Source: an uncultured bacterium (GTDB lineage: Bacteria > Armatimonadota > HRBIN16). Taken from it: DNA of 64,000 nt. The notes under the pieces are model-generated. The model did no database searches. It saw only the letters and a list, made by a program, of their open reading frames with translations, and was not told the DNA's origin. Made by a program: the position numbers and the translations under genes. Below, piece after piece: positions 1 through 64,000 of the stretch. Numbering within the stretch: position 1 is the first letter of the stretch; the number at the start of each line of letters is the position of its first letter. The stretch covers positions 6,288 to 70,287 of the forward strand of contig CAZYPZ010000023.1 in the NCBI GenBank assembly GCA_964650005.1, written 5' to 3'.

Positions 1-289
1 GTAAGGGCCAGGTAAACATTTTCAACGGCACATGCCGGGGCGCGCGTTGCGCGCGAAGCGCCTCGAACCGGGAGTGAATGGCCTGCTTCTGGGCCTCGGT
101 CAATGCGGAGAGGATCGCCACATTGATGCCCGGCCATATGGGCGAGTTCTCTCTGCGTCCGCTTTCGCCGTTTCCATGGGCGCCATGCAAGACGGTATAC
201 GCCGCACCTTCATCCAGAAACATCTGAATAATCTGCTCGGACACGCCGGCGTCGCAGACAACCAACGCCATGAGCATCTTTTCGTTCAT
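1..289 (-). CDS. P-II/GlnB-like small protein, partial (C-terminus runs off the window start)
   Basis: Minus-strand ORF with ATG at 289..287 and a GGAAGGAG Shine-Dalgarno 6 nt upstream. There is no stop before position 1 (96 codons, hand-translated). The GAAYTVLHGAHGNGESG motif resembles the GlnB T-loop region (G-x-T-V-x-x-x-x-G-x-G). It lies 15 bp downstream of the TPR gene's stop. It is not in the ORF track because it is open-ended. Confidence 0.4.
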   Translation of the reverse strand, partial: MNEKMLMALVVCDAGVSEQIIQMFLDEGAAYTVLHGAHGNGESGRRENSPIWPGINVAILSALTEAQKQAIHSRFEALRAQRAPRHVPLKMFTWPL

Positions 290-303
290 TCCCGTCTCCT
301 TCC

Positions 304-1932
304 TCAACGTGTCGGGCCGGCTGCCGGTCCCAGCGTCTTCACCGCCGCGCCAGCCTCACGGACCGCTTCCATCAGCGCCAATTCCGCCTCATCTTTGGCG
401 TTTGTATCATCGGTCTCCAGATAGACCTGCAGCCGAGACACGGCCTGCTCGGCGAGGCGTAGAGCCAGCGCGAGTCCCTCCCGGGCGTCCATCTGCGGCG
501 GCAGTGGCTGCAGCATATCCAATAGGGCGTGCAGCGATGCGACATCGGCCGTACTGTCTTTCAGTGTTCGGAAAAGCGCTTCCCGGGTGATCTGTCCGCG
601 CGCCCGGGAGCCAGTGGCCTCCATGGTGCGTGACCGGATCCGATCGATCGCGCTGACCATGTCCTGAGCGACCGCCCGAAACACGTAGGCTCTTAACGCC
701 TCTTCATCGCGCGGGATCAGTTGCGCCACCACACTCAAGGGCTGCCGGGCGAGATCCGGACGGCCGCGCAACAGCGCCAGGCGAGCCAGGCGCAGCTGCG
801 GTTCATACCGGCCGGGCGCCAGTTCGGCTGCCTTCGCAAAGTACCGTTCCGCGGCGTCCAGTTTGCCGGCGTTCCATTGCAGATCGCCCAGCTTCATCCA
901 GGCGTCGGGATTCTCCGGTTGACTCTCCGCCAGCTTCAAAAACAGCTTTTCGGCCGCATCGAATCGGCCGGATGTGACATACGCCTCCGCCAGCGCGTCA
1001 CTGATGGCGGTGACATCGGTGACCAGCAGAGCGGCGCGTTCCGCCTCGGCTACCGCCTCTTCGTCCATCCCGCGCGCGAGATAGCTCTCCACCAGTTTTC
1101 GCCGAGGTGCCGCACTGAACGGATCCAGGTCGGCGGCGCGCCGGAAGAGATCGATAGCGGTGGCGAAGTCTTTGGCCTGCATGGCGCGCTCGCCGGACTC
1201 GTAGGCCTCTTTCGCCTGTTCGGTCGCGGCGATGGAGACGAGCAGCGCTCCTGTTGTGGAGGGCGCGCCGGTGGTTGACCCGGGGGCGGGTGACGAAGGG
1301 CGTTCCGCAGGCGTGTCATCGGGTTGCATCAGTACCGGCAGACCCGCCAAGGGACCGCTGGTCAGCGCGTTGACCAACTCCGCGGCGGCCGCCCGGATGG
1401 TGCTCGTTGCGTCTACTCGAGGGGAGGCGTTGGCGCCGACTGCCACGGCTACGGGGGCGGTGCGTACGGTCTGCTTCCAAGCGCCCCCTCCGGTCGCTTC
1501 ACGCCATTCGATATCCGCGCGGATGACGTCCTGCGCCACAGCGGCGAGGTCGGTTTTCCGGGCGCCACGCGGTGCTTTGGGGGTGGTGGGCGCGTCGCGT
1601 TCCCATCGGGCCGACACCACACCGATGTAGCGCGCCTGCATCGCCTTGGCGATGGCGGACTGCTGGCGCGGGTTCGGGTTGTCCGGCGCGTCGCCGGATG
1701 CCAGTTGCTTCTCAAGCACCAGCCGCTGGATGGATGGATCGCGGGCGTCGTACACCCAAGCCTGAACGCGTCCTGTCTGGCTGAGCAGAGACGCAAACGC
1801 GGCTGCGATCTCCAACGAGCCGCTCTGCCCGGCGTCCTTCGTGCGAAACACGACCGTCAGCGGCGCCTGCGGCGCGGCCGATGCAGCTCCGGCTAACACC
1901 AGGCCGACGCATAACAGAATGATCGGGATCAT
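304..1932 (-). CDS. TPR-repeat protein with N-terminal signal peptide
   Basis: ORF 304..2085. The start was moved to the ATG at 1932 (MRRMIPIILLCVGLVLAGAASA signal peptide), which overlaps the upstream gene's TGA in an ATGA arrangement. The product is long alpha-helical with TPR-like repeats. Confidence 0.65.
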   Translation of the reverse strand: MIPIILLCVGLVLAGAASAAPQAPLTVVFRTKDAGQSGSLEIAAAFASLLSQTGRVQAWVYDARDPSIQRLVLEKQLASGDAPDNPNPRQQSAIAKAMQARYIGVVSARWERDAPTTPKAPRGARKTDLAAVAQDVIRADIEWREATGGGAWKQTVRTAPVAVAVGANASPRVDATSTIRAAAAELVNALTSGPLAGLPVLMQPDDTPAERPSSPAPGSTTGAPSTTGALLVSIAATEQAKEAYESGERAMQAKDFATAIDLFRRAADLDPFSAAPRRKLVESYLARGMDEEAVAEAERAALLVTDVTAISDALAEAYVTSGRFDAAEKLFLKLAESQPENPDAWMKLGDLQWNAGKLDAAERYFAKAAELAPGRYEPQLRLARLALLRGRPDLARQPLSVVAQLIPRDEEALRAYVFRAVAQDMVSAIDRIRSRTMEATGSRARGQITREALFRTLKDSTADVASLHALLDMLQPLPPQMDAREGLALALRLAEQAVSRLQVYLETDDTNAKDEAELALMEAVREAGAAVKTLGPAAGPTR

Positions 1933-3230
1933 CCGCCGCATGACCGTAACCCCTGCTGGCTGGTCTTGATGTCTTCTTTCGCGCGGGCGTCGTTGGGATT
2001 GGCTTCCAGTTGAGCCTCGGCGGCCTTGATGGCCCGGGAAAACGCCTGTCGGGCGGCCGACATGTCGCCGGAGGCCCGGTAACAAAAACCGATCTGCTGA
2101 TGGATGAACGACTGCTGGGATGCCGGCGCATAGTTCAAGGCCCGATTATACGCCGCAATCGCCGCCTGATAGTTCTGCTTCATCTGTTGATCGCGCGCGG
2201 TGCGCATCAGCACATCCGCGTGCATCGACCCCGGAGGCATCACCGTGCCAGAAGAACCCTGTTGTGCAGACGGCTGGGTGCGGACACGAATCTCATAGAC
2301 CGGCTTGGGCGTGTTATCATCGCCCGCGGACTGATCGCCGTCGTCATTCGCGGGCGGTTCCGGCTTGGTGTTCGACGGGCGCGAGGTGTCACTGCCGGGC
2401 GGCGTACTGACCGGAGGCGCTGAGGATCCCCCGGGTGTGGATGGTGCGGTGGTCAGCGGCGGCAGCGGCGCGACGGGAAGCGGAGGCTGCGAGTCGTTGG
2501 ATGGCCGCTGGATGGGTGGCGTGACCTGCGTATGGTCCGTGTTCGGTGTTGTCGGCGGGGGTGACTGCGTTTGCGGTTCCGGGTTGACCGGTTGAATCGC
2601 CGGTTGCTGCGGGTATTGCGGATACTGCGGGTACTGTGGGTACTGCGCCTGCGGACCCTGGCCCGGCGCGGCGGGAGCGCCTGTTTGAGGCGTATGGGCG
2701 GGCCGCTGGGTGATCAGCAGTCCGGCGATCAGCACCACCGCGAACACGGCGATGCCCACCAGCAAAGGGACCATCTCAGGATTCCATGCCGTCCCGGCGC
2801 GTTGAGGCGCCAGGGTGGTTGGATAGGTTCCCTGGCTTACCCGACGCTGCAGGTCCTGCAGCTTGGCGCGATCGGCGACGCTGTCCGGGTTCAGTTTGAC
2901 GACCTTTTCATACTCGGCAATCGCCCGTTGCAGGTCACCTTTTCTTTCATAGATGAGACCAAGCAGCGAGCGGGCGGAGGTGTTGGCCGGGTCCAAGGTG
3001 AGCACCGCTTCGCAGGCGAGCGTCGCTTCCTGCAGCAGACCTTCATGTTCGTAATGCAGCGCCTCATCCAGCAGCTTGCGGATGTGTTCCGGATCCGGAG
3101 GGGTGGTGTCCATCTCTTCCGCGGTCAGTTGCTTACGGTGCAGAGCCGCCATGGGACGGCCGCAGACGTGACAGAAATGCGCCTCTGTGTTCAGTTTGGC
3201 GCCGCAGTCAGGACAGAACACGGTCGTCAC
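1929..3230 (-). CDS. Zinc-ribbon/TPR bitopic membrane protein with Pro/Gln-rich low-complexity segment
   Basis: N-terminal CPDCG...CHVCG zinc ribbon, TPR repeats, one transmembrane helix, a (YPQ)n and Pro-rich region, and C-terminal TPR repeats. Confidence 0.65.
   Translation of the reverse strand: MTTVFCPDCGAKLNTEAHFCHVCGRPMAALHRKQLTAEEMDTTPPDPEHIRKLLDEALHYEHEGLLQEATLACEAVLTLDPANTSARSLLGLIYERKGDLQRAIAEYEKVVKLNPDSVADRAKLQDLQRRVSQGTYPTTLAPQRAGTAWNPEMVPLLVGIAVFAVVLIAGLLITQRPAHTPQTGAPAAPGQGPQAQYPQYPQYPQYPQQPAIQPVNPEPQTQSPPPTTPNTDHTQVTPPIQRPSNDSQPPLPVAPLPPLTTAPSTPGGSSAPPVSTPPGSDTSRPSNTKPEPPANDDGDQSAGDDNTPKPVYEIRVRTQPSAQQGSSGTVMPPGSMHADVLMRTARDQQMKQNYQAAIAAYNRALNYAPASQQSFIHQQIGFCYRASGDMSAARQAFSRAIKAAEAQLEANPNDARAKEDIKTSQQGLRSCGG
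2602..2646. repeat. 9-bp tandem repeat x5 (GGGTAYTGC-like) encoding the (YPQ)n tract inside the CDS
   Basis: The units ggttgctgc, gggtattgc, ggatactgc, gggtactgt and gggtactgc occur in tandem. Confidence 0.6.
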
Positions 3231-3235
3231 CTCCT

Positions 3236-4291
3236 TTACAGCAGACGGGGTTGGGTCATATCGGCAGGCGGCGTCACGCCCAAGTGCTCGAACGCCAAAC
3301 GCGTAGCGGTACGGCCCCGCGGGGTGCGATTGATCATACCGATCTGGATCAGATAGGGCTCGTAGACATCCTCGATCGTATCGCGTTCCTCATTCGTGGC
3401 CGCCGCCAGCGTGTCCAGACCGACCGGGCCGCCGTCGAACTTGGCCACGATCATGTGCAGGAAACGCCGATCGAACTCATCGAGTCCCAGCGCGTCCACG
3501 TCCAAGCGGTCCAGCGCCTCACGAGCGACAGGGCCTGTGATGGCGCCTGACGCCTCGACCTGGGCGAAGTCACGCACGCGGCGAAGCAGCCGGTTGGCGA
3601 TACGTGGTGTGCCCCGAGAGCGTTTGGCCAGCTCCGCGGCGCCTTCCCGATCGATGGACGCCTGCAGGATGGATGCCGAGCGCCAGATGATCTGTTCCAG
3701 TTCCGCCGGTTCGTAGAACGAAAAATAGAGATTGATGCCGAAGCGGGCGCGTAAGGGAGAGCTGATCAGCCCGGCGCGTGTGGTCGCGCCCACCAGTGTG
3801 AAACGCGGCAGGTCTATCTTGATGGTGCGTGCAGCCGGACCTTTTCCGATGACCAGGTCGAGCTGCGAGTCCTCGAGCGCCGGGTACAGGATCTCTTCCA
3901 CGGGACGGCTGAGCCGGTGGATCTCATCCACGAACAGCACGCTGCCCGGCTCCAGATTAGTCAGAATCGCCGCGAGATCGCCCGGTCGCTCGATCGCGGG
4001 GCCGGAGGTGGATCGGATCACGGCATCCATTTCACACGCGATGATCTGCGCCATGGTGGTTTTGCCGAGGCCGGGAGGTCCGTACAGCAGCACATGATCC
4101 AGCGTCTCGCCGCGTTGACGCGCCGCGTCGATGAACACGCGCAGATTCGCACGCATCTTCTGTTGGCCCACAAACTCGTCCAGTCGCCTGGGGCGCAGCG
4201 CCGGCTCGTCGCGCAGGTCCGACCCGATAATCCCGGGGGCGGTCAATCGCTCGGCGGGGGCTGGGGTTATCTGATCATCCGGGCGTCTCAT
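3236..4291 (-). CDS. ruvB: Holliday junction branch migration ATPase RuvB
   Basis: Walker A motif GPPGLGKTT and the overall AAA+ RuvB pattern. It sits adjacent to ruvA. Confidence 0.95.
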
Positions 4292-4307
4292 CGGGTGTGT
4301 CTGCCTC

Positions 4308-4904
4308 TCAGCCCTTTCGCGTCAGCAGCTGCAACGCGGCGCGGATCAGTTCCGCGGGTTCTGCATCCGGGGAGTCGCGCCGGCATGTCTCCACCGCCCG
4401 AGACGCATCGGCACGGGTGTATCCCAATGCGACCAGTGCAGCCGTCGCGTCTTCGGCAGACAACCGTTCGGTTTCTGCGGCCGCGCCACGATGCATCAGG
4501 TTCAGTTCCGCAGCGCGCTCGCGCAGCTCCAGCACCATCCGTTCAGCGATCCGCATGCCGATACCCGGCGTGGCCGCCAGCGCCCGTGCATCGCCATTGG
4601 CCAGTGCGGAGAGGACCCGGGATGCGGAGAGCGTGCTGACACAACTGAGCGCCAATCGTGGTCCGACTCCGCTGACCGAGGTCAGCAGTTCGAAGACGAC
4701 GCGCTCTTCCGGCGATGCGAATCCGTACAACGCCATATCGTCCTCACGCACCACCTGAACGGTATGCAGAAACACCTGATCTCCCACCTCGGCCATCTGC
4801 GCAGCGGCCTCGGTCACCTGAACACGGTAACCGACGCCATGTACATCGACGACCAGCGCGCAGCCGTGTTTCGCTGTGACGGCGCCGCGCAGATGCGCAA
4901 TCAT
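4308..4904 (-). CDS. ruvA: Holliday junction DNA helicase subunit RuvA
   Basis: Typical RuvA N-terminus MIAHLRG...[10 protein letters not shown], about 198 aa. Confidence 0.9.
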
Positions 4905-4911
4905 ACCGGTA

Positions 4912-5781
4912 TCAATACACCACTTTGCGCAGCGGGTATTCGACGATACCCGATGCGCCGGCGCGCTTCAGGGGTGGGATCAGATCACGCGCCACCTTGA
5001 TGTCCAATATGGTCTCCACGGCAACCCATTCCGGGTCGGACAGTTGCGAGATTGTCGGGTTCTTCAGCGCCGGCAAAACCCCCAGTACCTGTTGCAGATC
5101 GTCCTGCCGAACGTTCATTTTCAACCCCACCAGGTTGTCGGCGTGCAGCGCCGCGGTGAGCAGCATGGCGATATTCTCGGCCTTTTCGCGCTTCCACGGG
5201 TCATTCCAGGCCGTCCGGTTCATGACCAAGCGGGGAGTCGAAACGATCAGCGTGTCGATGATGCGCAAATTGTGCGCCCGCAGGCTGCTTCCCGTCTCGG
5301 TGTTCACCACGATCGCATCCACGAGGTTGGGCACCTTCATCTCACAGGCGCCCCACGAGAACTCCACATCGGCGCTCACGTGGTGCTGCTGGAGGTATCG
5401 TTCGGTCAGCCGTACATATTCGGTGGCGATCCGCTTTCCGTTGAGCTGCTCGACGGACTGGATGGTGCTGTCGTTGTGTACGGCCAAAACCACTCGAACC
5501 GGATTGCGGGTGACTTTGGAGTAGGTGAGATCCGCCAGCTCCACCACATCGACCCCATTGTCCTCGATCCAATCCTGACCGCTCAATCCGCAGTCGAGCA
5601 CCCCCTGCTGCACGTAACGCGGTATCTCCTGCGGGCGAATAAGTCGGGCATCCAGTTCCGGGTCATCTACTGACGGTTCATATGAGCGTGAGGAGACACG
5701 CATGGAAAATCCGGCCTTTTGAAAAAGGTCGAACGTGGCATCTTGCAAGCTGCCTTTAGGCAGACCTATTGTCAATTTCAC
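4912..5781 (-). CDS. hisG: ATP phosphoribosyltransferase (long form)
   Basis: MKLTIGLPKGSLQDATFDLFQKAGF HisG N-terminus; 289 aa with a C-terminal regulatory domain; GTG start. Confidence 0.9.
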   Translation of the reverse strand: MKLTIGLPKGSLQDATFDLFQKAGFSMRVSSRSYEPSVDDPELDARLIRPQEIPRYVQQGVLDCGLSGQDWIEDNGVDVVELADLTYSKVTRNPVRVVLAVHNDSTIQSVEQLNGKRIATEYVRLTERYLQQHHVSADVEFSWGACEMKVPNLVDAIVVNTETGSSLRAHNLRIIDTLIVSTPRLVMNRTAWNDPWKREKAENIAMLLTAALHADNLVGLKMNVRQDDLQQVLGVLPALKNPTISQLSDPEWVAVETILDIKVARDLIPPLKRAGASGIVEYPLRKVVY

Positions 5782-5875
5782 GGGGTTTTCGTTTCCTATA
5801 TGTTGATATCGTTTGTGCCTCTCTTATTATACGGGAGTGTATGCAGGGGTGTGCGGAGTGGTGAGCAAACGGAAA

Positions 5876-5902
5876 GGGACAGCGCACGTTGTGCGCTGTC
5901 CC
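5876..5902 (-). terminator. Intrinsic terminator hairpin (12-bp perfect stem GGGACAGCGCAC / GTGCGCTGTCCC, 3-nt loop)
   Basis: Perfect palindrome directly downstream (minus sense) of the small ORF 5921..6109. It is followed by a T-rich stretch on both strands. Confidence 0.6.
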
Positions 5903-5920
5903 TTTGCAAGGGCGTACGGC

Positions 5921-6109
5921 TTATCGGCCGCTGGGAGGCGGTGGCGCCGGCACCGACTGGCCGGGCGTCAGTTCCAGTGTGTCCATGTACTTTTTATGCT
6001 CGGCCGGGGCGCTGCCCTGACCGGAAAAGTGCCAGATCAGGCCGCCCAGCACAACAACCACCACCACGATGATGGCGACCACGGCCGGCATTGGCAATTC
6101 TTTTTTCAT
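5921..6109 (-). CDS. Small single-TM membrane protein (62 aa)
   Basis: AGGAG Shine-Dalgarno 9 nt upstream of the ATG. Hydrophobic helix VVAIIVVVVVVLGGLIW. Bracketed by two intrinsic terminators. Confidence 0.4.
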   Translation of the reverse strand: MKKELPMPAVVAIIVVVVVVLGGLIWHFSGQGSAPAEHKKYMDTLELTPGQSVPAPPPPSGR

Positions 6110-6165
6110 GACAGGTGCTCCTGCGTCAGCGGTAGTACGATGCGTCTCTGTGCGCCGGGCACAGT

Positions 6166-6192
6166 GAAAACCGGCGGAGTTGCCTCCGCCGG
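6166..6192 (-). terminator. Intrinsic terminator (9-bp stem CCGGCGGAG / CTCCGCCGG, 4-nt loop, U-tract on minus strand)
   Basis: The hairpin is followed on the minus strand by TTTTC. It lies 29 bp downstream of the DUF1559 gene stop. Confidence 0.6.
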
Positions 6193-6220
6193 TGACGCGC
6201 GGTCTGCGACCGCAGGCTGA

Positions 6221-6979
6221 TTAGTAACCGGTTCCGGTGCGGCCGTCGCAGTCCGCGAGGCTCCAGAAGCGGTAGTCGGTGACCATGCTCTCGGTGGTGC
6301 GGAACTTCGCATGACCATCGCAGTAGGCCACATTCATACCGTCGCCGTGACGGGGATAGGCGGCCTCACCCAGCACGCCGATCAGCACCGTCTTGCCGCC
6401 GGTGCGGTCGATGTTGTTCCACCCCGGATCGGGGAACCAGTGGTTCCACCAGCAGTTGCTGTTCTCGATGATCATCGAGGATTGCGTTGGGTACTGCATG
6501 ATCGACTCAGTGACAGGATAGCTGGTCTTGGCCCACTCCCAGCCAGCGACGCCGGCGGTCTGAAGGGTACCCTCGGGCCAGTGCCAACCATGGCACATGT
6601 TCATAGCGTAGCGGGTGCCTTGCAGGCTGCCCGGCCAGTATGTGTTGGGGTCGAGCGGGGTGGTGACGTCAACGCGATTGGGTCCGCCCGGGCACGCGAA
6701 CATGGTGCGGCTCTTGACGTAATTCAGGATCTTGTCGGCCCAGATGATGCGGCCCTTAGGATAGCCGCGGGTGTCATCATAAACCGAAGCGTAGCCGCCG
6801 TCATAATCGTCGGCATACATGGTCATGGCCAGCCCAAGCTGCTTCATATTGGACAGACAGGATGTGGCTTTGGCCTTCTCGCGGGCCTGTGCAAACACAG
6901 GGAACAGGATGGCTGCCAGGATGGCGATAATCGCGATCACTACCAGCAACTCGATGAGCGTAAAGCCGTTGCGTTTCAT
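6221..6979 (-). CDS. Prepilin-type N-terminal cleavage/methylation domain protein with DUF1559 (H-X9-DG) domain
   Basis: N-terminus [36 protein letters not shown] is a class III signal peptide. The C-terminal [13 protein letters not shown] matches the H-X9-DG motif. Confidence 0.85.
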
Positions 6980-7055
6980 CTCGGCTCCTTTCAGGTGATG
7001 CGGTCAATGCGTCCCTTGACGCCGGCGCCTGCTCGAAAGCGCCCAATCTATGCCT

Positions 7056-7124
7056 CAGTATATCGCAGTTCGTTGCGAGTAAACAGTATATCCAGGTCGT
7101 TTTTTTTACGTTTTTTTTCTGATT
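7056..7124. promoter_or_regulatory. Divergent promoter region with 2x CAGTATATC direct repeat (28-bp spacing) and twin T8 tracts
   Basis: CAGTATATC occurs at 7056..7064 and 7084..7092. CGTTTTTTTT occurs twice at 7098..7124. The setting is a roughly 65% GC background. Confidence 0.3.
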
Positions 7125-7212
7125 TGCACAACACTTGGGCCAGAGCACCTTTGGACGAAAGCCTGTGTGTTCCTGGTAAACTGCGTCTATACGTGTGCTG
7201 TGGAGGAGATGC

Positions 7213-8151
7213 ATGATAAGACCGCGGCTGGCGTCATCCAAGCTGTCTGTACATCTCATCGGCGACTATTCCACCGGCGCTCAACGGATCGTTGCTGAGG
7301 GGCCGCGCCTGCTCAAGGCGTTCACCATGGAGACGAAAGGTTTGGTGCGCGACCGCGCCCAAATGCACGCTTTGACGGATTACAAAAGCCGGTGGCCGGA
7401 TGGGGTGACGGTCCTGCGCGTGTATACCACCGGTATCCGCTTCGAAAGAACAGACGATCCGGTACAGGCGGCCCGAACCTACTGGACGGAAGGCATGGGA
7501 CCATTTCTGGCCGGTTGCGGCGCGCGTGAGCGGCGACTGGTGGATTATCTCGAAGGTCCCAACGAAGGCGAGGTCTATCCGGCCTGGGAGTCGGTCGCGA
7601 ACGCACGCTGGTACGCCCGTTTCTGGGTTGAACTGGTAAACCTGATGCACGCCGATGGATGGCGTGCGTGCGTTGGCAGCATCCCGGTTGGCAACCCGCC
7701 GGGCAATGTGCAGGAAATGGGCGACCGCATCGAGGCGTTTGCCCCCGCGTTGCGCTATGCAGCGCGGCGAGGTGGAAGCTGGAGCTATCACAGCTACACA
7801 CTGGATTACACTACCGACGTGGGCGGCGAGATGTGGACTTCGTTACGTTACAGGTTCCTGTTGCGGCGACTGCGCGCGAACTGGCCGGATGTGTGGCGCA
7901 TGCCGTTGTTGCTGACAGAGGCCGGAGTCGACCGCCAGGGCGATCGCGAGCACGATGGCTGGCAGGCGCGTGGCGATGCCAAGCGATTTACGGACTGGCT
8001 GAGTTGGTATGACCAACGACTGCAGGAAGACACGCAGGTGGTGGGCGCCACACTGTTCCAGATCGGAGACAGCTGGTGGTCGTCCTTCAACGTGGAGCCC
8101 ATTGCCGAATGGCTGGCGGAGCATCTGCGCCGTTCACGCCGGACCGATTGA
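7213..8151 (+). CDS. Glycoside hydrolase, clan GH-A (GH5-like) TIM-barrel candidate
   Basis: LEGPNEGE (NEP acid/base-like) and LLLTEAG (nucleophile-like) motifs. The start was moved to the ATG at 7213, which lies behind GGAGGAG; the track start at 7195 is GTG. Confidence 0.5.
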   Translation: MIRPRLASSKLSVHLIGDYSTGAQRIVAEGPRLLKAFTMETKGLVRDRAQMHALTDYKSRWPDGVTVLRVYTTGIRFERTDDPVQAARTYWTEGMGPFLAGCGARERRLVDYLEGPNEGEVYPAWESVANARWYARFWVELVNLMHADGWRACVGSIPVGNPPGNVQEMGDRIEAFAPALRYAARRGGSWSYHSYTLDYTTDVGGEMWTSLRYRFLLRRLRANWPDVWRMPLLLTEAGVDRQGDREHDGWQARGDAKRFTDWLSWYDQRLQEDTQVVGATLFQIGDSWWSSFNVEPIAEWLAEHLRRSRRTD

Positions 8152-8156
8152 CCTGC

Positions 8157-9032
8157 CTAAAGCGCGTGTGATCGGCGTAAGCCGGTGCGGTCGATCGACA
8201 CAATGTGCGTCGCGCCGTGATCCAGCAAGTACTGGCGCGCTTGGTCGATATACAGGCCGACGTGATCGGGATGATGGCTGTCGTCTCCGAAACAGAGCGG
8301 TATGCCCAGCTCGATTGCGCGTGTGACCAAATGCGGAGCGGGGTATGGGTGCCCGAATCCCAGCCGGTATCCGGCCAGGTTGATGTCCAATATCGCCCCG
8401 GCGCGGCGTATCACCTGCAGCGTGTCCTCTGCCGCCTGAAGTATTCTGTCGGAATCGACATCGCCGTGAAGTCGTCCGATCTTGCGGATCAGGTCGAGGT
8501 GTCCCACCACGTCCGGCTTCACCGCCTCCACCACTTCAGACAGTGTGCGATAATACGCCACTGCGAGTGACGTCAATCCGCCGCATCGCCGCACCGCCTC
8601 GTCGAACTCTTCCGGCTCCCCATCGATGCTGACCTCGGCCACATAGTGGGCAGATCCCACCACATAGTCCAGTGGGTACTCTTTCCGATACGCCCGTGCC
8701 GTATCCAGCCAAGAGTCATCGGGCACATTGTCTGTCTCCATACCGGCTAGAAACACCATGCCGCCATCCTGATTCTCTTGAACTTCCCGCGCGGTGCGCA
8801 TGAACCGATCGAAACCGTCGATCAATGTTTGCACGCTCCAGCCCAGCTCGCGCTCCCTGCGGTACAGAAAGCGCGCGTCCATGCGAGGCATATGCTCGGA
8901 ACAGCCATATACGACAAACCCGCGGTCACACGCTATATGTACGCGTTCCGTCAGCGTGCCTTGCGCGTGGTCGCACCAGGGCGCACAGTGCCCGCCATGC
9001 AGCGACACGCGCCACGACTCAGGCATGCTCAT
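8157..9032 (-). CDS. hisK: Histidinol-phosphatase, PHP family
   Basis: PHP-domain metal-binding pattern (HGGHCAPWCDHA...). The ATG overlaps the nadB TGA in an ATGA arrangement. Confidence 0.7.
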   Translation of the reverse strand: MSMPESWRVSLHGGHCAPWCDHAQGTLTERVHIACDRGFVVYGCSEHMPRMDARFLYRRERELGWSVQTLIDGFDRFMRTAREVQENQDGGMVFLAGMETDNVPDDSWLDTARAYRKEYPLDYVVGSAHYVAEVSIDGEPEEFDEAVRRCGGLTSLAVAYYRTLSEVVEAVKPDVVGHLDLIRKIGRLHGDVDSDRILQAAEDTLQVIRRAGAILDINLAGYRLGFGHPYPAPHLVTRAIELGIPLCFGDDSHHPDHVGLYIDQARQYLLDHGATHIVSIDRTGLRRSHAL

Positions 9033-10588
9033 GCTCTTGGGTCCAGCACGGTGTCATGCAGGGAGTTGACATCGTCGCGGTCGGGGTACTCCACCACGGT
9101 GTGCAGCCCGCGGCTTTCTTTACGTTGCAGCGCGCAACGCACCATCAGACTGGCCACCAGCGCCACATTGCGCTCTTCCGCCAGGTCGGGATGGGGCAGC
9201 GATCGCTGCGCTCGCTCAGCCGCTTCCGCATGCAGTTCGTCCAGTTCGCCGGATGCGGCGCTCAGCTCAGGCATCGATCGCACGATGCCCACCCGATGCC
9301 GCATCACTTCATGTACACGCCGGCGGATGCTGCCGTCGGTGAACGGCGGCTCGGCGCCCATCTCCGGCGGTGTGAACGTGGTGGGCATGGGGGATATCGA
9401 CCCCAAAGTGTCCTGTGCGGCGCGGTAAGAGAACACCAGCGCCTCCAGCAGGCTGTTGCTGGCCAGACGGTTGGCGCCGTGTACACCGGTACAGGTCACC
9501 TCTCCAGCGGCGTACAAACCCTCGACAGTGGTGCGACCGAGCAGGTCGACCTGCACGCCGCCGCACATGTAGTGCGCTGCAGGAAGCACCGGGATGCGGT
9601 CTTTGGCCAGGTCGTACCCGACTTCCGACAGCCGGGCGGAGATGCCCGGGAAGCGTCGATGCAGGAACTCGGCAGGTTTGTGCGTGATGTCCAGATAGAC
9701 GTGAGGGATCCCCAGCCGGCGGCACTCCGCATCGATGGCCCGCGCGACGATATCCCGCGGCGCGAGATCCTTCAGCGGGTGATAGCCCTCCATAAACGCG
9801 GTTCCATCGGGCAGACGCAGGATGGCGCCTTCGCCGCGCACCGCCTCGGAGATCAGAAAACTGCGCGCCTTGGGATGGTACAGCGTAGTCGGATGGAACT
9901 GCATGAACTCCAGGTTGGCGACACAGGCGCCGGCTCGCCAGGCCATGGCGATCCCGTCGCCCGTGGCGATCGGAGGGTTGGTGGTGTGCGGGTATATCTG
10001 CCCCACACCGCCGGTGGCGAGCAGTGTGGTGCGCGCCAGGTAGATCTCGAGGACCTGTGCGCGCGCATCCCATGCGGCGGCGCCTACGCATCGTCCGTCG
10101 TTCATCAGAAGGTCCAGGGCGAACAGGTGTTCCAGTACCTCCACATTGGGGTCATCGCGCACCTGCTCCAGCAACACACGCTCGATCTCCCAGCCGGTGC
10201 GGTCAGCATAATGCACGATCCGGTTGCGCGAGTGTCCACCTTCGCGTCCCAGTTCCAACTCCCCGTCGGTATGGTGAATGGTGTCAAAGTGAGCGCCCAT
10301 GCGCATCAGACGTTCGATTTGGGCAGGTCCCTCGCGCACCAGCACATCGACGGCATCCTGATGACACAGTCCCGCTCCAGCAACCAGCGTGTCCTGAATG
10401 TGCAGCTCCACGTCATCGTCCGGGGCGATCACCGCCGCAACCCCGCCCTGCGCATAGTTGGTGTTGGATTCACCTCGCTCTTTCTTGGTGATGACCGTGA
10501 CACGGCCCGCTTTGGATACCAGCGAGGCGTAGGACAGGCCGGCGACGCCGCTGCCAATGACCAGAAAATCCGTGAGATGCACATGCAT
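9029..10588 (-). CDS. nadB: L-aspartate oxidase
   Basis: FAD-binding N-terminus FLVIGSGVAGLSYA, RGEGA, and a roughly 520-aa length. The start was chosen at MHVHLTDFLVIG (10588) rather than the track start at 10630. Confidence 0.85.
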   Translation of the reverse strand: MHVHLTDFLVIGSGVAGLSYASLVSKAGRVTVITKKERGESNTNYAQGGVAAVIAPDDDVELHIQDTLVAGAGLCHQDAVDVLVREGPAQIERLMRMGAHFDTIHHTDGELELGREGGHSRNRIVHYADRTGWEIERVLLEQVRDDPNVEVLEHLFALDLLMNDGRCVGAAAWDARAQVLEIYLARTTLLATGGVGQIYPHTTNPPIATGDGIAMAWRAGACVANLEFMQFHPTTLYHPKARSFLISEAVRGEGAILRLPDGTAFMEGYHPLKDLAPRDIVARAIDAECRRLGIPHVYLDITHKPAEFLHRRFPGISARLSEVGYDLAKDRIPVLPAAHYMCGGVQVDLLGRTTVEGLYAAGEVTCTGVHGANRLASNSLLEALVFSYRAAQDTLGSISPMPTTFTPPEMGAEPPFTDGSIRRRVHEVMRHRVGIVRSMPELSAASGELDELHAEAAERAQRSLPHPDLAEERNVALVASLMVRCALQRKESRGLHTVVEYPDRDDVNSLHDTVLDPRA

Positions 10589-10690
10589 GGTGTACGATCG
10601 CCCCCCAGATGATCTCTGCTGATTACACATTGTAACCCATGGCAGCCTGACGTCGACTGCGGGGCACTGCCTGGCAGTTCAAGCAGGAGT

Positions 10691-10719
10691 CTATCAACGA
10701 TCTGTTGAAACTGTTGAAA
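10691..10719. promoter_or_regulatory. Candidate operator: near-palindrome TCAACGATCTGTTGA followed by tandem CTGTTGAAA x2
   Basis: Located in the 156-bp divergent region between nadB and the 693-aa gene. Confidence 0.3.
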
Positions 10720-10786
10720 CACGAACCATCATGCTTGGCCGTTTTGGTGTGGTGACACTTCAGGACGCCGGAAGGAACACATAACC

Positions 10787-12868
10787 ATGCGTGAACCCGA
10801 TCAGCAACTGGAACGAACCTGTTTTCAGTCTGCGGCTCCGTATGATCCGACGATCCATGTGGTTTCGGATGTGGCGATCGTATACGGGGTGGACGACGGA
10901 CTGCCGGCTCGGATGGCCGGATGGAAGGCCAAGGGATACATCATCCACGTGATGACCGGCGTCTCCTGGGGCAACTATCAGGACTATCTGTATGGGCGGT
11001 TCGATGGCCAGAACCATGAGGACGAGGCTCAGACCGACCGTGACGGCAACCGGATCAGCCATGGCGGCGATGTGTACTACATGTCACCGACGCCTGCGTT
11101 CGGCCGATACCTGGCCTCGCGCATTCGCATCGCCCTCGAGGCGGGGACCGAGGCGATTCATTTGGAGGAACCCGAGTTCTGGATACGGGGCGGATATTCA
11201 CCGGCGTTTCAGCGCGAGTGGCGCAGACGGTACCGCGAAGACTGGCAGCCGCCGCACAGCTCTGCGGACGCCCGATGGCGTTCATCCAAACTGATGTACG
11301 AACTGTACCGCGATGCGCTGCAGACGGTGTTTTCCAGCGTGGTCGAGTACAACAAGCGAACCGGTCGCTCAGTTCGCTGTTACGTGCCGACGCACAGCCT
11401 GCTGAACTATGCCCATTGGCGGATCGTCAGCCCCGAATCCAGTCTGTCCCGCCTGGAGGGGTGCGACGGATATATCGCTCAGGTATGGACCGGCACCGCA
11501 CGCACACCGAATGTATATAAAGGCGTACTGAAAGAACGCACCTTCGAGACGGCGTTTCTAGAGTATGGAGTCATGCAGAACCTGGTGCGCTCCACGGGCC
11601 GACGGGTGTGGTATCTAAACGATCCCGTCGAGGACAATCCGCGTTACGATTGGGAAGACTACCGCGTTAACTGGAGAGGCACGCTGGTCGCCTCGTTGCT
11701 GCAGCCGGAGGTCTGGCGATACGAGACGATGCCATGGCCCGATCGCATATTCCGCGGCAAGTACCCGTCCAAGACAGACCCTTCTGTCAAGGAGCCGATG
11801 CCTGCAGACTACGCCACCGAACTGCAGATTGTGTGTAACGCGTTGAACCACATGAATCAGCGCCCCACCCGATGGGATAGCGGTACCCAGGGCTTCGGTG
11901 TGCTGGTGGCCGACACGCTGATGTTTCAGCGCGACACACCTCATGCAAGCGACCCGCACATGGGGCATGTATACGGCATGGCGATGCCGCTGGTGAAACG
12001 CGGGATGCCCGTCACACCGGTGCAACTGGAAAACGCGCGGCTGCCTGGCTATCTACAGCCCTTCAAGGCGCTGTTCCTGAGTTATGAAGGCCAGAAACCA
12101 CCGGAGCCCGAGCTTCACGCGGCATTGGCCGACTGGGTGCGGAGCGGCGGCGTGCTGGTGGTGTGCGATGATGACACCGATCCATACCTCAACGTGCGTG
12201 AGTGGTGGAACACCGGTTCGATGCATTACGCCACTCCGCGTGAACACCTGTTCGAACAACTGGGTGTCAACAGCTCCCGCGAGGGGTGGACGCATGTCGG
12301 ACGCGGCTATGTCTGCTGGAAGAGTATCTCACCGACAAGTTTCACCCGCAGCGCTGATGGCGATCGGCAGTTTTGCGACCTGGCGCGTGAAGCCGCCGGT
12401 CGTGCCCGTATGTCTTGGCGTGAAACCAACTATCTGATCCTGCGCCGCGGTCGATATGTCGTGGCGGCCGGCGTCGATGAGTCGCCAGCCAACGCATCGA
12501 AGCGCCTGACCGGACGGTTTGTCAACCTGTTTGACCACGCCTTGGCGCTGCAAACACAGTTGACCATCGAGCCGGGAGGACGTTATCTGCTGCTGGACAT
12601 CGACAGGACGCCCTCTCGCGGGGTGAATCTGCTGGCTTCTGCCGGTATCGTGATCCCGATGCGCGCTTCAGCGGGTGCGAAACGCTGGAGGCTGGAGGGA
12701 TGCGCCAATACACTTGGCATCACCCTGTTGAAGGTTGACGCGCGTCCTGTCGTGCTGCTGGACGGTGCGCCGGCAACCGACTGGGATTGGGATGAGCCCA
12801 GCGGGTTGTTGCGGGTGCGCTATCCGAACCGCGCCGAGGGCCATCTGCTAGAGGTTCGCCGTGCTTAG
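10787..12868 (+). CDS. Hypothetical soluble protein (693 aa), possibly glycoside-hydrolase-like TIM barrel
   Basis: Long ORF with good coding periodicity; first gene of a coupled three-gene unit. No motif I can name confidently. Confidence 0.6.
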   Translation: MREPDQQLERTCFQSAAPYDPTIHVVSDVAIVYGVDDGLPARMAGWKAKGYIIHVMTGVSWGNYQDYLYGRFDGQNHEDEAQTDRDGNRISHGGDVYYMSPTPAFGRYLASRIRIALEAGTEAIHLEEPEFWIRGGYSPAFQREWRRRYREDWQPPHSSADARWRSSKLMYELYRDALQTVFSSVVEYNKRTGRSVRCYVPTHSLLNYAHWRIVSPESSLSRLEGCDGYIAQVWTGTARTPNVYKGVLKERTFETAFLEYGVMQNLVRSTGRRVWYLNDPVEDNPRYDWEDYRVNWRGTLVASLLQPEVWRYETMPWPDRIFRGKYPSKTDPSVKEPMPADYATELQIVCNALNHMNQRPTRWDSGTQGFGVLVADTLMFQRDTPHASDPHMGHVYGMAMPLVKRGMPVTPVQLENARLPGYLQPFKALFLSYEGQKPPEPELHAALADWVRSGGVLVVCDDDTDPYLNVREWWNTGSMHYATPREHLFEQLGVNSSREGWTHVGRGYVCWKSISPTSFTRSADGDRQFCDLAREAAGRARMSWRETNYLILRRGRYVVAAGVDESPANASKRLTGRFVNLFDHALALQTQLTIEPGGRYLLLDIDRTPSRGVNLLASAGIVIPMRASAGAKRWRLEGCANTLGITLLKVDARPVVLLDGAPATDWDWDEPSGLLRVRYPNRAEGHLLEVRRA

Positions 12869-14846
12869 CCCGGAAGTGGGAGCCGGATTGCAGGCACCCG
12901 GAGCGCCCCAGCCGGCTGCGCGTCCGCGCTGTCTGGTGTTGGGTGTCTTGGGGTCGTTGATGCTCGTCATCGTCGTCTCGTCGGGAGAACTGATCGCCAA
13001 GAATATCCAGATCGGCATGATGCAGCTTGCTCCGGCAATGGTGGGCATGCTGTTCGCGCTGGTGCTGATGAACGAATCGCTGGGACGGCTGCGGCCGTCC
13101 TGGCGGTTCACACCCACCGAACTGACCTTGGCCTGGCTGCTGATGATGCCCGCACCATACATCGCCTCCCGAGGCCTGATGGAGAAGTGGCTGCCGCTGC
13201 TGGTGGGAGTGAAGTATTTTGGCCCGGCGAATCGGTTCGATCAGCTCTTCTGGCCCTATATCAACGGCATGCTGGTTCCATGGGACCCGTCGGATGCCTC
13301 CGAGTCGATGGTGGTGCGCTGGTTTTATGAAGGCCTGCCCGGCAGGATGGGGGTGCCCTGGCTGGCCTGGCTGACTCCCATCGCTGTCTGGTTGATCCTG
13401 ATCCTGGCGATGCTCTTCGCCTATCTATGCATTGTGGTCATTCTGCGGCGTCACTGGGTGGAGAACGAGAAGCTGCCGTTTCCGTTGGTTCAGCTGCCGT
13501 TGGAACTGCTATTGGAGCCCCGCTCGTTTTTACGCAACCCGGTCATGTGGGGCGGGTTCATCGTCGCATTCGGGCTGTTTACGCTGAACGGATTGTCTCA
13601 ATGGTTCCCTTCGGTTCCTCAAATCCCGGTGCAGTTTCCGCTGAACTCACTGTTCACCACGCGCCCGTATAACGCCATGACCTACTTCGCGGCGTACATC
13701 TCTCCGGCGGCCATCGGGTTCTTCTACCTGATGCCCACCGATCTGCTGCTGAGTTTCTGGCTGTTTTATTTGCTGGCCAAAGGGCAAGAGGTGCTGGCCG
13801 CGATGTACGGCGAAAACGAGGGAGCCGCGCATGCGGCGATGGGCATCCATGTCACGTATCAGGGGCTGGGGGCGTTCGTGGTGATCGCCGTGATGCTGCT
13901 GTACGGGGCGAGGAAACACCTGTCGTTTGTGATGGCGCGTGCGGTGGGGCGCGCCAAGCCTGATGCTGGCGAGGCGCGTGAGATGTTTGGCTATCCGCTG
14001 GCTGTGTGGGGACTGGTGGGAGCGCTTGTGATTGTATACACCTGGTGCGTCAGCTTCGGGATGTCTCCCGGTGTGGTGGTTTGGCAGTTCGGGTTGTTTC
14101 TGTTCGTGCAGGCGTTGGTGCAGATGCGCAACACCGCCGAGGGCGGCATGCTGATTACCGAGGGGTGTGGCACGCCCAGCGATCTGGTCACGCTTGGAGA
14201 CCGGTCGGGGCTGGGCGCCCGCAATCTGACGATGCTGGCGTTCATGGACGGGTTGTATGCCAGAGACACGCGCGGACTGATGCTCACCGGCTATATGGAC
14301 GCTCAAAAAGCGACTGAACAGGCGCGGCTGAACGCCCGTCGCGTGCTGGCCATTCTGGCGGGCGGCACGTTGCTGGCCATCGGTGTGGCGCTGATCGTGC
14401 AGTTGTGGCTGCCGTATCACTATGGCGCCAACAATCTCTATCCTTATGTATATAGCCATGCGAGCATCCAGTTCTTTCGGGAAAACGCCGGTGCGATCAA
14501 TGCGGCAGGAGGCGCTCAGCGATTTGACTCCGGATGGCTCTATATGGCGGCAGGTGCGGTGGTGTGCGGGCTGCTGAGCTATCTGCGCCTCAATCTTCCC
14601 GGGTTTCCTCTGCATCCATTGGGCTATGCGATGTGCGCCACTTGGGGTGTGGTGGTGTTCTGGGCATCGATGTTGATCGCCTGGCTGATCAAGGTGCCTT
14701 TGGTCCATTACGGCGGCATGAAGACGTTCCGTCTGCTGCGCCCGTTCTTTTTGGGGCTGGTGTTCGGTGAGTTTCTCAGTGCGTGTTGCTGGTCATTGAT
14801 CGCCTGGTTCCTGAAGGCGCCGACCCCCACCTTCCCGTGGCCATGA
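12861..14846 (+). CDS. Large polytopic integral membrane protein (661 aa), function unknown
   Basis: At least 12 predicted TM helices, Trp/Phe rich. The GTG start overlaps the upstream stop (GTGCTTAG). Confidence 0.7.
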   Translation: MLSPEVGAGLQAPGAPQPAARPRCLVLGVLGSLMLVIVVSSGELIAKNIQIGMMQLAPAMVGMLFALVLMNESLGRLRPSWRFTPTELTLAWLLMMPAPYIASRGLMEKWLPLLVGVKYFGPANRFDQLFWPYINGMLVPWDPSDASESMVVRWFYEGLPGRMGVPWLAWLTPIAVWLILILAMLFAYLCIVVILRRHWVENEKLPFPLVQLPLELLLEPRSFLRNPVMWGGFIVAFGLFTLNGLSQWFPSVPQIPVQFPLNSLFTTRPYNAMTYFAAYISPAAIGFFYLMPTDLLLSFWLFYLLAKGQEVLAAMYGENEGAAHAAMGIHVTYQGLGAFVVIAVMLLYGARKHLSFVMARAVGRAKPDAGEAREMFGYPLAVWGLVGALVIVYTWCVSFGMSPGVVVWQFGLFLFVQALVQMRNTAEGGMLITEGCGTPSDLVTLGDRSGLGARNLTMLAFMDGLYARDTRGLMLTGYMDAQKATEQARLNARRVLAILAGGTLLAIGVALIVQLWLPYHYGANNLYPYVYSHASIQFFRENAGAINAAGGAQRFDSGWLYMAAGAVVCGLLSYLRLNLPGFPLHPLGYAMCATWGVVVFWASMLIAWLIKVPLVHYGGMKTFRLLRPFFLGLVFGEFLSACCWSLIAWFLKAPTPTFPWP

Positions 14847-14850
14847 TCCG

Positions 14851-16917
14851 TTGCAGGAGGACTCGTTGATACATAAAACCGGTCCACGTTTGATCTCTGT
14901 CTGGCGTTCCGATGGGTTCTGGTGCGCGCTGCTGGGAGTGGCGGCCACTGGGATCTACTGGCACCATGCCGCGCCGGGACTGATGTTTCACGACAGCGGC
15001 GAGTTCGCTCTGCTGGCTGCCTGCGGAGGTGTGGGCCACCCGCCGGGAGCGCCGACCTATGCATTGCTGGCCTGGGCTTGGCGTCATCTGCTGTTCTGGT
15101 TGGACCCGGTGTATACGGCCAATCTCTTTTCAGGACTGTTTGGCGGCGTCACTGTCGCGTTGGGTGCATTGCTGAGTACGCGATGGTGCCGACACGTTGT
15201 CTCGGATCCGCCGCTGTGGCAGGTGCGGTTGGCAGCGGGCGTGGCAGCCATTGCAATACTGGGTGTCCGGGCTCAGTGCGAAGTTGCCGGGTATGCGGAG
15301 CAATATACGTTGATGACCGCTGGGTGGTTGGCTGTGCTACTGTTGTGTCCGTGGCAAACGGTGGACAGCCCGTTCAGGCGATGTCTTTTGGCGGGGCTGG
15401 TGTTGGGGCTTGCCGCAGGCAATCATCCCAGCCAGATCGTGTTGATCCCAGCATTGTTGCTGGCGGGCTGGTGGGCTGCGGAGTCCTGGAGATCCCGCCT
15501 CCAAGCCTGGGGCGGGGGCCTGTTGGGCACACTGATCGGTGTTCAAGTCTACTGGTGGGTGTATTTTAGAGCTCAACAGCAGCCGGCGCTAAACTGGTGG
15601 AATGCCAGTACGCCGGAGCGTTTCCTCAGTGCGCTTATGCGTAAGCAGTGGGCGACGCGTCCGATGTCCGAAGCGCCGGGCGATATGATCAGGCTATGGT
15701 TTGAGAGTTATGATTGGGTGAACCAGGTAGGAATCGTGGTATTGGTACTCGGTTTGACCGGCCTGATGATTGGACTGATGCGCCGCTGCAGGCCAGCTCT
15801 GTTACTGACGCTGACCGCGGTTCCATATTCCATGGGGATGTTGTATGGGCATCTCGTGCAGGCAACACTGGGCAACATCACAATCGTCAGTTACGGGGTA
15901 GGTGATTGGCATACCATCCCGTTCCTGACGCTAGCGGTGGCCGCTCCCGTCGCAGTGTCGCTGACGTTCACTTCGCGCTGGAGACGTCAAGCCATGTTCC
16001 TTGCTGTCGTCTGCATAGGCACGATCACTTTGCGGAGTTTCATCGTTGTCGGACAAGAGTCAATGCGTGGTAACAAGGACTACGATCAGATGCGCAGCCG
16101 GTTCTCCTTGAGCGGGCAACCGACGATGCGGTTGTTACTCATCGACAGCTTTGTCATGGGTGAAGGGTATGTGGCATGGCGGCCCGGCGGCTCGCGGGAT
16201 GCCGTCAATCTTGTCATGTCGATCAGCGACCATGTGCGACGAACGAAAAGCAGGCGCATGACTCTTTCGGATCTGTTGAGCGAGCAGGCGAAGAGCGATG
16301 AACTGATGTATCCCAACGCGCGATCGGTATTGCGGCAAGCGCATGGCACGGTACATACCGACGCGTCCGTCTCTTGGGACGATCACCTATATATGGAACC
16401 GGTGGGCGTGATGTTTCGTATTCGCGAGACTCCGCTCACACGAACGGAAATCCGGGATCATGCGGATCAGTGGATGCAGGTGACGCAACGCGCCCTTATG
16501 ACGCGTCCCGACCATCCCGTTCATCGCATGACTGCGGAGTGTTGGTCCAAAGTGTGGTCAGCGCATGGAGCCTACTATACGCGGTTGAACCTGTGTCCGC
16601 AGGCCGCACGCTGTTTTGAGGAAGCGATCCGATGGCAGCCCAATGTCGATATCTACTGGCGGCAATTGGGAGGGGTGTTGATGCAAGGCGGCCGATTACA
16701 ATCCGCTCGTAAGGCGTTGATGCAGGCACTTCAGTTGACGCCGCGCACAACGGGTGTGAGGCGCCAGCTGATGCTGCTGGCCATGAAAGAGGGGCGGCCG
16801 GATGAAGCCCGTGTTTGGATGAATGAAGAACTCGCCTTGACACCCAAGGGTCAACGAACCGCGGCACGCAGAGAGATGGAACGGATCCTGGCTGACGCTG
16901 CGTCGGGACCCAAATAG
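14851..16917 (+). CDS. DUF2723/TMEM260-like GT-C-fold membrane glycosyltransferase with C-terminal TPR repeats
   Basis: N-terminal HDSGEF motif within a polytopic membrane region. The C-terminal roughly 150 aa are TPR-like. TTG start; an alternative TTG at 14866 sits behind GCAGGAGGA. Confidence 0.65.
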   Translation: MQEDSLIHKTGPRLISVWRSDGFWCALLGVAATGIYWHHAAPGLMFHDSGEFALLAACGGVGHPPGAPTYALLAWAWRHLLFWLDPVYTANLFSGLFGGVTVALGALLSTRWCRHVVSDPPLWQVRLAAGVAAIAILGVRAQCEVAGYAEQYTLMTAGWLAVLLLCPWQTVDSPFRRCLLAGLVLGLAAGNHPSQIVLIPALLLAGWWAAESWRSRLQAWGGGLLGTLIGVQVYWWVYFRAQQQPALNWWNASTPERFLSALMRKQWATRPMSEAPGDMIRLWFESYDWVNQVGIVVLVLGLTGLMIGLMRRCRPALLLTLTAVPYSMGMLYGHLVQATLGNITIVSYGVGDWHTIPFLTLAVAAPVAVSLTFTSRWRRQAMFLAVVCIGTITLRSFIVVGQESMRGNKDYDQMRSRFSLSGQPTMRLLLIDSFVMGEGYVAWRPGGSRDAVNLVMSISDHVRRTKSRRMTLSDLLSEQAKSDELMYPNARSVLRQAHGTVHTDASVSWDDHLYMEPVGVMFRIRETPLTRTEIRDHADQWMQVTQRALMTRPDHPVHRMTAECWSKVWSAHGAYYTRLNLCPQAARCFEEAIRWQPNVDIYWRQLGGVLMQGGRLQSARKALMQALQLTPRTTGVRRQLMLLAMKEGRPDEARVWMNEELALTPKGQRTAARREMERILADAASGPK

Positions 16918-16945
16918 TCGGTGGCGTCTGATCCGCCATCCGACT
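16916..16945. terminator. Hairpin between convergent genes (11-bp stem with 1-nt bulge)
   Basis: agtcggtggcg-tctgatc-cgccatccgact, between the DUF2723 gene (+) and mutS (-). Confidence 0.35.
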
Positions 16946-17009
16946 GCGGGCCTACGTATCCGTCAGGTTGACATAAGAATTACTTCCCGGTATTCGTCAA
17001 CGGGCGGGG

Positions 17010-19616
17010 TTACAGCTGGCGTTTCCATTCCGCCAGTTTGAGCAGCGCCTCCACCGGACTGAGCGTATCGATATCCAGTTGTTCCAGCTCGTCCAGTATG
17101 GGGTGACGTTCCAGGTCGAACAGCGTGAGCTGGACGGTTTTTCGCGAGACTTTCACATCGGATCGCGGTTCCGTCTCCGTACGTCCCAACGCACCTCGCT
17201 GTCCGGATTTCTCCAGATCCCGCAGCACTTCTGCGGCGCGAGCAACCATTTCAGGGGGCGCTCCCGCCATGCGGGCCACCTGGATGCCGTAACTGCGGTC
17301 GGTACCGCCGGGCAGGATCTTGTGCAGCCAGATAATCCGGTCACCCTGCTCGCGCACCGTCACCCGGTAGTTGCGTACGGTGGGCGCCTGACTCGCCAGT
17401 TCGTTCAGATAGTGATAGTGTGTGGCGAACAGCGTCTTGCAGCCCACGGCGTTCAGATACTCGGCAACAGACCAGGCGATCGCCAGACCGTCGTAGGTGC
17501 TGGTGCCGCGCCCGATTTCGTCCAGAATCACCAGGCTGCGTTCGGTGGCATGATTGAGGATCTCCGCGGTCTCGGTCATCTCCACCATGAACGTCGATTG
17601 ACCGGTGGCCAACTCGTCATGAGCGCCGACGCGCGTGAAGATGCGGTCCACCAACGGGATGTCCGCGCGCGTGGCGGGTACGAAGCTGCCGATGTGCGCC
17701 ATCAACACGATCAGCGCAGTCTGACGCAGGTAGGTACTCTTGCCGGCCATGTTGGGGCCGGTCAGGATGATCATGCGCTGCGACTCATCCAGCACCACGT
17801 CATTGGGTACGAACGGTGTGGAACTCAGCCGTTCGATGACGGGATGGCGGCCTGCGTCGATCCGCAGCGCATACCCTTCATGCACCTTGGGTCGCACCCA
17901 TCCATAACGTGCAGCGCACTCCGCGAAAGCGCAGATTACGTCGACCTCGGCTAACGCGCGTGCGGCGGCTGTGATCGGATCGGCGTATGTGGTCAACTGC
18001 GAACGCAACTGTTGGAACAGGTCCTGCTCCAACACCGCCGCGCGCTCCTCCGCGCCGGAGATCCGCGCCTCCATCTCTTTCAGTTCCGGAGTGATATAGC
18101 GCTCCGCGTTCGCTGTGGTCTGTTTGCGGATGTAATGATCCGGCACCCGACTCAGGTGTGTCTTGGTGACCTCCAGGTAGTAGCCGAATACGGCGTTGTA
18201 CCCGACTTTGAGTGAGGGAATGCCGGTGGCCTCCCGCTGTTCGGCCTCGAGCGCGGCTATCCATTGGCGCCCCTCGCGCTGGGCGCGTCGAATCTCGTCC
18301 AATTCGGGATGGTAGCCATCGCGGATGATCCCCGGGTCGCGAATGGTGGCGGGTGGTTCATCCGCCAAAGCGCGCGACAGCAGCGCCTCGGGTTCCGGGG
18401 TGATCTGGAGCGCAGCGCACAGACGGGCGATCGGTCCGTTCCCGAAGGCTGTCAGCTCTTGGACGAACTGAGGCAACTCGCGCAGCGAGTCCCGCAATGC
18501 GGCCAGATCGCGCGGTGTGGCGACACCCGTTGCCACCCGGCTGAACAGCCGCTCGATGTCCCCCAGGCGCGACAGCCGCTGACGCGCCGCATCGCGTGCG
18601 ATGGCGTCTCCCAGCGCCTGGGCAACCCCGTCCAGCCGTTCATCGATCGCGTCGACCTCCTGAAGCGGCTCCAGCAACCGGCGACGGAGCAGCCGGGCGC
18701 CCATCGGCGAGCGGGTCAGGTCCAGTACGTCCGCCAGCGTGCCCCGCCGCGAGCCATCGCTCAGCGATCGGGTCAACTCGAGGTTGCGCCGGGCGGTGTT
18801 GTCGAGATTCATAAACCGGTCCACCGAGTAGGTGGACAGCGTGCGGATATGATCCAGCGCCGTGACATGGCTGCGGCGCAGATAACGCAGTACCGTTGCG
18901 GCCGCATCCAGTCCGGCGCTGAACTCCTCACAGCCGTACCCCCGCAGCGAAGCCACGCCGAAGTGCGTCAGCAGATCCTGGCGGCTGGTCGCACCACGGG
19001 GCAGTTCGTCGCGCGGGATCGGGGTGATGGTCGCGCTGGTCGCCTCTTCCAGCGCACGCAGCAGCTCTTCCGCGTCATCGGGAACCAGGCATTCGGCCGG
19101 GCTGAGACGCTGAATCTCCTGAACCAGCCTGAGCAGAGATGTCTGACCGGGGATCTCCGTGGTGAGAAACTCACCGGTGGTGACATCCACTACACCCAAT
19201 CCGGCCAGATCGGTACCGGCAATGGCCGCCACCAGGTAGTTGTTGGCGGAGCTGTCCAGCATGGAGTCTTCCAGCACGGTGCCGGGGGTCAGTACGCGGG
19301 TCACGCGCCGCTTCACCAGCCCCTTCGCCTGTCGCGGATCCTCCACCTGATCGCACAACGCCACCTTGAAGCCCTTAGCCAGCAGCCTTGCGGCATAGCG
19401 CTCGATGGCATGGAACGGCACGCCGGCCATCGGAATGCGGCCGTTCGGTCCATCCTCACGCCCGGTGAGGGTGATCTCCAGTTCGCAGGCGGCGGTCTCC
19501 GCGTCTTCTCCATACAGTTCGAAGAAGTCACCCACGCGCATGAAAAGCAATACTCCCGGATTCTCTTCACGGGTTCGGAAATACTGCTGAAGCATGGGTG
19601 TATGGGCTTTGAACAC
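17010..19616 (-). CDS. mutS: DNA mismatch repair protein MutS
   Basis: N-terminus TPMLQQYFRTREENPGVLLFMRVGDFFELYGEDAE, a Walker A motif and an 868-aa length. Confidence 0.95.
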   Translation of the reverse strand: MFKAHTPMLQQYFRTREENPGVLLFMRVGDFFELYGEDAETAACELEITLTGREDGPNGRIPMAGVPFHAIERYAARLLAKGFKVALCDQVEDPRQAKGLVKRRVTRVLTPGTVLEDSMLDSSANNYLVAAIAGTDLAGLGVVDVTTGEFLTTEIPGQTSLLRLVQEIQRLSPAECLVPDDAEELLRALEEATSATITPIPRDELPRGATSRQDLLTHFGVASLRGYGCEEFSAGLDAAATVLRYLRRSHVTALDHIRTLSTYSVDRFMNLDNTARRNLELTRSLSDGSRRGTLADVLDLTRSPMGARLLRRRLLEPLQEVDAIDERLDGVAQALGDAIARDAARQRLSRLGDIERLFSRVATGVATPRDLAALRDSLRELPQFVQELTAFGNGPIARLCAALQITPEPEALLSRALADEPPATIRDPGIIRDGYHPELDEIRRAQREGRQWIAALEAEQREATGIPSLKVGYNAVFGYYLEVTKTHLSRVPDHYIRKQTTANAERYITPELKEMEARISGAEERAAVLEQDLFQQLRSQLTTYADPITAAARALAEVDVICAFAECAARYGWVRPKVHEGYALRIDAGRHPVIERLSSTPFVPNDVVLDESQRMIILTGPNMAGKSTYLRQTALIVLMAHIGSFVPATRADIPLVDRIFTRVGAHDELATGQSTFMVEMTETAEILNHATERSLVILDEIGRGTSTYDGLAIAWSVAEYLNAVGCKTLFATHYHYLNELASQAPTVRNYRVTVREQGDRIIWLHKILPGGTDRSYGIQVARMAGAPPEMVARAAEVLRDLEKSGQRGALGRTETEPRSDVKVSRKTVQLTLFDLERHPILDELEQLDIDTLSPVEALLKLAEWKRQL

Positions 19617-20080
19617 GCGTCATCCCCCCTCCGGTGTGGTCCTATACCAGTTTACATAAGCCTTCCGGATCACCGCCGATGATGGCGTTGTCGACTCCTG
19701 GCGAGGCCGCGCATGGGGTGTTGATTCGGAACGACAGCAGTACGGATTCGTTAATCTGGATCGAGCGCCTGTGTGCGGGAGGGGCGTCGTCTGGCACACT
19801 AATTGATTTCAAATATGCGGCAGGTCAGAGCGCACCATTGATGTACAACGGCATTAAATCGATGTGCCGTGGCTTACAGGAAAATCCGGCCAAAATGTTG
19901 GCAAATCGCCGGTTCTTCAAGGCCGTGACCCTTGACAAACGGTGCGTTCCCTGTTCCATAGTATAGGTGAGGTCAGAAGGACGTCACTCACGGATCGGGA
20001 TGTCCAGGGTGCCCAGTGGTCACCAGTCCGGTCTGGCCCATCCGTCCTTACCAACATCAAGGATAGAGGAGGCTACACAC

Positions 20081-20437
20081 ATGTCACGCACAATGCGTCT
20101 CTCGATCCGCGCGTTCACGCTGGTCGAAATCATGATCGTCGTGCTGGTGATCGGCATCCTGCTGGCGATCGCGATCCCCAACTTCAACAAGGCCCGCGAG
20201 AATTCGCAGACCAAAGCCTGTATCGCCAACCTGAAGCAGATCGCTTCGGCCAAGGAGCAGTGGGCGATCGACAACAAGAAGGGCGCTACCGATACTCCCA
20301 CCGCGGATGACCTTTACGGCAGTGGTAAGTACATTCAGAACACTCCGCAGTGTCCAACCAGTGGAACCTATACGATTGGGAACATGAGCACCGCGCCCAC
20401 CTGTTCGGCCGCCGGGCACTCGCTCGCTACGCCCTAG
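20081..20437 (+). CDS. Type IV pilin / GspG-like pseudopilin (118 aa)
   Basis: GGAGG RBS then ATG at 20081. AFTLVEIMIVVLVIGILLAIAIPNF class III signal peptide. Four Cys residues. Start corrected from the track's 19967. Confidence 0.85.
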   Translation: MSRTMRLSIRAFTLVEIMIVVLVIGILLAIAIPNFNKARENSQTKACIANLKQIASAKEQWAIDNKKGATDTPTADDLYGSGKYIQNTPQCPTSGTYTIGNMSTAPTCSAAGHSLATP

Positions 20438-20529
20438 CGCAGTACCATTTACGATCTTTGTACTTTGTGCAGAGCGGCCTGATTTCAGGCCGCTCTCATC
20501 GCCTTCAATCTGAACACGGAGGCACGCCG

Positions 20530-20964
20530 ATGAACGGCAGAGGGTTTACGGTCGCTGAATTGATGCTGACCGTCGGTCTGCTGGGCGTGCTGGTGTTGGC
20601 TTACGCGGCCCTGATGCCGGCAGGAATCCGCACCGGCGCTCATGCCAGCCGGCGGCAAGTCGCCACCGAGATCGCGCAGAGCGTGCTGGAACGCACCCGG
20701 CTGGCCGGGTACAACAACATGACGTACGAGGGACTACGGCAATACGGTCTGATCGCCGATGTTCCGCAAACATCTCCCTTCACCCTGTCCACCGCCGGTC
20801 CTGCCACGCTTAACCCTTCGTTAGTGCTTCCTCAGGGGTCGGGAACCATCCAAGTCGAGGATGTCAGTTTCGATGTTCGCCGTGTCACCGTGACCATCCG
20901 CTGGCGGGACCCGAACAGCCCGGCGCGGTCGGTGGTGATGGCGACGTTGGTGACGAACGAATGA
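20530..20964 (+). CDS. Prepilin-type N-terminal cleavage/methylation domain protein (minor pilin, 144 aa)
   Basis: GGAGG RBS, then MNGRGFTVAELMLTVGLLGVL. Start corrected to 20530. Confidence 0.8.
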   Translation: MNGRGFTVAELMLTVGLLGVLVLAYAALMPAGIRTGAHASRRQVATEIAQSVLERTRLAGYNNMTYEGLRQYGLIADVPQTSPFTLSTAGPATLNPSLVLPQGSGTIQVEDVSFDVRRVTVTIRWRDPNSPARSVVMATLVTNE

Positions 20965-21530
20965 ACGCCGTACGCTCTCTACATATCCGACGCAGACGGC
21001 TGGGGTTGACCATGGTGGAGCTGCTGATCGCCGTGGGGATCACCATCGGGATCGCGTTTGGCGCTATGACTCTGTTCAGCAGCGCCTCGCAGTTGCTGGT
21101 GCGCGGTTCCACCGATGTGGACAACGACACCGCACTGGCGCTGGCGATGGCGCGCATCTCCACAGAGATCCGATCCGCGATCCTGATTCAGGTCAACGAC
21201 ACGGGCACAACGCTCACCTATTGGGTGCCGGTGCTGGATTCGAACGGTGTGCCGGTGATCCCGATGCAGATGTCGCCTACCGCACGCAGTTTTCAGGTGA
21301 GCAATGGACGGTTGATCTGGTCACAGCGACCGAACACACCGCTGCTGACCGGGCTGGTATCGACCGATCCTGAGACGGGACAGACCGTGAGGCCTTTTGT
21401 GAATCCATTTGGTGACGCCGCGATGCGCTGTGTGGACGTCAACCTGGTGATGCGGGTGGTTCCTGCCGTGGGCCCGGCGCGGGTTGCCCGGCTGCATGGC
21501 TCGTACATGCCCAGAAACCAGGCGGACTGA
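20961..21530 (+). CDS. Prepilin-type minor pilin (189 aa)
   Basis: LGLTMVELLIAVGITIGIAF hydrophobic N-terminus with the conserved Glu. ATGA overlap with the upstream gene. Confidence 0.7.
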   Translation: MNAVRSLHIRRRRLGLTMVELLIAVGITIGIAFGAMTLFSSASQLLVRGSTDVDNDTALALAMARISTEIRSAILIQVNDTGTTLTYWVPVLDSNGVPVIPMQMSPTARSFQVSNGRLIWSQRPNTPLLTGLVSTDPETGQTVRPFVNPFGDAAMRCVDVNLVMRVVPAVGPARVARLHGSYMPRNQAD

Positions 21531-21544
21531 GAGGAGGCTGCGCC

Positions 21545-23416
21545 ATGCGCCACAGGGGATCCTCATTGATCGTCGTCCTGATCTTTCTGTTTCTGCTGTT
21601 CTCCTTGGGGGTTGTGCTGGTCAACTATTCCACAACGAGTTTGCGGCGCGTGTATCGGCATGAACAGGAGCTGCAGGCGCTGTTCGCCGCAGAGGGCGGA
21701 CTGCGTATCCAGCGGCTGGCGCTATGGAGACCGTTCCGCATCAGCCAGGATTTGGGGGCCGTCGATCAGGCTTTCAGCGGCGCCAGCGAGAGTTCGCCCG
21801 CCAATCCGCTCACCGATGCGGTGTCACCCAAGGTGCGCTATGCGTCCGGGGTGATTTCGTATCAAAGTACCGATCAGTTCATGCGGCGTATTACCATTCG
21901 TTCGGTCGGGTGGGTGGATCTGAACGACAACCAGGTGCTCGATGCCGGCGAGATCCGGGTGGTGCTCGATGATACGTTGGACATGGGGCTGCCACGCTCC
22001 CGTGTATTCGATTACGCCTATTTTGCCAACAACTACGGCTGGTTTTACGGGTTGACAGACACCACACTGGTGGTTGCCGGGGATGTGCGCGCCAACGGAG
22101 ACATGGAGATCCGGCCATCGGGAACCGGATCGGGTGGACGGTTCAACGGCAGCCTGGTGGCGGCCGCGAACAACAAGCTGGATCCGCCCGCAAGCGGCAC
22201 CGTGACGGGTGTGGCGAGTTTTGCCACGACTTCATCATATGTAACCACAACCAACTCCGAACCGCGATGGCGTCCCGGATACACCAGCAAAGTGTTCGGG
22301 ACCAAGGGCGCCGAAACATGGGAAGCTTGGCGTGATGTGATCTACGATGCGGACGCCGCGTTGATCAACGGTCGGATCACCGGTGCGACACTGTATGACA
22401 CCTATGGCACGCGGAAGCGGGACAACACGATGCTGGATCCGCGCCCGTCGCGCGAAGAGTTGATGCCGGATCTGTCTGACATATCCTACTACGAGCAGCT
22501 GTCGCGTGCTTACGTGGATAACAAGACGACCTGGAAAGACGGCACGCCCAACCCGAACAGCGCTCTGCCGGCGTACATCGATGTGTGGAACTCAACTACC
22601 AACGGCTGGGATCGTTTGACCAGCGCCGGGGTGGCCAACAGCTCACTGGTGCTGATCGGTACAGACACCAAACCGATCCGGGTGCACGGCCCGGTCACCG
22701 TCAAAGGCGATGTGATCATCAAAGGCGTGGTCGAAGGGCAGGGCACGATCTACACGGAGCGAAACGTACATATCGTGGGCGACATCATCTACAAGAACCC
22801 CCCGGACTTCCGCCAAAACAGCCCGGTGTCACTCGATGCGACCAATGAGAACCGCACCATTCTGGGTTTGGCCGCCCGAGGCAGCATCATCATGGGAAGC
22901 ACCAAAGAGATGCTTTCCAAAGCGGGGCAGTATATGAAGCCGCCCTTCACCAAACGGCGGAAGAACTACGACGGCACGTGGATCCCGGCGTATGACGGCA
23001 CACAAACCGATTCCTGGGGATTTAAACGGTATCAGACGATCTACAAGCCACCGGGATTTACCGGGACCACGGACGACTATATCGATTCACTGATGGCGAT
23101 CTATGACAGCAAAGGGAACGTCACTGACTTGGAGCGCCCGGCGCAGATCGATGCGATCCTGTACACGAACAATCTGATCGGCGGCTATGTGGGCCGGAAG
23201 AGCGGCTCCACCACCGTGTTCACCGTGAACGGCACGTATATCTGTAAAGATGAGGCGACTGTACCCGTCTCAGGGACACGCACCCGGTTCATATGGGACA
23301 TGCGGATCCGGGATCGCGGACCCAACCGTCCGCCGATCATCGACTTGGATTTGCCACGGGCGCCGTCTCTTCAAAAGCAGCCATGGCGCGTGCAGTATAC
23401 GGGTACCGGATCATGA
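21545..23416 (+). CDS. Large PilX/GspK-like pilus tip/minor pilin-associated protein (623 aa)
   Basis: GAGGAGG RBS. N-terminus RGSSLIVVLIFLFLLFSLGVV is GspK/PilX-like. The rest is a large Gly/Thr/Asn-rich beta-like extracellular region. Confidence 0.6.
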   Translation: MRHRGSSLIVVLIFLFLLFSLGVVLVNYSTTSLRRVYRHEQELQALFAAEGGLRIQRLALWRPFRISQDLGAVDQAFSGASESSPANPLTDAVSPKVRYASGVISYQSTDQFMRRITIRSVGWVDLNDNQVLDAGEIRVVLDDTLDMGLPRSRVFDYAYFANNYGWFYGLTDTTLVVAGDVRANGDMEIRPSGTGSGGRFNGSLVAAANNKLDPPASGTVTGVASFATTSSYVTTTNSEPRWRPGYTSKVFGTKGAETWEAWRDVIYDADAALINGRITGATLYDTYGTRKRDNTMLDPRPSREELMPDLSDISYYEQLSRAYVDNKTTWKDGTPNPNSALPAYIDVWNSTTNGWDRLTSAGVANSSLVLIGTDTKPIRVHGPVTVKGDVIIKGVVEGQGTIYTERNVHIVGDIIYKNPPDFRQNSPVSLDATNENRTILGLAARGSIIMGSTKEMLSKAGQYMKPPFTKRRKNYDGTWIPAYDGTQTDSWGFKRYQTIYKPPGFTGTTDDYIDSLMAIYDSKGNVTDLERPAQIDAILYTNNLIGGYVGRKSGSTTVFTVNGTYICKDEATVPVSGTRTRFIWDMRIRDRGPNRPPIIDLDLPRAPSLQKQPWRVQYTGTGS

Positions 23417-23904
23417 CGGGTTATCGCCATTTGTTCACATCCGCCGCGTTGTGCATGTTGCTCGCTGCCTCCGGCCTGGCGTTGATCCCCGAGCCGCGCG
23501 ACAGTGTGGAGCGCAGCGAGGCGATGCGTCTGTACCAAGAGCGCGCCAGTCAACCCGACGACGAACGGATACCACCGGCGCCTCCGGCCAATCGGGCCGG
23601 CGGCGCCACGACAGCACGTGATGCGCTGGCGCAGGTGAACAACGCCGCACGCGGTGACCAGCAGCGCGCCGAAGCGGCGCTGATCACCGCCACGCGGCAA
23701 ATGAAACCGCAGCCGGTCTGGCGCCGTTGGTTGACTCCGGTGCTGGGCTTTCTGGTGATTGCCGCACTGGCAGCAGGAGCTGTTTGGGCGTTCTGGCGAC
23801 GTCAGACACAACTGACTCGCGCCATGTTGAGCGAACGTTTGGAGCAGGGGAGACGCGAGGCGCAGTCTCTGAAGGCCGCCAGGCGCAACCCGCCGGAGCG
23901 CTAG
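23413..23904 (+). CDS. Bitopic membrane protein of unknown function in the T4P cluster (164 aa)
   Basis: The ATG at 23413 overlaps the upstream TGA. It has an N-terminal signal/anchor and a C-terminal TM helix. Confidence 0.5.
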   Translation: MTGYRHLFTSAALCMLLAASGLALIPEPRDSVERSEAMRLYQERASQPDDERIPPAPPANRAGGATTARDALAQVNNAARGDQQRAEAALITATRQMKPQPVWRRWLTPVLGFLVIAALAAGAVWAFWRRQTQLTRAMLSERLEQGRREAQSLKAARRNPPER

Positions 23905-24004
23905 TGGCGCTTCGGTTTTGGGTATGGCGTCATTACGCCCTCACACCGTACAATGTCACCGGGACGCGGTCGCCTGATCCGCGTCAGACGGGAGTGATGG
24001 CGCG

Positions 24005-25189
24005 ATGAGAATACCGGCGACAGTCGGCGTGGACATCGGCAGCGCACTCATCAAAGTCGCCTGTCTGGAGGCGTTGCGAGGCGGGTGGAGGCTTGTCGGT
24101 ATCGGTCGGTGTCCCACCCCCCCGGACAGCGTACGCGATGGGGTTGTCATCAACATCGATGAGGTTTCCCGGGCGTTGCGTCAGCTGCTGCAACGCGAGG
24201 GGCTTCGTCTCTCCGCGGGGGTTGCCGCTGTGGCAGCACCCCAAATGGTTGTGCGTCAAATCACGGTTCCCCGAATGCCCGAGGCTACCCTTCGCCGCTC
24301 GATGCCCCTGGAGTGCGGCAAATACGTGTCTCTGCCCGTAGATGAGGTCGTGCTCGGTTGGGAGGAGATAACCAACCCGGATCGGACCATCCCGGAAGAT
24401 CAGACCAACATGGAGCTCATCCTTACCGCTGCGCCGAAAGATCTGGTGAACTCTCACGCTCAGACGCTGCGCAACGCGGGTTTGGACCCTCTGGCTGTCG
24501 ATACGCAGCCGTTCGCACTGCATCGCGCCTTGTTTGAACTGACTGACGTGGACCGGAGCGATGATGAGCCGCGGGCCATCCTGGATATAGGCCGCTGCCT
24601 ATCCACCTTGATGATTTACTGCACGGGAGCGCCCATTGTGGTGCGCACCGTGAATATCGCCCAAGAGTCATTCGAGGCCGCGGCTATCGGTGTTTTGGGT
24701 AAGGATCCCGCGGCGCTGGACCGATTCCTGAAATCGGCTGATCTGGGAACGCTGTTGCAACGCCGAAGTTCCGGCGAGGCATTGTCACCGCTGCAGCCGG
24801 ACGAGGCGGACACTGCCGGTCTGACCGAAACGGATGAGCAGCTGGCGGTGCGTGCGTTGCACGCGTACCGCCAAGGGATCGATGAACTGTTGCGGGAGGT
24901 GAGGCGATCACTGCAGTTCTATCAGTCCCAGCTTCCTGACGGCTCAGGTCCGCAGGTGACCACATTGTGGATCGCTGGTGGAGGCTGCAGTCTGCCCGGT
25001 TTCGACGCATACGCCGGGGCGCGGCTGGGCATCGAAGTTCAACGGGCGCGTGTTCTAGATCAATCGGCGCTGGACTCCGGCGGATTGGGCGCTGTGGATA
25101 GAGAACAATACAACTCTCTGGTCGGAGTCGCCCTGGGATGCGCCATGCACACCACTGTCAGCGCATCACGCGCCGGCGGGAGCGCCTGA
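24005..25189 (+). CDS. pilM: Type IV pilus assembly protein PilM
   Basis: VGVDIGSALIKVACLE actin-like ATPase fold N-terminus, 394 aa. Confidence 0.9.
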   Translation: MRIPATVGVDIGSALIKVACLEALRGGWRLVGIGRCPTPPDSVRDGVVINIDEVSRALRQLLQREGLRLSAGVAAVAAPQMVVRQITVPRMPEATLRRSMPLECGKYVSLPVDEVVLGWEEITNPDRTIPEDQTNMELILTAAPKDLVNSHAQTLRNAGLDPLAVDTQPFALHRALFELTDVDRSDDEPRAILDIGRCLSTLMIYCTGAPIVVRTVNIAQESFEAAAIGVLGKDPAALDRFLKSADLGTLLQRRSSGEALSPLQPDEADTAGLTETDEQLAVRALHAYRQGIDELLREVRRSLQFYQSQLPDGSGPQVTTLWIAGGGCSLPGFDAYAGARLGIEVQRARVLDQSALDSGGLGAVDREQYNSLVGVALGCAMHTTVSASRAGGSA

Positions 25190-25190
25190 C

Positions 25191-25763
25191 ATGCCGCTTG
25201 TCAACCTGATCGCCGAAGAGCGCCGCAGACGGGTCCAGCAGGAGCGCGTCAAACGGGTGTTGTTTGTGGTGCTGCTGATCGAGATGGCCGCCGTGGTCCT
25301 AGCGATCACCTCGGTGCTGATTGCGAATGTGGTGCTTCAGGGGGATATCGCAGCGGGCCAGGCGCAAATACGGGAGTTGGAGCCGCGGCTTCAGGAGGTC
25401 AAACAGGCCGAACGCCAACTGGCGCAACTGGCGCCGCGTCTGGACACGTTGAAAACCGCTCGGGAGCGCACGTTGCGCTGGGTGGGGCTCTTGGGCGCAG
25501 TCGCCCGCGCCACTCCCGATGAACTCTGGCTGACCGGCCTGCAGGCGGAAGCGCCGGACAAGGATGGCAACCAGCGATTGGTCATTACTGGGACTGCGTC
25601 GGAGCAGCGTGTGATCGGTGATTTCATGCTGGCGCTGAACCCACGCTTTCAAAAGGTCGATCTGCAGTACACCCAGAAGCGCATGGTGCGCGACAAGGAC
25701 GCGGTGGACTTTGAACTGTACGCCCAGATCGAGCCGACCAAGAAACCTGAGGCGCCGAAATGA
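25191..25763 (+). CDS. pilN: Type IV pilus assembly protein PilN
   Basis: NLIAEERRRR followed by a single TM helix; 2 bp after pilM. Confidence 0.8.
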   Translation: MPLVNLIAEERRRRVQQERVKRVLFVVLLIEMAAVVLAITSVLIANVVLQGDIAAGQAQIRELEPRLQEVKQAERQLAQLAPRLDTLKTARERTLRWVGLLGAVARATPDELWLTGLQAEAPDKDGNQRLVITGTASEQRVIGDFMLALNPRFQKVDLQYTQKRMVRDKDAVDFELYAQIEPTKKPEAPK

Positions 25764-26377
25764 AGCGGCTTGCCGGTCTGTTCAATCCCCGGATGGAGCA
25801 GCGCGTGTTGGCGTTGCTTGTTGCCCTGATTGCATTGGGCGGCGCGGGGATTCTGTATGCGCAGATCATGCATCGAAACGCACTGATGGAACGGATGACC
25901 GAGATCGACAAGAAACTGGAGAGCTACCGCAGTGCGTCGGTGCAGTTGAAACACGCGCAGGACGAACTGCGTAACGCCCAAGACGAATTGCGTTTCTTGG
26001 AAAAATCGGTCAGTGAAAAGGCGTTTGTGCCCACGTTGCTAAAGCAGCTGGAAGACGCCGCCCGCAGGCACCAGTTGACGGTACAGTCCGTACGGCTCCA
26101 AACGCCGCCTGCACAGACCACGGCCGCACAATCCACCGAGGGAGATAAGACAGAGCAGAAGGAGTACGACGAACAGCCGATCGAGATATCGGTCAGTGGG
26201 CGGTACACGAACATCATGCAATTTCTGGACGGACTCAGCCGGTTTCCCAAGATCGTGGCCGTGGACCGCGTGCAGCTGCGTCCCAAGCCGCGTGATTACC
26301 GATATGACCCTGTTCAGTTGGATTTCACCATCAGTGTCACGGCGTTCATTTTCCGTAACCAGGGAGGCTCCCGGTGA
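25760..26377 (+). CDS. pilO: Type IV pilus assembly protein PilO
   Basis: N-terminal TM helix, coiled coil, and genomic position. Confidence 0.7.
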   Translation: MKRLAGLFNPRMEQRVLALLVALIALGGAGILYAQIMHRNALMERMTEIDKKLESYRSASVQLKHAQDELRNAQDELRFLEKSVSEKAFVPTLLKQLEDAARRHQLTVQSVRLQTPPAQTTAAQSTEGDKTEQKEYDEQPIEISVSGRYTNIMQFLDGLSRFPKIVAVDRVQLRPKPRDYRYDPVQLDFTISVTAFIFRNQGGSR

Positions 26378-26967
26378 ACGGCGACCCGAAACAACAGAAA
26401 CAGGTGCTTATTCTTTTGCTGCTGTTCGTTGCTTTGGGCGCGGTTGTCTACTTCAATATGTTCGCCGGTTCAGGTGGCCCGGAACCGGGAGTGAAGCCGA
26501 TTGCTCAGGTCGGCGCGACTCAGGATACCAATACGCCCGATGGACGGGTGATCACTCAAACAGGGCGCGGCCGGCGTGACCCGTTTCAGCCGCCAATGGC
26601 GTATGATGAGGTGGAACGCGAACGGCCTGTCGAGCCTCCGATCAGCCGCCCAAACCGGCCTGGACCCCGCAAGCATGTGTCGGTGAATAACATCGCACCG
26701 GCGCCCGGGTTGCCGGTATTGCCCCCGGCAACTGTGGTTCAGGCTGAGCCGTCCGAACCGCCTGCACTGCGTATTACGGGGGTGGTGCTGGGAGATCGTC
26801 CTCTGGCAATCGTTGCCTCGCCGGAAGGGGACAATCTGGTGGAGAAGGGACAGACGCTGGCCGGCGGATATCGGCTGGCCGAAATCCATGCCGATCGTGT
26901 TGTTGTGGTACGTGGAGGCCGGCGCTACGCCATACCTGTAGGAGGTCCTGACACCGATGACCGTTAA
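26374..26967 (+). CDS. pilP: Type IV pilus assembly protein PilP-like
   Basis: Pro-rich linker plus a C-terminal beta domain; lies between pilO and pilQ. Confidence 0.6.
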   Translation: MNGDPKQQKQVLILLLLFVALGAVVYFNMFAGSGGPEPGVKPIAQVGATQDTNTPDGRVITQTGRGRRDPFQPPMAYDEVERERPVEPPISRPNRPGPRKHVSVNNIAPAPGLPVLPPATVVQAEPSEPPALRITGVVLGDRPLAIVASPEGDNLVEKGQTLAGGYRLAEIHADRVVVVRGGRRYAIPVGGPDTDDR

Positions 26968-29323
26968 CGTGACTATGTGGCGCGTCGGTTGCCTGATGAC
27001 TTTGCTTATGCTGACGCACGGCGCCCGAGCCGTCGAACCCAGTTTGGCGGTTCGTTTCCAGCAGCGGCCGGGTGCGTTTGTTGTGGAGGTGACGGGCAAT
27101 GCGGTGATCCGCCCGGATCTGCGCACGTATGGCAAGAACGGTTCTTTGGTCGTGGACATCCCCGGCACTCCACGGAGCGGAGCGCAGCGGATCTCCGTTC
27201 GTAAACACGGCGTTCAATGGGCCTGGATGGGGTGGTATCAGGCCAAACCGCCGATTACGCGTTTGCGCGTCCTGCTGTCCGAGCCGACCCCGAAGGCGTA
27301 TCGCCTGTCCGCTGATCAGCGGGTCTTGCGCATAGCCGTGGGACGTGACAGCGCTGTGCTGGCAGAGCAATGGGATCTTGAAATCGCACGCGATACCGCG
27401 GCGATGGCTTCTGTCGCCCCGTTGTCAAAATCGGGAGCCGCGTCGGACACAGACAAACCTGTTTTGAATCCTGTGGAGCCGCAGTCGGGAACGGCTCCGT
27501 CCTCCGTCGCGCCGGACAACACAGGCGCGAATGCTGACGTGCCGACAGAGCGAGCCAGGCCGGCGCCGATGGAACGATCGCCGCGGGTCCAGACAGGTTC
27601 TGCAATCCGCGAGGACAGTCCGCGTAAAGTCAATCCAGCTCCAGCGGTGTCTGACGAACCACCCGGAAATCCGGGCAACGTGGTGTCCGCCACGTCGCTC
27701 GGCTCCGCCAGCTGGATCCGTGGCAATCGGGTTTCGGTGAATCTGGCGAATACCGAGCTGTCCAGCGTGTTACGGGCCTTGGCGATGCAATCCGGTATGA
27801 ACATCGTGGCTGCTCCGGAGGTGAAGGGACAGATCACCATCAATGTCAACAATGTCACCGTGGAAGAGGCGCTGGATCTGGTGGCCCATATATCCGGTTT
27901 CCAGGTGCAGCGTTTTGGGCAGACCTGGGTGGTGGGCGGCCCGGAGACGATGGCGCGCCTGCTGAGCAGCACCACGCCGCAGCCCGGATCGATCATGGAG
28001 ACCCATTCGGTTGGGGCGGCAGACACCACCCAGTTGGAGCAGGTCATCAAGAAAATGGTCCCGGCGGTGGGCATCTCCTGGACGCAGCCCGTCGAGGGAA
28101 AAGGCTCGGTGGCCGTACTTATGGGTACGCCTGAAGACGTCAACAAGGCCAAATCTCTGTTGACGCAGCTGTCAGCAGGTGCGACCATCGCAACACCTGC
28201 CGAAAAGGTTGTAGATACCTACCGCGTAAAACACGCCAAAGTGTCGGACCTGGTGAACTTGTGCAAGTCGCTGTTCCCCTCTGTGACGGTGATGGCGGGA
28301 CCGGAGGCCGGATTCAACAAGCAGGCTCCCGCGGCGATACAGATCAGCAAGGTTGGCGGGGAATCAACGCTGGAATCTGGCGGCGAGGAGACGAAAACTG
28401 CCGGCGACGCGGCTCAGGTGTTGGTTCTGACCGGTGAGCAAACCGAAATTGACCGGGTGAAGACGTTCCTGTCACATGTGGACATCGGTTCGCCCCAGGT
28501 GTTGATCGAGGCGCGCGTGCTGGACGTCAACACCAACTGGGAACGCACGTTGGGACTGGGGATCGATTTCACCAATGCTGTACTCAACAGCACATTCGAT
28601 GTGGCCAATGGCGTATTCCGAATAGGCCGCGTGGTGACCGATGCGACGACTCGGACCAACACAAGCGGCAACTCCAGCGGGAGTGCCGTGAAAGTGGAAG
28701 TAAAAGACGGTGTACCCACCACTAACAGCACCGTCGACACCAGTTCGACATCTAGCAGTTCGACAACCCGAAACCGGACAGACACGTTGATGCCCATGGG
28801 CATCGAGGGGCGCTTGAAGGCGCTGATCGACAACAACGATGCCCGATTGCTGGCCAAGCCGTCCATTCTGGTCTTGGAAAATCGTCCGGCGCGTATCTTC
28901 ATTGGCGATGAAGTGAAATATGTGATCAGCATTCAACAGACACCCCAGGGTGCGAATGTGCAGACAGAGACCGCACAGGTGGGCATCCAGTTGAATGTGA
29001 TCGCCCGGATCAACAACAACGGTGAGATTACGCTCAGCATCCATCCCGAGGTCAGCACCATTCGCGAGTGGATCACCATCGCCGCCACCGGTCTGGCATT
29101 ACCGAACATCTCACGTCGGTTCGCCGACAGCACCATCCGCATGAAGAGCGGCGACACGGTGGTTATCGGCGGACTGATCAGCGATCAGGATGTGAAGCGG
29201 GTGTCCAAAGTCCCATTGCTCGGAGACCTTCCTGTCTTCGGGTATCTTTTCAAACAGGACGCGAAACAGCGCAGGAACTCCGAGGTTGTGGTGTTTCTGA
29301 AAGCAACCGTACTCTCCGACTAG
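26957..29323 (+). CDS. pilQ: Type IV pilus secretin PilQ (with N-terminal AMIN-like domain)
   Basis: C-terminal secretin signature ending VVVFLKATVLSD; 788 aa. Confidence 0.9.
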   Translation: MTVNVTMWRVGCLMTLLMLTHGARAVEPSLAVRFQQRPGAFVVEVTGNAVIRPDLRTYGKNGSLVVDIPGTPRSGAQRISVRKHGVQWAWMGWYQAKPPITRLRVLLSEPTPKAYRLSADQRVLRIAVGRDSAVLAEQWDLEIARDTAAMASVAPLSKSGAASDTDKPVLNPVEPQSGTAPSSVAPDNTGANADVPTERARPAPMERSPRVQTGSAIREDSPRKVNPAPAVSDEPPGNPGNVVSATSLGSASWIRGNRVSVNLANTELSSVLRALAMQSGMNIVAAPEVKGQITINVNNVTVEEALDLVAHISGFQVQRFGQTWVVGGPETMARLLSSTTPQPGSIMETHSVGAADTTQLEQVIKKMVPAVGISWTQPVEGKGSVAVLMGTPEDVNKAKSLLTQLSAGATIATPAEKVVDTYRVKHAKVSDLVNLCKSLFPSVTVMAGPEAGFNKQAPAAIQISKVGGESTLESGGEETKTAGDAAQVLVLTGEQTEIDRVKTFLSHVDIGSPQVLIEARVLDVNTNWERTLGLGIDFTNAVLNSTFDVANGVFRIGRVVTDATTRTNTSGNSSGSAVKVEVKDGVPTTNSTVDTSSTSSSSTTRNRTDTLMPMGIEGRLKALIDNNDARLLAKPSILVLENRPARIFIGDEVKYVISIQQTPQGANVQTETAQVGIQLNVIARINNNGEITLSIHPEVSTIREWITIAATGLALPNISRRFADSTIRMKSGDTVVIGGLISDQDVKRVSKVPLLGDLPVFGYLFKQDAKQRRNSEVVVFLKATVLSD

Positions 29324-29332
29324 CAGGTTTAC

Positions 29333-31093
29333 ATGGCGATACCGAAAGCACCTGGCACAAAACCCGGGATGATCTTTGTCACAGCAGGGCTGATTGACGA
29401 AGAACAGCTCGACATGGCAATCAACAAGCAGAAACAGATGCCCGGACAGACCGATCTGGGCAAGTTGCTGGTTGACATGGGGCTGATCTCGGACCGGCAG
29501 CGTGTGCAATGCCAGGCGGATATGTGGGGTATCCCCTATCTGGATCTGAGCAAAGCGCCGCCCGATGCGGAGATCGCCCGGCTGCTCTCGCAAAGTGTGG
29601 CGAGGCAGTACAAAGCGATCCCGGTTGCGCTGGAAGGTCGACGGATCACGGTGGCCATGGTCAACCCGTTGGATATCTACGCCACCGATGAGATCCGACT
29701 GATTACCGGCAAGGATGTGGAACCGGTTTTCGCCACCGAGGAAGACATCCTGAACGCCATCAGTGCGACGTACCGTGACGAGGTGCAGATGAGCGATGTG
29801 CTGACGGCGGTTGTGGCCGATCTGGGCGACGCCACCGTCAGTGTGGAGGATGTGCTCAAGCCGGAAGAAGAAGAAGGCCTCAGTCTGGAGCAACTGCGGG
29901 AGATGGGCGAAGTGGCGCCCGTCGTCCGGTTGTCCAACATGATGATCGCCGATGCCATACGCGAAAAGGCATCGGACATTCACGTGGAGCCGGGTAAGGA
30001 TGCGGTCAAGGTGCGCTACCGGATAGACGGCGTGCTGCGCGACATGATGGCGGTGCCCAAACAGGTTCAGGCCTCTTTGACCAGCCGGTTGAAGATCATG
30101 GCCAGCATGGATATCGCCGAAAAGCGGGTGCCGCAGGATGGCCGCATCAGTATTTCGGTGGACGGGCGGCACTACGATCTGCGGGTAAATACTTTGCCCT
30201 CTATCTATGGCGAAAAGATCGTACTGCGGATCCTGGATCGAGCCGCGATCAGCGTGGATTTTCACAAACTGGGAATGCTGCAATACACGCTGGACCTTTT
30301 TGAGCAGATCATCAGTCGCCCGTATGGCATTATTCTGGTGACGGGGCCCACCGGTTCGGGTAAGTCCACGACGCTCTATTCCGTGTTGTCCCGGTTGAAC
30401 ACCGGCGACCGTAACATTCTGACGATCGAAGATCCGGTGGAGTACGAACTCACCGGATTGACCCAAGTAAACGTGAACCTGCGCGCGGAGATGACATTTG
30501 CCGCGGGATTGCGCGCGATGATGCGCCAGGATCCGGACATCATCATGGTGGGGGAGATCCGCGACAGAGTCACGGCGACCATCGCGGTAGAGGCCGCATT
30601 GACAGGACACCTGGTTCTATCGACATTGCACACCAACGACGCGCCGGGGGCGGTGGCGCGTCTGATCGAAATGGGGGTGGAGCCGTTCCTGATTGCATCC
30701 TCGCTGATCGGCGTCATGGCCCAACGTCTGGTCCGCACCATCTGCCCCAAATGCAAAGTCCAGTATGAGCCGGACCGGGAGGCGCTGTATCGAGTCGGGT
30801 TTACCCGGGAGATGCTGGAAGGGCAGAACGGAGACGCGCCGCCTGTGTTCTATCGCGGCGAAGGGTGTGACTTCTGCAAACGCAGCGGATACAAAGGCCG
30901 CGTCGGTATCTATGAACTGATGCCGGTTCCGGAAGAGATGCGTGAAATGATACTGCGCCGCGAGCCCACCGACGCTATCCGGGCGACCGCGGTCAAGGCC
31001 GGTATGTATACTCTCAAACATGACATGATGCAAAAGATCCTGCTGGGCATCACTACGCTGGAGGAGTCGATCCGGGTGATCTACTCGGGATGA
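29333..31093 (+). CDS. pilB: Type IV pilus assembly ATPase PilB (GspE family)
   Basis: T2SSE N-terminal domain, Walker A LVTGPTGSGKSTT and a tetracysteine motif. Confidence 0.9.
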   Translation: MAIPKAPGTKPGMIFVTAGLIDEEQLDMAINKQKQMPGQTDLGKLLVDMGLISDRQRVQCQADMWGIPYLDLSKAPPDAEIARLLSQSVARQYKAIPVALEGRRITVAMVNPLDIYATDEIRLITGKDVEPVFATEEDILNAISATYRDEVQMSDVLTAVVADLGDATVSVEDVLKPEEEEGLSLEQLREMGEVAPVVRLSNMMIADAIREKASDIHVEPGKDAVKVRYRIDGVLRDMMAVPKQVQASLTSRLKIMASMDIAEKRVPQDGRISISVDGRHYDLRVNTLPSIYGEKIVLRILDRAAISVDFHKLGMLQYTLDLFEQIISRPYGIILVTGPTGSGKSTTLYSVLSRLNTGDRNILTIEDPVEYELTGLTQVNVNLRAEMTFAAGLRAMMRQDPDIIMVGEIRDRVTATIAVEAALTGHLVLSTLHTNDAPGAVARLIEMGVEPFLIASSLIGVMAQRLVRTICPKCKVQYEPDREALYRVGFTREMLEGQNGDAPPVFYRGEGCDFCKRSGYKGRVGIYELMPVPEEMREMILRREPTDAIRATAVKAGMYTLKHDMMQKILLGITTLEESIRVIYSG

Positions 31094-31144
31094 GAACCGC
31101 CCGCACGGGAACATTACCGTTACACCGAATGGGAGTCCGTCGCC

Positions 31145-32359
31145 ATGTCTGATTTCGATCTGCTCGAACCGCTGTTCGACGAACCGGTTCCGTCGCGTAA
31201 GGCGACCCCTCAAAAGGGGCTGTCCGGCGATGACCTGTCGACAGTATCCGGGCTGACGTCCCACCACATCGATATGGCTTCGGTTCCTTTCAACCTCGAT
31301 GACTTGGACATTCATCAACTGCTTGGGCTTGTCCGCCAGTTTGGCGCGAGCGATATGCATCTGACTGCCGACTTGCCTCCGGTAATGCGTATCGATGGCG
31401 AGTTACATACCTTGCCATGCGATCTTTTGGACAGCAATCAGATCCAGCGGCTGGTTTACGAGGTGCTGACAGACGAGCAGATCTCTCAGTTCGAGCGTAA
31501 GAAGGAGTTGGACTTTTCGTTTGGAACGGCCGAACTGGGGCGCTTTCGGTTCAACCTCTACAAACAGCGCGGCGCTATCGGTGCGGCCATCCGGGCCATA
31601 CCGGCCAAGATCCCCACGTTCGAACAGTTGAACCTGCCTCCCGTGCTCAAAGAGCTGACCCGGCTTCAGAGCGGTCTGGTGCTGGTCACCGGTCCCACCG
31701 GTTCGGGCAAGTCCACCACGATAGCGGTGATGATCGACACGATCAACTCACTCTATTACAAGCACATCATGACGATCGAGGATCCGATCGAGTATGTGCA
31801 TAAGCATAAACGCGCCATGGTGAACCAGCGGGAGATCGGCAGCGACAGCGACAGCTTTCACGACTCCATTCGGGCGGTACTGCGGGAAGATCCCGATGTG
31901 ATCCTGCTGGGGGAGATGCGCGATCTGGAGACCATCCAGGCGGCGCTGACGCTGGCCGAAACCGGCCACCTGGTGTTTGGTACGCTTCACACACGCAGCG
32001 CCGCACAAACGGTGGACCGGATTATCGATGTGTTCTCGCCCGAGCAGCAGGAACAGATCCGGGTGCTGCTGGCCAACACGTTGCAGGCGATCATCACCCA
32101 GCAGCTGATGCCGGCCGTGGGGGGCGGCCGGGTGGGGGCGCTCGAAATCCTGCTGGTGACATCCGCCACGCGTAACTTGATCCGGGAAGGCAAGACGCAT
32201 CAGATCCCGACGGTCATCGAAACGGGCGGGAACCTCGGCATGCAATCCATGGATAAGGCGCTGGTCGAGCTTGTCCGCCAGGGACGGATCACACTGGATA
32301 TGGCCATGGAACGGGCGGCAGACAGGGACAATATTGTGCGTATCATGACCGCCATCTGA
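31145..32359 (+). CDS. pilT: Twitching motility retraction ATPase PilT with roughly 55-aa N-terminal extension
   Basis: LVLVTGPTGSGKSTT and GRVGALEIL motifs; 404 aa versus roughly 345 for a typical PilT. Confidence 0.85.
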   Translation: MSDFDLLEPLFDEPVPSRKATPQKGLSGDDLSTVSGLTSHHIDMASVPFNLDDLDIHQLLGLVRQFGASDMHLTADLPPVMRIDGELHTLPCDLLDSNQIQRLVYEVLTDEQISQFERKKELDFSFGTAELGRFRFNLYKQRGAIGAAIRAIPAKIPTFEQLNLPPVLKELTRLQSGLVLVTGPTGSGKSTTIAVMIDTINSLYYKHIMTIEDPIEYVHKHKRAMVNQREIGSDSDSFHDSIRAVLREDPDVILLGEMRDLETIQAALTLAETGHLVFGTLHTRSAAQTVDRIIDVFSPEQQEQIRVLLANTLQAIITQQLMPAVGGGRVGALEILLVTSATRNLIREGKTHQIPTVIETGGNLGMQSMDKALVELVRQGRITLDMAMERAADRDNIVRIMTAI

Positions 32360-32375
32360 CAGGAGCTGATATCCC

Positions 32376-33587
32376 GTGGCCAAGTATCCCTATCAGGCCG
32401 TTGACGGAAACGGACGCAACGTGCGCGGTGTGATCGAGGCGGAGACCCGCCTGGAGGCGCTGCAGGCGCTTCAGCAACAGCGCCTGTATGTGGTGAATCT
32501 GGGCGCGGCGCGTACCGGATCGTCATTGTTTTCGGTTGGCGGTGGAGGCGGGCGCATACGTCACGAGGATGTGCTGGCGTTTACGTGGCAATTCGCCACG
32601 ATGGTGGGTGCAGGTATTCCCTTGCTGAAGTGCCTGGACATCCTGAAAGGTCAAGCCAAAAATCAACGGTTCAAGGAAGCCATCGGCGCGATCAATCAGG
32701 ATGTGCAAAATGGAGCCACGCTGGCCGACTCGCTCGCACGCCACCCGGCCATCTTCAACCGATTGTACGTGAACATGGTGCGGGCGGCTGAAGTGGGCGG
32801 ATTGCTCGATCAGGTGCTGATCCGGATCGCGCAGTTCCTGGAAAACGATATGGAGATCCGGCAGAAGATCAAATCGGCCATGATGTATCCCATCCTGGTG
32901 CTCTGCTTTGCGGTGATCATGATGGCGGCGATGTTCAATGTTGTGCTGCCCCAGTTCAAGAGCATCTTCACGGGCATGAACATCGAGATGCCGACATTGA
33001 CGAAGATCATCTTCGCGGTCAGTGATCTTTCGGCGCAGTATTGGTATGTCCCGCCGGCCATTGTCATTGGGGTGGTGTTTACGCTGCGTGCGTTGGTGCG
33101 CACACCCAGCGGTCGCGTGCAGTATGACGCGATCAAACTCCGTGTTCCCATTGTGGGTGAGCTGGTGCTCAAGATGGCTGTCTCCCGTTTTTCCAGAACG
33201 CTGGGTGTATTGGTGGCGAGCGGAGTGCCCTTGGTGCGCTGTCTTGAAATCGTCGGTGAGACATCGGGGAATGCGATCATCGCCAATGCCTTGGACAAGG
33301 TTCGCGCCGGTGTGCTGGACGGGCAGCGGTTATCCATGCCGATGGCCGCCACCGGATTGTTTCCCAGCATGGTCGTGCATATGGTGGATGTCGGCGAAGA
33401 GAGCGGACAGCTCAGCGAAATGCTTGTCAAGGTGTCTGATTTCTTCGACAAAGAGGTCGACGCAGCAGTGAAAGGTCTGACCTCGATGATCGAGCCGGCG
33501 CTGATCATTCTGATGGGTGTGCTGGTCGGTATCATCGCGGTATCGATTATGGGGCCCATCTTCACATTGGCGGGCAGCATCAACTGA
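32376..33587 (+). CDS. pilC: Type IV pilus platform protein PilC (GspF family)
   Basis: Two GspF repeats with TM helices; GTG start behind AGGAG. Confidence 0.9.
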   Translation: MAKYPYQAVDGNGRNVRGVIEAETRLEALQALQQQRLYVVNLGAARTGSSLFSVGGGGGRIRHEDVLAFTWQFATMVGAGIPLLKCLDILKGQAKNQRFKEAIGAINQDVQNGATLADSLARHPAIFNRLYVNMVRAAEVGGLLDQVLIRIAQFLENDMEIRQKIKSAMMYPILVLCFAVIMMAAMFNVVLPQFKSIFTGMNIEMPTLTKIIFAVSDLSAQYWYVPPAIVIGVVFTLRALVRTPSGRVQYDAIKLRVPIVGELVLKMAVSRFSRTLGVLVASGVPLVRCLEIVGETSGNAIIANALDKVRAGVLDGQRLSMPMAATGLFPSMVVHMVDVGEESGQLSEMLVKVSDFFDKEVDAAVKGLTSMIEPALIILMGVLVGIIAVSIMGPIFTLAGSIN

Positions 33588-33666
33588 TTGTGCTCGCCGA
33601 TGGTATGGTCATCGGATCGACAGGCTGTCAGGATGCATCTGTTTTGAGTCTGCCGGGTGACCAAAA

Positions 33667-33713
33667 GCTGACATTCTGTCAGCGCATCGCTTTCGATTGC
33701 ATGTTAGTATAAT
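33667..33713 (+). promoter_or_regulatory. Perfect 17-bp palindrome GCTGACATTCTGTCAGC (candidate TetR operator) overlapping a promoter with TATAAT -10
   Basis: Palindrome at 33667..33683 and TATAAT at 33708..33713, 38 bp before the tetR ATG. The region is AT-rich. Confidence 0.45.
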
Positions 33714-33750
33714 GACTGGATGAGTTCAGAGAGGCGAAGGGAGGTCAACA

Positions 33751-34401
33751 ATGGACGACGCACATTATATGCCTGAAGAGCCGAAGTCACCGCCGCCGAG
33801 TACTCGGCCCAGCGCGCGCGAACGCATACTGCGGGCGGCTGAAGCCTTATTTGCCGAGCGTGGATTCGATCAGTCATCTGTCGGCGAAATCGCCTATCGC
33901 GCCGGCGTAAACCGTGCGCTGTTGTACTACTATTTTCGTCAAAAGGACGATATCTACCGGCAGATCATGATCGAGGGAATGAGCCTGTTGAGGCAGGTCA
34001 CCAGCAATGTGCTGGAGCCGGGAATGACTGTGCGCGAGGCGGTGGGGGCGTTCATCGACGCGTATCTGGATATGGCAAAAACACACCCCGGGCTGGTGCG
34101 GATTGTTTACAGAGAGATCGTAGGCGCCCAACATCAGGACAGCGAGTCCCGTGCATTTGTCGACGAGTTTGTCGGCACCATCTGGATGTTGCGCGCGGTG
34201 CTGGAGCGCGGTATTCAGGCGGGCGAGCTGGCGCCACATGACCCGATCAAGGGGGTCATCAGCCTGTTCGGATTGACCAATGTGTTCATAACCGTCGATT
34301 ATCTCGACGGCGCGAGCTTCTCCCGAGAAGAGGTACGCGACCACATCCTGCGTGTGTTTTTCGAGGGACTGGGAACGGCCAGGGACGGAGCCGGTTCATG
34401 A
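33751..34401 (+). CDS. TetR/AcrR family transcriptional regulator
   Basis: HTH region RERILRAAEALFAERGFDQSSVGEIAYRAGVNRALLYYYF. Confidence 0.85.
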   Translation: MDDAHYMPEEPKSPPPSTRPSARERILRAAEALFAERGFDQSSVGEIAYRAGVNRALLYYYFRQKDDIYRQIMIEGMSLLRQVTSNVLEPGMTVREAVGAFIDAYLDMAKTHPGLVRIVYREIVGAQHQDSESRAFVDEFVGTIWMLRAVLERGIQAGELAPHDPIKGVISLFGLTNVFITVDYLDGASFSREEVRDHILRVFFEGLGTARDGAGS

Positions 34402-35420
34402 AACCGGATTACACCCAGTTCGTACGCGTGCTGCAGCGAACCCGGCGTCCTGATCACCTGCCTCTTTATGAGCACATCGCCAGTCCCGGGTTCATCGCGC
34501 GGGCCACTCAGTCGGATTTCGATCGGCGGCCGCAAGACGAGACCTATTGGCGCATCTATGTTCAGTTTTGGATGGACATGGGGTTCGATGTCGTTCCGCT
34601 GGAGGTTCCCTTGAACCTGCCTGCGCCGGCTGCGCAGGCGGGAGAAAGCTTCGAGAGCGAGGCGTTTGTGGTCATTCGCAGCGCTGACGACTTCGACACG
34701 TATCCCTGGCCCGAGGAAGACAACGCACTGGATTTCAGCGTATTCGAGCGCGTGGCGAACCTGTTGCCCGATGGCGCCAAACTGGTTGCCGGGGTGTGCA
34801 TGGGCCCCTACGAACACGTCTCGCGCATGCTGGGAACGATCGGTTTGTCCTACTTGCTGGCGGATGATCCCGATCTGGTTCAAGCCATGTTTGACCGTAT
34901 CGGTCGGTTGATTGTCTCGGTGGATAAACGCCTGGCGGCGATGGATGCGGTGTGCGCCGTGCGGCAGGGCGACGATCTGGGCTTCAAGACCGCCACGTTC
35001 CTGTCGCCGGCTCAGTTGCGGCGATATGTGTTTCCGATATACGCTCGGCAGGTGCAGGCGGCCCACGATCAGGGTAAACCCTTCGTACTGCATTCCTGTG
35101 GTCAACTCAGCGCGGTGTATGACGATCTGATCGACTTCTGCAAGATCGATGCCAAGCACTCGTTCGAAGACCAGATCATGCCGCCTTATGAGTTCAAACG
35201 GCTATACGGCGACCGGGTGACGGCGTTGGGTGGTCTGGATGTGGACACGATCTGCCGTTCGGATGAGGTCCATCTGAGGGCTTATACGCGCCGAATGATC
35301 GAAGCGTGCTTTGCCGATGGCTGGTGGGCGCTGGGCACCGGCAACTCGTTGACAGATTACATGCCGGTTGAAAACTATCGGATTGTGCTTGACGAAGCGC
35401 AACGCGTGCTGAACGGTTAA
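34398..35420 (+). CDS. Uroporphyrinogen decarboxylase (URO-D) family protein, MtaA/CmuA-like methyltransferase candidate
   Basis: LSPAQLRRYVFPIY and HSCG motifs typical of URO-D-fold proteins. Overlaps the tetR stop (ATGA). Confidence 0.6.
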   Translation: MKPDYTQFVRVLQRTRRPDHLPLYEHIASPGFIARATQSDFDRRPQDETYWRIYVQFWMDMGFDVVPLEVPLNLPAPAAQAGESFESEAFVVIRSADDFDTYPWPEEDNALDFSVFERVANLLPDGAKLVAGVCMGPYEHVSRMLGTIGLSYLLADDPDLVQAMFDRIGRLIVSVDKRLAAMDAVCAVRQGDDLGFKTATFLSPAQLRRYVFPIYARQVQAAHDQGKPFVLHSCGQLSAVYDDLIDFCKIDAKHSFEDQIMPPYEFKRLYGDRVTALGGLDVDTICRSDEVHLRAYTRRMIEACFADGWWALGTGNSLTDYMPVENYRIVLDEAQRVLNG

Positions 35421-35528
35421 GCCTTCAACTGCCGGCGCGTGTGCGCCGGCAGACCGGGTCCCCCATACGCATCTCCGCGTGTATCAGGTACAGTTGGGCA
35501 GGAAACTCACTGTGAAAGGACACCACAG

Positions 35529-36110
35529 ATGCATAGATGGATATCCGGACTGGTCATGACAGCTGCGGCTGTGTTTGGGGCGTTAGCACCGCTCGGGGCG
35601 CAACAGGCGGCCCTCAAACCGGTGTGGAAGCACACTATGACAAGCATCGACGGTAAATCGGTGCCGCTGAGCCGATATCGCGGTAAAGTGCTGCTGATCG
35701 TCAATACCGCCTCGCAGTGTGGACTGACACCCCAATATGCCGGTCTGCAGGCACTTTACAACAAGTACCGTAAGCAGGGTTTGGAGATCCTGGCGTTCCC
35801 AGCGAATGACTTTGGCGCCCAAGAGCCGGGAACCGATCAGCAGATCAAGGTGTTCTGCACCACCAAGTACAACGTGACCTTCCCGCTGTTCTCCAAGATA
35901 TCGGTCAAAGGGGACACCATGCATCCGTTGTACCGGTATCTGACGGCTCAGCAGACGGCTCCGCGTCCGGCCGGCGAGATCGAGTGGAACTTTGCCAAGT
36001 TCCTGATCAGCCGTAAAGGAGAGGTCGTGGCCCGGTTCGCATCCCGGGAGGATCCGCAGTCACCGGAGATCGTCGCCGCCATCGAGCGGGAGTTGAAAGC
36101 GGCGAAATAG
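35529..36110 (+). CDS. Glutathione peroxidase (with signal peptide)
   Basis: LLIVNTASQCGLTPQY...FPANDFGAQEPG GPx signature. Start moved to MHRWISGL. Confidence 0.85.
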   Translation: MHRWISGLVMTAAAVFGALAPLGAQQAALKPVWKHTMTSIDGKSVPLSRYRGKVLLIVNTASQCGLTPQYAGLQALYNKYRKQGLEILAFPANDFGAQEPGTDQQIKVFCTTKYNVTFPLFSKISVKGDTMHPLYRYLTAQQTAPRPAGEIEWNFAKFLISRKGEVVARFASREDPQSPEIVAAIERELKAAK

Positions 36111-36181
36111 CAGCAGCGCTGCACCCTGCTACTGCGACAGGCTCACCGGCGGCGGGCCGTCAGCCAAAATATCCAGCAAGA

Positions 36182-36207
36182 CAGGAGCGCCTTCGGTGGC
36201 GCTCCTG
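36182..36207 (+). terminator. Intrinsic terminator (10-bp perfect stem CAGGAGCGCC / GGCGCTCCTG, 6-nt loop) followed by ATTATCTATT
   Basis: Located 72 bp after the gpx stop. Confidence 0.6.
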
Positions 36208-36227
36208 ATTATCTATTGCAGACCGAT

Positions 36228-36360
36228 TATCCCCGGTACATTGACGTCAACAGTGGCAGAATGCCCTGTGGTTTCATCGTAGTGGCAGGTCACGACATCA
36301 CTATCGCGGTGCGTCCGGATGGTTCTCTGGCGGCATGGGGATGTGACGTCAACGGGTAGT
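36228..36360 (+). pseudogene. Remnant of an RCC1-like beta-propeller repeat gene (about 44 codons, no start)
   Basis: The plus-frame translation ...VAGHDITIAVRPDGSLAAWGCDVNG* matches the RCC1 repeat consensus G-H-x-A-x-x-DG-x-x-x-WG-x-N-x-G. No intact ORF surrounds it. Confidence 0.25.
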
Positions 36361-36681
36361 CTCGACCGCCCGCCGGCTGGGGCTGCAGTGTATCCGAAGT
36401 CGCGCCGCATCCCGGTCATCAGGCGGATGCACCGCTCTCGGATAGGGTTCAGCCATGACAGGAGCACAGGGGCGAGTTTATCCTGTTCTGCATGACGCCC
36501 TACAACGTCCGCATCTAGTCGGGGAGGTATCTGCCTTTGAGGGTGCCGGATGTCCGGGGTGAACAACCGCTGGATCGGCGCTTCGTGAACCGATAAGCCG
36601 ACGGCGACAACAGCACATTACGCTGTTTGGCAACCCGGATGTAGACCGCCAATTTGGCGCGATCAGAAACGGAATGCAACA

Positions 36682-36710
36682 GGGGCGCACGGTTGGCCGC
36701 CGTGCGCCCC
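36682..36710 (-). terminator. Intrinsic terminator (11-bp stem GGGGCGCACGG / CCGTGCGCCCC)
   Basis: Located 23 bp downstream of the M48 peptidase stop. It is followed on the minus strand by TGTTGCATTCCGTTTC. Confidence 0.5.
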
Positions 36711-36732
36711 CAGTGGGATGGATCGAGCCTAG

Positions 36733-37518
36733 TTACTTGGGCGCTTTGTTGATATCCACCTCGACCGATGACGCGGAACCGGTGACGGTCTTGATCTCCT
36801 GACGCGCCCGGATGATCCGGTTGCGGGTCAACGGGTGGGTGCGCAGGTTCGCGCTGACCAGGTCGGCGCTCTCCTTGTTGTCTTTCATATTCAGCAACTT
36901 ATCGAAGAACTCGATCAGCCCTTCGGGGTTGTAGCCGGCAGCGTGTGTGTAACGGATCGATTTGGCGTCCGCCTCATATTCATCGTCCCGGCTGTATTTG
37001 AGCATCACCAGCTCGCTGGCGATCATCGCGATGTCCTGTGTGGACCCTTTGGTGAACGCGGCGATCAACGTGCCGACTGCCATCTGGCTGGACATCTGTT
37101 TCACACCGTGCCGGGCTACGACATGTCCCATCTCATGCGCCAGTACGCCGGCGAGCATGTCTTCGTTGCCCTTGGCCTCGGCCATCAGCCCCTCGAATAC
37201 GTACACCGGACCTCCCGGCAGTGCGAACGCGTTGACATCCTTGGACTTGAGCAGTTTGAACGTGAATGGATAGTCCGGCGCCTTTTTACCCTCGGCCTTT
37301 TTCATGCCGGCTACCAACCGATTGCCGATCCGCTCGATCAGGCGCGCTTCATCGGTATCCGTAATCACTTTGTATTTCTTCTCGTACTCGGCCGCTACGT
37401 CCTTGCCAATCTGGATCTCTTCACTGGGGGAGATCATGCTGAAGTTTCGGCATCCCGTGGTGGTCAGCGTCAGTGCGGCCAGCAGAACACCTGCCGCGAT
37501 GTATGCATATCGGTTCAT
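36733..37518 (-). CDS. M48 family zinc metallopeptidase (lipoprotein)
   Basis: HEMGHVVARH zinc-binding motif and an LTLTTTGC lipobox. Confidence 0.8.
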   Translation of the reverse strand: MNRYAYIAAGVLLAALTLTTTGCRNFSMISPSEEIQIGKDVAAEYEKKYKVITDTDEARLIERIGNRLVAGMKKAEGKKAPDYPFTFKLLKSKDVNAFALPGGPVYVFEGLMAEAKGNEDMLAGVLAHEMGHVVARHGVKQMSSQMAVGTLIAAFTKGSTQDIAMIASELVMLKYSRDDEYEADAKSIRYTHAAGYNPEGLIEFFDKLLNMKDNKESADLVSANLRTHPLTRNRIIRARQEIKTVTGSASSVEVDINKAPK

Positions 37519-37922
37519 GGTTTCCCTCCCTGGCGCGCCGGCGCTGCGCCGCTGTTCTGGTTGATCAGGCCATCGATGGTGTCGCGAAGCTGCTTCAGCA
37601 CCCCGCTGCCCGTGCGCGTGGCTTCAGCGCCGACATCCCGCGCGGTTTCACTTAGAGCGCGTTTCGCGCCGTCGATGTCGCCGCGCTTCAGCATCTCGAG
37701 CGCTTTCGACGCCGCGTCGAGCGAGCCGGTGGAGGACTTACCCGTGTTCACCGGCTTGCCGGCGCGCAACGCCTGCACCTGTGCCTCCAATGTTTGGACG
37801 CGGGCGCTCAATGTGTCGATACGCGTCTGCATCGCCGATACGCGTTGCGCTGTGGACCAGGCGTACCATCCGAGCGCGAGAACCAGTATAAGCAGAAGCA
37901 GTCTACTCATGTCCTTCCCCAT
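37515..37922 (-). CDS. Membrane-anchored coiled-coil protein (135 aa)
   Basis: N-terminal TM helix and a coiled-coil region. ATGA overlap with the downstream peptidase gene. Confidence 0.5.
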   Translation of the reverse strand: MGKDMSRLLLLILVLALGWYAWSTAQRVSAMQTRIDTLSARVQTLEAQVQALRAGKPVNTGKSSTGSLDAASKALEMLKRGDIDGAKRALSETARDVGAEATRTGSGVLKQLRDTIDGLINQNSGAAPARQGGKP

Positions 37923-38967
37923 GTGCGAGCCGTTGAAAGGTGCGGCTGATGTGACACTCTGAGTGTACCTTGAGTCTCCAGACCGGACTGAGCCAGATCG
38001 GATGGGCGGACGCTAACCGAACGTGCATGCGTGATCGGGCATTCCAACGGTACTTGTAGGGCTCTGCGCCACGCAGGAAGTCAAACAACGCGCACCCCTC
38101 GGTGATCGCTACCCGGATGGCCTCACCGGTCAGCACGGTTCCCAGGCCGTACCGGCTTAACTGCGTATCGAATCCGCTGAGATAGTAGTGGGCGTCTCCG
38201 CCTGTATGGAACACATACAGCACGGCTTTGATCTCCTCTGAGACCCACAGCAGATGCAGCCGCAGCCATCCGGCCGTTAACGCGTGTGCAGCCCATTCAC
38301 GATGAAAGTTGCGCACCTGGGGCGACGCGAAGCCGCCGGGCATCCAGCGCTGGCGCCAGCGGGTGTTATGCAGATGAAAAAGCGCCTCCATACCCGCTGG
38401 GAGTGACTCGTGCGTCGCCAATTCCAGCCGAACCGAACCGAAATCTCTTTCCAACAGACGTTTGCCGTATCCGATGTTGTACCGCAGTTTCTTACCTATC
38501 GAGGCGGTAAACGCCGTCCATTCGGCGGGCAACACCGTGAAGGGACAGACATCCTGATCTACGCTGATCATCCCGCCCGACCGGGCGGCGGTGGCGAGCG
38601 GCGAGTCGGCAAGAACCTGGTGCAAATCGAGCGAGTACCGCTCTGTCAGCGTAAGGAACGTGTCCGCTGCGTCTTTCGCGACGGCGGAATGCGCAATCCA
38701 GCCGGGCCGATCGGCCATTCCGGTGCTCATCCAGCGGAGGCAGGACCCGAACGGTGTGATCGCCCGGTACAGTGGAGCGATAGCACAGATCTCTCCATCC
38801 TGTTCGATCGAACACACCATGGCGCGGCGTCTGCCGCCGAAGTGTCGCCACCAGGTGGTGTTCCATTCCCATGTCTGAAATGGAGAAACTCCCGGCATCT
38901 GCTGGAGGCGTCTCCAGGACGCCTCCAGTGAGTCTGCCCAATCCTGACCGTGGAGTACCAGTTTCAC
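37903..38967 (-). CDS. FemAB/CelD-like GNAT-fold acetyltransferase family protein (BioF2-like)
   Basis: MPGVSPFQTWEWNTTWWRHFG N-terminal signature of the CelD/BioF2-like Acetyltransf_6 family. GTGA overlap with hflX. Confidence 0.6.
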   Translation of the reverse strand: MKLVLHGQDWADSLEASWRRLQQMPGVSPFQTWEWNTTWWRHFGGRRRAMVCSIEQDGEICAIAPLYRAITPFGSCLRWMSTGMADRPGWIAHSAVAKDAADTFLTLTERYSLDLHQVLADSPLATAARSGGMISVDQDVCPFTVLPAEWTAFTASIGKKLRYNIGYGKRLLERDFGSVRLELATHESLPAGMEALFHLHNTRWRQRWMPGGFASPQVRNFHREWAAHALTAGWLRLHLLWVSEEIKAVLYVFHTGGDAHYYLSGFDTQLSRYGLGTVLTGEAIRVAITEGCALFDFLRGAEPYKYRWNARSRMHVRLASAHPIWLSPVWRLKVHSECHISRTFQRLAHGEGHE

Positions 38968-40283
38968 GTCAGGCCGTTCTGAACGGTGGCGCCGTAACGC
39001 GCCTGCAGCATACCGGCCAGATCGGGTGTCACATCCGCAGAAAGAAGGATCCCGTCTGCACGATATTCCATCTCGTGTACGCGTCCCTGCTCATGACACT
39101 GGTTGAGAACAGCGCCGCTGTCGTAGGGCAGCAAGACTTCGACCCGTCGCAACATACCGTGCAACAGGTGTACAATCCGATCGATCAGGTCGTCCAGCCC
39201 TTCGCCAGTCTGGGCCGAAATCGCCACCGTGTCGGGTGTGTCCGCTACCAGCCGGGTCAACAGTGGCCGGTCATGGACGCGGTCGATCTTGTTGTATGCG
39301 GTTATCACCGGTTTCGAGCCTGCCTGGAGCTGTTCCAGCACTTCGAGCACCGCGTCATGCTGGATCTCGAACTCCGGATTCGACACATCGACCACATGGA
39401 TCAGAAAATCGGCGTCGGTGACCTCCTCCAGCGTGGCATGGAACGCCGCCACCAGGTGATGGGGCAGATTGCGAATGAATCCAACCGTATCGCTCAGCAG
39501 TATGCCCCAGCCGTCAGGAAGCGCAACTTTGCGGGTGGTGGGGTCAAGTGTGGCAAACAGCATGGGGTCCGCCAGGACGTTGCTGCCGGTCAGCCGGTTC
39601 AGCAGGGTGCTTTTCCCTGCGCTGGTATATCCCACGAGCGAGCCCATCGGCCACGGCAGCCGTTTACGCCCGGCGCGCTGCAGCGCCCGTTGTTTGCGTA
39701 CCTCTTCGATCTCGCGCCGGAGATCATTGATGCGGTCGCGGACTTTACGCCGATCCGCCTCGATCTTGGTCTCGCCGGCTCCACCGCGCACGCCGATCCC
39801 GCCCTGTTGTTGCTCGAACTGGGTGTAGACCGACATCAGGCGGGGCATGGAGTAACTGAGCTGAGCCAGCTCCACCTGCAGTTTACCTTCGCGGGTGCGC
39901 GCGCGTTGGGCGAAGATATCCAGGATGAGCTGCGTGCGGTCCATGACCCGCCGCTCCCACATCTTTTCCAGATTGCGTTGCTGGATCGCGCTGAGCTCGT
40001 CATCGAAGATGACCACCTGTGCGCCGGCATCGAGTATCTGAGGCAACAGCTCTTCCGCCTTTCCGCTGCCGATACAAGTGGCGGTGTCATAGCGACCTTT
40101 TCGCCGCTGTCGGGCCATGCCTGACGGCACGTACCCTGCGGTCTGACACAGTTCGGCCAGTTCGGCCTCTACATAATCGTCCAAGGCGTCGTCATCGTTC
40201 AGAAACACCAGGAACGCGTGAACATCCTGTTGAACCGGTCTGGGGCGCGCCAAGATCTCCCCGATATCAGGGGTGCGTGACAT
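38964..40283 (-). CDS. hflX: GTPase HflX
   Basis: HflX N-terminal domain plus G domain VGYTSAGKSTLLNRLTG. GGAAGGAG RBS. Confidence 0.9.
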   Translation of the reverse strand: MSRTPDIGEILARPRPVQQDVHAFLVFLNDDDALDDYVEAELAELCQTAGYVPSGMARQRRKGRYDTATCIGSGKAEELLPQILDAGAQVVIFDDELSAIQQRNLEKMWERRVMDRTQLILDIFAQRARTREGKLQVELAQLSYSMPRLMSVYTQFEQQQGGIGVRGGAGETKIEADRRKVRDRINDLRREIEEVRKQRALQRAGRKRLPWPMGSLVGYTSAGKSTLLNRLTGSNVLADPMLFATLDPTTRKVALPDGWGILLSDTVGFIRNLPHHLVAAFHATLEEVTDADFLIHVVDVSNPEFEIQHDAVLEVLEQLQAGSKPVITAYNKIDRVHDRPLLTRLVADTPDTVAISAQTGEGLDDLIDRIVHLLHGMLRRVEVLLPYDSGAVLNQCHEQGRVHEMEYRADGILLSADVTPDLAGMLQARYGATVQNGLT

Positions 40284-40374
40284 GCGTGACTCCTTCCAAA
40301 CACGTGGAGCGAACCGGTACGGCTCGCCCCAAGTCCTTCTGCTTTGTGTATGGCCGCGCGTTCCGCGCGGGGTG

Positions 40375-41544
40375 TCAGCTGAAGTGCATCCGCATGCGTT
40401 CCACCGCCTCGGCGACTCGTTCGCCGTTCTGATCGCCTGCCACTGTTACCGAGAAGCGAACATACCCGTCTCCGTGCTGTCCATAACCGATGCCGGGAAT
40501 AGCCAGGATGCCGGCATCCATCAATCGGCTGGCGAAGGTGATGCTGTCCATTCCTTGCGGAGTGGGGCACCAGACATAGAACGTCGCCTGGGGCGTGGCC
40601 ACGTCGAAGCCCAGTGATCGCAGGCCGTTGCACAGGATGTTCAGACGCTTCTCGTACAACGCAAATGTGGCTGAGTTGTCAGCGTGAGACAGCGCCCAGG
40701 CCGCCGTGCGCGACAGTGCGGCAAACTGTTTGCTGTCCACGAAGCTTTTCATCTTATTGAGATTGGCTATCGCATCCGCAGCGCCGGCGGCGAATCCCAC
40801 GCGCCATCCGGTCATGTTGAACATCTTGGACAGCGAGTTGAATTCGATGGTCCGCTCGCGGGCGCCTTCAATCTGAAGCAGGCTGGGATGCCTGTAGCCG
40901 CCATAACAGACTTGAGAGTAGGCTGCATCGTTCACGATCAGCAGATCATACTGGCGGGCGAACGCCACCGCGTCCTGATAGAACGCTTCGGTGGCCACGG
41001 CGCCCGTCGGGTTGTTCGGATAGTTCAGCCACAACAGTTTGGCGCGCGCGGCGATATCGCTGGGGATCGCGCTCAGATCGGGTAAGAAACCGTTTTCTTT
41101 CAGCAACGGCATGCGGTAGACATCGCCGCCCGCCATGCGCGTGTTGATCTCGTATACGGTGTAAGCGGGATCCGGCACCAGCGACAGGTCACCCTCTTCT
41201 ATGTAGGCCCATGCCAGATGGGCCAATCCCTCTTTGGAGCCGATCAAAAGCAGCGCTTCGCTGGCAGGATCGATCGTGACACCATAGAGGCGCTGATACC
41301 ACTCCGCCACCGCCTGCATCAGCGCAGGGTCTCCCTGCGGCGTCTCGTCATAACGGTGTGTGTCGGGTTGCTGTGCGAAACGCGCCAACGCATCGATGAT
41401 CGGCTGGGGTGTCGGCTGATCCGGGTCGCCAATGCCGAAATCGATCAGGTCACGTCCCTGGGCCAGTGCGGCGGCTTTCTGTTTTGCAATCTCGCCAAAC
41501 AGATAGGGAGGTGTCTTGTCCAGTCGTGCGGCTCGATTCGGCAT
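40375..41544 (-). CDS. dapL: LL-diaminopimelate aminotransferase-like class I aminotransferase
   Basis: LIDFGIGDPDQPTP motif and PLP-lysine region SKMFNMTGWRVG. Start moved to MPNRAARLD behind AGGAG. dapF is nearby. Confidence 0.7.
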   Translation of the reverse strand: MPNRAARLDKTPPYLFGEIAKQKAAALAQGRDLIDFGIGDPDQPTPQPIIDALARFAQQPDTHRYDETPQGDPALMQAVAEWYQRLYGVTIDPASEALLLIGSKEGLAHLAWAYIEEGDLSLVPDPAYTVYEINTRMAGGDVYRMPLLKENGFLPDLSAIPSDIAARAKLLWLNYPNNPTGAVATEAFYQDAVAFARQYDLLIVNDAAYSQVCYGGYRHPSLLQIEGARERTIEFNSLSKMFNMTGWRVGFAAGAADAIANLNKMKSFVDSKQFAALSRTAAWALSHADNSATFALYEKRLNILCNGLRSLGFDVATPQATFYVWCPTPQGMDSITFASRLMDAGILAIPGIGYGQHGDGYVRFSVTVAGDQNGERVAEAVERMRMHFS

Positions 41545-41581
41545 GCTCAGGCTCCTGCGTCGATGATCTGTGTGTCCAAGT

Positions 41582-43579
41582 TTATAGTGTAACAAATGTT
41601 GGGGCTGTTTCGTCGGTGTGTGTCGGCACGGACTGCTGACTCTCGACGATCATCTGGCTCATATGGCCGATGCCCACGCCGCGCGGCAGACGAATGCACT
41701 GGATGCCTTCCTGTTCGCAATAGCCGGGTATCGCTTTGGACCAATGGGTGCGACAGCCTCGGACATCCACAACCACCAGGTCGTGCCCGGCCACCAGTTG
41801 CTTGATATCTGTGGAGTTGTCATGGGAGTCCAGATCAGGCCAGTCCACTTCCGCAAATCCCAAGCGCTCCTTCAGGCGGTCCGGGCGCTCATGGTTGCGA
41901 TGAAATGAGATAACGAGCATCCGTTTCCCTTCGCACAGAGTTTTCGCTCTGGACTCATAAACCGATTTGGGCAGTGGGCGATGTCCATTGTGGAACTGAC
42001 GTCTCGCCTCGTCTTGAATGGCCTTGATAATGTCACAGATGTATTTGCGCACATTCGCTTCCGTCAGGTTCATGCCTTCGCACCACTCTGGAGCCACTTT
42101 GGGATTGGTGAGTTGGGTGGCGCAATCGGCGAGTATTTCTCGGAGCTCCTTGTGGGTGCTCGGGATGTTCAGCGCTTTGCATCGGATCAGGGCCTTGATG
42201 AGATTCTCTGTGGCGTCAGGCACTTGATATTCCAAATCGATCGCGTACTGTGCGACCGTATCCAGCGCATGGTCCACTTTTTCCGCCTTGTTGGACTCGC
42301 TCAACAAGAGTTTGCATTCTGCGTGGAGACGCTCTTCCACATCTCTGACCTCGGGCGAGCGCACTTCTCGATGCATCGCGGGCGCTTTGACCGCCCGGCT
42401 GATCTCTTCCCAAACCGCAATCCAATCGCTCAACGCCGGGTAAGGTATCTGCTGGTCCAGCGGCACAATCGCATTCAGAAGCACCTGCACGTAAGCGGTC
42501 AGGCGCTTCATCGACGCTGTATCCACCGTCCCCGCCCGGTAGGCGTTGATCCACTGATCGAGTTGTTTTCTGTGCGCCAGCAGCGTCATTGTTGCCCTGC
42601 GGGCATGTTCCGCGTCCACGCCATGGGGGATAGTTGGCATGTCCGGCAGGCCGTTAGCGAGCGTCACGTGGGTGTACTTCTCGAGCAGCGATGTGTCCAG
42701 ATGCTCTTGCCGGTGTGCACGCGTCAACAGCGCTTTACGGAAGTGCAACCCGAATCCGACGGAAAGCACGCTCAATGCCCAATCGATCGGTTCCATTTCG
42801 TGGGATTCAATGTAATCCCATTCCTTCCACAATTTGTCGTACAGCTGTTTCGCCGCCTGACAGTCACGCTTTTGGGATTCATTGGTCAATCCGTTACAGT
42901 CTTGATCCTTGTGCGGCCCCACCTGCCTTGACGTTGTATTGCTGCCGTCAAATGGATCCTTTATCTTTGATGTCTCTGGTTGTTGTTCGATGGCCGGTGG
43001 AGATTTTGTTTCGGTTGTTTTTTGCCCTGAAGAGATAGTTGTTGTATCGGATACCTGTGAGCTGTCATCTGGTTCTGACGATTCGACTCCAAGTTTATCC
43101 CACGAAGGCGCAACGGTTGATGAGGTGGCGTCTTCGGTTATCGACTGGACATCCGTCTGCGGTTCCTGTGTTTGCGTCGCTTTCGTATCGGACGTTTCGT
43201 AAGGGGCCTTGGTATTAGGCCGCTTGCGCAGCGGATACCATCCGTCGGCGATGTGCTGGGACACGCGTGCGAGTGCTGCATGCCAGACGCCGTTGGCGGA
43301 TGACGAGAGCGGTTCCGCGTGAGACAGCAAGCGATCGAGGTCCTCGAGCCGTCTGTTGGCCGAGAAGAGAAAGGGTGCGCTGTCATCGGGACGGTCGCTG
43401 AGCTGGCTGAGAGCGAGAGTGATCGGTTCCAATGCCAGGTAGAAGCAACACGTGGTATCAATGTCGTTGCAGTGTGTGAGTAATGAGATGAGACGGGACT
43501 GGATAGACTCTAAGCGGTTGACCAAATCATCCGGTGTTTCATTGGTTAGAGATACGGTCACGATGGTCCTCCGGCACAA
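41582..43579 (-). CDS. Hypothetical protein (665 aa) with acidic Ser/Thr-rich disordered middle and conserved C-terminal domain; compositionally atypical (low GC)
   Basis: Long ORF. The central region 42900..43200 is roughly 48-50% GC against a roughly 65% background. The C-terminal ...VVVDVRGCRTHWSKAIPGYCEQEGIQCIRLP... is a DUF-like domain. Confidence 0.6.
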   Translation of the reverse strand: MCRRTIVTVSLTNETPDDLVNRLESIQSRLISLLTHCNDIDTTCCFYLALEPITLALSQLSDRPDDSAPFLFSANRRLEDLDRLLSHAEPLSSSANGVWHAALARVSQHIADGWYPLRKRPNTKAPYETSDTKATQTQEPQTDVQSITEDATSSTVAPSWDKLGVESSEPDDSSQVSDTTTISSGQKTTETKSPPAIEQQPETSKIKDPFDGSNTTSRQVGPHKDQDCNGLTNESQKRDCQAAKQLYDKLWKEWDYIESHEMEPIDWALSVLSVGFGLHFRKALLTRAHRQEHLDTSLLEKYTHVTLANGLPDMPTIPHGVDAEHARRATMTLLAHRKQLDQWINAYRAGTVDTASMKRLTAYVQVLLNAIVPLDQQIPYPALSDWIAVWEEISRAVKAPAMHREVRSPEVRDVEERLHAECKLLLSESNKAEKVDHALDTVAQYAIDLEYQVPDATENLIKALIRCKALNIPSTHKELREILADCATQLTNPKVAPEWCEGMNLTEANVRKYICDIIKAIQDEARRQFHNGHRPLPKSVYESRAKTLCEGKRMLVISFHRNHERPDRLKERLGFAEVDWPDLDSHDNSTDIKQLVAGHDLVVVDVRGCRTHWSKAIPGYCEQEGIQCIRLPRGVGIGHMSQMIVESQQSVPTHTDETAPTFVTL

Positions 43580-43683
43580 TCAGAATTGACAGAATTATAC
43601 CCTGAATGAACAACGGGCATGACGCCTGAGCGGCTGTCATGCCCGAAAACTGAGGCGTTTTGTGTTTCTACGATACCTGACGG

Positions 43684-44508
43684 TCAGTCGGGCCAGTCTC
43701 CCTGAAACACGGTGACCGCCGGACCGGTCATCAGCACGGGGCCGTCAACGCTCCAATCCAGCTGCAGATCGCCGCCGGGCAGATGCGCCAATACCGACCG
43801 ATCGCAACGTCCGTTGAGGTGGCACGCCACCGCGCTGGCACACGCTCCGGTGCCGCACGCCAGTGTAATACCGGCGCCGCGCTCCCATGTGCGCATGCGG
43901 ATCTCGTTGGGGCCAATTACCTGAACCACGTGCACGTTGGTTTTTCGCGGGAACACCGGATGGGTCTCCACCGCGGGACCTATAGTCTCCAGGTTGACCA
44001 AAGTGACATCGTCAACCAAGATGACCGCGTGCGGATTACCCATCGACACGCAGGTGATCGCCAGCGAACTGTTACCCAATGGAAGCTCCTGGCTGATGAC
44101 CGGCCCGTCTCCGGGAAGTGTGCAGGGGATGTCCGCCCGATCGAGTATCGGGGCGCCCATATTCACCTGAACATTCGGCCCCACAAACCGGATGTACTTG
44201 ATGCCGGCGGCGGTCTCCACGCGCATCTCGTCTCCATGAAACAGGCCGGTATCGACGGCATACCGGGCGAAACAGCGGATGCCGTTGCCGCACATCTCAG
44301 CCTCTGACCCGTCCGGGTTATACATGCGCATCCGTAAGTCTGCTGACTCCGAGGGCAGCACCTGAACGATACCATCCGCCCCGACTCCGAAGCGTCTGTC
44401 ACACATCGCCTGAGCCAGGGCCGGGAGTGCGTCCTCGTTCACAGGATGCTGTATCCCGTTCAGTATGATGAAGTCATTTCTTATACCGTGCATTTTGGTG
44501 AATTGCAT
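43684..44508 (-). CDS. dapF: Diaminopimelate epimerase
   Basis: MQFTKMHGIRNDFIILNG N-terminus and catalytic Cys motifs. Start at the ATG 44508 behind AAGGAGA; the track start is GTG. Confidence 0.9.
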   Translation of the reverse strand: MQFTKMHGIRNDFIILNGIQHPVNEDALPALAQAMCDRRFGVGADGIVQVLPSESADLRMRMYNPDGSEAEMCGNGIRCFARYAVDTGLFHGDEMRVETAAGIKYIRFVGPNVQVNMGAPILDRADIPCTLPGDGPVISQELPLGNSSLAITCVSMGNPHAVILVDDVTLVNLETIGPAVETHPVFPRKTNVHVVQVIGPNEIRMRTWERGAGITLACGTGACASAVACHLNGRCDRSVLAHLPGGDLQLDWSVDGPVLMTGPAVTVFQGDWPD

Positions 44509-44534
44509 CGATCTCTCCTTATGACAGGCCACTG

Positions 44535-45473
44535 TCAGACCGTACGCTTGAGCATTGCCTCGATGGAGGCGGCGGTGTCTGCCGGGTCAGGCTGTGCTTC
44601 GATCCACACCACGGCAGGGTCGGCGCGAAACCAGGTCAACTGGCGCTTGGCGAAGCGGCGCGTTTGTTGCTGTATGCGTGCGATGGCTTCGTCCAACGAC
44701 AAACCGCCCTTTAGCACCTGGGCGATTTCGCGGTAACCCAGCGAGCGCATGCCGGGCGCTGTTTCATTGTAGCCTGATGCCAGCAGACGTTCCACCTCCT
44801 CCAGCCATCCGGCTTCGATCATCTGACAGACCCGGCGATCGATGCGCGCATACAGCGCTTCACGTTCGACGTGCAGGCCAATGCGCAGGGAGGGCGTCAC
44901 GTCCGGATGAGGCGACGCTTTACGCGCCTGGGCGCAGGTCTGGCCGGTCAGCAGACAGATCTCCAGAGCGCGCAGGATGCGCACCGAGTCATTCGGGTGG
45001 GTGCGTGCGGCCTGTTCCGGATCCCGTCGCGCCAGCTCCGCGTGGAGAGCGGCTGCTCCCTCCCGACGCAGCCGCATGCGCAAGCTCTGACGCAGGGCGC
45101 CGCTTGGGTCTGTCGGCGGGATGATGAAACCGTCCAACAGCGCCCGGACATACAGCCCCGTACCGCCCACGATGAGCGGCTGACGTGAACGTGCCCGTAT
45201 CGACTGGATGCACGTCAGCGCGTGTTGTTGGAAATCGGCGACGGTGAACTGCTCGTCCGGGTTGACCATGTCGATGAGATGGACGGGTATTCCGCCTGCT
45301 TCCGCAACTGTGGGCTTGGCGGTGCCAATATTCATCCCCCGATATATCGCCATGGCGTCCGCCGATATCACTTCTCCATCGAGTCTGTGGGCCAGCGCGA
45401 ACCCGACAGCGCTCTTGCCGGACGCCGTCGCACCGCAGATACAGATGACCGGTTCTGCATGTCTCATAGCCAA
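44535..45473 (-). CDS. miaA: tRNA dimethylallyltransferase
   Basis: ICGATASGKSAVGFALA...VISADAMAIYRGMNIGTAKP. Confidence 0.9.
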   Translation of the reverse strand: MAMRHAEPVICICGATASGKSAVGFALAHRLDGEVISADAMAIYRGMNIGTAKPTVAEAGGIPVHLIDMVNPDEQFTVADFQQHALTCIQSIRARSRQPLIVGGTGLYVRALLDGFIIPPTDPSGALRQSLRMRLRREGAAALHAELARRDPEQAARTHPNDSVRILRALEICLLTGQTCAQARKASPHPDVTPSLRIGLHVEREALYARIDRRVCQMIEAGWLEEVERLLASGYNETAPGMRSLGYREIAQVLKGGLSLDEAIARIQQQTRRFAKRQLTWFRADPAVVWIEAQPDPADTAASIEAMLKRTV

Positions 45474-45513
45474 CAGGAGTGTACCGAAACAACCGCTGTG
45501 CGGTGCGACCTAC

Positions 45514-46815
45514 CTATCTGGCATGTGTCATCGATTCCAGCGGCGTACCGCGACGCAGCGTCCGGTAAAAACCCGGCAGCTCGGTTGCTCGACAGGCAGC
45601 GCACAGTGAAGCGGCCTGTTCACCGGTAAGCGGCAGTGGACCGGGCGCATTCTGCAGGTGTTGGTGAACGGTGAACGCAAAACAGGCAGGTTTGGGCAGG
45701 CCGATCATCCTGTTCATCGCGCTCCAGAGTTGCGATATATCTTCCTGCAGTACGTTCCCAAAGGCCATTGGAACGAAATCGCACGGGTAAAGGTCGCCAT
45801 TGCAGGCGATGTAACTGTGTTGAGTGCCGGCACCGCATCCGTACTGCTGCGGTGATTCGGTCCATGCGAATGAGGTGACCCTTGGCATATCGGTCTGTCG
45901 GTTTGCCTGATGCTGGAACGCGATCAGGCGCTGGCGATCTTCGGGGGTTAGGAAGCTCGATTCGGCATGGGCTGCACGCAATGCGCCGCTGGGGATTGGC
46001 TCCAACAGGCGCACTTCGCGCGCCCCGTGATCACGCGCCAGCCGACAGATAGCCTCCAGGCGTGTCTCATCGAGGTCACCGGGCATCACCACGCATTGAG
46101 CCATGACATGCAGACCGGCGCGTGCGGCGTGTTCCATGGCCTGCAGGGCACATGCATGCGAGCCGGGTGCGCCTCGGCGGGCATCGTGTTCTTCGGCTGT
46201 CGGCGAGTCAAGGCTGACTCCCAAACCGAACAGCCCGGAATCGGCCAATGATCGGGCCCGCTCGCCGGTCACGTGACGCCCATTGGTAAACACATAACTG
46301 ACAGACCGGTCATCAATGGCTTGTATGATCCGCTCCAGATCGTCGCGCAACAGCGGTTCGCCGCCGGTCAATCCAAATATGGAGACGCCCATCTGCTGCA
46401 GTTTGGCGATGATATGCGTCCATGCCTGCAGAGATAGCTCACCCTGTGAACGCCGATCGCGTGCGCTGCAGTGGACGCAGGAGCAGTCGCACCGGCCGGT
46501 GACCTCCAGAAACATCGAGATGGGCGCAGAACGTTGTGCTTTCAACTGCTGGGTAAACCGCTGGTCCGGTTGCGGGGTAGCCGCCAGATGCTGTAAAAAG
46601 GCGCGCGATGGCACGGGCGGAAGAAACGAGCTGACCAGATACCCGCCGCGCACTCTCAGAATGCGTTCCTGGCGTCCGAGTCGCCAGGAGGCCAGCATCA
46701 GGCGGATGGGATTGTAACAGCGATCATTGCGGTACAAACGGTGGACCTGCCAAGCGAACCGCCAGCAGGCCGGGTCCAGCGCCATCTGTAAACGGGTCAA
46801 CCAATCGGTCCGCAT
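45514..46815 (-). CDS. Radical SAM protein with SPASM domain and roughly 100-aa N-terminal extension
   Basis: CDCSCVHC (CxxxCxxC), a GGEP-like LTGGEPLL motif, and a C-terminal Cys cluster CGAGTQHSYIACNGDLYPCDF. Confidence 0.8.
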   Translation of the reverse strand: MRTDWLTRLQMALDPACWRFAWQVHRLYRNDRCYNPIRLMLASWRLGRQERILRVRGGYLVSSFLPPVPSRAFLQHLAATPQPDQRFTQQLKAQRSAPISMFLEVTGRCDCSCVHCSARDRRSQGELSLQAWTHIIAKLQQMGVSIFGLTGGEPLLRDDLERIIQAIDDRSVSYVFTNGRHVTGERARSLADSGLFGLGVSLDSPTAEEHDARRGAPGSHACALQAMEHAARAGLHVMAQCVVMPGDLDETRLEAICRLARDHGAREVRLLEPIPSGALRAAHAESSFLTPEDRQRLIAFQHQANRQTDMPRVTSFAWTESPQQYGCGAGTQHSYIACNGDLYPCDFVPMAFGNVLQEDISQLWSAMNRMIGLPKPACFAFTVHQHLQNAPGPLPLTGEQAASLCAACRATELPGFYRTLRRGTPLESMTHAR

Positions 46816-47708
46816 GGGTCACCGAGCGCTTTGCGTTTGAAGACTCCGTATACATAGGCGTGCTGTACCGCATATCCGTGTTCGCATCTCAGGCGTTTTG
46901 CCAGAGCGGTGAACAGTGCGTCCTGTACGGCGTGGATATCTTTGAACACGAACTGAGCGCCCGCCAGTGCGCCGCTGTTCATCAGCCATCGCCACATCTC
47001 CTCGATACTGCCTGTTTCGACAATCTGTTTGCCTTCACCGGCGTGGCAGATATCAAAACCTTGTCGGGTGAACCAGGATGTAAACGTCTCGAGCCCTGAT
47101 GGCATGTTGAACCGGATATCCATCACGCGTTGGATTTGAGATGGATGGCTGGTCATGACTTCGATAAACGCCTCTTCCACTCCCGCCAGCGTTCCCTTCC
47201 GATTCATGATTATCCCCGTGAGGCCTTCCGGGCGGAGTGCGCGGTGGATCTCGTTCACGACTTGAGCTGCCGGGAGATAGACCATCCCCCATCCGCAGTA
47301 CACCGCGTCGAGATGTCCATCCGGCAGATTCCGGAGAAATGGCAGGGCGTCCGCCGCCACGAAACGCGCACGCTTGTCGGTTACGCTGTGTTGGCATATT
47401 TCGATCATCTTCGGAGACAGGTCCACTCCGATGATCTCGAGCGGATGCGCCGGCAACAGCTGCAGCAGTCTTCGGGTGATGTGCGCCGTGCCACATGCCA
47501 GATCGACGACACGGCATGTATCGGTTTCCGAACGCGTCTCGGGGAGCGGCTCGAGTATCCGTTCGGTATGCCGGTGCATACGCTGTTGCCAAATGTCATA
47601 TGTATACGCTACCGAGTCGTAAGCGTTTTGAATGTGATTTTGGTTGACCCGATAGCCACGCAGCCAACGCTCCGCGATACGCAAATACCCATACCATGCC
47701 ATTGTCAT
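46797..47708 (-). CDS. Class I SAM-dependent methyltransferase
   Basis: VVDLACGTAHITRRL motif I. Start moved to MTMAWYG, whose ATG overlaps the upstream TGA in an ATGA arrangement. The track N-terminus reads through the neighbouring gene. Confidence 0.7.
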   Translation of the reverse strand: MTMAWYGYLRIAERWLRGYRVNQNHIQNAYDSVAYTYDIWQQRMHRHTERILEPLPETRSETDTCRVVDLACGTAHITRRLLQLLPAHPLEIIGVDLSPKMIEICQHSVTDKRARFVAADALPFLRNLPDGHLDAVYCGWGMVYLPAAQVVNEIHRALRPEGLTGIIMNRKGTLAGVEEAFIEVMTSHPSQIQRVMDIRFNMPSGLETFTSWFTRQGFDICHAGEGKQIVETGSIEEMWRWLMNSGALAGAQFVFKDIHAVQDALFTALAKRLRCEHGYAVQHAYVYGVFKRKALGDPCGPIG

Positions 47709-48292
47709 GAAGCAGAGAACCGGATGACGTAGAACCAGCCGCGACGGGTGACCCGGTCCGGTGTGAAACCGGCCTCCCGGCACTTCATCAGCAGCTCTTT
47801 GACAGTGAAGTATTGTACAGGCTCGAGCAGCAGGCGTTCCATCAGGCAAAGCGTCCAGGTGACCGGATGCCTGCGCTCGAAATCGTGCACTACCAGTATA
47901 CCGCCCGGACGTAACAGCCTTCGGGCTTCCTGCAACGCCTCGAGCGGCGCTGACAGATGGTGGAGTACATCTGAAAGCAATGCCCCGTGGAACTGCTGGT
48001 CGGGAAGCGGCGTGCTGGAGATGTCTGCCGCAACTGTTCGAATGCGGGGATGAGCCGGAACCCGCTGAAGCATGGCCTGGCTCACATCCACAACCGTAAC
48101 CGAGCGGCACTTTTGAACCAGGTGCATGGCATGGTGGCCAATGCCTCCGCCCAAATCCACCAGATCGTGTTCTGGGGTGAGCGCCAGATGAGCATCGATC
48201 AGTTCGGTGTGGTACAAACGCCAGAACCGCATGAAGCGGTCATAGTGCGGGGCGACAGTATCAAAGACGGGCATGACAGAGCGGGTGGGCAC
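47705..48292 (-). CDS. Class I SAM-dependent methyltransferase (195 aa)
   Basis: LVDLGGGIGHHAMHL motif I. Confidence 0.7.
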   Translation of the reverse strand: MPTRSVMPVFDTVAPHYDRFMRFWRLYHTELIDAHLALTPEHDLVDLGGGIGHHAMHLVQKCRSVTVVDVSQAMLQRVPAHPRIRTVAADISSTPLPDQQFHGALLSDVLHHLSAPLEALQEARRLLRPGGILVVHDFERRHPVTWTLCLMERLLLEPVQYFTVKELLMKCREAGFTPDRVTRRGWFYVIRFSAS

Positions 48293-48320
48293 CGTTGATG
48301 CCCACCCGATATACCTCCGA

Positions 48321-48851
48321 CTATTTGCGCGGAGCTCGTTTCGATGATGAGGGTGTGTTTGCGCGCGGTTTGGGTTTGCTGGATGACGGCGCGTTCACAG
48401 CGGGTTTTGAGGGCTTGACGTCTGCAGTCAACTGCTGCAACGAACGCTTCAGCGGTTGTACTCCGCTGTAACCGGACATGGTCAGCTTAGGCTGCACTTC
48501 GCCTTTGGCGTTGATGAACACCATATGAGGTATTCCCTCCACCTTATGCTGCTCTGCCAGTTTGCGCCCGTCCGCATCGGGTTCGCCCGTCAGGTCCACT
48601 TTCAGGAATACGGTCTTGCCAAGCAGATCGAGTACCGACTTGTCGGTCAGCGCCTCCTTTTTCAAAGAGCGGCAGGGTGGACACCAATCGGCCGTGAACA
48701 GCAGTACCACGGGCTTCTGCTGGGCCTTGGCGTCTTCGATGGCTTTCAACGTGGCGTTAGGTATCTCCGGGCCCTCTGCACGGGCGATCAGAGATGCGCC
48801 AAATAGCAGCGCCCCGACGAGGGCCATGACAGGCAGATGAATGGGTCTCAA
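48321..48851 (-). CDS. Secreted thioredoxin-family protein (TlpA/DsbE-like)
   Basis: Signal peptide, then WCPPC. TTG start behind GGAGGAG. Confidence 0.7.
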   Translation of the reverse strand: MRPIHLPVMALVGALLFGASLIARAEGPEIPNATLKAIEDAKAQQKPVVLLFTADWCPPCRSLKKEALTDKSVLDLLGKTVFLKVDLTGEPDADGRKLAEQHKVEGIPHMVFINAKGEVQPKLTMSGYSGVQPLKRSLQQLTADVKPSKPAVNAPSSSKPKPRANTPSSSKRAPRK

Positions 48852-49017
48852 ACTAATCTCCTCCTTTGTCCCGAAGGACAGGATGCGTATGGTGGTTTGC
48901 TATGTTGTTAGAGTACCCGACGGCCGGTCGGGTTACAGGCAGGCATTACCCTGCAACACGGCGAATATACCAACCGTGTGATGACCGCCAATCCGTGGAT
49001 AGCCCAGGAGTGATCCG

Positions 49018-51108
49018 ATGCATGACGAACTGATACAGCGTGCTGAAGCGCTGGCCAATCAGATGACCTCTGAGGAGTTGAGCTCACAGATGATCCATGA
49101 AGCGCCGGCGATACCGCGCCTGCGTGTTCCGACGTATAACTGGTGGAACGAGTGCCTTCATGGCGTCGGCCGTGCAGGTATCGCCACCGTGTTTCCTCAG
49201 GCGATCGGCCTGTCCGCCATGTGGGATACTGCGCGCATGTTCCAGATCGCCACGGTGATATCCGATGAAGCCCGGGCCAAGCATCATGAAGCGGTCCGGC
49301 AAGGGGACCGGGGATGGTACCGTGGCTTGACGTTCTGGAGCCCCAATATCAACATCTTTCGGGACCCGAGGTGGGGACGCGGTCAGGAGACCTATGGAGA
49401 GGATCCGTGGCTTACCGCGCGGATGGGGGTGGCTTTTGTCAAAGGTCTGCAAGGCGAGCATCCCAAATGGCTGAAACTTGTGGCCACACCGAAGCACTAT
49501 GCTGTGCACAGCGGACCGGAAGGGCTGCGTCACGCATTCGATGCGCGTGTCTCTCCACAGGATCTGTGGGCCACCTATCTGCCGGCCTTTGAGGCCTGTG
49601 TGCGCGAAGCCCGAGCCGCTTCGGTGATGGGGGCGTACAATCGGACCAATGGAGAAGCCTGTTGCGCCAGTCCCACGTTGCTGCAGCGCATCCTGCGGGA
49701 GACTTGGGGATTTGACGGATACGTGGTGTCGGACTGCGGCGCTATTGCCGACATCCATGCACATCATCGCCTGGCTCCGGATGCCGCTGCTGCCTCGGCG
49801 ATGGCCGTCCGTGCAGGATGCGACCTGGAATGCGGCTGTGAGTACGCCTGGTTGAAACAGGCGCTATCCGAAGGACTTTTGACCGAGGCAGACATGCGCC
49901 GATCGGTGACCCGGTTGATGCATGCCCGGTTGCGTTTAGGAATGCTGGAGCCGGAGGATCCCACGCCCTGGGGAAAGATCCCGTACGAAGTGGTCGGATG
50001 TGCAGATCACCGGTATGCGGCCCGGGAGGCCGCGCGAGCGTCGATCGTATTGTTGCGAAACGGAAATCCGGGCCTGCCGCTGCCTGAGGATGTGCGCGTG
50101 GCGGTGATCGGTCCGAACGCGCACAGGCCGGAGTCGCTGGTGGGCAACTACAACGGCACACCCTGTCTGCCTGTCACTCCCTTGGAGGGCATTGTGCGCA
50201 GGCTGGGAGGCAGCCGTGTGCGATACGCCGAGGGATGTGCGCCCGCATCCGAAGATCGGCATGGTTTTTCCGAGGCGGTTTCCGCAGCGATGCGCGCGGA
50301 TGTGACCGTGTTGTGTCTGGGACTCACCCCACAACTGGAAGGCGAGGAGGGCGACGCATACAACGCGGATGCATCGGGTGACCGGTTGCGACTGGGACTG
50401 CCGGGCGCCCAAGAGGCGCTGTTGCAGACGCTGCTGGACTGCAACACCCCGGTGGTCTTGGTGCTGCTGAATGGCGGCCCCATCACGTTACCGGCGGCCG
50501 CGGAGCGATGCGCCGCGGTGGTTGAACTGTGGTATCCGGGTGAGGAGGGCGGCAATGCTCTGGCCGACGTGCTGTTCGGCACAGTCAATCCGGCGGGCAG
50601 GATGCCTGTGACCACTGTGGCTGCGTTGGATCACTTGCCGGCGTTTGAGGACTACTCCATGGACGGGCGGACCTACCGGTACGCCAGGCACACCCCGCAA
50701 ACTCCGTTTGGGTTTGGGCTGTCCTATACCTCATTTGCGTACCGCAATCTAAAAGCTCCGGATCGCCTGGCCTGCGGTGATCCGTTGGCTTTGGGGTTTC
50801 AGGTGCATAACAGCGGTGCCTACGACGGAGAAGAGGTCATCCAAGTCTACGCATCGCGCTCGGTACCGGGTGTGCGGCTGCCCATCCGGGAACTGGTCAG
50901 CTTCCTGCGCGTCACTGTGCCGGCAGGCGGGGTACGCGACGTGGCGGTCGTGCTGGAGCCTCAACAGCTTGGCTATGTGGATCCATCCGGTGAAAGGGTC
51001 ACACCGCCGGGTGAGGTTACGCTGTCCATCGGCGGCAGTCAGGGTGATGCACGCAGTCTGGCTTTGGGGGCGGCGCCCGTACTCAAGCATCGTCTCTTGC
51101 TGCAGTAG
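49018..51108 (+). CDS. bglX: Glycoside hydrolase family 3 beta-glucosidase/beta-xylosidase
   Basis: GH3 N- and C-terminal domains, a GYVVSDCGAI motif (nucleophile Asp) and a fibronectin-like C-terminus. Confidence 0.85.
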   Translation: MHDELIQRAEALANQMTSEELSSQMIHEAPAIPRLRVPTYNWWNECLHGVGRAGIATVFPQAIGLSAMWDTARMFQIATVISDEARAKHHEAVRQGDRGWYRGLTFWSPNINIFRDPRWGRGQETYGEDPWLTARMGVAFVKGLQGEHPKWLKLVATPKHYAVHSGPEGLRHAFDARVSPQDLWATYLPAFEACVREARAASVMGAYNRTNGEACCASPTLLQRILRETWGFDGYVVSDCGAIADIHAHHRLAPDAAAASAMAVRAGCDLECGCEYAWLKQALSEGLLTEADMRRSVTRLMHARLRLGMLEPEDPTPWGKIPYEVVGCADHRYAAREAARASIVLLRNGNPGLPLPEDVRVAVIGPNAHRPESLVGNYNGTPCLPVTPLEGIVRRLGGSRVRYAEGCAPASEDRHGFSEAVSAAMRADVTVLCLGLTPQLEGEEGDAYNADASGDRLRLGLPGAQEALLQTLLDCNTPVVLVLLNGGPITLPAAAERCAAVVELWYPGEEGGNALADVLFGTVNPAGRMPVTTVAALDHLPAFEDYSMDGRTYRYARHTPQTPFGFGLSYTSFAYRNLKAPDRLACGDPLALGFQVHNSGAYDGEEVIQVYASRSVPGVRLPIRELVSFLRVTVPAGGVRDVAVVLEPQQLGYVDPSGERVTPPGEVTLSIGGSQGDARSLALGAAPVLKHRLLLQ

Positions 51109-51121
51109 GCTTTTGTCGACC

Positions 51122-51151
51122 GGTGCGGACAGAGGCCGAGCTGTCCGCACC
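51122..51151. terminator. Bidirectional hairpin between convergent genes (11-bp perfect stem GGTGCGGACAG / CTGTCCGCACC, 8-nt loop)
   Basis: Lies between the GH3 gene (+) stop and the thioredoxin-like gene (-) stop. There is no clear U-tract. Confidence 0.45.
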
Positions 51152-51156
51152 ACGGA

Positions 51157-51618
51157 TCACCGGTTGAGTTTCAAACCGCGCAGAACCTCGCTGAATGCGG
51201 AGCCGTCGAGATAGCTGTCCACAACCCCGCCGGGTATGTCCTTGCCGGAGCTGTCCTTGAACACCAGGGTGGGGAATCCGGTCACCCGGTACCGGTCCAC
51301 CAATTGCTGTTTATCCGGTGGCAACGGCTTATCGGTACAGTCGACCATCAGGATATCCGTATTCTGCAGCAACGAGACCACTCGTTTATCTGTCAACGTA
51401 TCCGACAGCATCATTTTGCAGTAACCGCACCATTCCGCGGTGAAGAACAGCATGACAGAGCGGTTGTTACGCACCGCCTGCTTTTCCCGTTCCGGAGTCC
51501 AGGTTTGTGGGGTCAGCGCATCGGTGCGCGTTTGCCAGTTGAGCATCAGAGCCAGCGCAACGCCGACCAACGTAAGCACCGCCAGCAGCGGCAGACTGGA
51601 TCGTTGATGTGGCCTCAT
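51157..51618 (-). CDS. Thioredoxin-like fold protein (membrane-anchored)
   Basis: WCGYC motif. Start chosen at MRPHQRSSLPLLAVLTLVGVALA. Confidence 0.6.
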   Translation of the reverse strand: MRPHQRSSLPLLAVLTLVGVALALMLNWQTRTDALTPQTWTPEREKQAVRNNRSVMLFFTAEWCGYCKMMLSDTLTDKRVVSLLQNTDILMVDCTDKPLPPDKQQLVDRYRVTGFPTLVFKDSSGKDIPGGVVDSYLDGSAFSEVLRGLKLNR

Positions 51619-51737
51619 GGTGATCCTCCCGCAAACGTGTCTCTGTGTCATGATATCCGACGAGCACGGCGCCTACCACAAGATAACCCGTTGCTGATGG
51701 GGTACCATGGGTTTATCGTCGCCATCAGGAGTACGCC

Positions 51738-51998
51738 ATGGCGCCCCGACAATGTCCCGGTCAGGATAGCCGATATTGGAAACCTGAAGACATCTACGAC
51801 GTGCCCTGTACCAACTGCGGCTTACCGATGGAGTTCTTCAAGACCGACCTGCGGCGAGCGTGCCCGCAGTGTGGCTCGCTCAATGTAAACCCCCGTAACG
51901 ATATGTCCTGCGCAGCGTGGTGCAAGTCGGCACCGGAGTGTCTGGCCCAACTGGGTATCGTGCTGACAGACGGTTCGGATCAGCAGTCATCCGGATAA
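51738..51998 (+). CDS. Small Cys-rich zinc-ribbon protein (86 aa)
   Basis: AGGAG RBS 6 nt upstream. CTNCG...CPQCG plus a C-terminal CAAWCKSAPEC cluster. Lies immediately upstream of the CODH/ACS cluster. Confidence 0.5.
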   Translation: MAPRQCPGQDSRYWKPEDIYDVPCTNCGLPMEFFKTDLRRACPQCGSLNVNPRNDMSCAAWCKSAPECLAQLGIVLTDGSDQQSSG

Positions 51999-52014
51999 TC
52001 GAACAGGCTATTTG

Positions 52015-52098
52015 TACCAGATGCCCTTACTCAAGTCATTCATCTACCAAATGTTGCGTAAACCATGTCGCTAAATGGTCGAATATTACCAAATGCCC
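52015..52098. promoter_or_regulatory. Three direct repeats TACCA(A/G)ATG(CCC) in an AT-rich region upstream of cooC
   Basis: TACCAGATGCCC at 52015..52026, TACCAAATG at 52045..52053 and TACCAAATGCCC at 52087..52098. The spacings of 30 and 42 bp keep the sites on the same helical face. Confidence 0.4.
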
Positions 52099-52217
52099 GC
52101 ACGAAATTACTAAGTCGATGCCGACGCGCTGGTCTGACAATATAGTGACATGCCGAGCGCTGCTTCCCGACAGCCGAGAAACATGCGCCCTCACGTCAGA
52201 TCGGCAAAGGATCGTGT

Positions 52218-53027
52218 ATGTCGCTCAAACTGGCTATCTCAGGCAAAGGCGGAGTCGGAAAGTCGACCGTCTGTGGAGTGCTCGCCCGCCTGTATGCAGC
52301 ATCCGGTCGACCTGTTCTGGCTATCGATGCCGACCCGGACGCTAACCTCGCCTCCGCGTTGGGCATGCCCGCAGAATTGCAGGCTTCCGTCCGCACCATC
52401 TCCGAACAGCGCCGCTTGGTCGAAGAGCGCACGGGCGCCAAGGCCAACCAGTACGGCCAAGTGTTCACCATCAACCCCGATGTGTCCGGTATTGCCGAAC
52501 AGTACGCAGTACGCCATGCCGGTGTGGATTTGCTGGTGCTGGGGGGGATCCCCAGTGCGGGCGGAGGGTGCAACTGTCCGGAGAGCGTGCTGCTGAAGTC
52601 GCTGGTACGGGAACTGGTACTGAAGCGCGATGACGTGGTGCTGCTGGACATGGAGGCGGGCATCGAGCACTTGGGGCGCGGCACGGCGATGGGAGTGGAT
52701 TTAATGCTGGCGGTTGTGGAACCCGGGCGACGCAGCGTGGATACCGCCGCACGCGTCCATCAGCTGTCTGCAGGCATCGGTATCCGTCAATTTGCCATTG
52801 TCGTCAACAAGGCCACCGATCCGGATGCTGACCGTCAATGGGTGTCAGACATGTATGGTGACGCGCCTATCTTGGGTGTCATACCGTATGATGCCCGCAT
52901 CGGAGAGGCTGACCGTACCGGCCGGTCGGTGGTGGATCTCAACGAACCGCCCCTGATCCAGCCATTTCAACAGATCTTGGAAGTCATCACCGAGCGTTAC
53001 GAGCGACACGATAGGAAACATTCATAA
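52218..53027 (+). CDS. cooC: CODH/ACS nickel-insertion accessory ATPase CooC (MinD family)
   Basis: LAISGKGGVGKST deviant Walker A and a CxC motif GGCNCPE; 269 aa. Confidence 0.85.
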   Translation: MSLKLAISGKGGVGKSTVCGVLARLYAASGRPVLAIDADPDANLASALGMPAELQASVRTISEQRRLVEERTGAKANQYGQVFTINPDVSGIAEQYAVRHAGVDLLVLGGIPSAGGGCNCPESVLLKSLVRELVLKRDDVVLLDMEAGIEHLGRGTAMGVDLMLAVVEPGRRSVDTAARVHQLSAGIGIRQFAIVVNKATDPDADRQWVSDMYGDAPILGVIPYDARIGEADRTGRSVVDLNEPPLIQPFQQILEVITERYERHDRKHS

Positions 53028-53052
53028 TATCGCCAATTCTGGAGGAGTGATC

Positions 53053-54102
53053 ATGGGTTTTGCACCGAAATGTCTGGCGACAGCCATAGGAAGTCTGCCC
53101 CACGCCGCTGCGGAGGATGCTGTCAATGTCGTTCTGGCCAGCATACCGTCTGCACCGATCTGGCCGCAGCTTCCAGCCAATGGAATGAACGAGCAGATGG
53201 AGATCCAGTATTCCGAAGGCATGCCTCGCGTGGTGATCGATCGTGAGAAGGAGCGCATGTACTTCGATACCTCCGGCGACTATTCCATGGATCTGGCTAC
53301 GTTCTATGAGAACTACATTGTGGAGAATTTCGATTATTTTCAGATCACGCCGGAGTTTTCCAAGGGTATCTACGCGCTCGAGTCGGTTTTACAGGCACAG
53401 GGCGGCAAAAGGCCGTTCGTGAAAGTGCAGACCACGGGACCGATGAGTTTCGGGTTGACCATCGTCGATGAAAACAAACGGGCGATCTTCTATAACCCGG
53501 AGTTTATCGATGTGGTGGTCAAGGCCCTGGCGATGAAGTGCCGCTGGCAGATCCGCAAGTTCCAGCCATATGCTGAACAGATCATCTGTTTCATCGACGA
53601 ACCGATCCTTTCCGCATTTGGCTCATCCACGTACGTCAGCGTCAGCCGTGATGATGTGGTGGCGAAGTTGAACGAAGTGGTCGAGGCGGTGCATGCCGAC
53701 GGCGCTCTGGCCGGAGTGCACTGCTGCGGCAATACCGAGTGGTCCATCTTGATAGACGCCGGCGTCGACATCGTCAACTTCGATGCGTTTGATTTCGGCG
53801 ATACCATCGCGTTGTACCCACAGGCGGTGAAGGCGCATCTGGAGGCCGGAAAGGTGCTGGCGTGGGGTGTGGTGCCCACCAACAGCGCCAAGATCCAGCA
53901 GCAGACTGTGGAGACGTTGATCGCCAAGTTCGATGAAGGCGTGGACAATCTGGCCAAGGCTGCCGGTATCAGCCGAGATCTGATCATCCAGCAGGCGATC
54001 ATCACGCCGTCCTGTGGTACAGGCTCGCTGCCGGTGCCCGATGCGGAACGGGTGTTCGATCTGCTGGGCCAGTTGAGTGCTGTTTTGCAGCAGAGACTGT
54101 AG
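53053..54102 (+). CDS. Single-domain MetE-like methyltransferase (core-MetE-like; cobalamin-independent methionine synthase catalytic-domain family)
   Basis: Strong GGAGGAG RBS. ICFIDEP (IQIDE-like) motif, VHCCG (H-x-C zinc ligands) and ITPSCGTG (SPDCGL-like Cys ligand). About 350 aa with no N-terminal MetE barrel. Confidence 0.6.
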   Translation: MGFAPKCLATAIGSLPHAAAEDAVNVVLASIPSAPIWPQLPANGMNEQMEIQYSEGMPRVVIDREKERMYFDTSGDYSMDLATFYENYIVENFDYFQITPEFSKGIYALESVLQAQGGKRPFVKVQTTGPMSFGLTIVDENKRAIFYNPEFIDVVVKALAMKCRWQIRKFQPYAEQIICFIDEPILSAFGSSTYVSVSRDDVVAKLNEVVEAVHADGALAGVHCCGNTEWSILIDAGVDIVNFDAFDFGDTIALYPQAVKAHLEAGKVLAWGVVPTNSAKIQQQTVETLIAKFDEGVDNLAKAAGISRDLIIQQAIITPSCGTGSLPVPDAERVFDLLGQLSAVLQQRL

Positions 54103-54115
54103 CCGAGGCGGATCG

Positions 54116-54907
54116 GTGCCGAAGTACACCATCGCATTGACGGGCAAAGGCGGAGTCGGCAAGACCACGCTGGCCTCACTGATCATCCGATGGCTGGTGT
54201 CTCAGGGAGAGACCCCTGTGCTGGCTGTCGATGCCGACTCCAATGCCAATCTGGACGAAGCGTTGGGCGTATCGTACACGGCCACCGTGGGAGGCATACG
54301 TGAGGACGCCCTGCGCATCGCCAAGGAGTTGACGGGTATCTCCAAACAGGAGTTTTTGGACCTGCGTGTTCAGGAGGCTCTGGTGGAATGCGAAGGGTTC
54401 GACCTGATCGTCATGGGGCGACCGGAAGGTCCCGGCTGTTACTGCTTCGCGAACAATGTGCTCCGTGACGTTATCCGCAAACTGTCGGATAACTACCGGC
54501 ACGTGGTGGTGGATAGCGAAGCGGGGCTGGAACACCTTTCGCGGCGGACGCTTCTGAAAGTGGATCTGCTGTGCATCGTGTCTGACTGCAGCGTGCGGGG
54601 TGTGCGAACCGCTGCGCGCATCGCACAATTGACCGATGACATGGGCACTCCGGTGGCCCATAAAGGGCTGATCATCAACCGTGCACCCGGCGGGGAGCTC
54701 ACGCAGCGGTTGCGCGATGAAGCGCAGGCAACGGGGCTCCCCCTGCTGGCCGTCATCCCGATGGATGACCAGATTGCTGCGATCGATGCCGATGGCAGCG
54801 CCATCAGTCAACTGGCCGGCGACTCACCGGCCAGTGAAACGCTGGGCGACATGCTCAGACGGTTTATGGAGTCCGCGATGCAGCCGGTCGAACCGGCGCA
54901 TCCGTAG
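54116..54907 (+). CDS. cooC: Second CooC/AcsF-type nickel-insertion ATPase
   Basis: IALTGKGGVGKTT Walker A and a CxC motif GPGCYC. GTG start; an alternative GTG at 54077 is possible. Confidence 0.8.
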   Translation: MPKYTIALTGKGGVGKTTLASLIIRWLVSQGETPVLAVDADSNANLDEALGVSYTATVGGIREDALRIAKELTGISKQEFLDLRVQEALVECEGFDLIVMGRPEGPGCYCFANNVLRDVIRKLSDNYRHVVVDSEAGLEHLSRRTLLKVDLLCIVSDCSVRGVRTAARIAQLTDDMGTPVAHKGLIINRAPGGELTQRLRDEAQATGLPLLAVIPMDDQIAAIDADGSAISQLAGDSPASETLGDMLRRFMESAMQPVEPAHP

Positions 54908-54973
54908 TACCGAAACACCCGCTGGCGCACCGTTCATGACGCCAGGCGACGACACATAAGGAGCCGACACGTA

Positions 54974-56926
54974 ATGCCGAACGAAACCAACAGACCGAAC
55001 CAGGCGTCTGTATCGCACGACCCCGCGATCAATACCCTGGTGGAGTTCGCGCAGGGAGAGGGAATCAATACCGTCTGGGATCGCTACCGGACACAGCAGC
55101 CGCAGTGCAAGTTCGGCGCCACCGGGGTGTGCTGTCGTCTGTGTCACATGGGCCCCTGTAGGATAACCCCCAAAGCGCCCAAAGGTATCTGCGGAGCGGA
55201 TGCCGACACCATTACCGCCCGGAATCTGCTGCGCGAGATCGCCGCTGGCACCGCCGCCCACTCCGACCATGGTCGCATGCTGGTGCGCACCCTGATGGGC
55301 GTGGCGCGTGGAGAGGGCGGGCCTTACAAGATCACCGATGCGCGCCGGTTGCGTGAGATGGCCGCGTTTTTCGATATCGAGACGGAAGGCCGTGACGACC
55401 TGGCGATTGCAGGCGACTTGGCCCAGTTCTGCATGGATCAGTTCGCGTGGTCGGAAGAGCCGAACAAAACGCTCAAACTGGCCCCGGAAAAACGGCAGGA
55501 GTTGTGGCGCAAGATGGAACTGGAGCCGCACGGCGTCGACTCCGCGGTAGTCGAGTTGATGCATCGCACGCACATGGGCGTGGATCACGACTATCGGCAC
55601 CTGATCAGCGGCGGGCTGCGTTGCAGTCTGGCGGACGGCTGGGTTGGCTCGATGATCGCCACCATGGTGTCCGATATCCTGTTCGGAACACCCAAACCGA
55701 TCCGCAGCCGGGTCAACCTGGGTGTGCTGGCCGAAGACAAGGTCAACATCATCGTCCATGGCCATGAACCGACGCTCTCCGAGATGCTGGCCACGGCTTC
55801 GATCGATGAGGAACTGCTGGCGTATGCACGCTCGAAGGGCGCCGCGGGCATCAATATCGCGGGTATCTGCTGTACCGCCAATGAGGTGCTGATGCGCCAT
55901 GGATTGCCCGTTGCAGGCAACTTCCTGCAGCAGGAACTGGCGATTATCACCGGCGCGGTCGAAATGATGATCGTGGATGTGCAGTGTGTGATGCCCTCTC
56001 TGCCCGAAGTGATGAAATGCTTCCACACCAAGCTGATCAGCACATCCGAAATCGCCCAGACGTTCAACGCCGAACAGATAACATTCGATGTGCAGGAGGG
56101 ATATGCCCATGCCTGCCGGCTGATCCGCATGGCGATCGACAACTTTGAGAACCGGGAAAGCAGCCGTGTGCGGATCCCGAACCAGTCGATGGAGCTGATC
56201 GCCGGATTCTCGAACGAGACCATCTTTCATATGTTGGGTGGCCGGTTCCGCAGCACGTTCCGCCCCTTGAACGATGCAATCATCGACGGACGCATCCGGG
56301 GGGTGGTGGGCATCGTGGGATGCAGCAACCCCAAAGTCCGCACGGATGACTCACACATCGCTTTGACTCGCGAACTGATCAAGAACAACGTGCTGGTGCT
56401 GCAGACCGGCTGCTCGGCGATCGCCTGCGCCAAAGAGGGGCTGCTGGTGCCGGAGGCGGCCCTGGAATGCGCCGGTGAGACGTTGCGGGAGGTATGCGAA
56501 GCGGTGGGTATTCCCCCGGTGCTGCACATGGGATCGTGTGTCGACAACAGCCGCATCCTGATGGCCGCCACCAACGTCATACGCGAAGGCGGACTGGGTG
56601 AGGATCTGTCAGATCTGCCGGCCGCAGGCGCCGCACCGGAATGGATGAGCGAGAAGGCGGTGGCGATTGGTCATTACTTCGTGGCCAGCGGTCTGTATGT
56701 CGTTTTGGGCCATCCGCTGTACGTGGAAGGCAGCGAAAACGTGACTCGGTTGCTGTGCGAGGAGATGACGGACATCACCGGCGGTCGTTTCGAGTGGGAG
56801 CCGGATCCGGTGGCCGCCGCGGGAAAGATCTTGGCGCACATCGAGGCAAAACGCGATGCGCTGGGTATTAACACCCGCAAGGAACGCAAGCTATATGACA
56901 TGAAGGAGCGGAGGGAACTGGCATGA
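54974..56926 (+). CDS. cooS: Anaerobic carbon-monoxide dehydrogenase catalytic subunit (CooS/AcsA)
   Basis: N-terminal CKFGATGVCCRLCHMGPCRI B/D-cluster motif and 650 aa. The TGA overlaps the acsB ATG in an ATGA arrangement. Confidence 0.9.
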   Translation: MPNETNRPNQASVSHDPAINTLVEFAQGEGINTVWDRYRTQQPQCKFGATGVCCRLCHMGPCRITPKAPKGICGADADTITARNLLREIAAGTAAHSDHGRMLVRTLMGVARGEGGPYKITDARRLREMAAFFDIETEGRDDLAIAGDLAQFCMDQFAWSEEPNKTLKLAPEKRQELWRKMELEPHGVDSAVVELMHRTHMGVDHDYRHLISGGLRCSLADGWVGSMIATMVSDILFGTPKPIRSRVNLGVLAEDKVNIIVHGHEPTLSEMLATASIDEELLAYARSKGAAGINIAGICCTANEVLMRHGLPVAGNFLQQELAIITGAVEMMIVDVQCVMPSLPEVMKCFHTKLISTSEIAQTFNAEQITFDVQEGYAHACRLIRMAIDNFENRESSRVRIPNQSMELIAGFSNETIFHMLGGRFRSTFRPLNDAIIDGRIRGVVGIVGCSNPKVRTDDSHIALTRELIKNNVLVLQTGCSAIACAKEGLLVPEAALECAGETLREVCEAVGIPPVLHMGSCVDNSRILMAATNVIREGGLGEDLSDLPAAGAAPEWMSEKAVAIGHYFVASGLYVVLGHPLYVEGSENVTRLLCEEMTDITGGRFEWEPDPVAAAGKILAHIEAKRDALGINTRKERKLYDMKERRELA

Positions 56927-59900
56927 GTAAAGTCATCGCTGCATCGGCGATCCGCGGAGCGCATCGGGTGGTCGCCGACGCCGAGGCCATGGTGTCAAAG
57001 GCGTTGGAAGCGCATGGCGAAGACTGCCCGGTCGGTTTCCCCGATACCGCATACGCGTTGCCGGTCATCAACTCCCTGCTGGGTATCGAGGTCAAAAAAC
57101 TGGGCGATATGCGCCCGGTGCTGGACGAGTGCCGCAGTCTGCTCACCACCGCGCCTGAAGACGATGTCTGGCTGCCGTACTTGGGTGCGACACTGGACGC
57201 CGGCATGGCCACATTGTTCGCCTTCGAGCTGATCGAAGCGATCAAGTATCTGGATGGGCCGCATCCCGTGAACGGCATATGGCTCGGCGCCGCCAGCGAT
57301 GTGATCATCCGGGAGCGCGGCATCGAGTTCGTGGACGGCTCCGCACCGGGATTCGCGGCGATTGTCGGCGCAGCTCCGGACAACGAGACCGCGGTGAAAA
57401 TCGCCCGGGAACTGCAGGAAAAGAACCTGTATGTGTTCATCGCCGGGGAGACCAATGGCGTATCGTTTGCCGAGCAGCTGGCTGAAGCCGGAGTGGAACT
57501 GGGCTGGGACACCCGGCTGGTGCCGTTCGGGAAAGACATCTCCGCGGTGATTTATGCGCTGGGGTTCGCCAACCGGGCGGCGCTGTCATTCGGCGGCGTC
57601 AAGCCGGGCGATTACTCACGCAATTTGAAATACAACAAGAACCGTATCTTCGCGTTCGTAATCGCGTTAGGCGAAGTCGACGAGGTGAAGTACGCCGCAG
57701 CCGCGGGTGCGATCTCGTACGGCTTTCCGACCATAGCAGATACGGCGATACCGCAGATTTTGCCGACGGGCATCTGTACTTACGAACATGTGGTCTCTTC
57801 GGTGCCGCATGACCGCATTGTGGAGAAGGCTCTCGAGGTCCGCGGTTGCAAGATCAAGATCACTAAGGTGCCCATTCCCGTGTCGTATGGCGCGGCGTTC
57901 GAAGGGGAACGGATTCGTAAAGAACAGACCTACGTGGAGTTCGGCGGGAACCGTACGCATGCGTTCGAGTATGTGTGCACGCGGGAAATATCCGAAGTGG
58001 AAGATGGCAAGATCACGGTCATCGGTCCCGAGATCGACGATGTGGAGGTCGGTTCATCACTGCCGTTGGCCATCTGGGTGGAAGTGGCCGGGCGCAAAAT
58101 GCAGCCCGATTTTGAGCCGATCCTGGAGCGCCAGATACATCACCTGATCAACGGCGCCGAGGGCGTATGGCACATGGGGCAGCGCGATATCATCTGGGTG
58201 CGCATCAGTAAAGGCGCGCAGGCCAAGGGGTTCAAGATACGTCACTTGGGTGAGATCATACGCGCCAAACTGTTGAGTGACTATCCCGCGATTGTCGACA
58301 AGGTGCAAGTGACGCTGTTCACAGACGCCGCCGAGGTGGAAACACGGCTGGCCGAAGCGCGGCGTGTGTACCGAGAGCGCAACCTGCGCGTGGAGTCTCT
58401 CACCGACGACAGTGTCGATACCTTTTACTCCTGTCTGCTGTGCCAAAGCTTTGCACCGAACCACGTATGCGTCATCACACCTGAACGACTGGGTTTATGT
58501 GGCGCGTATAACTGGCTGGACGGAAAAGCCGCGTACGAGATCGATCCGACAGGACCTAACCAGCCGCTGGTCAAGGGTGAATGCCTCGATCCGATCCGGG
58601 GGCAGTGGAAGAACATCAACGATTATGTCTATGTCAACTCCAAACAGACCATCAAGGCGTTCAATGCCTATTCGATGCTGAAGGATCCCATGACCAGCTG
58701 CGGCTGTTTCGAGGCGATTGTCGCGATGCTGCCGGAGTGCAACGGTGTGGCGATCGTCAACCGGGAGTACGGCGGCGACACGCCCATGGGCATGAAGTTT
58801 TCCACGCTGGCAGGGATTACGGGCGGCGGTCAGCAGACCCCCGGATTTATCGGTGTCGGCAAAGCGTATATCTCCAGCCGTAAGTTCATCTCGGCGGAGG
58901 GGGGCCACAAGCGGATCGTCTGGATGCCGGCGGAGTTGAAGCAGACGCTTCGGGAAGAGCTGATGCACATCGGTGAGCAGCTGGGGATACCCAACTACAT
59001 CGACATGATTGCGGATGAGCAGAACGCCGGCACCGATACGGCCTCGGTCATCGCGCACATGCAGAAGATGGGACATCCCGCTCTGGAGATGTGGGATATC
59101 ACGCAGTCGTCGCCGGAGCTGGCGGCATTTGACGCTCAGCGGGGTGTCGCCTTGGAAGAGTCCGCAGCTGCCAGCGCTCAGCCGGCGCCCGCGCCGAAGC
59201 CTGCTCAAGCGTCCGTACCGGAACCTGTCGCGGAAACGCCTGCGCCGACTGCGGCAGTCTCCTCCGAGCCGACTTCAGCCGTCAGTGAGTCTGCGCCGGC
59301 AAGTGTTGTCACCAACGCTCCTAGCGCTCCGGTCGCTCCGTTGCAGACACAGGGCATCGACTATGTGATGTCGGTACTGGACCGGATGCGCAGTCAGGGA
59401 TTGCCGACTGCCGGTCCGGATGCGTCCCCCGAACAGCAGCTGGCGGCGTTACAGGCATCCACCGCACTGAACCTGTTGACCGCGGGCGCGAACATGCTGT
59501 TGATGTACAGCGGATTGCTGGGCGCCATACCCGCGACGCCCGTAACCCCTGTGTCCACCCCTGCCTCTGCGCCGCCGGAACCCGCCGCGCCGGCCGAGCC
59601 TGTGACGCAGTCAGTGCAGGCTCCAGCTCCTCCGGCAGTCGAGGCGCCGCCTCCGGTACGTCCGGTGACTTCTGCGCTGATCGTCACGCCGACCACGGTC
59701 CCCACCTACAGTGACGCTTCCGCCATGGCGGTGCGCACGGTGACATTGGGAGGGAGCGGCACGCGCACCTCTGCGGTCACCATCGGCGGTGCCGAGGTAA
59801 TGCCGTTCCGCCACTATGAGGGGAACGCGGGACATCGCCCGGTGATCGCCATGGAGGTGTTCGACCAGCTGCCCAGAAACTATCCGGACAGCCTGAGAGA

Positions 59901-60651
59901 CGCGTATGGACAGCTGTTGGACGATCCCGCGGCCATGGCCAAGTACTGCGTGGAGCAGCTCAAAGCGGAAGTCATCAGCGTGCGGCTGGAAAGCGCTCAT
60001 CCGGACCAAGGGGATGCATCGCCTGCGGCCTGTGTGGACTTCATCCGCCAGATCATGCAGGCGGTGGGGGTGCCCATTATCGTCACCGGCCCGGCGCATT
60101 ACGAGAAATGCAACGCGGTGATGAAGGAGGTGGCCAGCCAGTTCGCCGGTGAGAACCTGTTGCTGAACTGGGTGGAGACCGACAACTACAAAACAATTGT
60201 CGCCGCCGCCATGGCGTATAATCACTGCGTCGTCACACAGACTCCGATCGACGTGAATATGGCCAAGCAGCTCAACATCCTGTGTACCAACATGGGGCTG
60301 GCGCCGGACAAGATCGTGATCGATGCGTTGACCGGGGCCTTGGGATATGGTCTGGAGTATACCTACTCGGTGATGGAGCGCATCCGTTCTTCTGTGTTCA
60401 CCGGTGATGCGATGCTGGCCATGCCAATGCTGGTGACGCCGGGGTATGAGGTGGCGAAGATCAAGGAGAGCAAAGCGCCGGCAAGTGCTTTCCCGCTGTG
60501 GGGGCCTGAGTCCGAGCGCGGCGCACTGCTGGAAATCGCCACTGCAATGAGTCTGCTGAATGCCGGTGCGGATCTGCTGGTGATGTACCACCCGACGGCG
60601 GCGCGTACGGTGGGACAGAAGATCGCCGATATGACCCGGGTAGCTGGGTGA
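56923..60651 (+). CDS. acsB: Acetyl-CoA synthase beta subunit (AcsB/CdhC) fused via an Ala/Pro-rich linker to the corrinoid Fe-S protein small subunit (AcsD/CdhD)
   Basis: GFPDTAYALPVI (matches AcsB GYPDTAYYLPVI). A-cluster ligands CLLCQSF...C...C and SCGCFE. Residues roughly 745-905 are Ala/Pro-rich. The C-terminal roughly 330 aa match AcsD (LGGSGTRTSAVTIGGAEVMPFRHYEG, AGENLLLNWVETDNYK, SVMERIR). Confidence 0.85.
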   Translation: MSKVIAASAIRGAHRVVADAEAMVSKALEAHGEDCPVGFPDTAYALPVINSLLGIEVKKLGDMRPVLDECRSLLTTAPEDDVWLPYLGATLDAGMATLFAFELIEAIKYLDGPHPVNGIWLGAASDVIIRERGIEFVDGSAPGFAAIVGAAPDNETAVKIARELQEKNLYVFIAGETNGVSFAEQLAEAGVELGWDTRLVPFGKDISAVIYALGFANRAALSFGGVKPGDYSRNLKYNKNRIFAFVIALGEVDEVKYAAAAGAISYGFPTIADTAIPQILPTGICTYEHVVSSVPHDRIVEKALEVRGCKIKITKVPIPVSYGAAFEGERIRKEQTYVEFGGNRTHAFEYVCTREISEVEDGKITVIGPEIDDVEVGSSLPLAIWVEVAGRKMQPDFEPILERQIHHLINGAEGVWHMGQRDIIWVRISKGAQAKGFKIRHLGEIIRAKLLSDYPAIVDKVQVTLFTDAAEVETRLAEARRVYRERNLRVESLTDDSVDTFYSCLLCQSFAPNHVCVITPERLGLCGAYNWLDGKAAYEIDPTGPNQPLVKGECLDPIRGQWKNINDYVYVNSKQTIKAFNAYSMLKDPMTSCGCFEAIVAMLPECNGVAIVNREYGGDTPMGMKFSTLAGITGGGQQTPGFIGVGKAYISSRKFISAEGGHKRIVWMPAELKQTLREELMHIGEQLGIPNYIDMIADEQNAGTDTASVIAHMQKMGHPALEMWDITQSSPELAAFDAQRGVALEESAAASAQPAPAPKPAQASVPEPVAETPAPTAAVSSEPTSAVSESAPASVVTNAPSAPVAPLQTQGIDYVMSVLDRMRSQGLPTAGPDASPEQQLAALQASTALNLLTAGANMLLMYSGLLGAIPATPVTPVSTPASAPPEPAAPAEPVTQSVQAPAPPAVEAPPPVRPVTSALIVTPTTVPTYSDASAMAVRTVTLGGSGTRTSAVTIGGAEVMPFRHYEGNAGHRPVIAMEVFDQLPRNYPDSLRDAYGQLLDDPAAMAKYCVEQLKAEVISVRLESAHPDQGDASPAACVDFIRQIMQAVGVPIIVTGPAHYEKCNAVMKEVASQFAGENLLLNWVETDNYKTIVAAAMAYNHCVVTQTPIDVNMAKQLNILCTNMGLAPDKIVIDALTGALGYGLEYTYSVMERIRSSVFTGDAMLAMPMLVTPGYEVAKIKESKAPASAFPLWGPESERGALLEIATAMSLLNAGADLLVMYHPTAARTVGQKIADMTRVAG

Positions 60652-60664
60652 AGGGAGAATAACG

Positions 60665-62011
60665 ATGGCTCTTTCCGGACTGGATATCTTCAAACTGCTG
60701 CCCAAGACCAACTGCGGTGAGTGCGGGGTGCCCACGTGCATGGCGTTCGCCATGAAACTTGCCTCCAAGAACGCGGAACTGGCCGCCTGTCCATACGCCT
60801 CCGAGGAAGCAATCGCCAAGATAGGCGCCGCCAGCAAGCCGCCGATCCGGTTGGTGAAAATCGGGCCGGCCGAGAGCGAAGTCGCGGTGGGAAACGAAAC
60901 CGTGATGTTCCGCCATGAGAAGACGTTCGTTCACCAGACCGCGTTCGCTGTCGCGTTCTCGGACGCGCAATCGAGCACGGAGTTGGCCCATTTGACCGCA
61001 GACTTGCGCGAGTACTGCCTCGAACGTGTCGGCGAGCAGCTTCGGCTGGATCTGGCGCTGGTGGACAACACCACCGGCGATGTGGAGCCGTTCGTGGCCG
61101 CGGTCAAAGCGGTCGCCGGCGGTACGGGACGCGGTGTGATCTTGAAGAGCGGCAATCTGGACGCCCTGGATGCGGCGTTGAATGTCCTGCCGGGGCAGCG
61201 TCCGTTGATCCATGCCGCCACTTCTGAAAACGCAGACGCCGTTGCGGCGCTGGCGTTGAAACATAAAGCGCCGGTTGTGGCAACGGCGACCGGCTTGGAT
61301 GAACTGGCGGCCTTGACCCAGCGCCTTCAGGGCTTGGGCGTAACGGACATCGTACTCGAGATCCCGTCGGATAATCCGGCCGCAGTGCTGCAGTTCAACA
61401 CGATCATGCGCAAAGCCGCTCTCAAGGGGCCGTATGAACCGATGGGGTATCCGATACTCAACATGGTCGTCGGTCAAGATATGGCATCGATGGTTGCCGA
61501 TGCGTCCACATTCATCTGCAAATACGCGTCGATACTGGTGATCGATTCGCTGGCCTATCAGGCGCTGCTTCCGTTGATGATGTTGCGGCAGAACATCTAT
61601 ACCGATCCGCAGAAGCCGATTCAGGTGGAGCCGAAAGTGTATGCGATCGGCGAAGCGCATGAAAACTCCCCGGTATTCGTGACCACAAACTTCTCGTTGA
61701 CCTATTTCATCGTCAGCGGGGAACTGGAAAACTCCGGCGTGCCGGCACACCTGGCGGTGGTGGAGTGCGAAGGCATGAGTGTGTTGACTGCCTGGGCGGC
61801 GGGTAAGTTCTCGGGAGAGAAGATCGCCGCTTTCATCAAGTCCTCCGGTCTGGAGAATCAGGTGAAGACACGCAAACTGGTCATACCGGGCTACGTGTCG
61901 CAGATCAGCGGTGAGCTGGAAGATGCGTTGCCGGGCTGGGAGGTAGTCGTCGGGCCGCAGGAGGCGTCGGACATCACTGCGTTTATGAAAATCTACGCGG
62001 CGGCAGGCTGA
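60665..62011 (+). CDS. acsC: Corrinoid iron-sulfur protein large subunit (AcsC/CdhE)
   Basis: N-terminal LPKTNCGECGVPTCMAFAMKLA [4Fe-4S] motif, a TIM barrel and a C-terminal B12-binding domain; 448 aa. Confidence 0.85.
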   Translation: MALSGLDIFKLLPKTNCGECGVPTCMAFAMKLASKNAELAACPYASEEAIAKIGAASKPPIRLVKIGPAESEVAVGNETVMFRHEKTFVHQTAFAVAFSDAQSSTELAHLTADLREYCLERVGEQLRLDLALVDNTTGDVEPFVAAVKAVAGGTGRGVILKSGNLDALDAALNVLPGQRPLIHAATSENADAVAALALKHKAPVVATATGLDELAALTQRLQGLGVTDIVLEIPSDNPAAVLQFNTIMRKAALKGPYEPMGYPILNMVVGQDMASMVADASTFICKYASILVIDSLAYQALLPLMMLRQNIYTDPQKPIQVEPKVYAIGEAHENSPVFVTTNFSLTYFIVSGELENSGVPAHLAVVECEGMSVLTAWAAGKFSGEKIAAFIKSSGLENQVKTRKLVIPGYVSQISGELEDALPGWEVVVGPQEASDITAFMKIYAAAG

Positions 62012-62069
62012 CGGAATGCCTGCCGGTACATACAAAACATCCGATATGAGCCGGGGGCGCAGATAGCAG

Positions 62070-63989
62070 ATGCCCGTCGTACGGTTTCTGCCTGCCGATA
62101 TCGCCGTTGAGGTCGAGCCGGGTGTGATGATCCATGAAGTGGCCATCAAGGCGGGACTCGAGGATCTTCACCTGCCATGCGGAGGCAAGGGCACATGCGG
62201 TCGGTGTCAGGTCGAGGTGGTTCAGGGCGACTTTCAACCGAGCAGCACGCGGTTGGAGTCCGCCTTGGCCACCCGGGGGCTGGTACTGGCCTGCCGCACG
62301 CGGGTCAACGGAGATATGACGATCCGATTGCGCCAGCGTCAGGAAACCGGCATCAAAGCGATGGGGGACAGTCAGTTCCTGATCAGCGACGAGTACCTGC
62401 CGGATCCCAACTCCCTGACACCGTTGTACACCGCCCATCAGGTCACCGTTCCTCCTGCGTCTGTCGAGGAGCATTACAGCGACTGGCAGCGCTTGGTGCG
62501 CGCCTTGACCCGTGATACCGGCGCGATCACCGTCACCGCCGATGCCGCCGTGCTCCGCGGGCTCGCTGAAACGGTGCGTGCCGAGGATGGACGTGTAACC
62601 GCGATCGTTCAGGAAGACGATGGAATGCTGCAGGTGCTTGACGTTTGGCCAGGACATCGGCCGACGCGGGCTTTAGGGCTGGCCATCGATGTGGGGACGA
62701 CCACTGTGGCGGTGCAACTGGTCAATATGCTGGATGGATCGGTTATAGCCAGCCGAACGGCGTACAATACACAGATCAGCCGTGGTGCGGATATCATCAC
62801 GCGTATTGACTACGCCAGAACGCCGGAACGGCTTCGGGAACTCACCAATATGGTGCTGGCGACCATCAACAGCCTGGTCGAAGAGCTGGCGGATGAGTCA
62901 CAGATTGAAGCCGACAACATTCATGCGGCGTTTATTGCGGGTAACACCACGATGATCCATCTGTTGCTGGGGTTGCCGCCGCGTTATATCCGCGAGGCCC
63001 CGTACGTCCCCACCGTAAATGCGGTTCCCGCGCTGCTGGCTGTCGAAGTCGGGCTTGCCATCCATCCGAAGGCGGTGGTCGCGTTCGCTCCGGGAGTAGG
63101 CAGCTATGTCGGCGGAGATATCACCGCCGGTTTGCTCTGTACGGAGTTTCTGTCGAACAGCGAAGAGGTGTTCCTGTTTCTCGATATCGGCACGAATGGG
63201 GAGATCGTGTTGGGTAACGCCGACTGGATGGTCACGTGCGCCTGCTCGGCGGGACCGGCGTTCGAAGGGTCGGGCATCAAATGCGGGATGCGCGCTTCGG
63301 AAGGAGCCGTCGAGTATGTGTCGATCACCCCGGGTGGCGAAACCGTCCGTTGCGATGTAATCGGTGACGGCAAGCCGGCCGGTATATGCGGCTCCGGGCT
63401 GATCTCACTGCTGGGCGAGCTGCTGCTCAGCGGTGTGATCGACCAATCGGGGCGTTTCAACACCGACCTGCCTACAGGTCGGTGGGTAGAGTGCGGTGGT
63501 ACGACCGCCTATGTGATTGCCCGGGCCGAGGAGACGCTGTCCGGTGAGAACCTGGTGATTACCGAGGCGGACATCGAAAACCTTATGCGTACCAAGGCGG
63601 CCATTTACGCAGCCTGCGCGTTGATCTTGAACAACGTGGGGCTTGAATGGAGCGCCATATCCCGGATATTCATCGCCGGCGGTTTTGGACGGTATATCGA
63701 CATCCAGGACGCCATACTGATCGGGCTGCTTCCCGATCTGCCGGCTGACCGCTTCCGCTACATTGGCAACTCTGCGCTGACCGGCGCCTATATCGCGTTG
63801 CTGTCGCGCGAACATCGGCAGCGGTTGATGCAGATCGCCTCGGCGATGACGTATATAGACTTGAGCAGCGATCATCGGTATATGGATAGTTATCTCGGGG
63901 CGCTGTTTTTGCCCCACACCGATCTGTCACAGTTTCCATCGGTCAGCGGCCGGTTGGCCGCGCTGAAAGAAGCCGTGTCAGGCGCCTGA
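62070..63989 (+). CDS. Reductive activator of corrinoid protein (RACo-like; N-terminal [2Fe-2S] ferredoxin domain plus ASKHA ATPase)
   Basis: LHLPCGGKGTCGRCQV plant-type ferredoxin Cys motif, followed by a roughly 500-aa actin-like ATPase; 639 aa. Confidence 0.75.
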   Translation: MPVVRFLPADIAVEVEPGVMIHEVAIKAGLEDLHLPCGGKGTCGRCQVEVVQGDFQPSSTRLESALATRGLVLACRTRVNGDMTIRLRQRQETGIKAMGDSQFLISDEYLPDPNSLTPLYTAHQVTVPPASVEEHYSDWQRLVRALTRDTGAITVTADAAVLRGLAETVRAEDGRVTAIVQEDDGMLQVLDVWPGHRPTRALGLAIDVGTTTVAVQLVNMLDGSVIASRTAYNTQISRGADIITRIDYARTPERLRELTNMVLATINSLVEELADESQIEADNIHAAFIAGNTTMIHLLLGLPPRYIREAPYVPTVNAVPALLAVEVGLAIHPKAVVAFAPGVGSYVGGDITAGLLCTEFLSNSEEVFLFLDIGTNGEIVLGNADWMVTCACSAGPAFEGSGIKCGMRASEGAVEYVSITPGGETVRCDVIGDGKPAGICGSGLISLLGELLLSGVIDQSGRFNTDLPTGRWVECGGTTAYVIARAEETLSGENLVITEADIENLMRTKAAIYAACALILNNVGLEWSAISRIFIAGGFGRYIDIQDAILIGLLPDLPADRFRYIGNSALTGAYIALLSREHRQRLMQIASAMTYIDLSSDHRYMDSYLGALFLPHTDLSQFPSVSGRLAALKEAVSGA

Positions 63990-64000
63990 CTCCTGCCGGA

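Follow-up and report, generated by a model that had tools for sequence, protein, structure and literature searches.

Results

An uninterrupted acsB::acsD gene in a CODH/ACS operon

The window, as we call the whole 64-kb stretch of DNA that was analysed, carries a CODH/ACS operon in which acsB and acsD form one reading frame of 1242 aa with zero internal stops (Table 1). The ATG of this gene overlaps the stop codon of acsA (ATGA), and acsC starts 13 nt past its own stop; acsC and then RACo follow the fusion directly, and in the same order, in every fused lineage. Pfam places CODH_A_N at aa 22-110, CdhC at 318-472, ACS_CODH_B_C at 483-724 and CdhD at 942-1173. A promoter and terminator scan gave no signal exceeding chance.

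Table 1. Features of the operon and of the fusion protein, with positions in the window.
Feature	Position	Strand	Evidence
cooC/acsF-like P-loop Ni-insertion ATPase; opens the conserved operon	52218..53027	+	Pfam, NCBIfam
UROD/MetE-superfamily protein, conserved, uncharacterised, without Pfam match; same operon type	53047..54102	+	–
Second cooC/acsF-like P-loop ATPase	54077..54907	+	Pfam, NCBIfam
acsA (Ni-CODH), translationally coupled to the fusion	54974..56926	+	PF03063, E 4.5e-172
acsB::acsD fusion gene	56923..60651	+	Pfam and NCBIfam domain matches
Complete bacterial-type ACS, domains A1-A3, aa 1-727	56923..59103	+	PF18537/PF03598/PF19436; NF040764; 9fr0_A alignment
A-cluster [4Fe-4S] and bridging Cys motif, C504-x2-C507-x8-C516-x9-C526	58432..58500	+	alignment to ChACS
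Cys593-Gly594-Cys595, Ni-binding motif of the A-cluster	58699..58707	+	alignment to ChACS
End of A3 and conserved post-ACS tail, HPALxMWDITxPSPEAAAxDAxRG, aa 718-745	59074..59157	+	conservation, AF2
Disordered arm 1, aa 746-805, Ala/Pro/Val/Ser/Thr-rich	59158..59337	+	AF2, composition, homologs
MID module, aa 806-868	59338..59526	+	AF2 helices, conservation, hhalign
Disordered arm 2, aa 869-929, Pro/Ala-rich	59527..59709	+	AF2, composition, homologs
Complete AcsD (CFeSP small subunit) TIM barrel, aa 930-1242	59710..60648	+	4djd_D alignment, Foldseek, NF003376
AcsD barrel segment homologous to MID, GYGLEYTYSVMERIR ... ALLEIATAMSLLNAGADLLVMYHP	60349..60588	+	hhalign
acsC (CFeSP large subunit: FeS domain, TIM barrel and corrinoid domain)	60665..62011	+	Pfam; NF003195, 549 bits
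RACo (reductive activator of corrinoid protein)	62070..63989	+	Pfam

The ACS half

The N-terminal part of the chain matches the NCBIfam model CODH_ACS_al_bet (NF040764) over aa 10-726 with 1061.8 bits (cutoff 800), and residues 10-727 align with residues 25-728 of the 732 in ACS from Carboxydothermus hydrogenoformans (ChACS, PDB 9fr0_A). Domain A1, which consists of a prismane-like helical region and a Rossmann fold and binds CODH, is represented by PF18537 and by the ChACS alignment that begins at residue 10; A2 and A3 are represented by PF03598, PF19436 and the full ligand set of the A-cluster. In this cluster four Cys residues hold the cubane and a Cys-Gly-Cys motif the two Ni. The first-pass annotation had stated that all these ligands are present, and they were indeed found (C504, C507, C516, C526 and C593-G594-C595), in stretches that match ChACS residue-for-residue and nearly invariant among 59 homologs. 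The predicted activity of the fusion is that of AcsB, which forms acetyl-CoA from CO, CH3-Co(III) and CoA.

The AcsD half

Residues 930-1235 align with residues 7-315 of the 323 in Moorella AcsD (4djd_D; E 1.5e-83, 44% identity), and the AF2 model of this half superimposes on the same chain with a TM score of 0.89 and an rmsd of 1.9 Å over 307 columns (Foldseek). It has the DHPS-like TIM barrel of the CdhD family over the full length and carries no cofactor domain; most of it was modeled with pLDDT above 90. The earlier claim that a complete AcsB and a complete AcsD share a single ORF is therefore borne out by Pfam, NCBIfam and the structure alignments alike. The delta-subunit model NF003376 matched aa 933-1238 with 361.6 bits (cutoff 280), and it is on this match and on the structure that the membership of the fused AcsD in the delta-subunit family rests. 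The canonical WLP_AcsD model (NF040759) was not reached, the score being 255 bits against a curated cutoff of 430, and for this reason we regard the fused AcsD as a divergent AcsD subtype.

That score could also be read as a sign that the fused barrel has lost its CFeSP role, AcsC being served by a canonical stand-alone acsD at another genomic site. This is very improbable in view of the full-length similarity to the Moorella protein and the constant placement of acsC and RACo directly after the fusion. The barrel is, moreover, the best-conserved portion of the C-terminal half of the fusion, with many invariant columns, and neither another acsD nor a second acsB was found within the 64-kb window. 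With acsC only 13 nt downstream, the fused domain is therefore the only local partner of AcsC, with which it would be expected to pair.

The region between the two halves

About 200 aa (aa ~728-929, nt ~59104-59709) separate ACS from AcsD, arranged as a conserved tail, a first arm, a helical module that we call MID, and a second arm. The first-pass annotation had described a low-complexity linker of about 160 aa, rich in Ala, Pro, Ser and Thr. This holds for the composition of the arms (A 25%, P 25%, V 13%, S 12% and T 10% over both arms of the window protein) but neither for the length nor for the uniformity, since a structured module lies inside. In the tail, the AF2 model has a helix at aa ~731-748. 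Arm 1 has a pLDDT of about 41-50 and varies in length and sequence; arm 2, also variable, has about 46-75 and falls below 50 in short stretches only. Among homologs the arms have a median length of ~57 aa each and remain in frame despite the variation.

MID spans ~63 aa with a pLDDT of 86-90 and has helices at aa 811-825 and 836-862. The stretch AALQxSTAxxLLxAGANMLLM is invariant, and altogether 18 columns are invariant across 12 sequences that are each 48-67% identical to the MID of the window. Comparison with the AcsD barrel by hhalign gave 95.7% and E 1e-8, against 8.7% for the reversed control and at most 1.1% for shuffled ones. The match to the last helices of the barrel is significant, and it makes MID a relic or paralog of the helices that end a barrel of the CdhD type. 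The linker had zero sequence matches among solved structures. When the MID profile was searched against a database, the matches were confined to four short ORFs (56-114 aa), in which MID helix 2 is followed by out-of-frame-looking tails; considered as free-standing MID proteins they were rejected and taken as frameshifted gene fragments. The fusions themselves were also missed, which we put down to the word-seeded method of this search.

No 19-aa stretch of the fusion is more hydrophobic than that in the second helix of MID (KD 1.53), which is for this reason unlikely to be solvent-exposed. A membrane anchor was considered and rejected, because buried segments of the barrel are comparable (KD19 1.53 versus 1.51 and 1.48); charges in the Fibrobacterota equivalents of helix 2 also oppose it. 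Conserved helices between disordered arms are found in each fused lineage. Those of Fibrobacterota and Phycisphaerae have no detectable homology to MID or to each other, so the data do not allow the claim that the linker module arose only once.

The linker bears on whether the two halves of the predicted 130-kDa polypeptide stay joined. Long Ala/Pro-rich disordered arms would be accessible to proteases, and the fusion might merely secure equal expression, with the arms cleaved or AcsD made from an internal start and the mature proteins separate as in Moorella. We give this reading a small chance. No Met ahead of the AcsD domain, nor any start context, is conserved among homologs, a module as strongly conserved as MID is unexpected in a disposable spacer, and the fusion has long been retained across phyla.

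Distribution of the fusion

The search for orthologous fusions in relatives, proposed along with the first-pass annotation, was positive. The ACS C-terminus, MID and AcsD occur together in 128/128 full-length sequences of the fetched homolog set, and the best 120 clusters at 90% identity that were listed all have the same four Pfam domains and lengths of ~1100-1340 aa. Among 80 species-level genome loci, ~38 have the fusion in one unbroken frame, some of them cut by contig ends. The lineages concerned are Armatimonadota, Acidobacteriota, NC10, Fibrobacterota and Phycisphaerae (at least five phyla), and among MAGs from soil, peat and sediment the fused type is widespread. Complete chromosomes in the comparison were OW818647.1, OY781964.1, OY760504.1 and OW818698.1, and chromosomes of 5.3, 8.2, 3.8 and 5.2 Mb are among those with an in-frame fusion.

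More distant relatives have separate acsB and acsD genes. In one group, of Chloroflexota/Actinomycetota type (L048-L051, L062, L064; 44-49% identity to the AcsD domain), acsB abuts a separate acsD, an arrangement from which a missed stop or a frameshift could produce a spurious fusion, and one close relative (L019) appears split. That the fusion arose in this way is nevertheless vanishingly improbable. A single frame runs through all the full-length homologs and the ~38 independent genomes, long-read chromosomes included; the linker varies in length with the frame always kept and holds a module with invariant residues. The split in L019 looks like error-prone assembly, because the same gene contains at least two frameshifts, and L019 was accordingly rejected as a natural split variant. 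The artefact explanation is thus effectively refuted on sequence grounds, in agreement with the original assessment, and by the same evidence the AcsB-AcsD fusion is a genuine gene that has been maintained in evolution.

An unfused sister group of Aminicenantes/Acidobacteriota type (L033-L037, L040, L041) has 52-57% identity to the AcsD domain. Unfused sister operons share the ACS and AcsD families with the fusion, and those of the Aminicenantes type also have the UROD/MetE-like gene; L033 and L034 have in addition a PF02574-like gene. In contrast to the fusion, acsB of the unfused operons ends at the canonical HPVLAMPPLF followed by a stop, with no linker and no MID. The Aminicenantes-type group was considered as a simple fission of the fusion, and a clean break is unsupported, as cooC lies between acsB and acsD in these operons.

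Genes for methyl transfer

No gene for the pterin-binding methyltransferase AcsE (PF00809) was found from the first cooC to RACo in the window, where every gene has another assignment; acsE may lie in another part of these genomes. In relatives a homocysteine-methyltransferase-like gene (PF02574) occupies the usual place of acsE, and in L002 and L061 it is PF02574, not PF00809, that follows RACo. The unusual methyltransferase complement suggests a variant methyl branch. Because no acsE was seen in the flanks examined, the methyl partner and the physiological direction are uncertain.

Discussion

Comparison with known systems

The bacterial systems used for comparison were those of Moorella thermoacetica, Carboxydothermus hydrogenoformans and Clostridium autoethanogenum (PDB 1OAO, 9FR0, 4DJD, 2H9A and 9FZY). 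As the first-pass annotation had stated, AcsB and AcsD are separate polypeptides in the characterised systems, and the solved structures show them as separate chains. Moorella-type CODH/ACS has the same three-domain AcsB with identical A-cluster ligands, the same AcsD barrel, and one operon with acsA, acsC, RACo and cooC-type maturases. The window differs in the single 1242-aa chain with its ~200-aa arm and MID, in the location of acsD between acsB and acsC, and in a UROD/MetE-like gene (with a PF02574 gene in relatives) where no acsE is seen.

Extended Ala/Pro-rich linkers are also known from the E2 chains of 2-oxoacid dehydrogenases, where they let a tethered carrier domain visit several active sites. 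These chains are unrelated to the fusion, and they carry a small lipoyl domain in place of the whole corrinoid protein (AcsD with non-covalently bound AcsC) that would be carried here.

A non-covalent link between ACS and CoFeSP, made by the disordered ends of CdhC and CdhD, has been proposed for the archaeal ACDS (bioRxiv 10.64898/2026.07.07.736967). The complex of Methanosarcina (CdhABCDE) resembles the fusion in that ACS and the CoFeSP small subunit are joined via long disordered regions with a conserved helix, which keeps the catalytic modules locally concentrated yet mobile; the resemblance is one of design only. The archaeal link is made non-covalently by the C-terminal region of CdhC and the N-terminal region of CdhD, whereas here it is a peptide bond, and the archaeal ACS lacks A1, whereas the present one is of the bacterial A1-A3 type. 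The archaeal helix is a Leu-zipper without detectable similarity to MID, which derives from the AcsD barrel, and hexa- to octameric oligomerisation through the N-terminal scaffold of CdhD is an archaeal feature.

It is against this precedent that a scaffolding role has to be weighed, in which MID would oligomerise like the CdhD helix and assemble CODH/ACS-CFeSP units into an ACDS-like supercomplex, tethering alone not being the point. The recurrence of conserved helices between the arms in every fused lineage, the hydrophobicity of MID helix 2, and the descent of MID from the barrel helices of a family with two members, AcsC and AcsD, that pair together all speak for such a role. The MID profile shows no similarity to residues 43-88 of M. 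acetivorans CdhD (hhalign probability 0.2%), and oligomerisation of bacterial CoFeSP is unreported according to the archaeal study (bioRxiv 10.64898/2026.07.07.736967). On balance we consider scaffolding unlikely as the main function, though with an appreciable chance.

A proposed covalent tether for the corrinoid protein

The reading that we favor, with good confidence, is a covalent swinging-arm tether, in which the maintained AcsB-AcsD fusion holds the corrinoid protein at ACS. The domain content, the conservation and the alternation of disorder and helix point to this function. The AcsD barrel would pair with AcsC from the next gene, whereby the whole methyl-carrier protein would be leashed covalently to ACS through the ~200-aa arm. 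The two Ala/Pro-rich segments would supply reach and freedom, so that the corrinoid protein could swing between a methyl donor or its reactivator RACo and a docking site on A1/A3 of ACS. The tether would fix the ratio of the partners at 1:1 and keep their local concentration high. MID would most likely be an element for docking or assembly, which either parks the arm on the barrel surface or links copies by oligomerisation. In cryo-EM structures of the CODH/ACS-CoFeSP complex from C. autoethanogenum the small subunit docks on A1 and A3 of ACS (bioRxiv 10.1101/2024.08.05.606187), and the tethering idea fits because the subunit that is fused here is this very docking partner. The sub-cutoff WLP_AcsD score, the lack of acsE in the flanks and the non-homologous linker helices of Fibrobacterota and Phycisphaerae were counted against the tether.

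Taken jointly, the features may also describe a separate kind of bacterial CODH/ACS machine, used by uncultivated Armatimonadota, Acidobacteriota, NC10, Fibrobacterota and Phycisphaerae, with a leashed corrinoid protein, a MID hub and AcsE-free methyl exchange. The barrel-derived MID hairpin may then be a hub for docking or oligomerisation and the whole a convergent counterpart of the archaeal ACDS supercomplex, and methyl groups may be exchanged by Zn-thiol-type methyltransferases (the UROD/MetE-like and PF02574 proteins) instead of AcsE and methyl-THF. This wider reading is speculative and rather doubtful; if true, acetyl-CoA would be tied directly to the metabolism of methionine or of methyl-sulfur compounds.

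Implications

An AcsB-AcsD fusion is undescribed in the full-text literature searched, with earlier mention in subscription journals possible, and in databases the protein is named only as "subunit alpha/beta". Of all steps of the Wood-Ljungdahl pathway, methyl transfer from the corrinoid protein to the A-cluster is the one least understood, and it requires large transient protein movements. In the fusion the two partners of the last step of the pathway appear to be permanently tethered, and a single ACS-AcsD chain would offer a stoichiometric, self-assembling complex for structural study of this transfer. The fusion is an evolutionary "Rosetta-stone" confirmation of AcsD as the ACS-docking subunit and a bacterial parallel to the disordered-tether organisation recently proposed for archaeal ACDS, and MID makes the arm more than a spacer, as it keeps a trace of the origin of the fusion. 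In MAGs from soil, peat and sediment the CODH/ACS genes are routinely scored as including acsB and lacking acsD, and recognising the fusion corrects such calls of pathway completeness.

A complete AcsB and a complete AcsD on one chain

The acsB::acsD gene (Table) encodes, on one chain, a competent-looking ACS and a complete AcsD, the small subunit of CFeSP, with about 200 mostly disordered residues between them. The first-pass annotation had proposed such a fusion of two complete proteins from the sequence alone, and the proposal was borne out by domain models, structure alignments, cluster ligands and model superposition. Three ACS domains fill the first 60% of the chain, and CdhD is found close to its C-terminal end. 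The bacterial alpha/beta subunit equivalog of NCBIfam matched aa 10-726 with 1061.8 bits (cutoff 800), and the delta-subunit model NF003376 matched aa 933-1238 with 361.6 bits (cutoff 280). In a search of solved structures, residues 25-728 of the 732 in Carboxydothermus hydrogenoformans ACS aligned end to end with aa 10-727, and residues 7-315 of the 323 in Moorella AcsD with aa 930-1235 (E 1.5e-83). The A-cluster ligands, listed as complete together with a CGC motif in the first reading, are indeed all present (C504, C507, C516, C526 and C593-G594-C595), and an AF2 model of aa 728-1242 superposed on Moorella AcsD with a TM of 0.89 and an rmsd of 1.9 Å.

Genes of the acs operon (nt of the window) and parts of the fusion protein (aa)
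Feature	Position	Strand	Description
cooC-like	52218-53027	+	CooC/AcsF-type P-loop ATPase
351-aa protein	53047-54102	+	no Pfam match
cooC-like, second	54077-54907	+	CooC/AcsF-type P-loop ATPase
acsA	54974-56926	+	adjoins 5' end of acsB::acsD
acsB::acsD	56923-60651	+	single unbroken ORF, 1242 aa
CODH_A_N	aa 22-110	+	Pfam
CdhC	aa 318-472	+	Pfam
ACS_CODH_B_C	aa 483-724	+	Pfam
conserved tail after ACS	aa 718-745	+	HPALxMWDITxPSPEAAAxDAxRG
arm 1	aa 746-805	+	variable
MID	aa 806-868	+	sharply conserved, G[IL]xYVxSVLDxxR ... AALQxSTAxNLLTAGANMLLMYSG
arm 2	aa 869-929	+	variable
CdhD	aa 942-1173	+	Pfam
acsC	60665-62011	+	directly 3' of acsB::acsD
RACo	62070-63989	+	after acsC

Distribution of the fusion

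The protein is already deposited in NCBI; its closest named relatives are from Armatimonadota, and annotation pipelines label the fusion only as subunit alpha/beta. Among clusters at 90% identity, the best 120 of 8000 scored (66-82% identity) all carry the four Pfam domains CODH_A_N, CdhC, ACS_CODH_B_C and CdhD in about 1100-1340 aa, and HMMs detected all three parts (ACS C-terminus, linker module, AcsD barrel) in each of the 128 full-length sequences fetched. The C-terminal 442 aa of the fusion were used to scan a single genome from each species, giving 80 loci, each of which was classed by tblastn and open-frame tracing. About 38 of these have an uninterrupted frame from ACS to AcsD, some being cut by contig ends; their hosts are Armatimonadota, Acidobacteriota (Terriglobales, Solibacteraceae), NC10/Methylomirabilales, Fibrobacterota/Chitinispirillaceae and Phycisphaerae/Planctomycetia, and they include chromosomes of 5.3, 8.2, 3.8 and 5.2 Mb. 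Orthologous fusions are thus present in at least five phyla, and a merging of separate acsB and acsD genes by assembly or sequencing error, already doubted in the first-pass annotation, is excluded by this shared architecture.

The sole apparent split, in a Terriglobales MAG (L019; CAVUYK010000021.1, 5605-9245), was rejected as a natural one, since at least two frameshifts, one close to the N-terminus and another directly past the ACS domain, sit in the one orthologous fusion gene; the break is most likely a sequencing error of the long-read homopolymer type. Four short called ORFs (P0289-P0292, 56-114 aa) start at the second helix of the linker module (AALQxSTA..LLxAGANMLLM) and have Arg/Pro-rich tails that look out-of-frame; they probably derive from frameshifted fusion copies in other assemblies.

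At 50% identity about four full-length fused clusters (P0139, P0140, P0142, P0155) were found among 1.84 billion representatives, and the fusion is therefore one well-populated clade and not a common architecture. Five further proteins of 854-1375 aa (P0146, P0147, P0148, P0151 and P0158) have N-terminal additions, their ACS part beginning at residue 172, 342, 703, 475 or 370, and are possibly CODH-ACS or other fusions. The AcsD proteins P0260, P0268, P0278 and P0282 (about 520-530 aa) have C-terminal extensions of about 200 aa.

Anatomy of the linker

The linker was described in the first reading as a low-complexity stretch of about 160 residues rich in Ala, Pro, Ser and Thr. This holds for its Ala/Pro-rich arms, but the linker is about 200 aa long and also contains a conserved tail and a structured two-helix module, MID, as seen in alignments of 25 complete fusions and 59 database homologs. 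The arms have a median length of 57 aa each with a wide spread between homologs (n = 128), and consist of about 19-25% Ala, 19-21% Pro and 11-12% Val; of the 117 arm residues in the window's fusion (A 25%, P 25%, V 13%, S 12%, T 10%), only 2 are basic and 8 acidic. Across 12 MID sequences with 48-67% identity to that of the window, 18 columns are invariant. In an AF2 model of linker and AcsD, run with a 60-sequence alignment, pLDDT was about 41-50 in arm 1, 46-75 in arm 2, 86-90 in MID and above 90 in most of the barrel. MID is modeled as two helices (aa 811-825 and 836-862), of which the second is hydrophobic, on par with buried barrel segments (KD19 1.53).

The 25 complete fusions have no conserved Met ahead of the AcsD domain, and separate translation of AcsD is therefore not a conserved feature. 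That the two halves are set free by post-translational cleavage, or that AcsD arises by internal initiation, is improbable given this lack of a conserved internal start and the conservation of MID inside the linker.

Other fused lineages have linker helices too. Fibrobacterota fusions carry a two-helix element at the position of MID, and Phycisphaerae fusions one amphipathic helix of the LTQQIVREIIGSLSEKFLG type; homology of either to MID was not detectable. Further divergent fused lineages are represented by P0254 (a 485-aa fragment) and P0185, which retain the ACS C-terminal end, and P0198, which is cut inside the linker; all have a linker of acidic or Pro/Glu-rich composition with one amphipathic helix, e.g. 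'SVEQRVERLERAVTTLITSLVDALAEIGE'. Helices set within disordered arms thus recur, and what is general across the fused lineages is the design, one or more conserved helices flanked by disordered arms.

Origin of MID

When MID was used as tblastn query, a second, weaker match appeared repeatedly at the C-terminus of the AcsD barrel in the same ORFs. Profile-profile comparison of the MID and AcsD-domain alignments gave a probability of 95.7% (E 1e-8), with helix 1 mapping to 'GYGLEYTYSVMERIR' and helix 2 to 'ALLEIATAMSLLNAGADLLVMYHP' of the barrel, the two matches being separated by a 27-residue deletion. The reversed alignment scored 8.7% and five column shuffles at most 1.1%, and a MID HMM also picked out these two segments of the barrel in AcsD representatives that are unrelated. 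Judged from these matches, MID most plausibly represents a relic or paralog of the ~85 C-terminal residues of a CdhD-family barrel, which would imply that part of a barrel was duplicated, or that a second barrel decayed, while the fusion formed or afterwards.

Operon and methyltransferase genes

The stop codon of acsA overlaps the start of the fusion (ATGA, 56923-56926), and acsC starts 13 nt past the fusion stop, preceded by AGGGAG (60649-60667); translational coupling of the three genes is tight. At 51000-64000, promoter- and terminator-like sites did not rise above chance. That the fused barrel is purely structural, with a role outside CFeSP, is unlikely because the barrel is conserved and acsC and RACo adjoin the fusion. 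The gene order, with its two CooC/AcsF-type genes, is repeated in an Armatimonadota chromosome (L002) and a Phycisphaerales MAG (L061); the two ATPases are presumably Ni-insertion factors, one each for the C-cluster and the A-cluster.

In these two loci RACo is followed by a homocysteine-S-methyltransferase-type gene (PF02574, E 1e-71; L002:12706-13590 and L061:12879-13856), which among NCBIfam models matches best to the N-terminal half of the bifunctional Hcy-methyltransferase/MTHFR. It occupies the usual place of acsE, and the equivalent position lies just past the window's 3' end. No pterin-binding AcsE-type gene (PF00809) was seen in the L002 and L061 clusters, and the PF02574 gene in the acsE place suggests a non-canonical methyl partner for CFeSP.

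Conservation of the 351-aa protein is high, with 72-95% identity across its best 120 matches. A few copies are named UROD/MetE family protein in NCBI, the match to the MetE NCBIfam model is weak, and its AF2 model (pTM 0.85) retrieved MetE and UROD barrels at a low TM of 0.4-0.55. Its invariant residues H225-C226-C227 and C323 resemble a Zn-thiolate methyltransferase site, which they may form. Where flanks are sufficient, this UROD/MetE-like gene is found together with the fused clade and with the unfused sister group; the PF02574-like gene, where flanks allow, accompanies Armatimonadota-type fusions, several Phycisphaerae fusions and two sister-group loci, and was not seen in Fibrobacterota loci. 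Both are absent from the 37 more distant loci.

About 17 kb upstream of the operon, a TetR-family regulator precedes a second, distinct member of the URO-D family (PF01208, 340 aa; 33751-35420, +), which may act as a corrinoid-dependent methyltransferase or may just be HemE. A type IV pilus/type II secretion-like cluster (21545-33587, +; PilX-like, PilM, PilN, PilO, secretin, PilB-type and PilT-type ATPases, PilC) is unrelated to the fusion.

Evolutionary setting

In a neighbour-joining tree of AcsD domains, which is no more than indicative, the fused forms all fall into a single clade of three sub-lineages, and an unfused Aminicenantes/Acidobacteriota-type group nests inside this clade. In this group acsB has a canonical end, and a cooC gene lies between acsB and acsD. 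Both a single old fusion, followed by loss or rearrangement, and repeated fusion are compatible with the data. In more distant relatives (Chloroflexota, some Actinomycetota) acsB directly abuts a separate acsD, plausibly the pre-fusion arrangement. The spread of the operon across unrelated phyla implies its lateral transfer.

Discussion

AcsB and AcsD are both textbook proteins, and the fusing of interacting subunits is a frequent evolutionary outcome; the fusion therefore does not amount to a new kind of system. No publication describing it was found in the literature searched, of incomplete coverage, and as far as could be seen there, neither the putatively barrel-derived module in the tether nor the non-canonical set of methyltransferases has been reported.

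For archaeal ACDS a non-covalent route to the same goal has been proposed, by way of disordered CdhC and CdhD termini and a CdhD coiled coil (bioRxiv 10.64898/2026.07.07.736967), whereas the link in the fusion is covalent; the AcsB-AcsD fusion is not among the ACS variants surveyed in that study. MID may possibly be an ACDS-like oligomerising element, but it has no sequence similarity to the archaeal CdhD helix, and the likeness is therefore one of design and not of descent.

AcsD and AcsC pair into CFeSP and are separate chains in PDB 4DJD, 2H9A and 2YCL. In the methyl-transfer state of the C. autoethanogenum complex, the CoFeSP small subunit docks on A1 and A3 of ACS, and the FeS domain of the large subunit contacts A3 (bioRxiv 10.1101/2024.08.05.606187). 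MID, with its hydrophobic helix 2 and probable barrel origin, may dock on a protein surface. The fusion would hold CFeSP always close enough to reach the A-cluster, with the two in a 1:1 ratio, and the Ala/Pro-rich arms would supply the freedom for CFeSP to visit RACo and the methyl donor.
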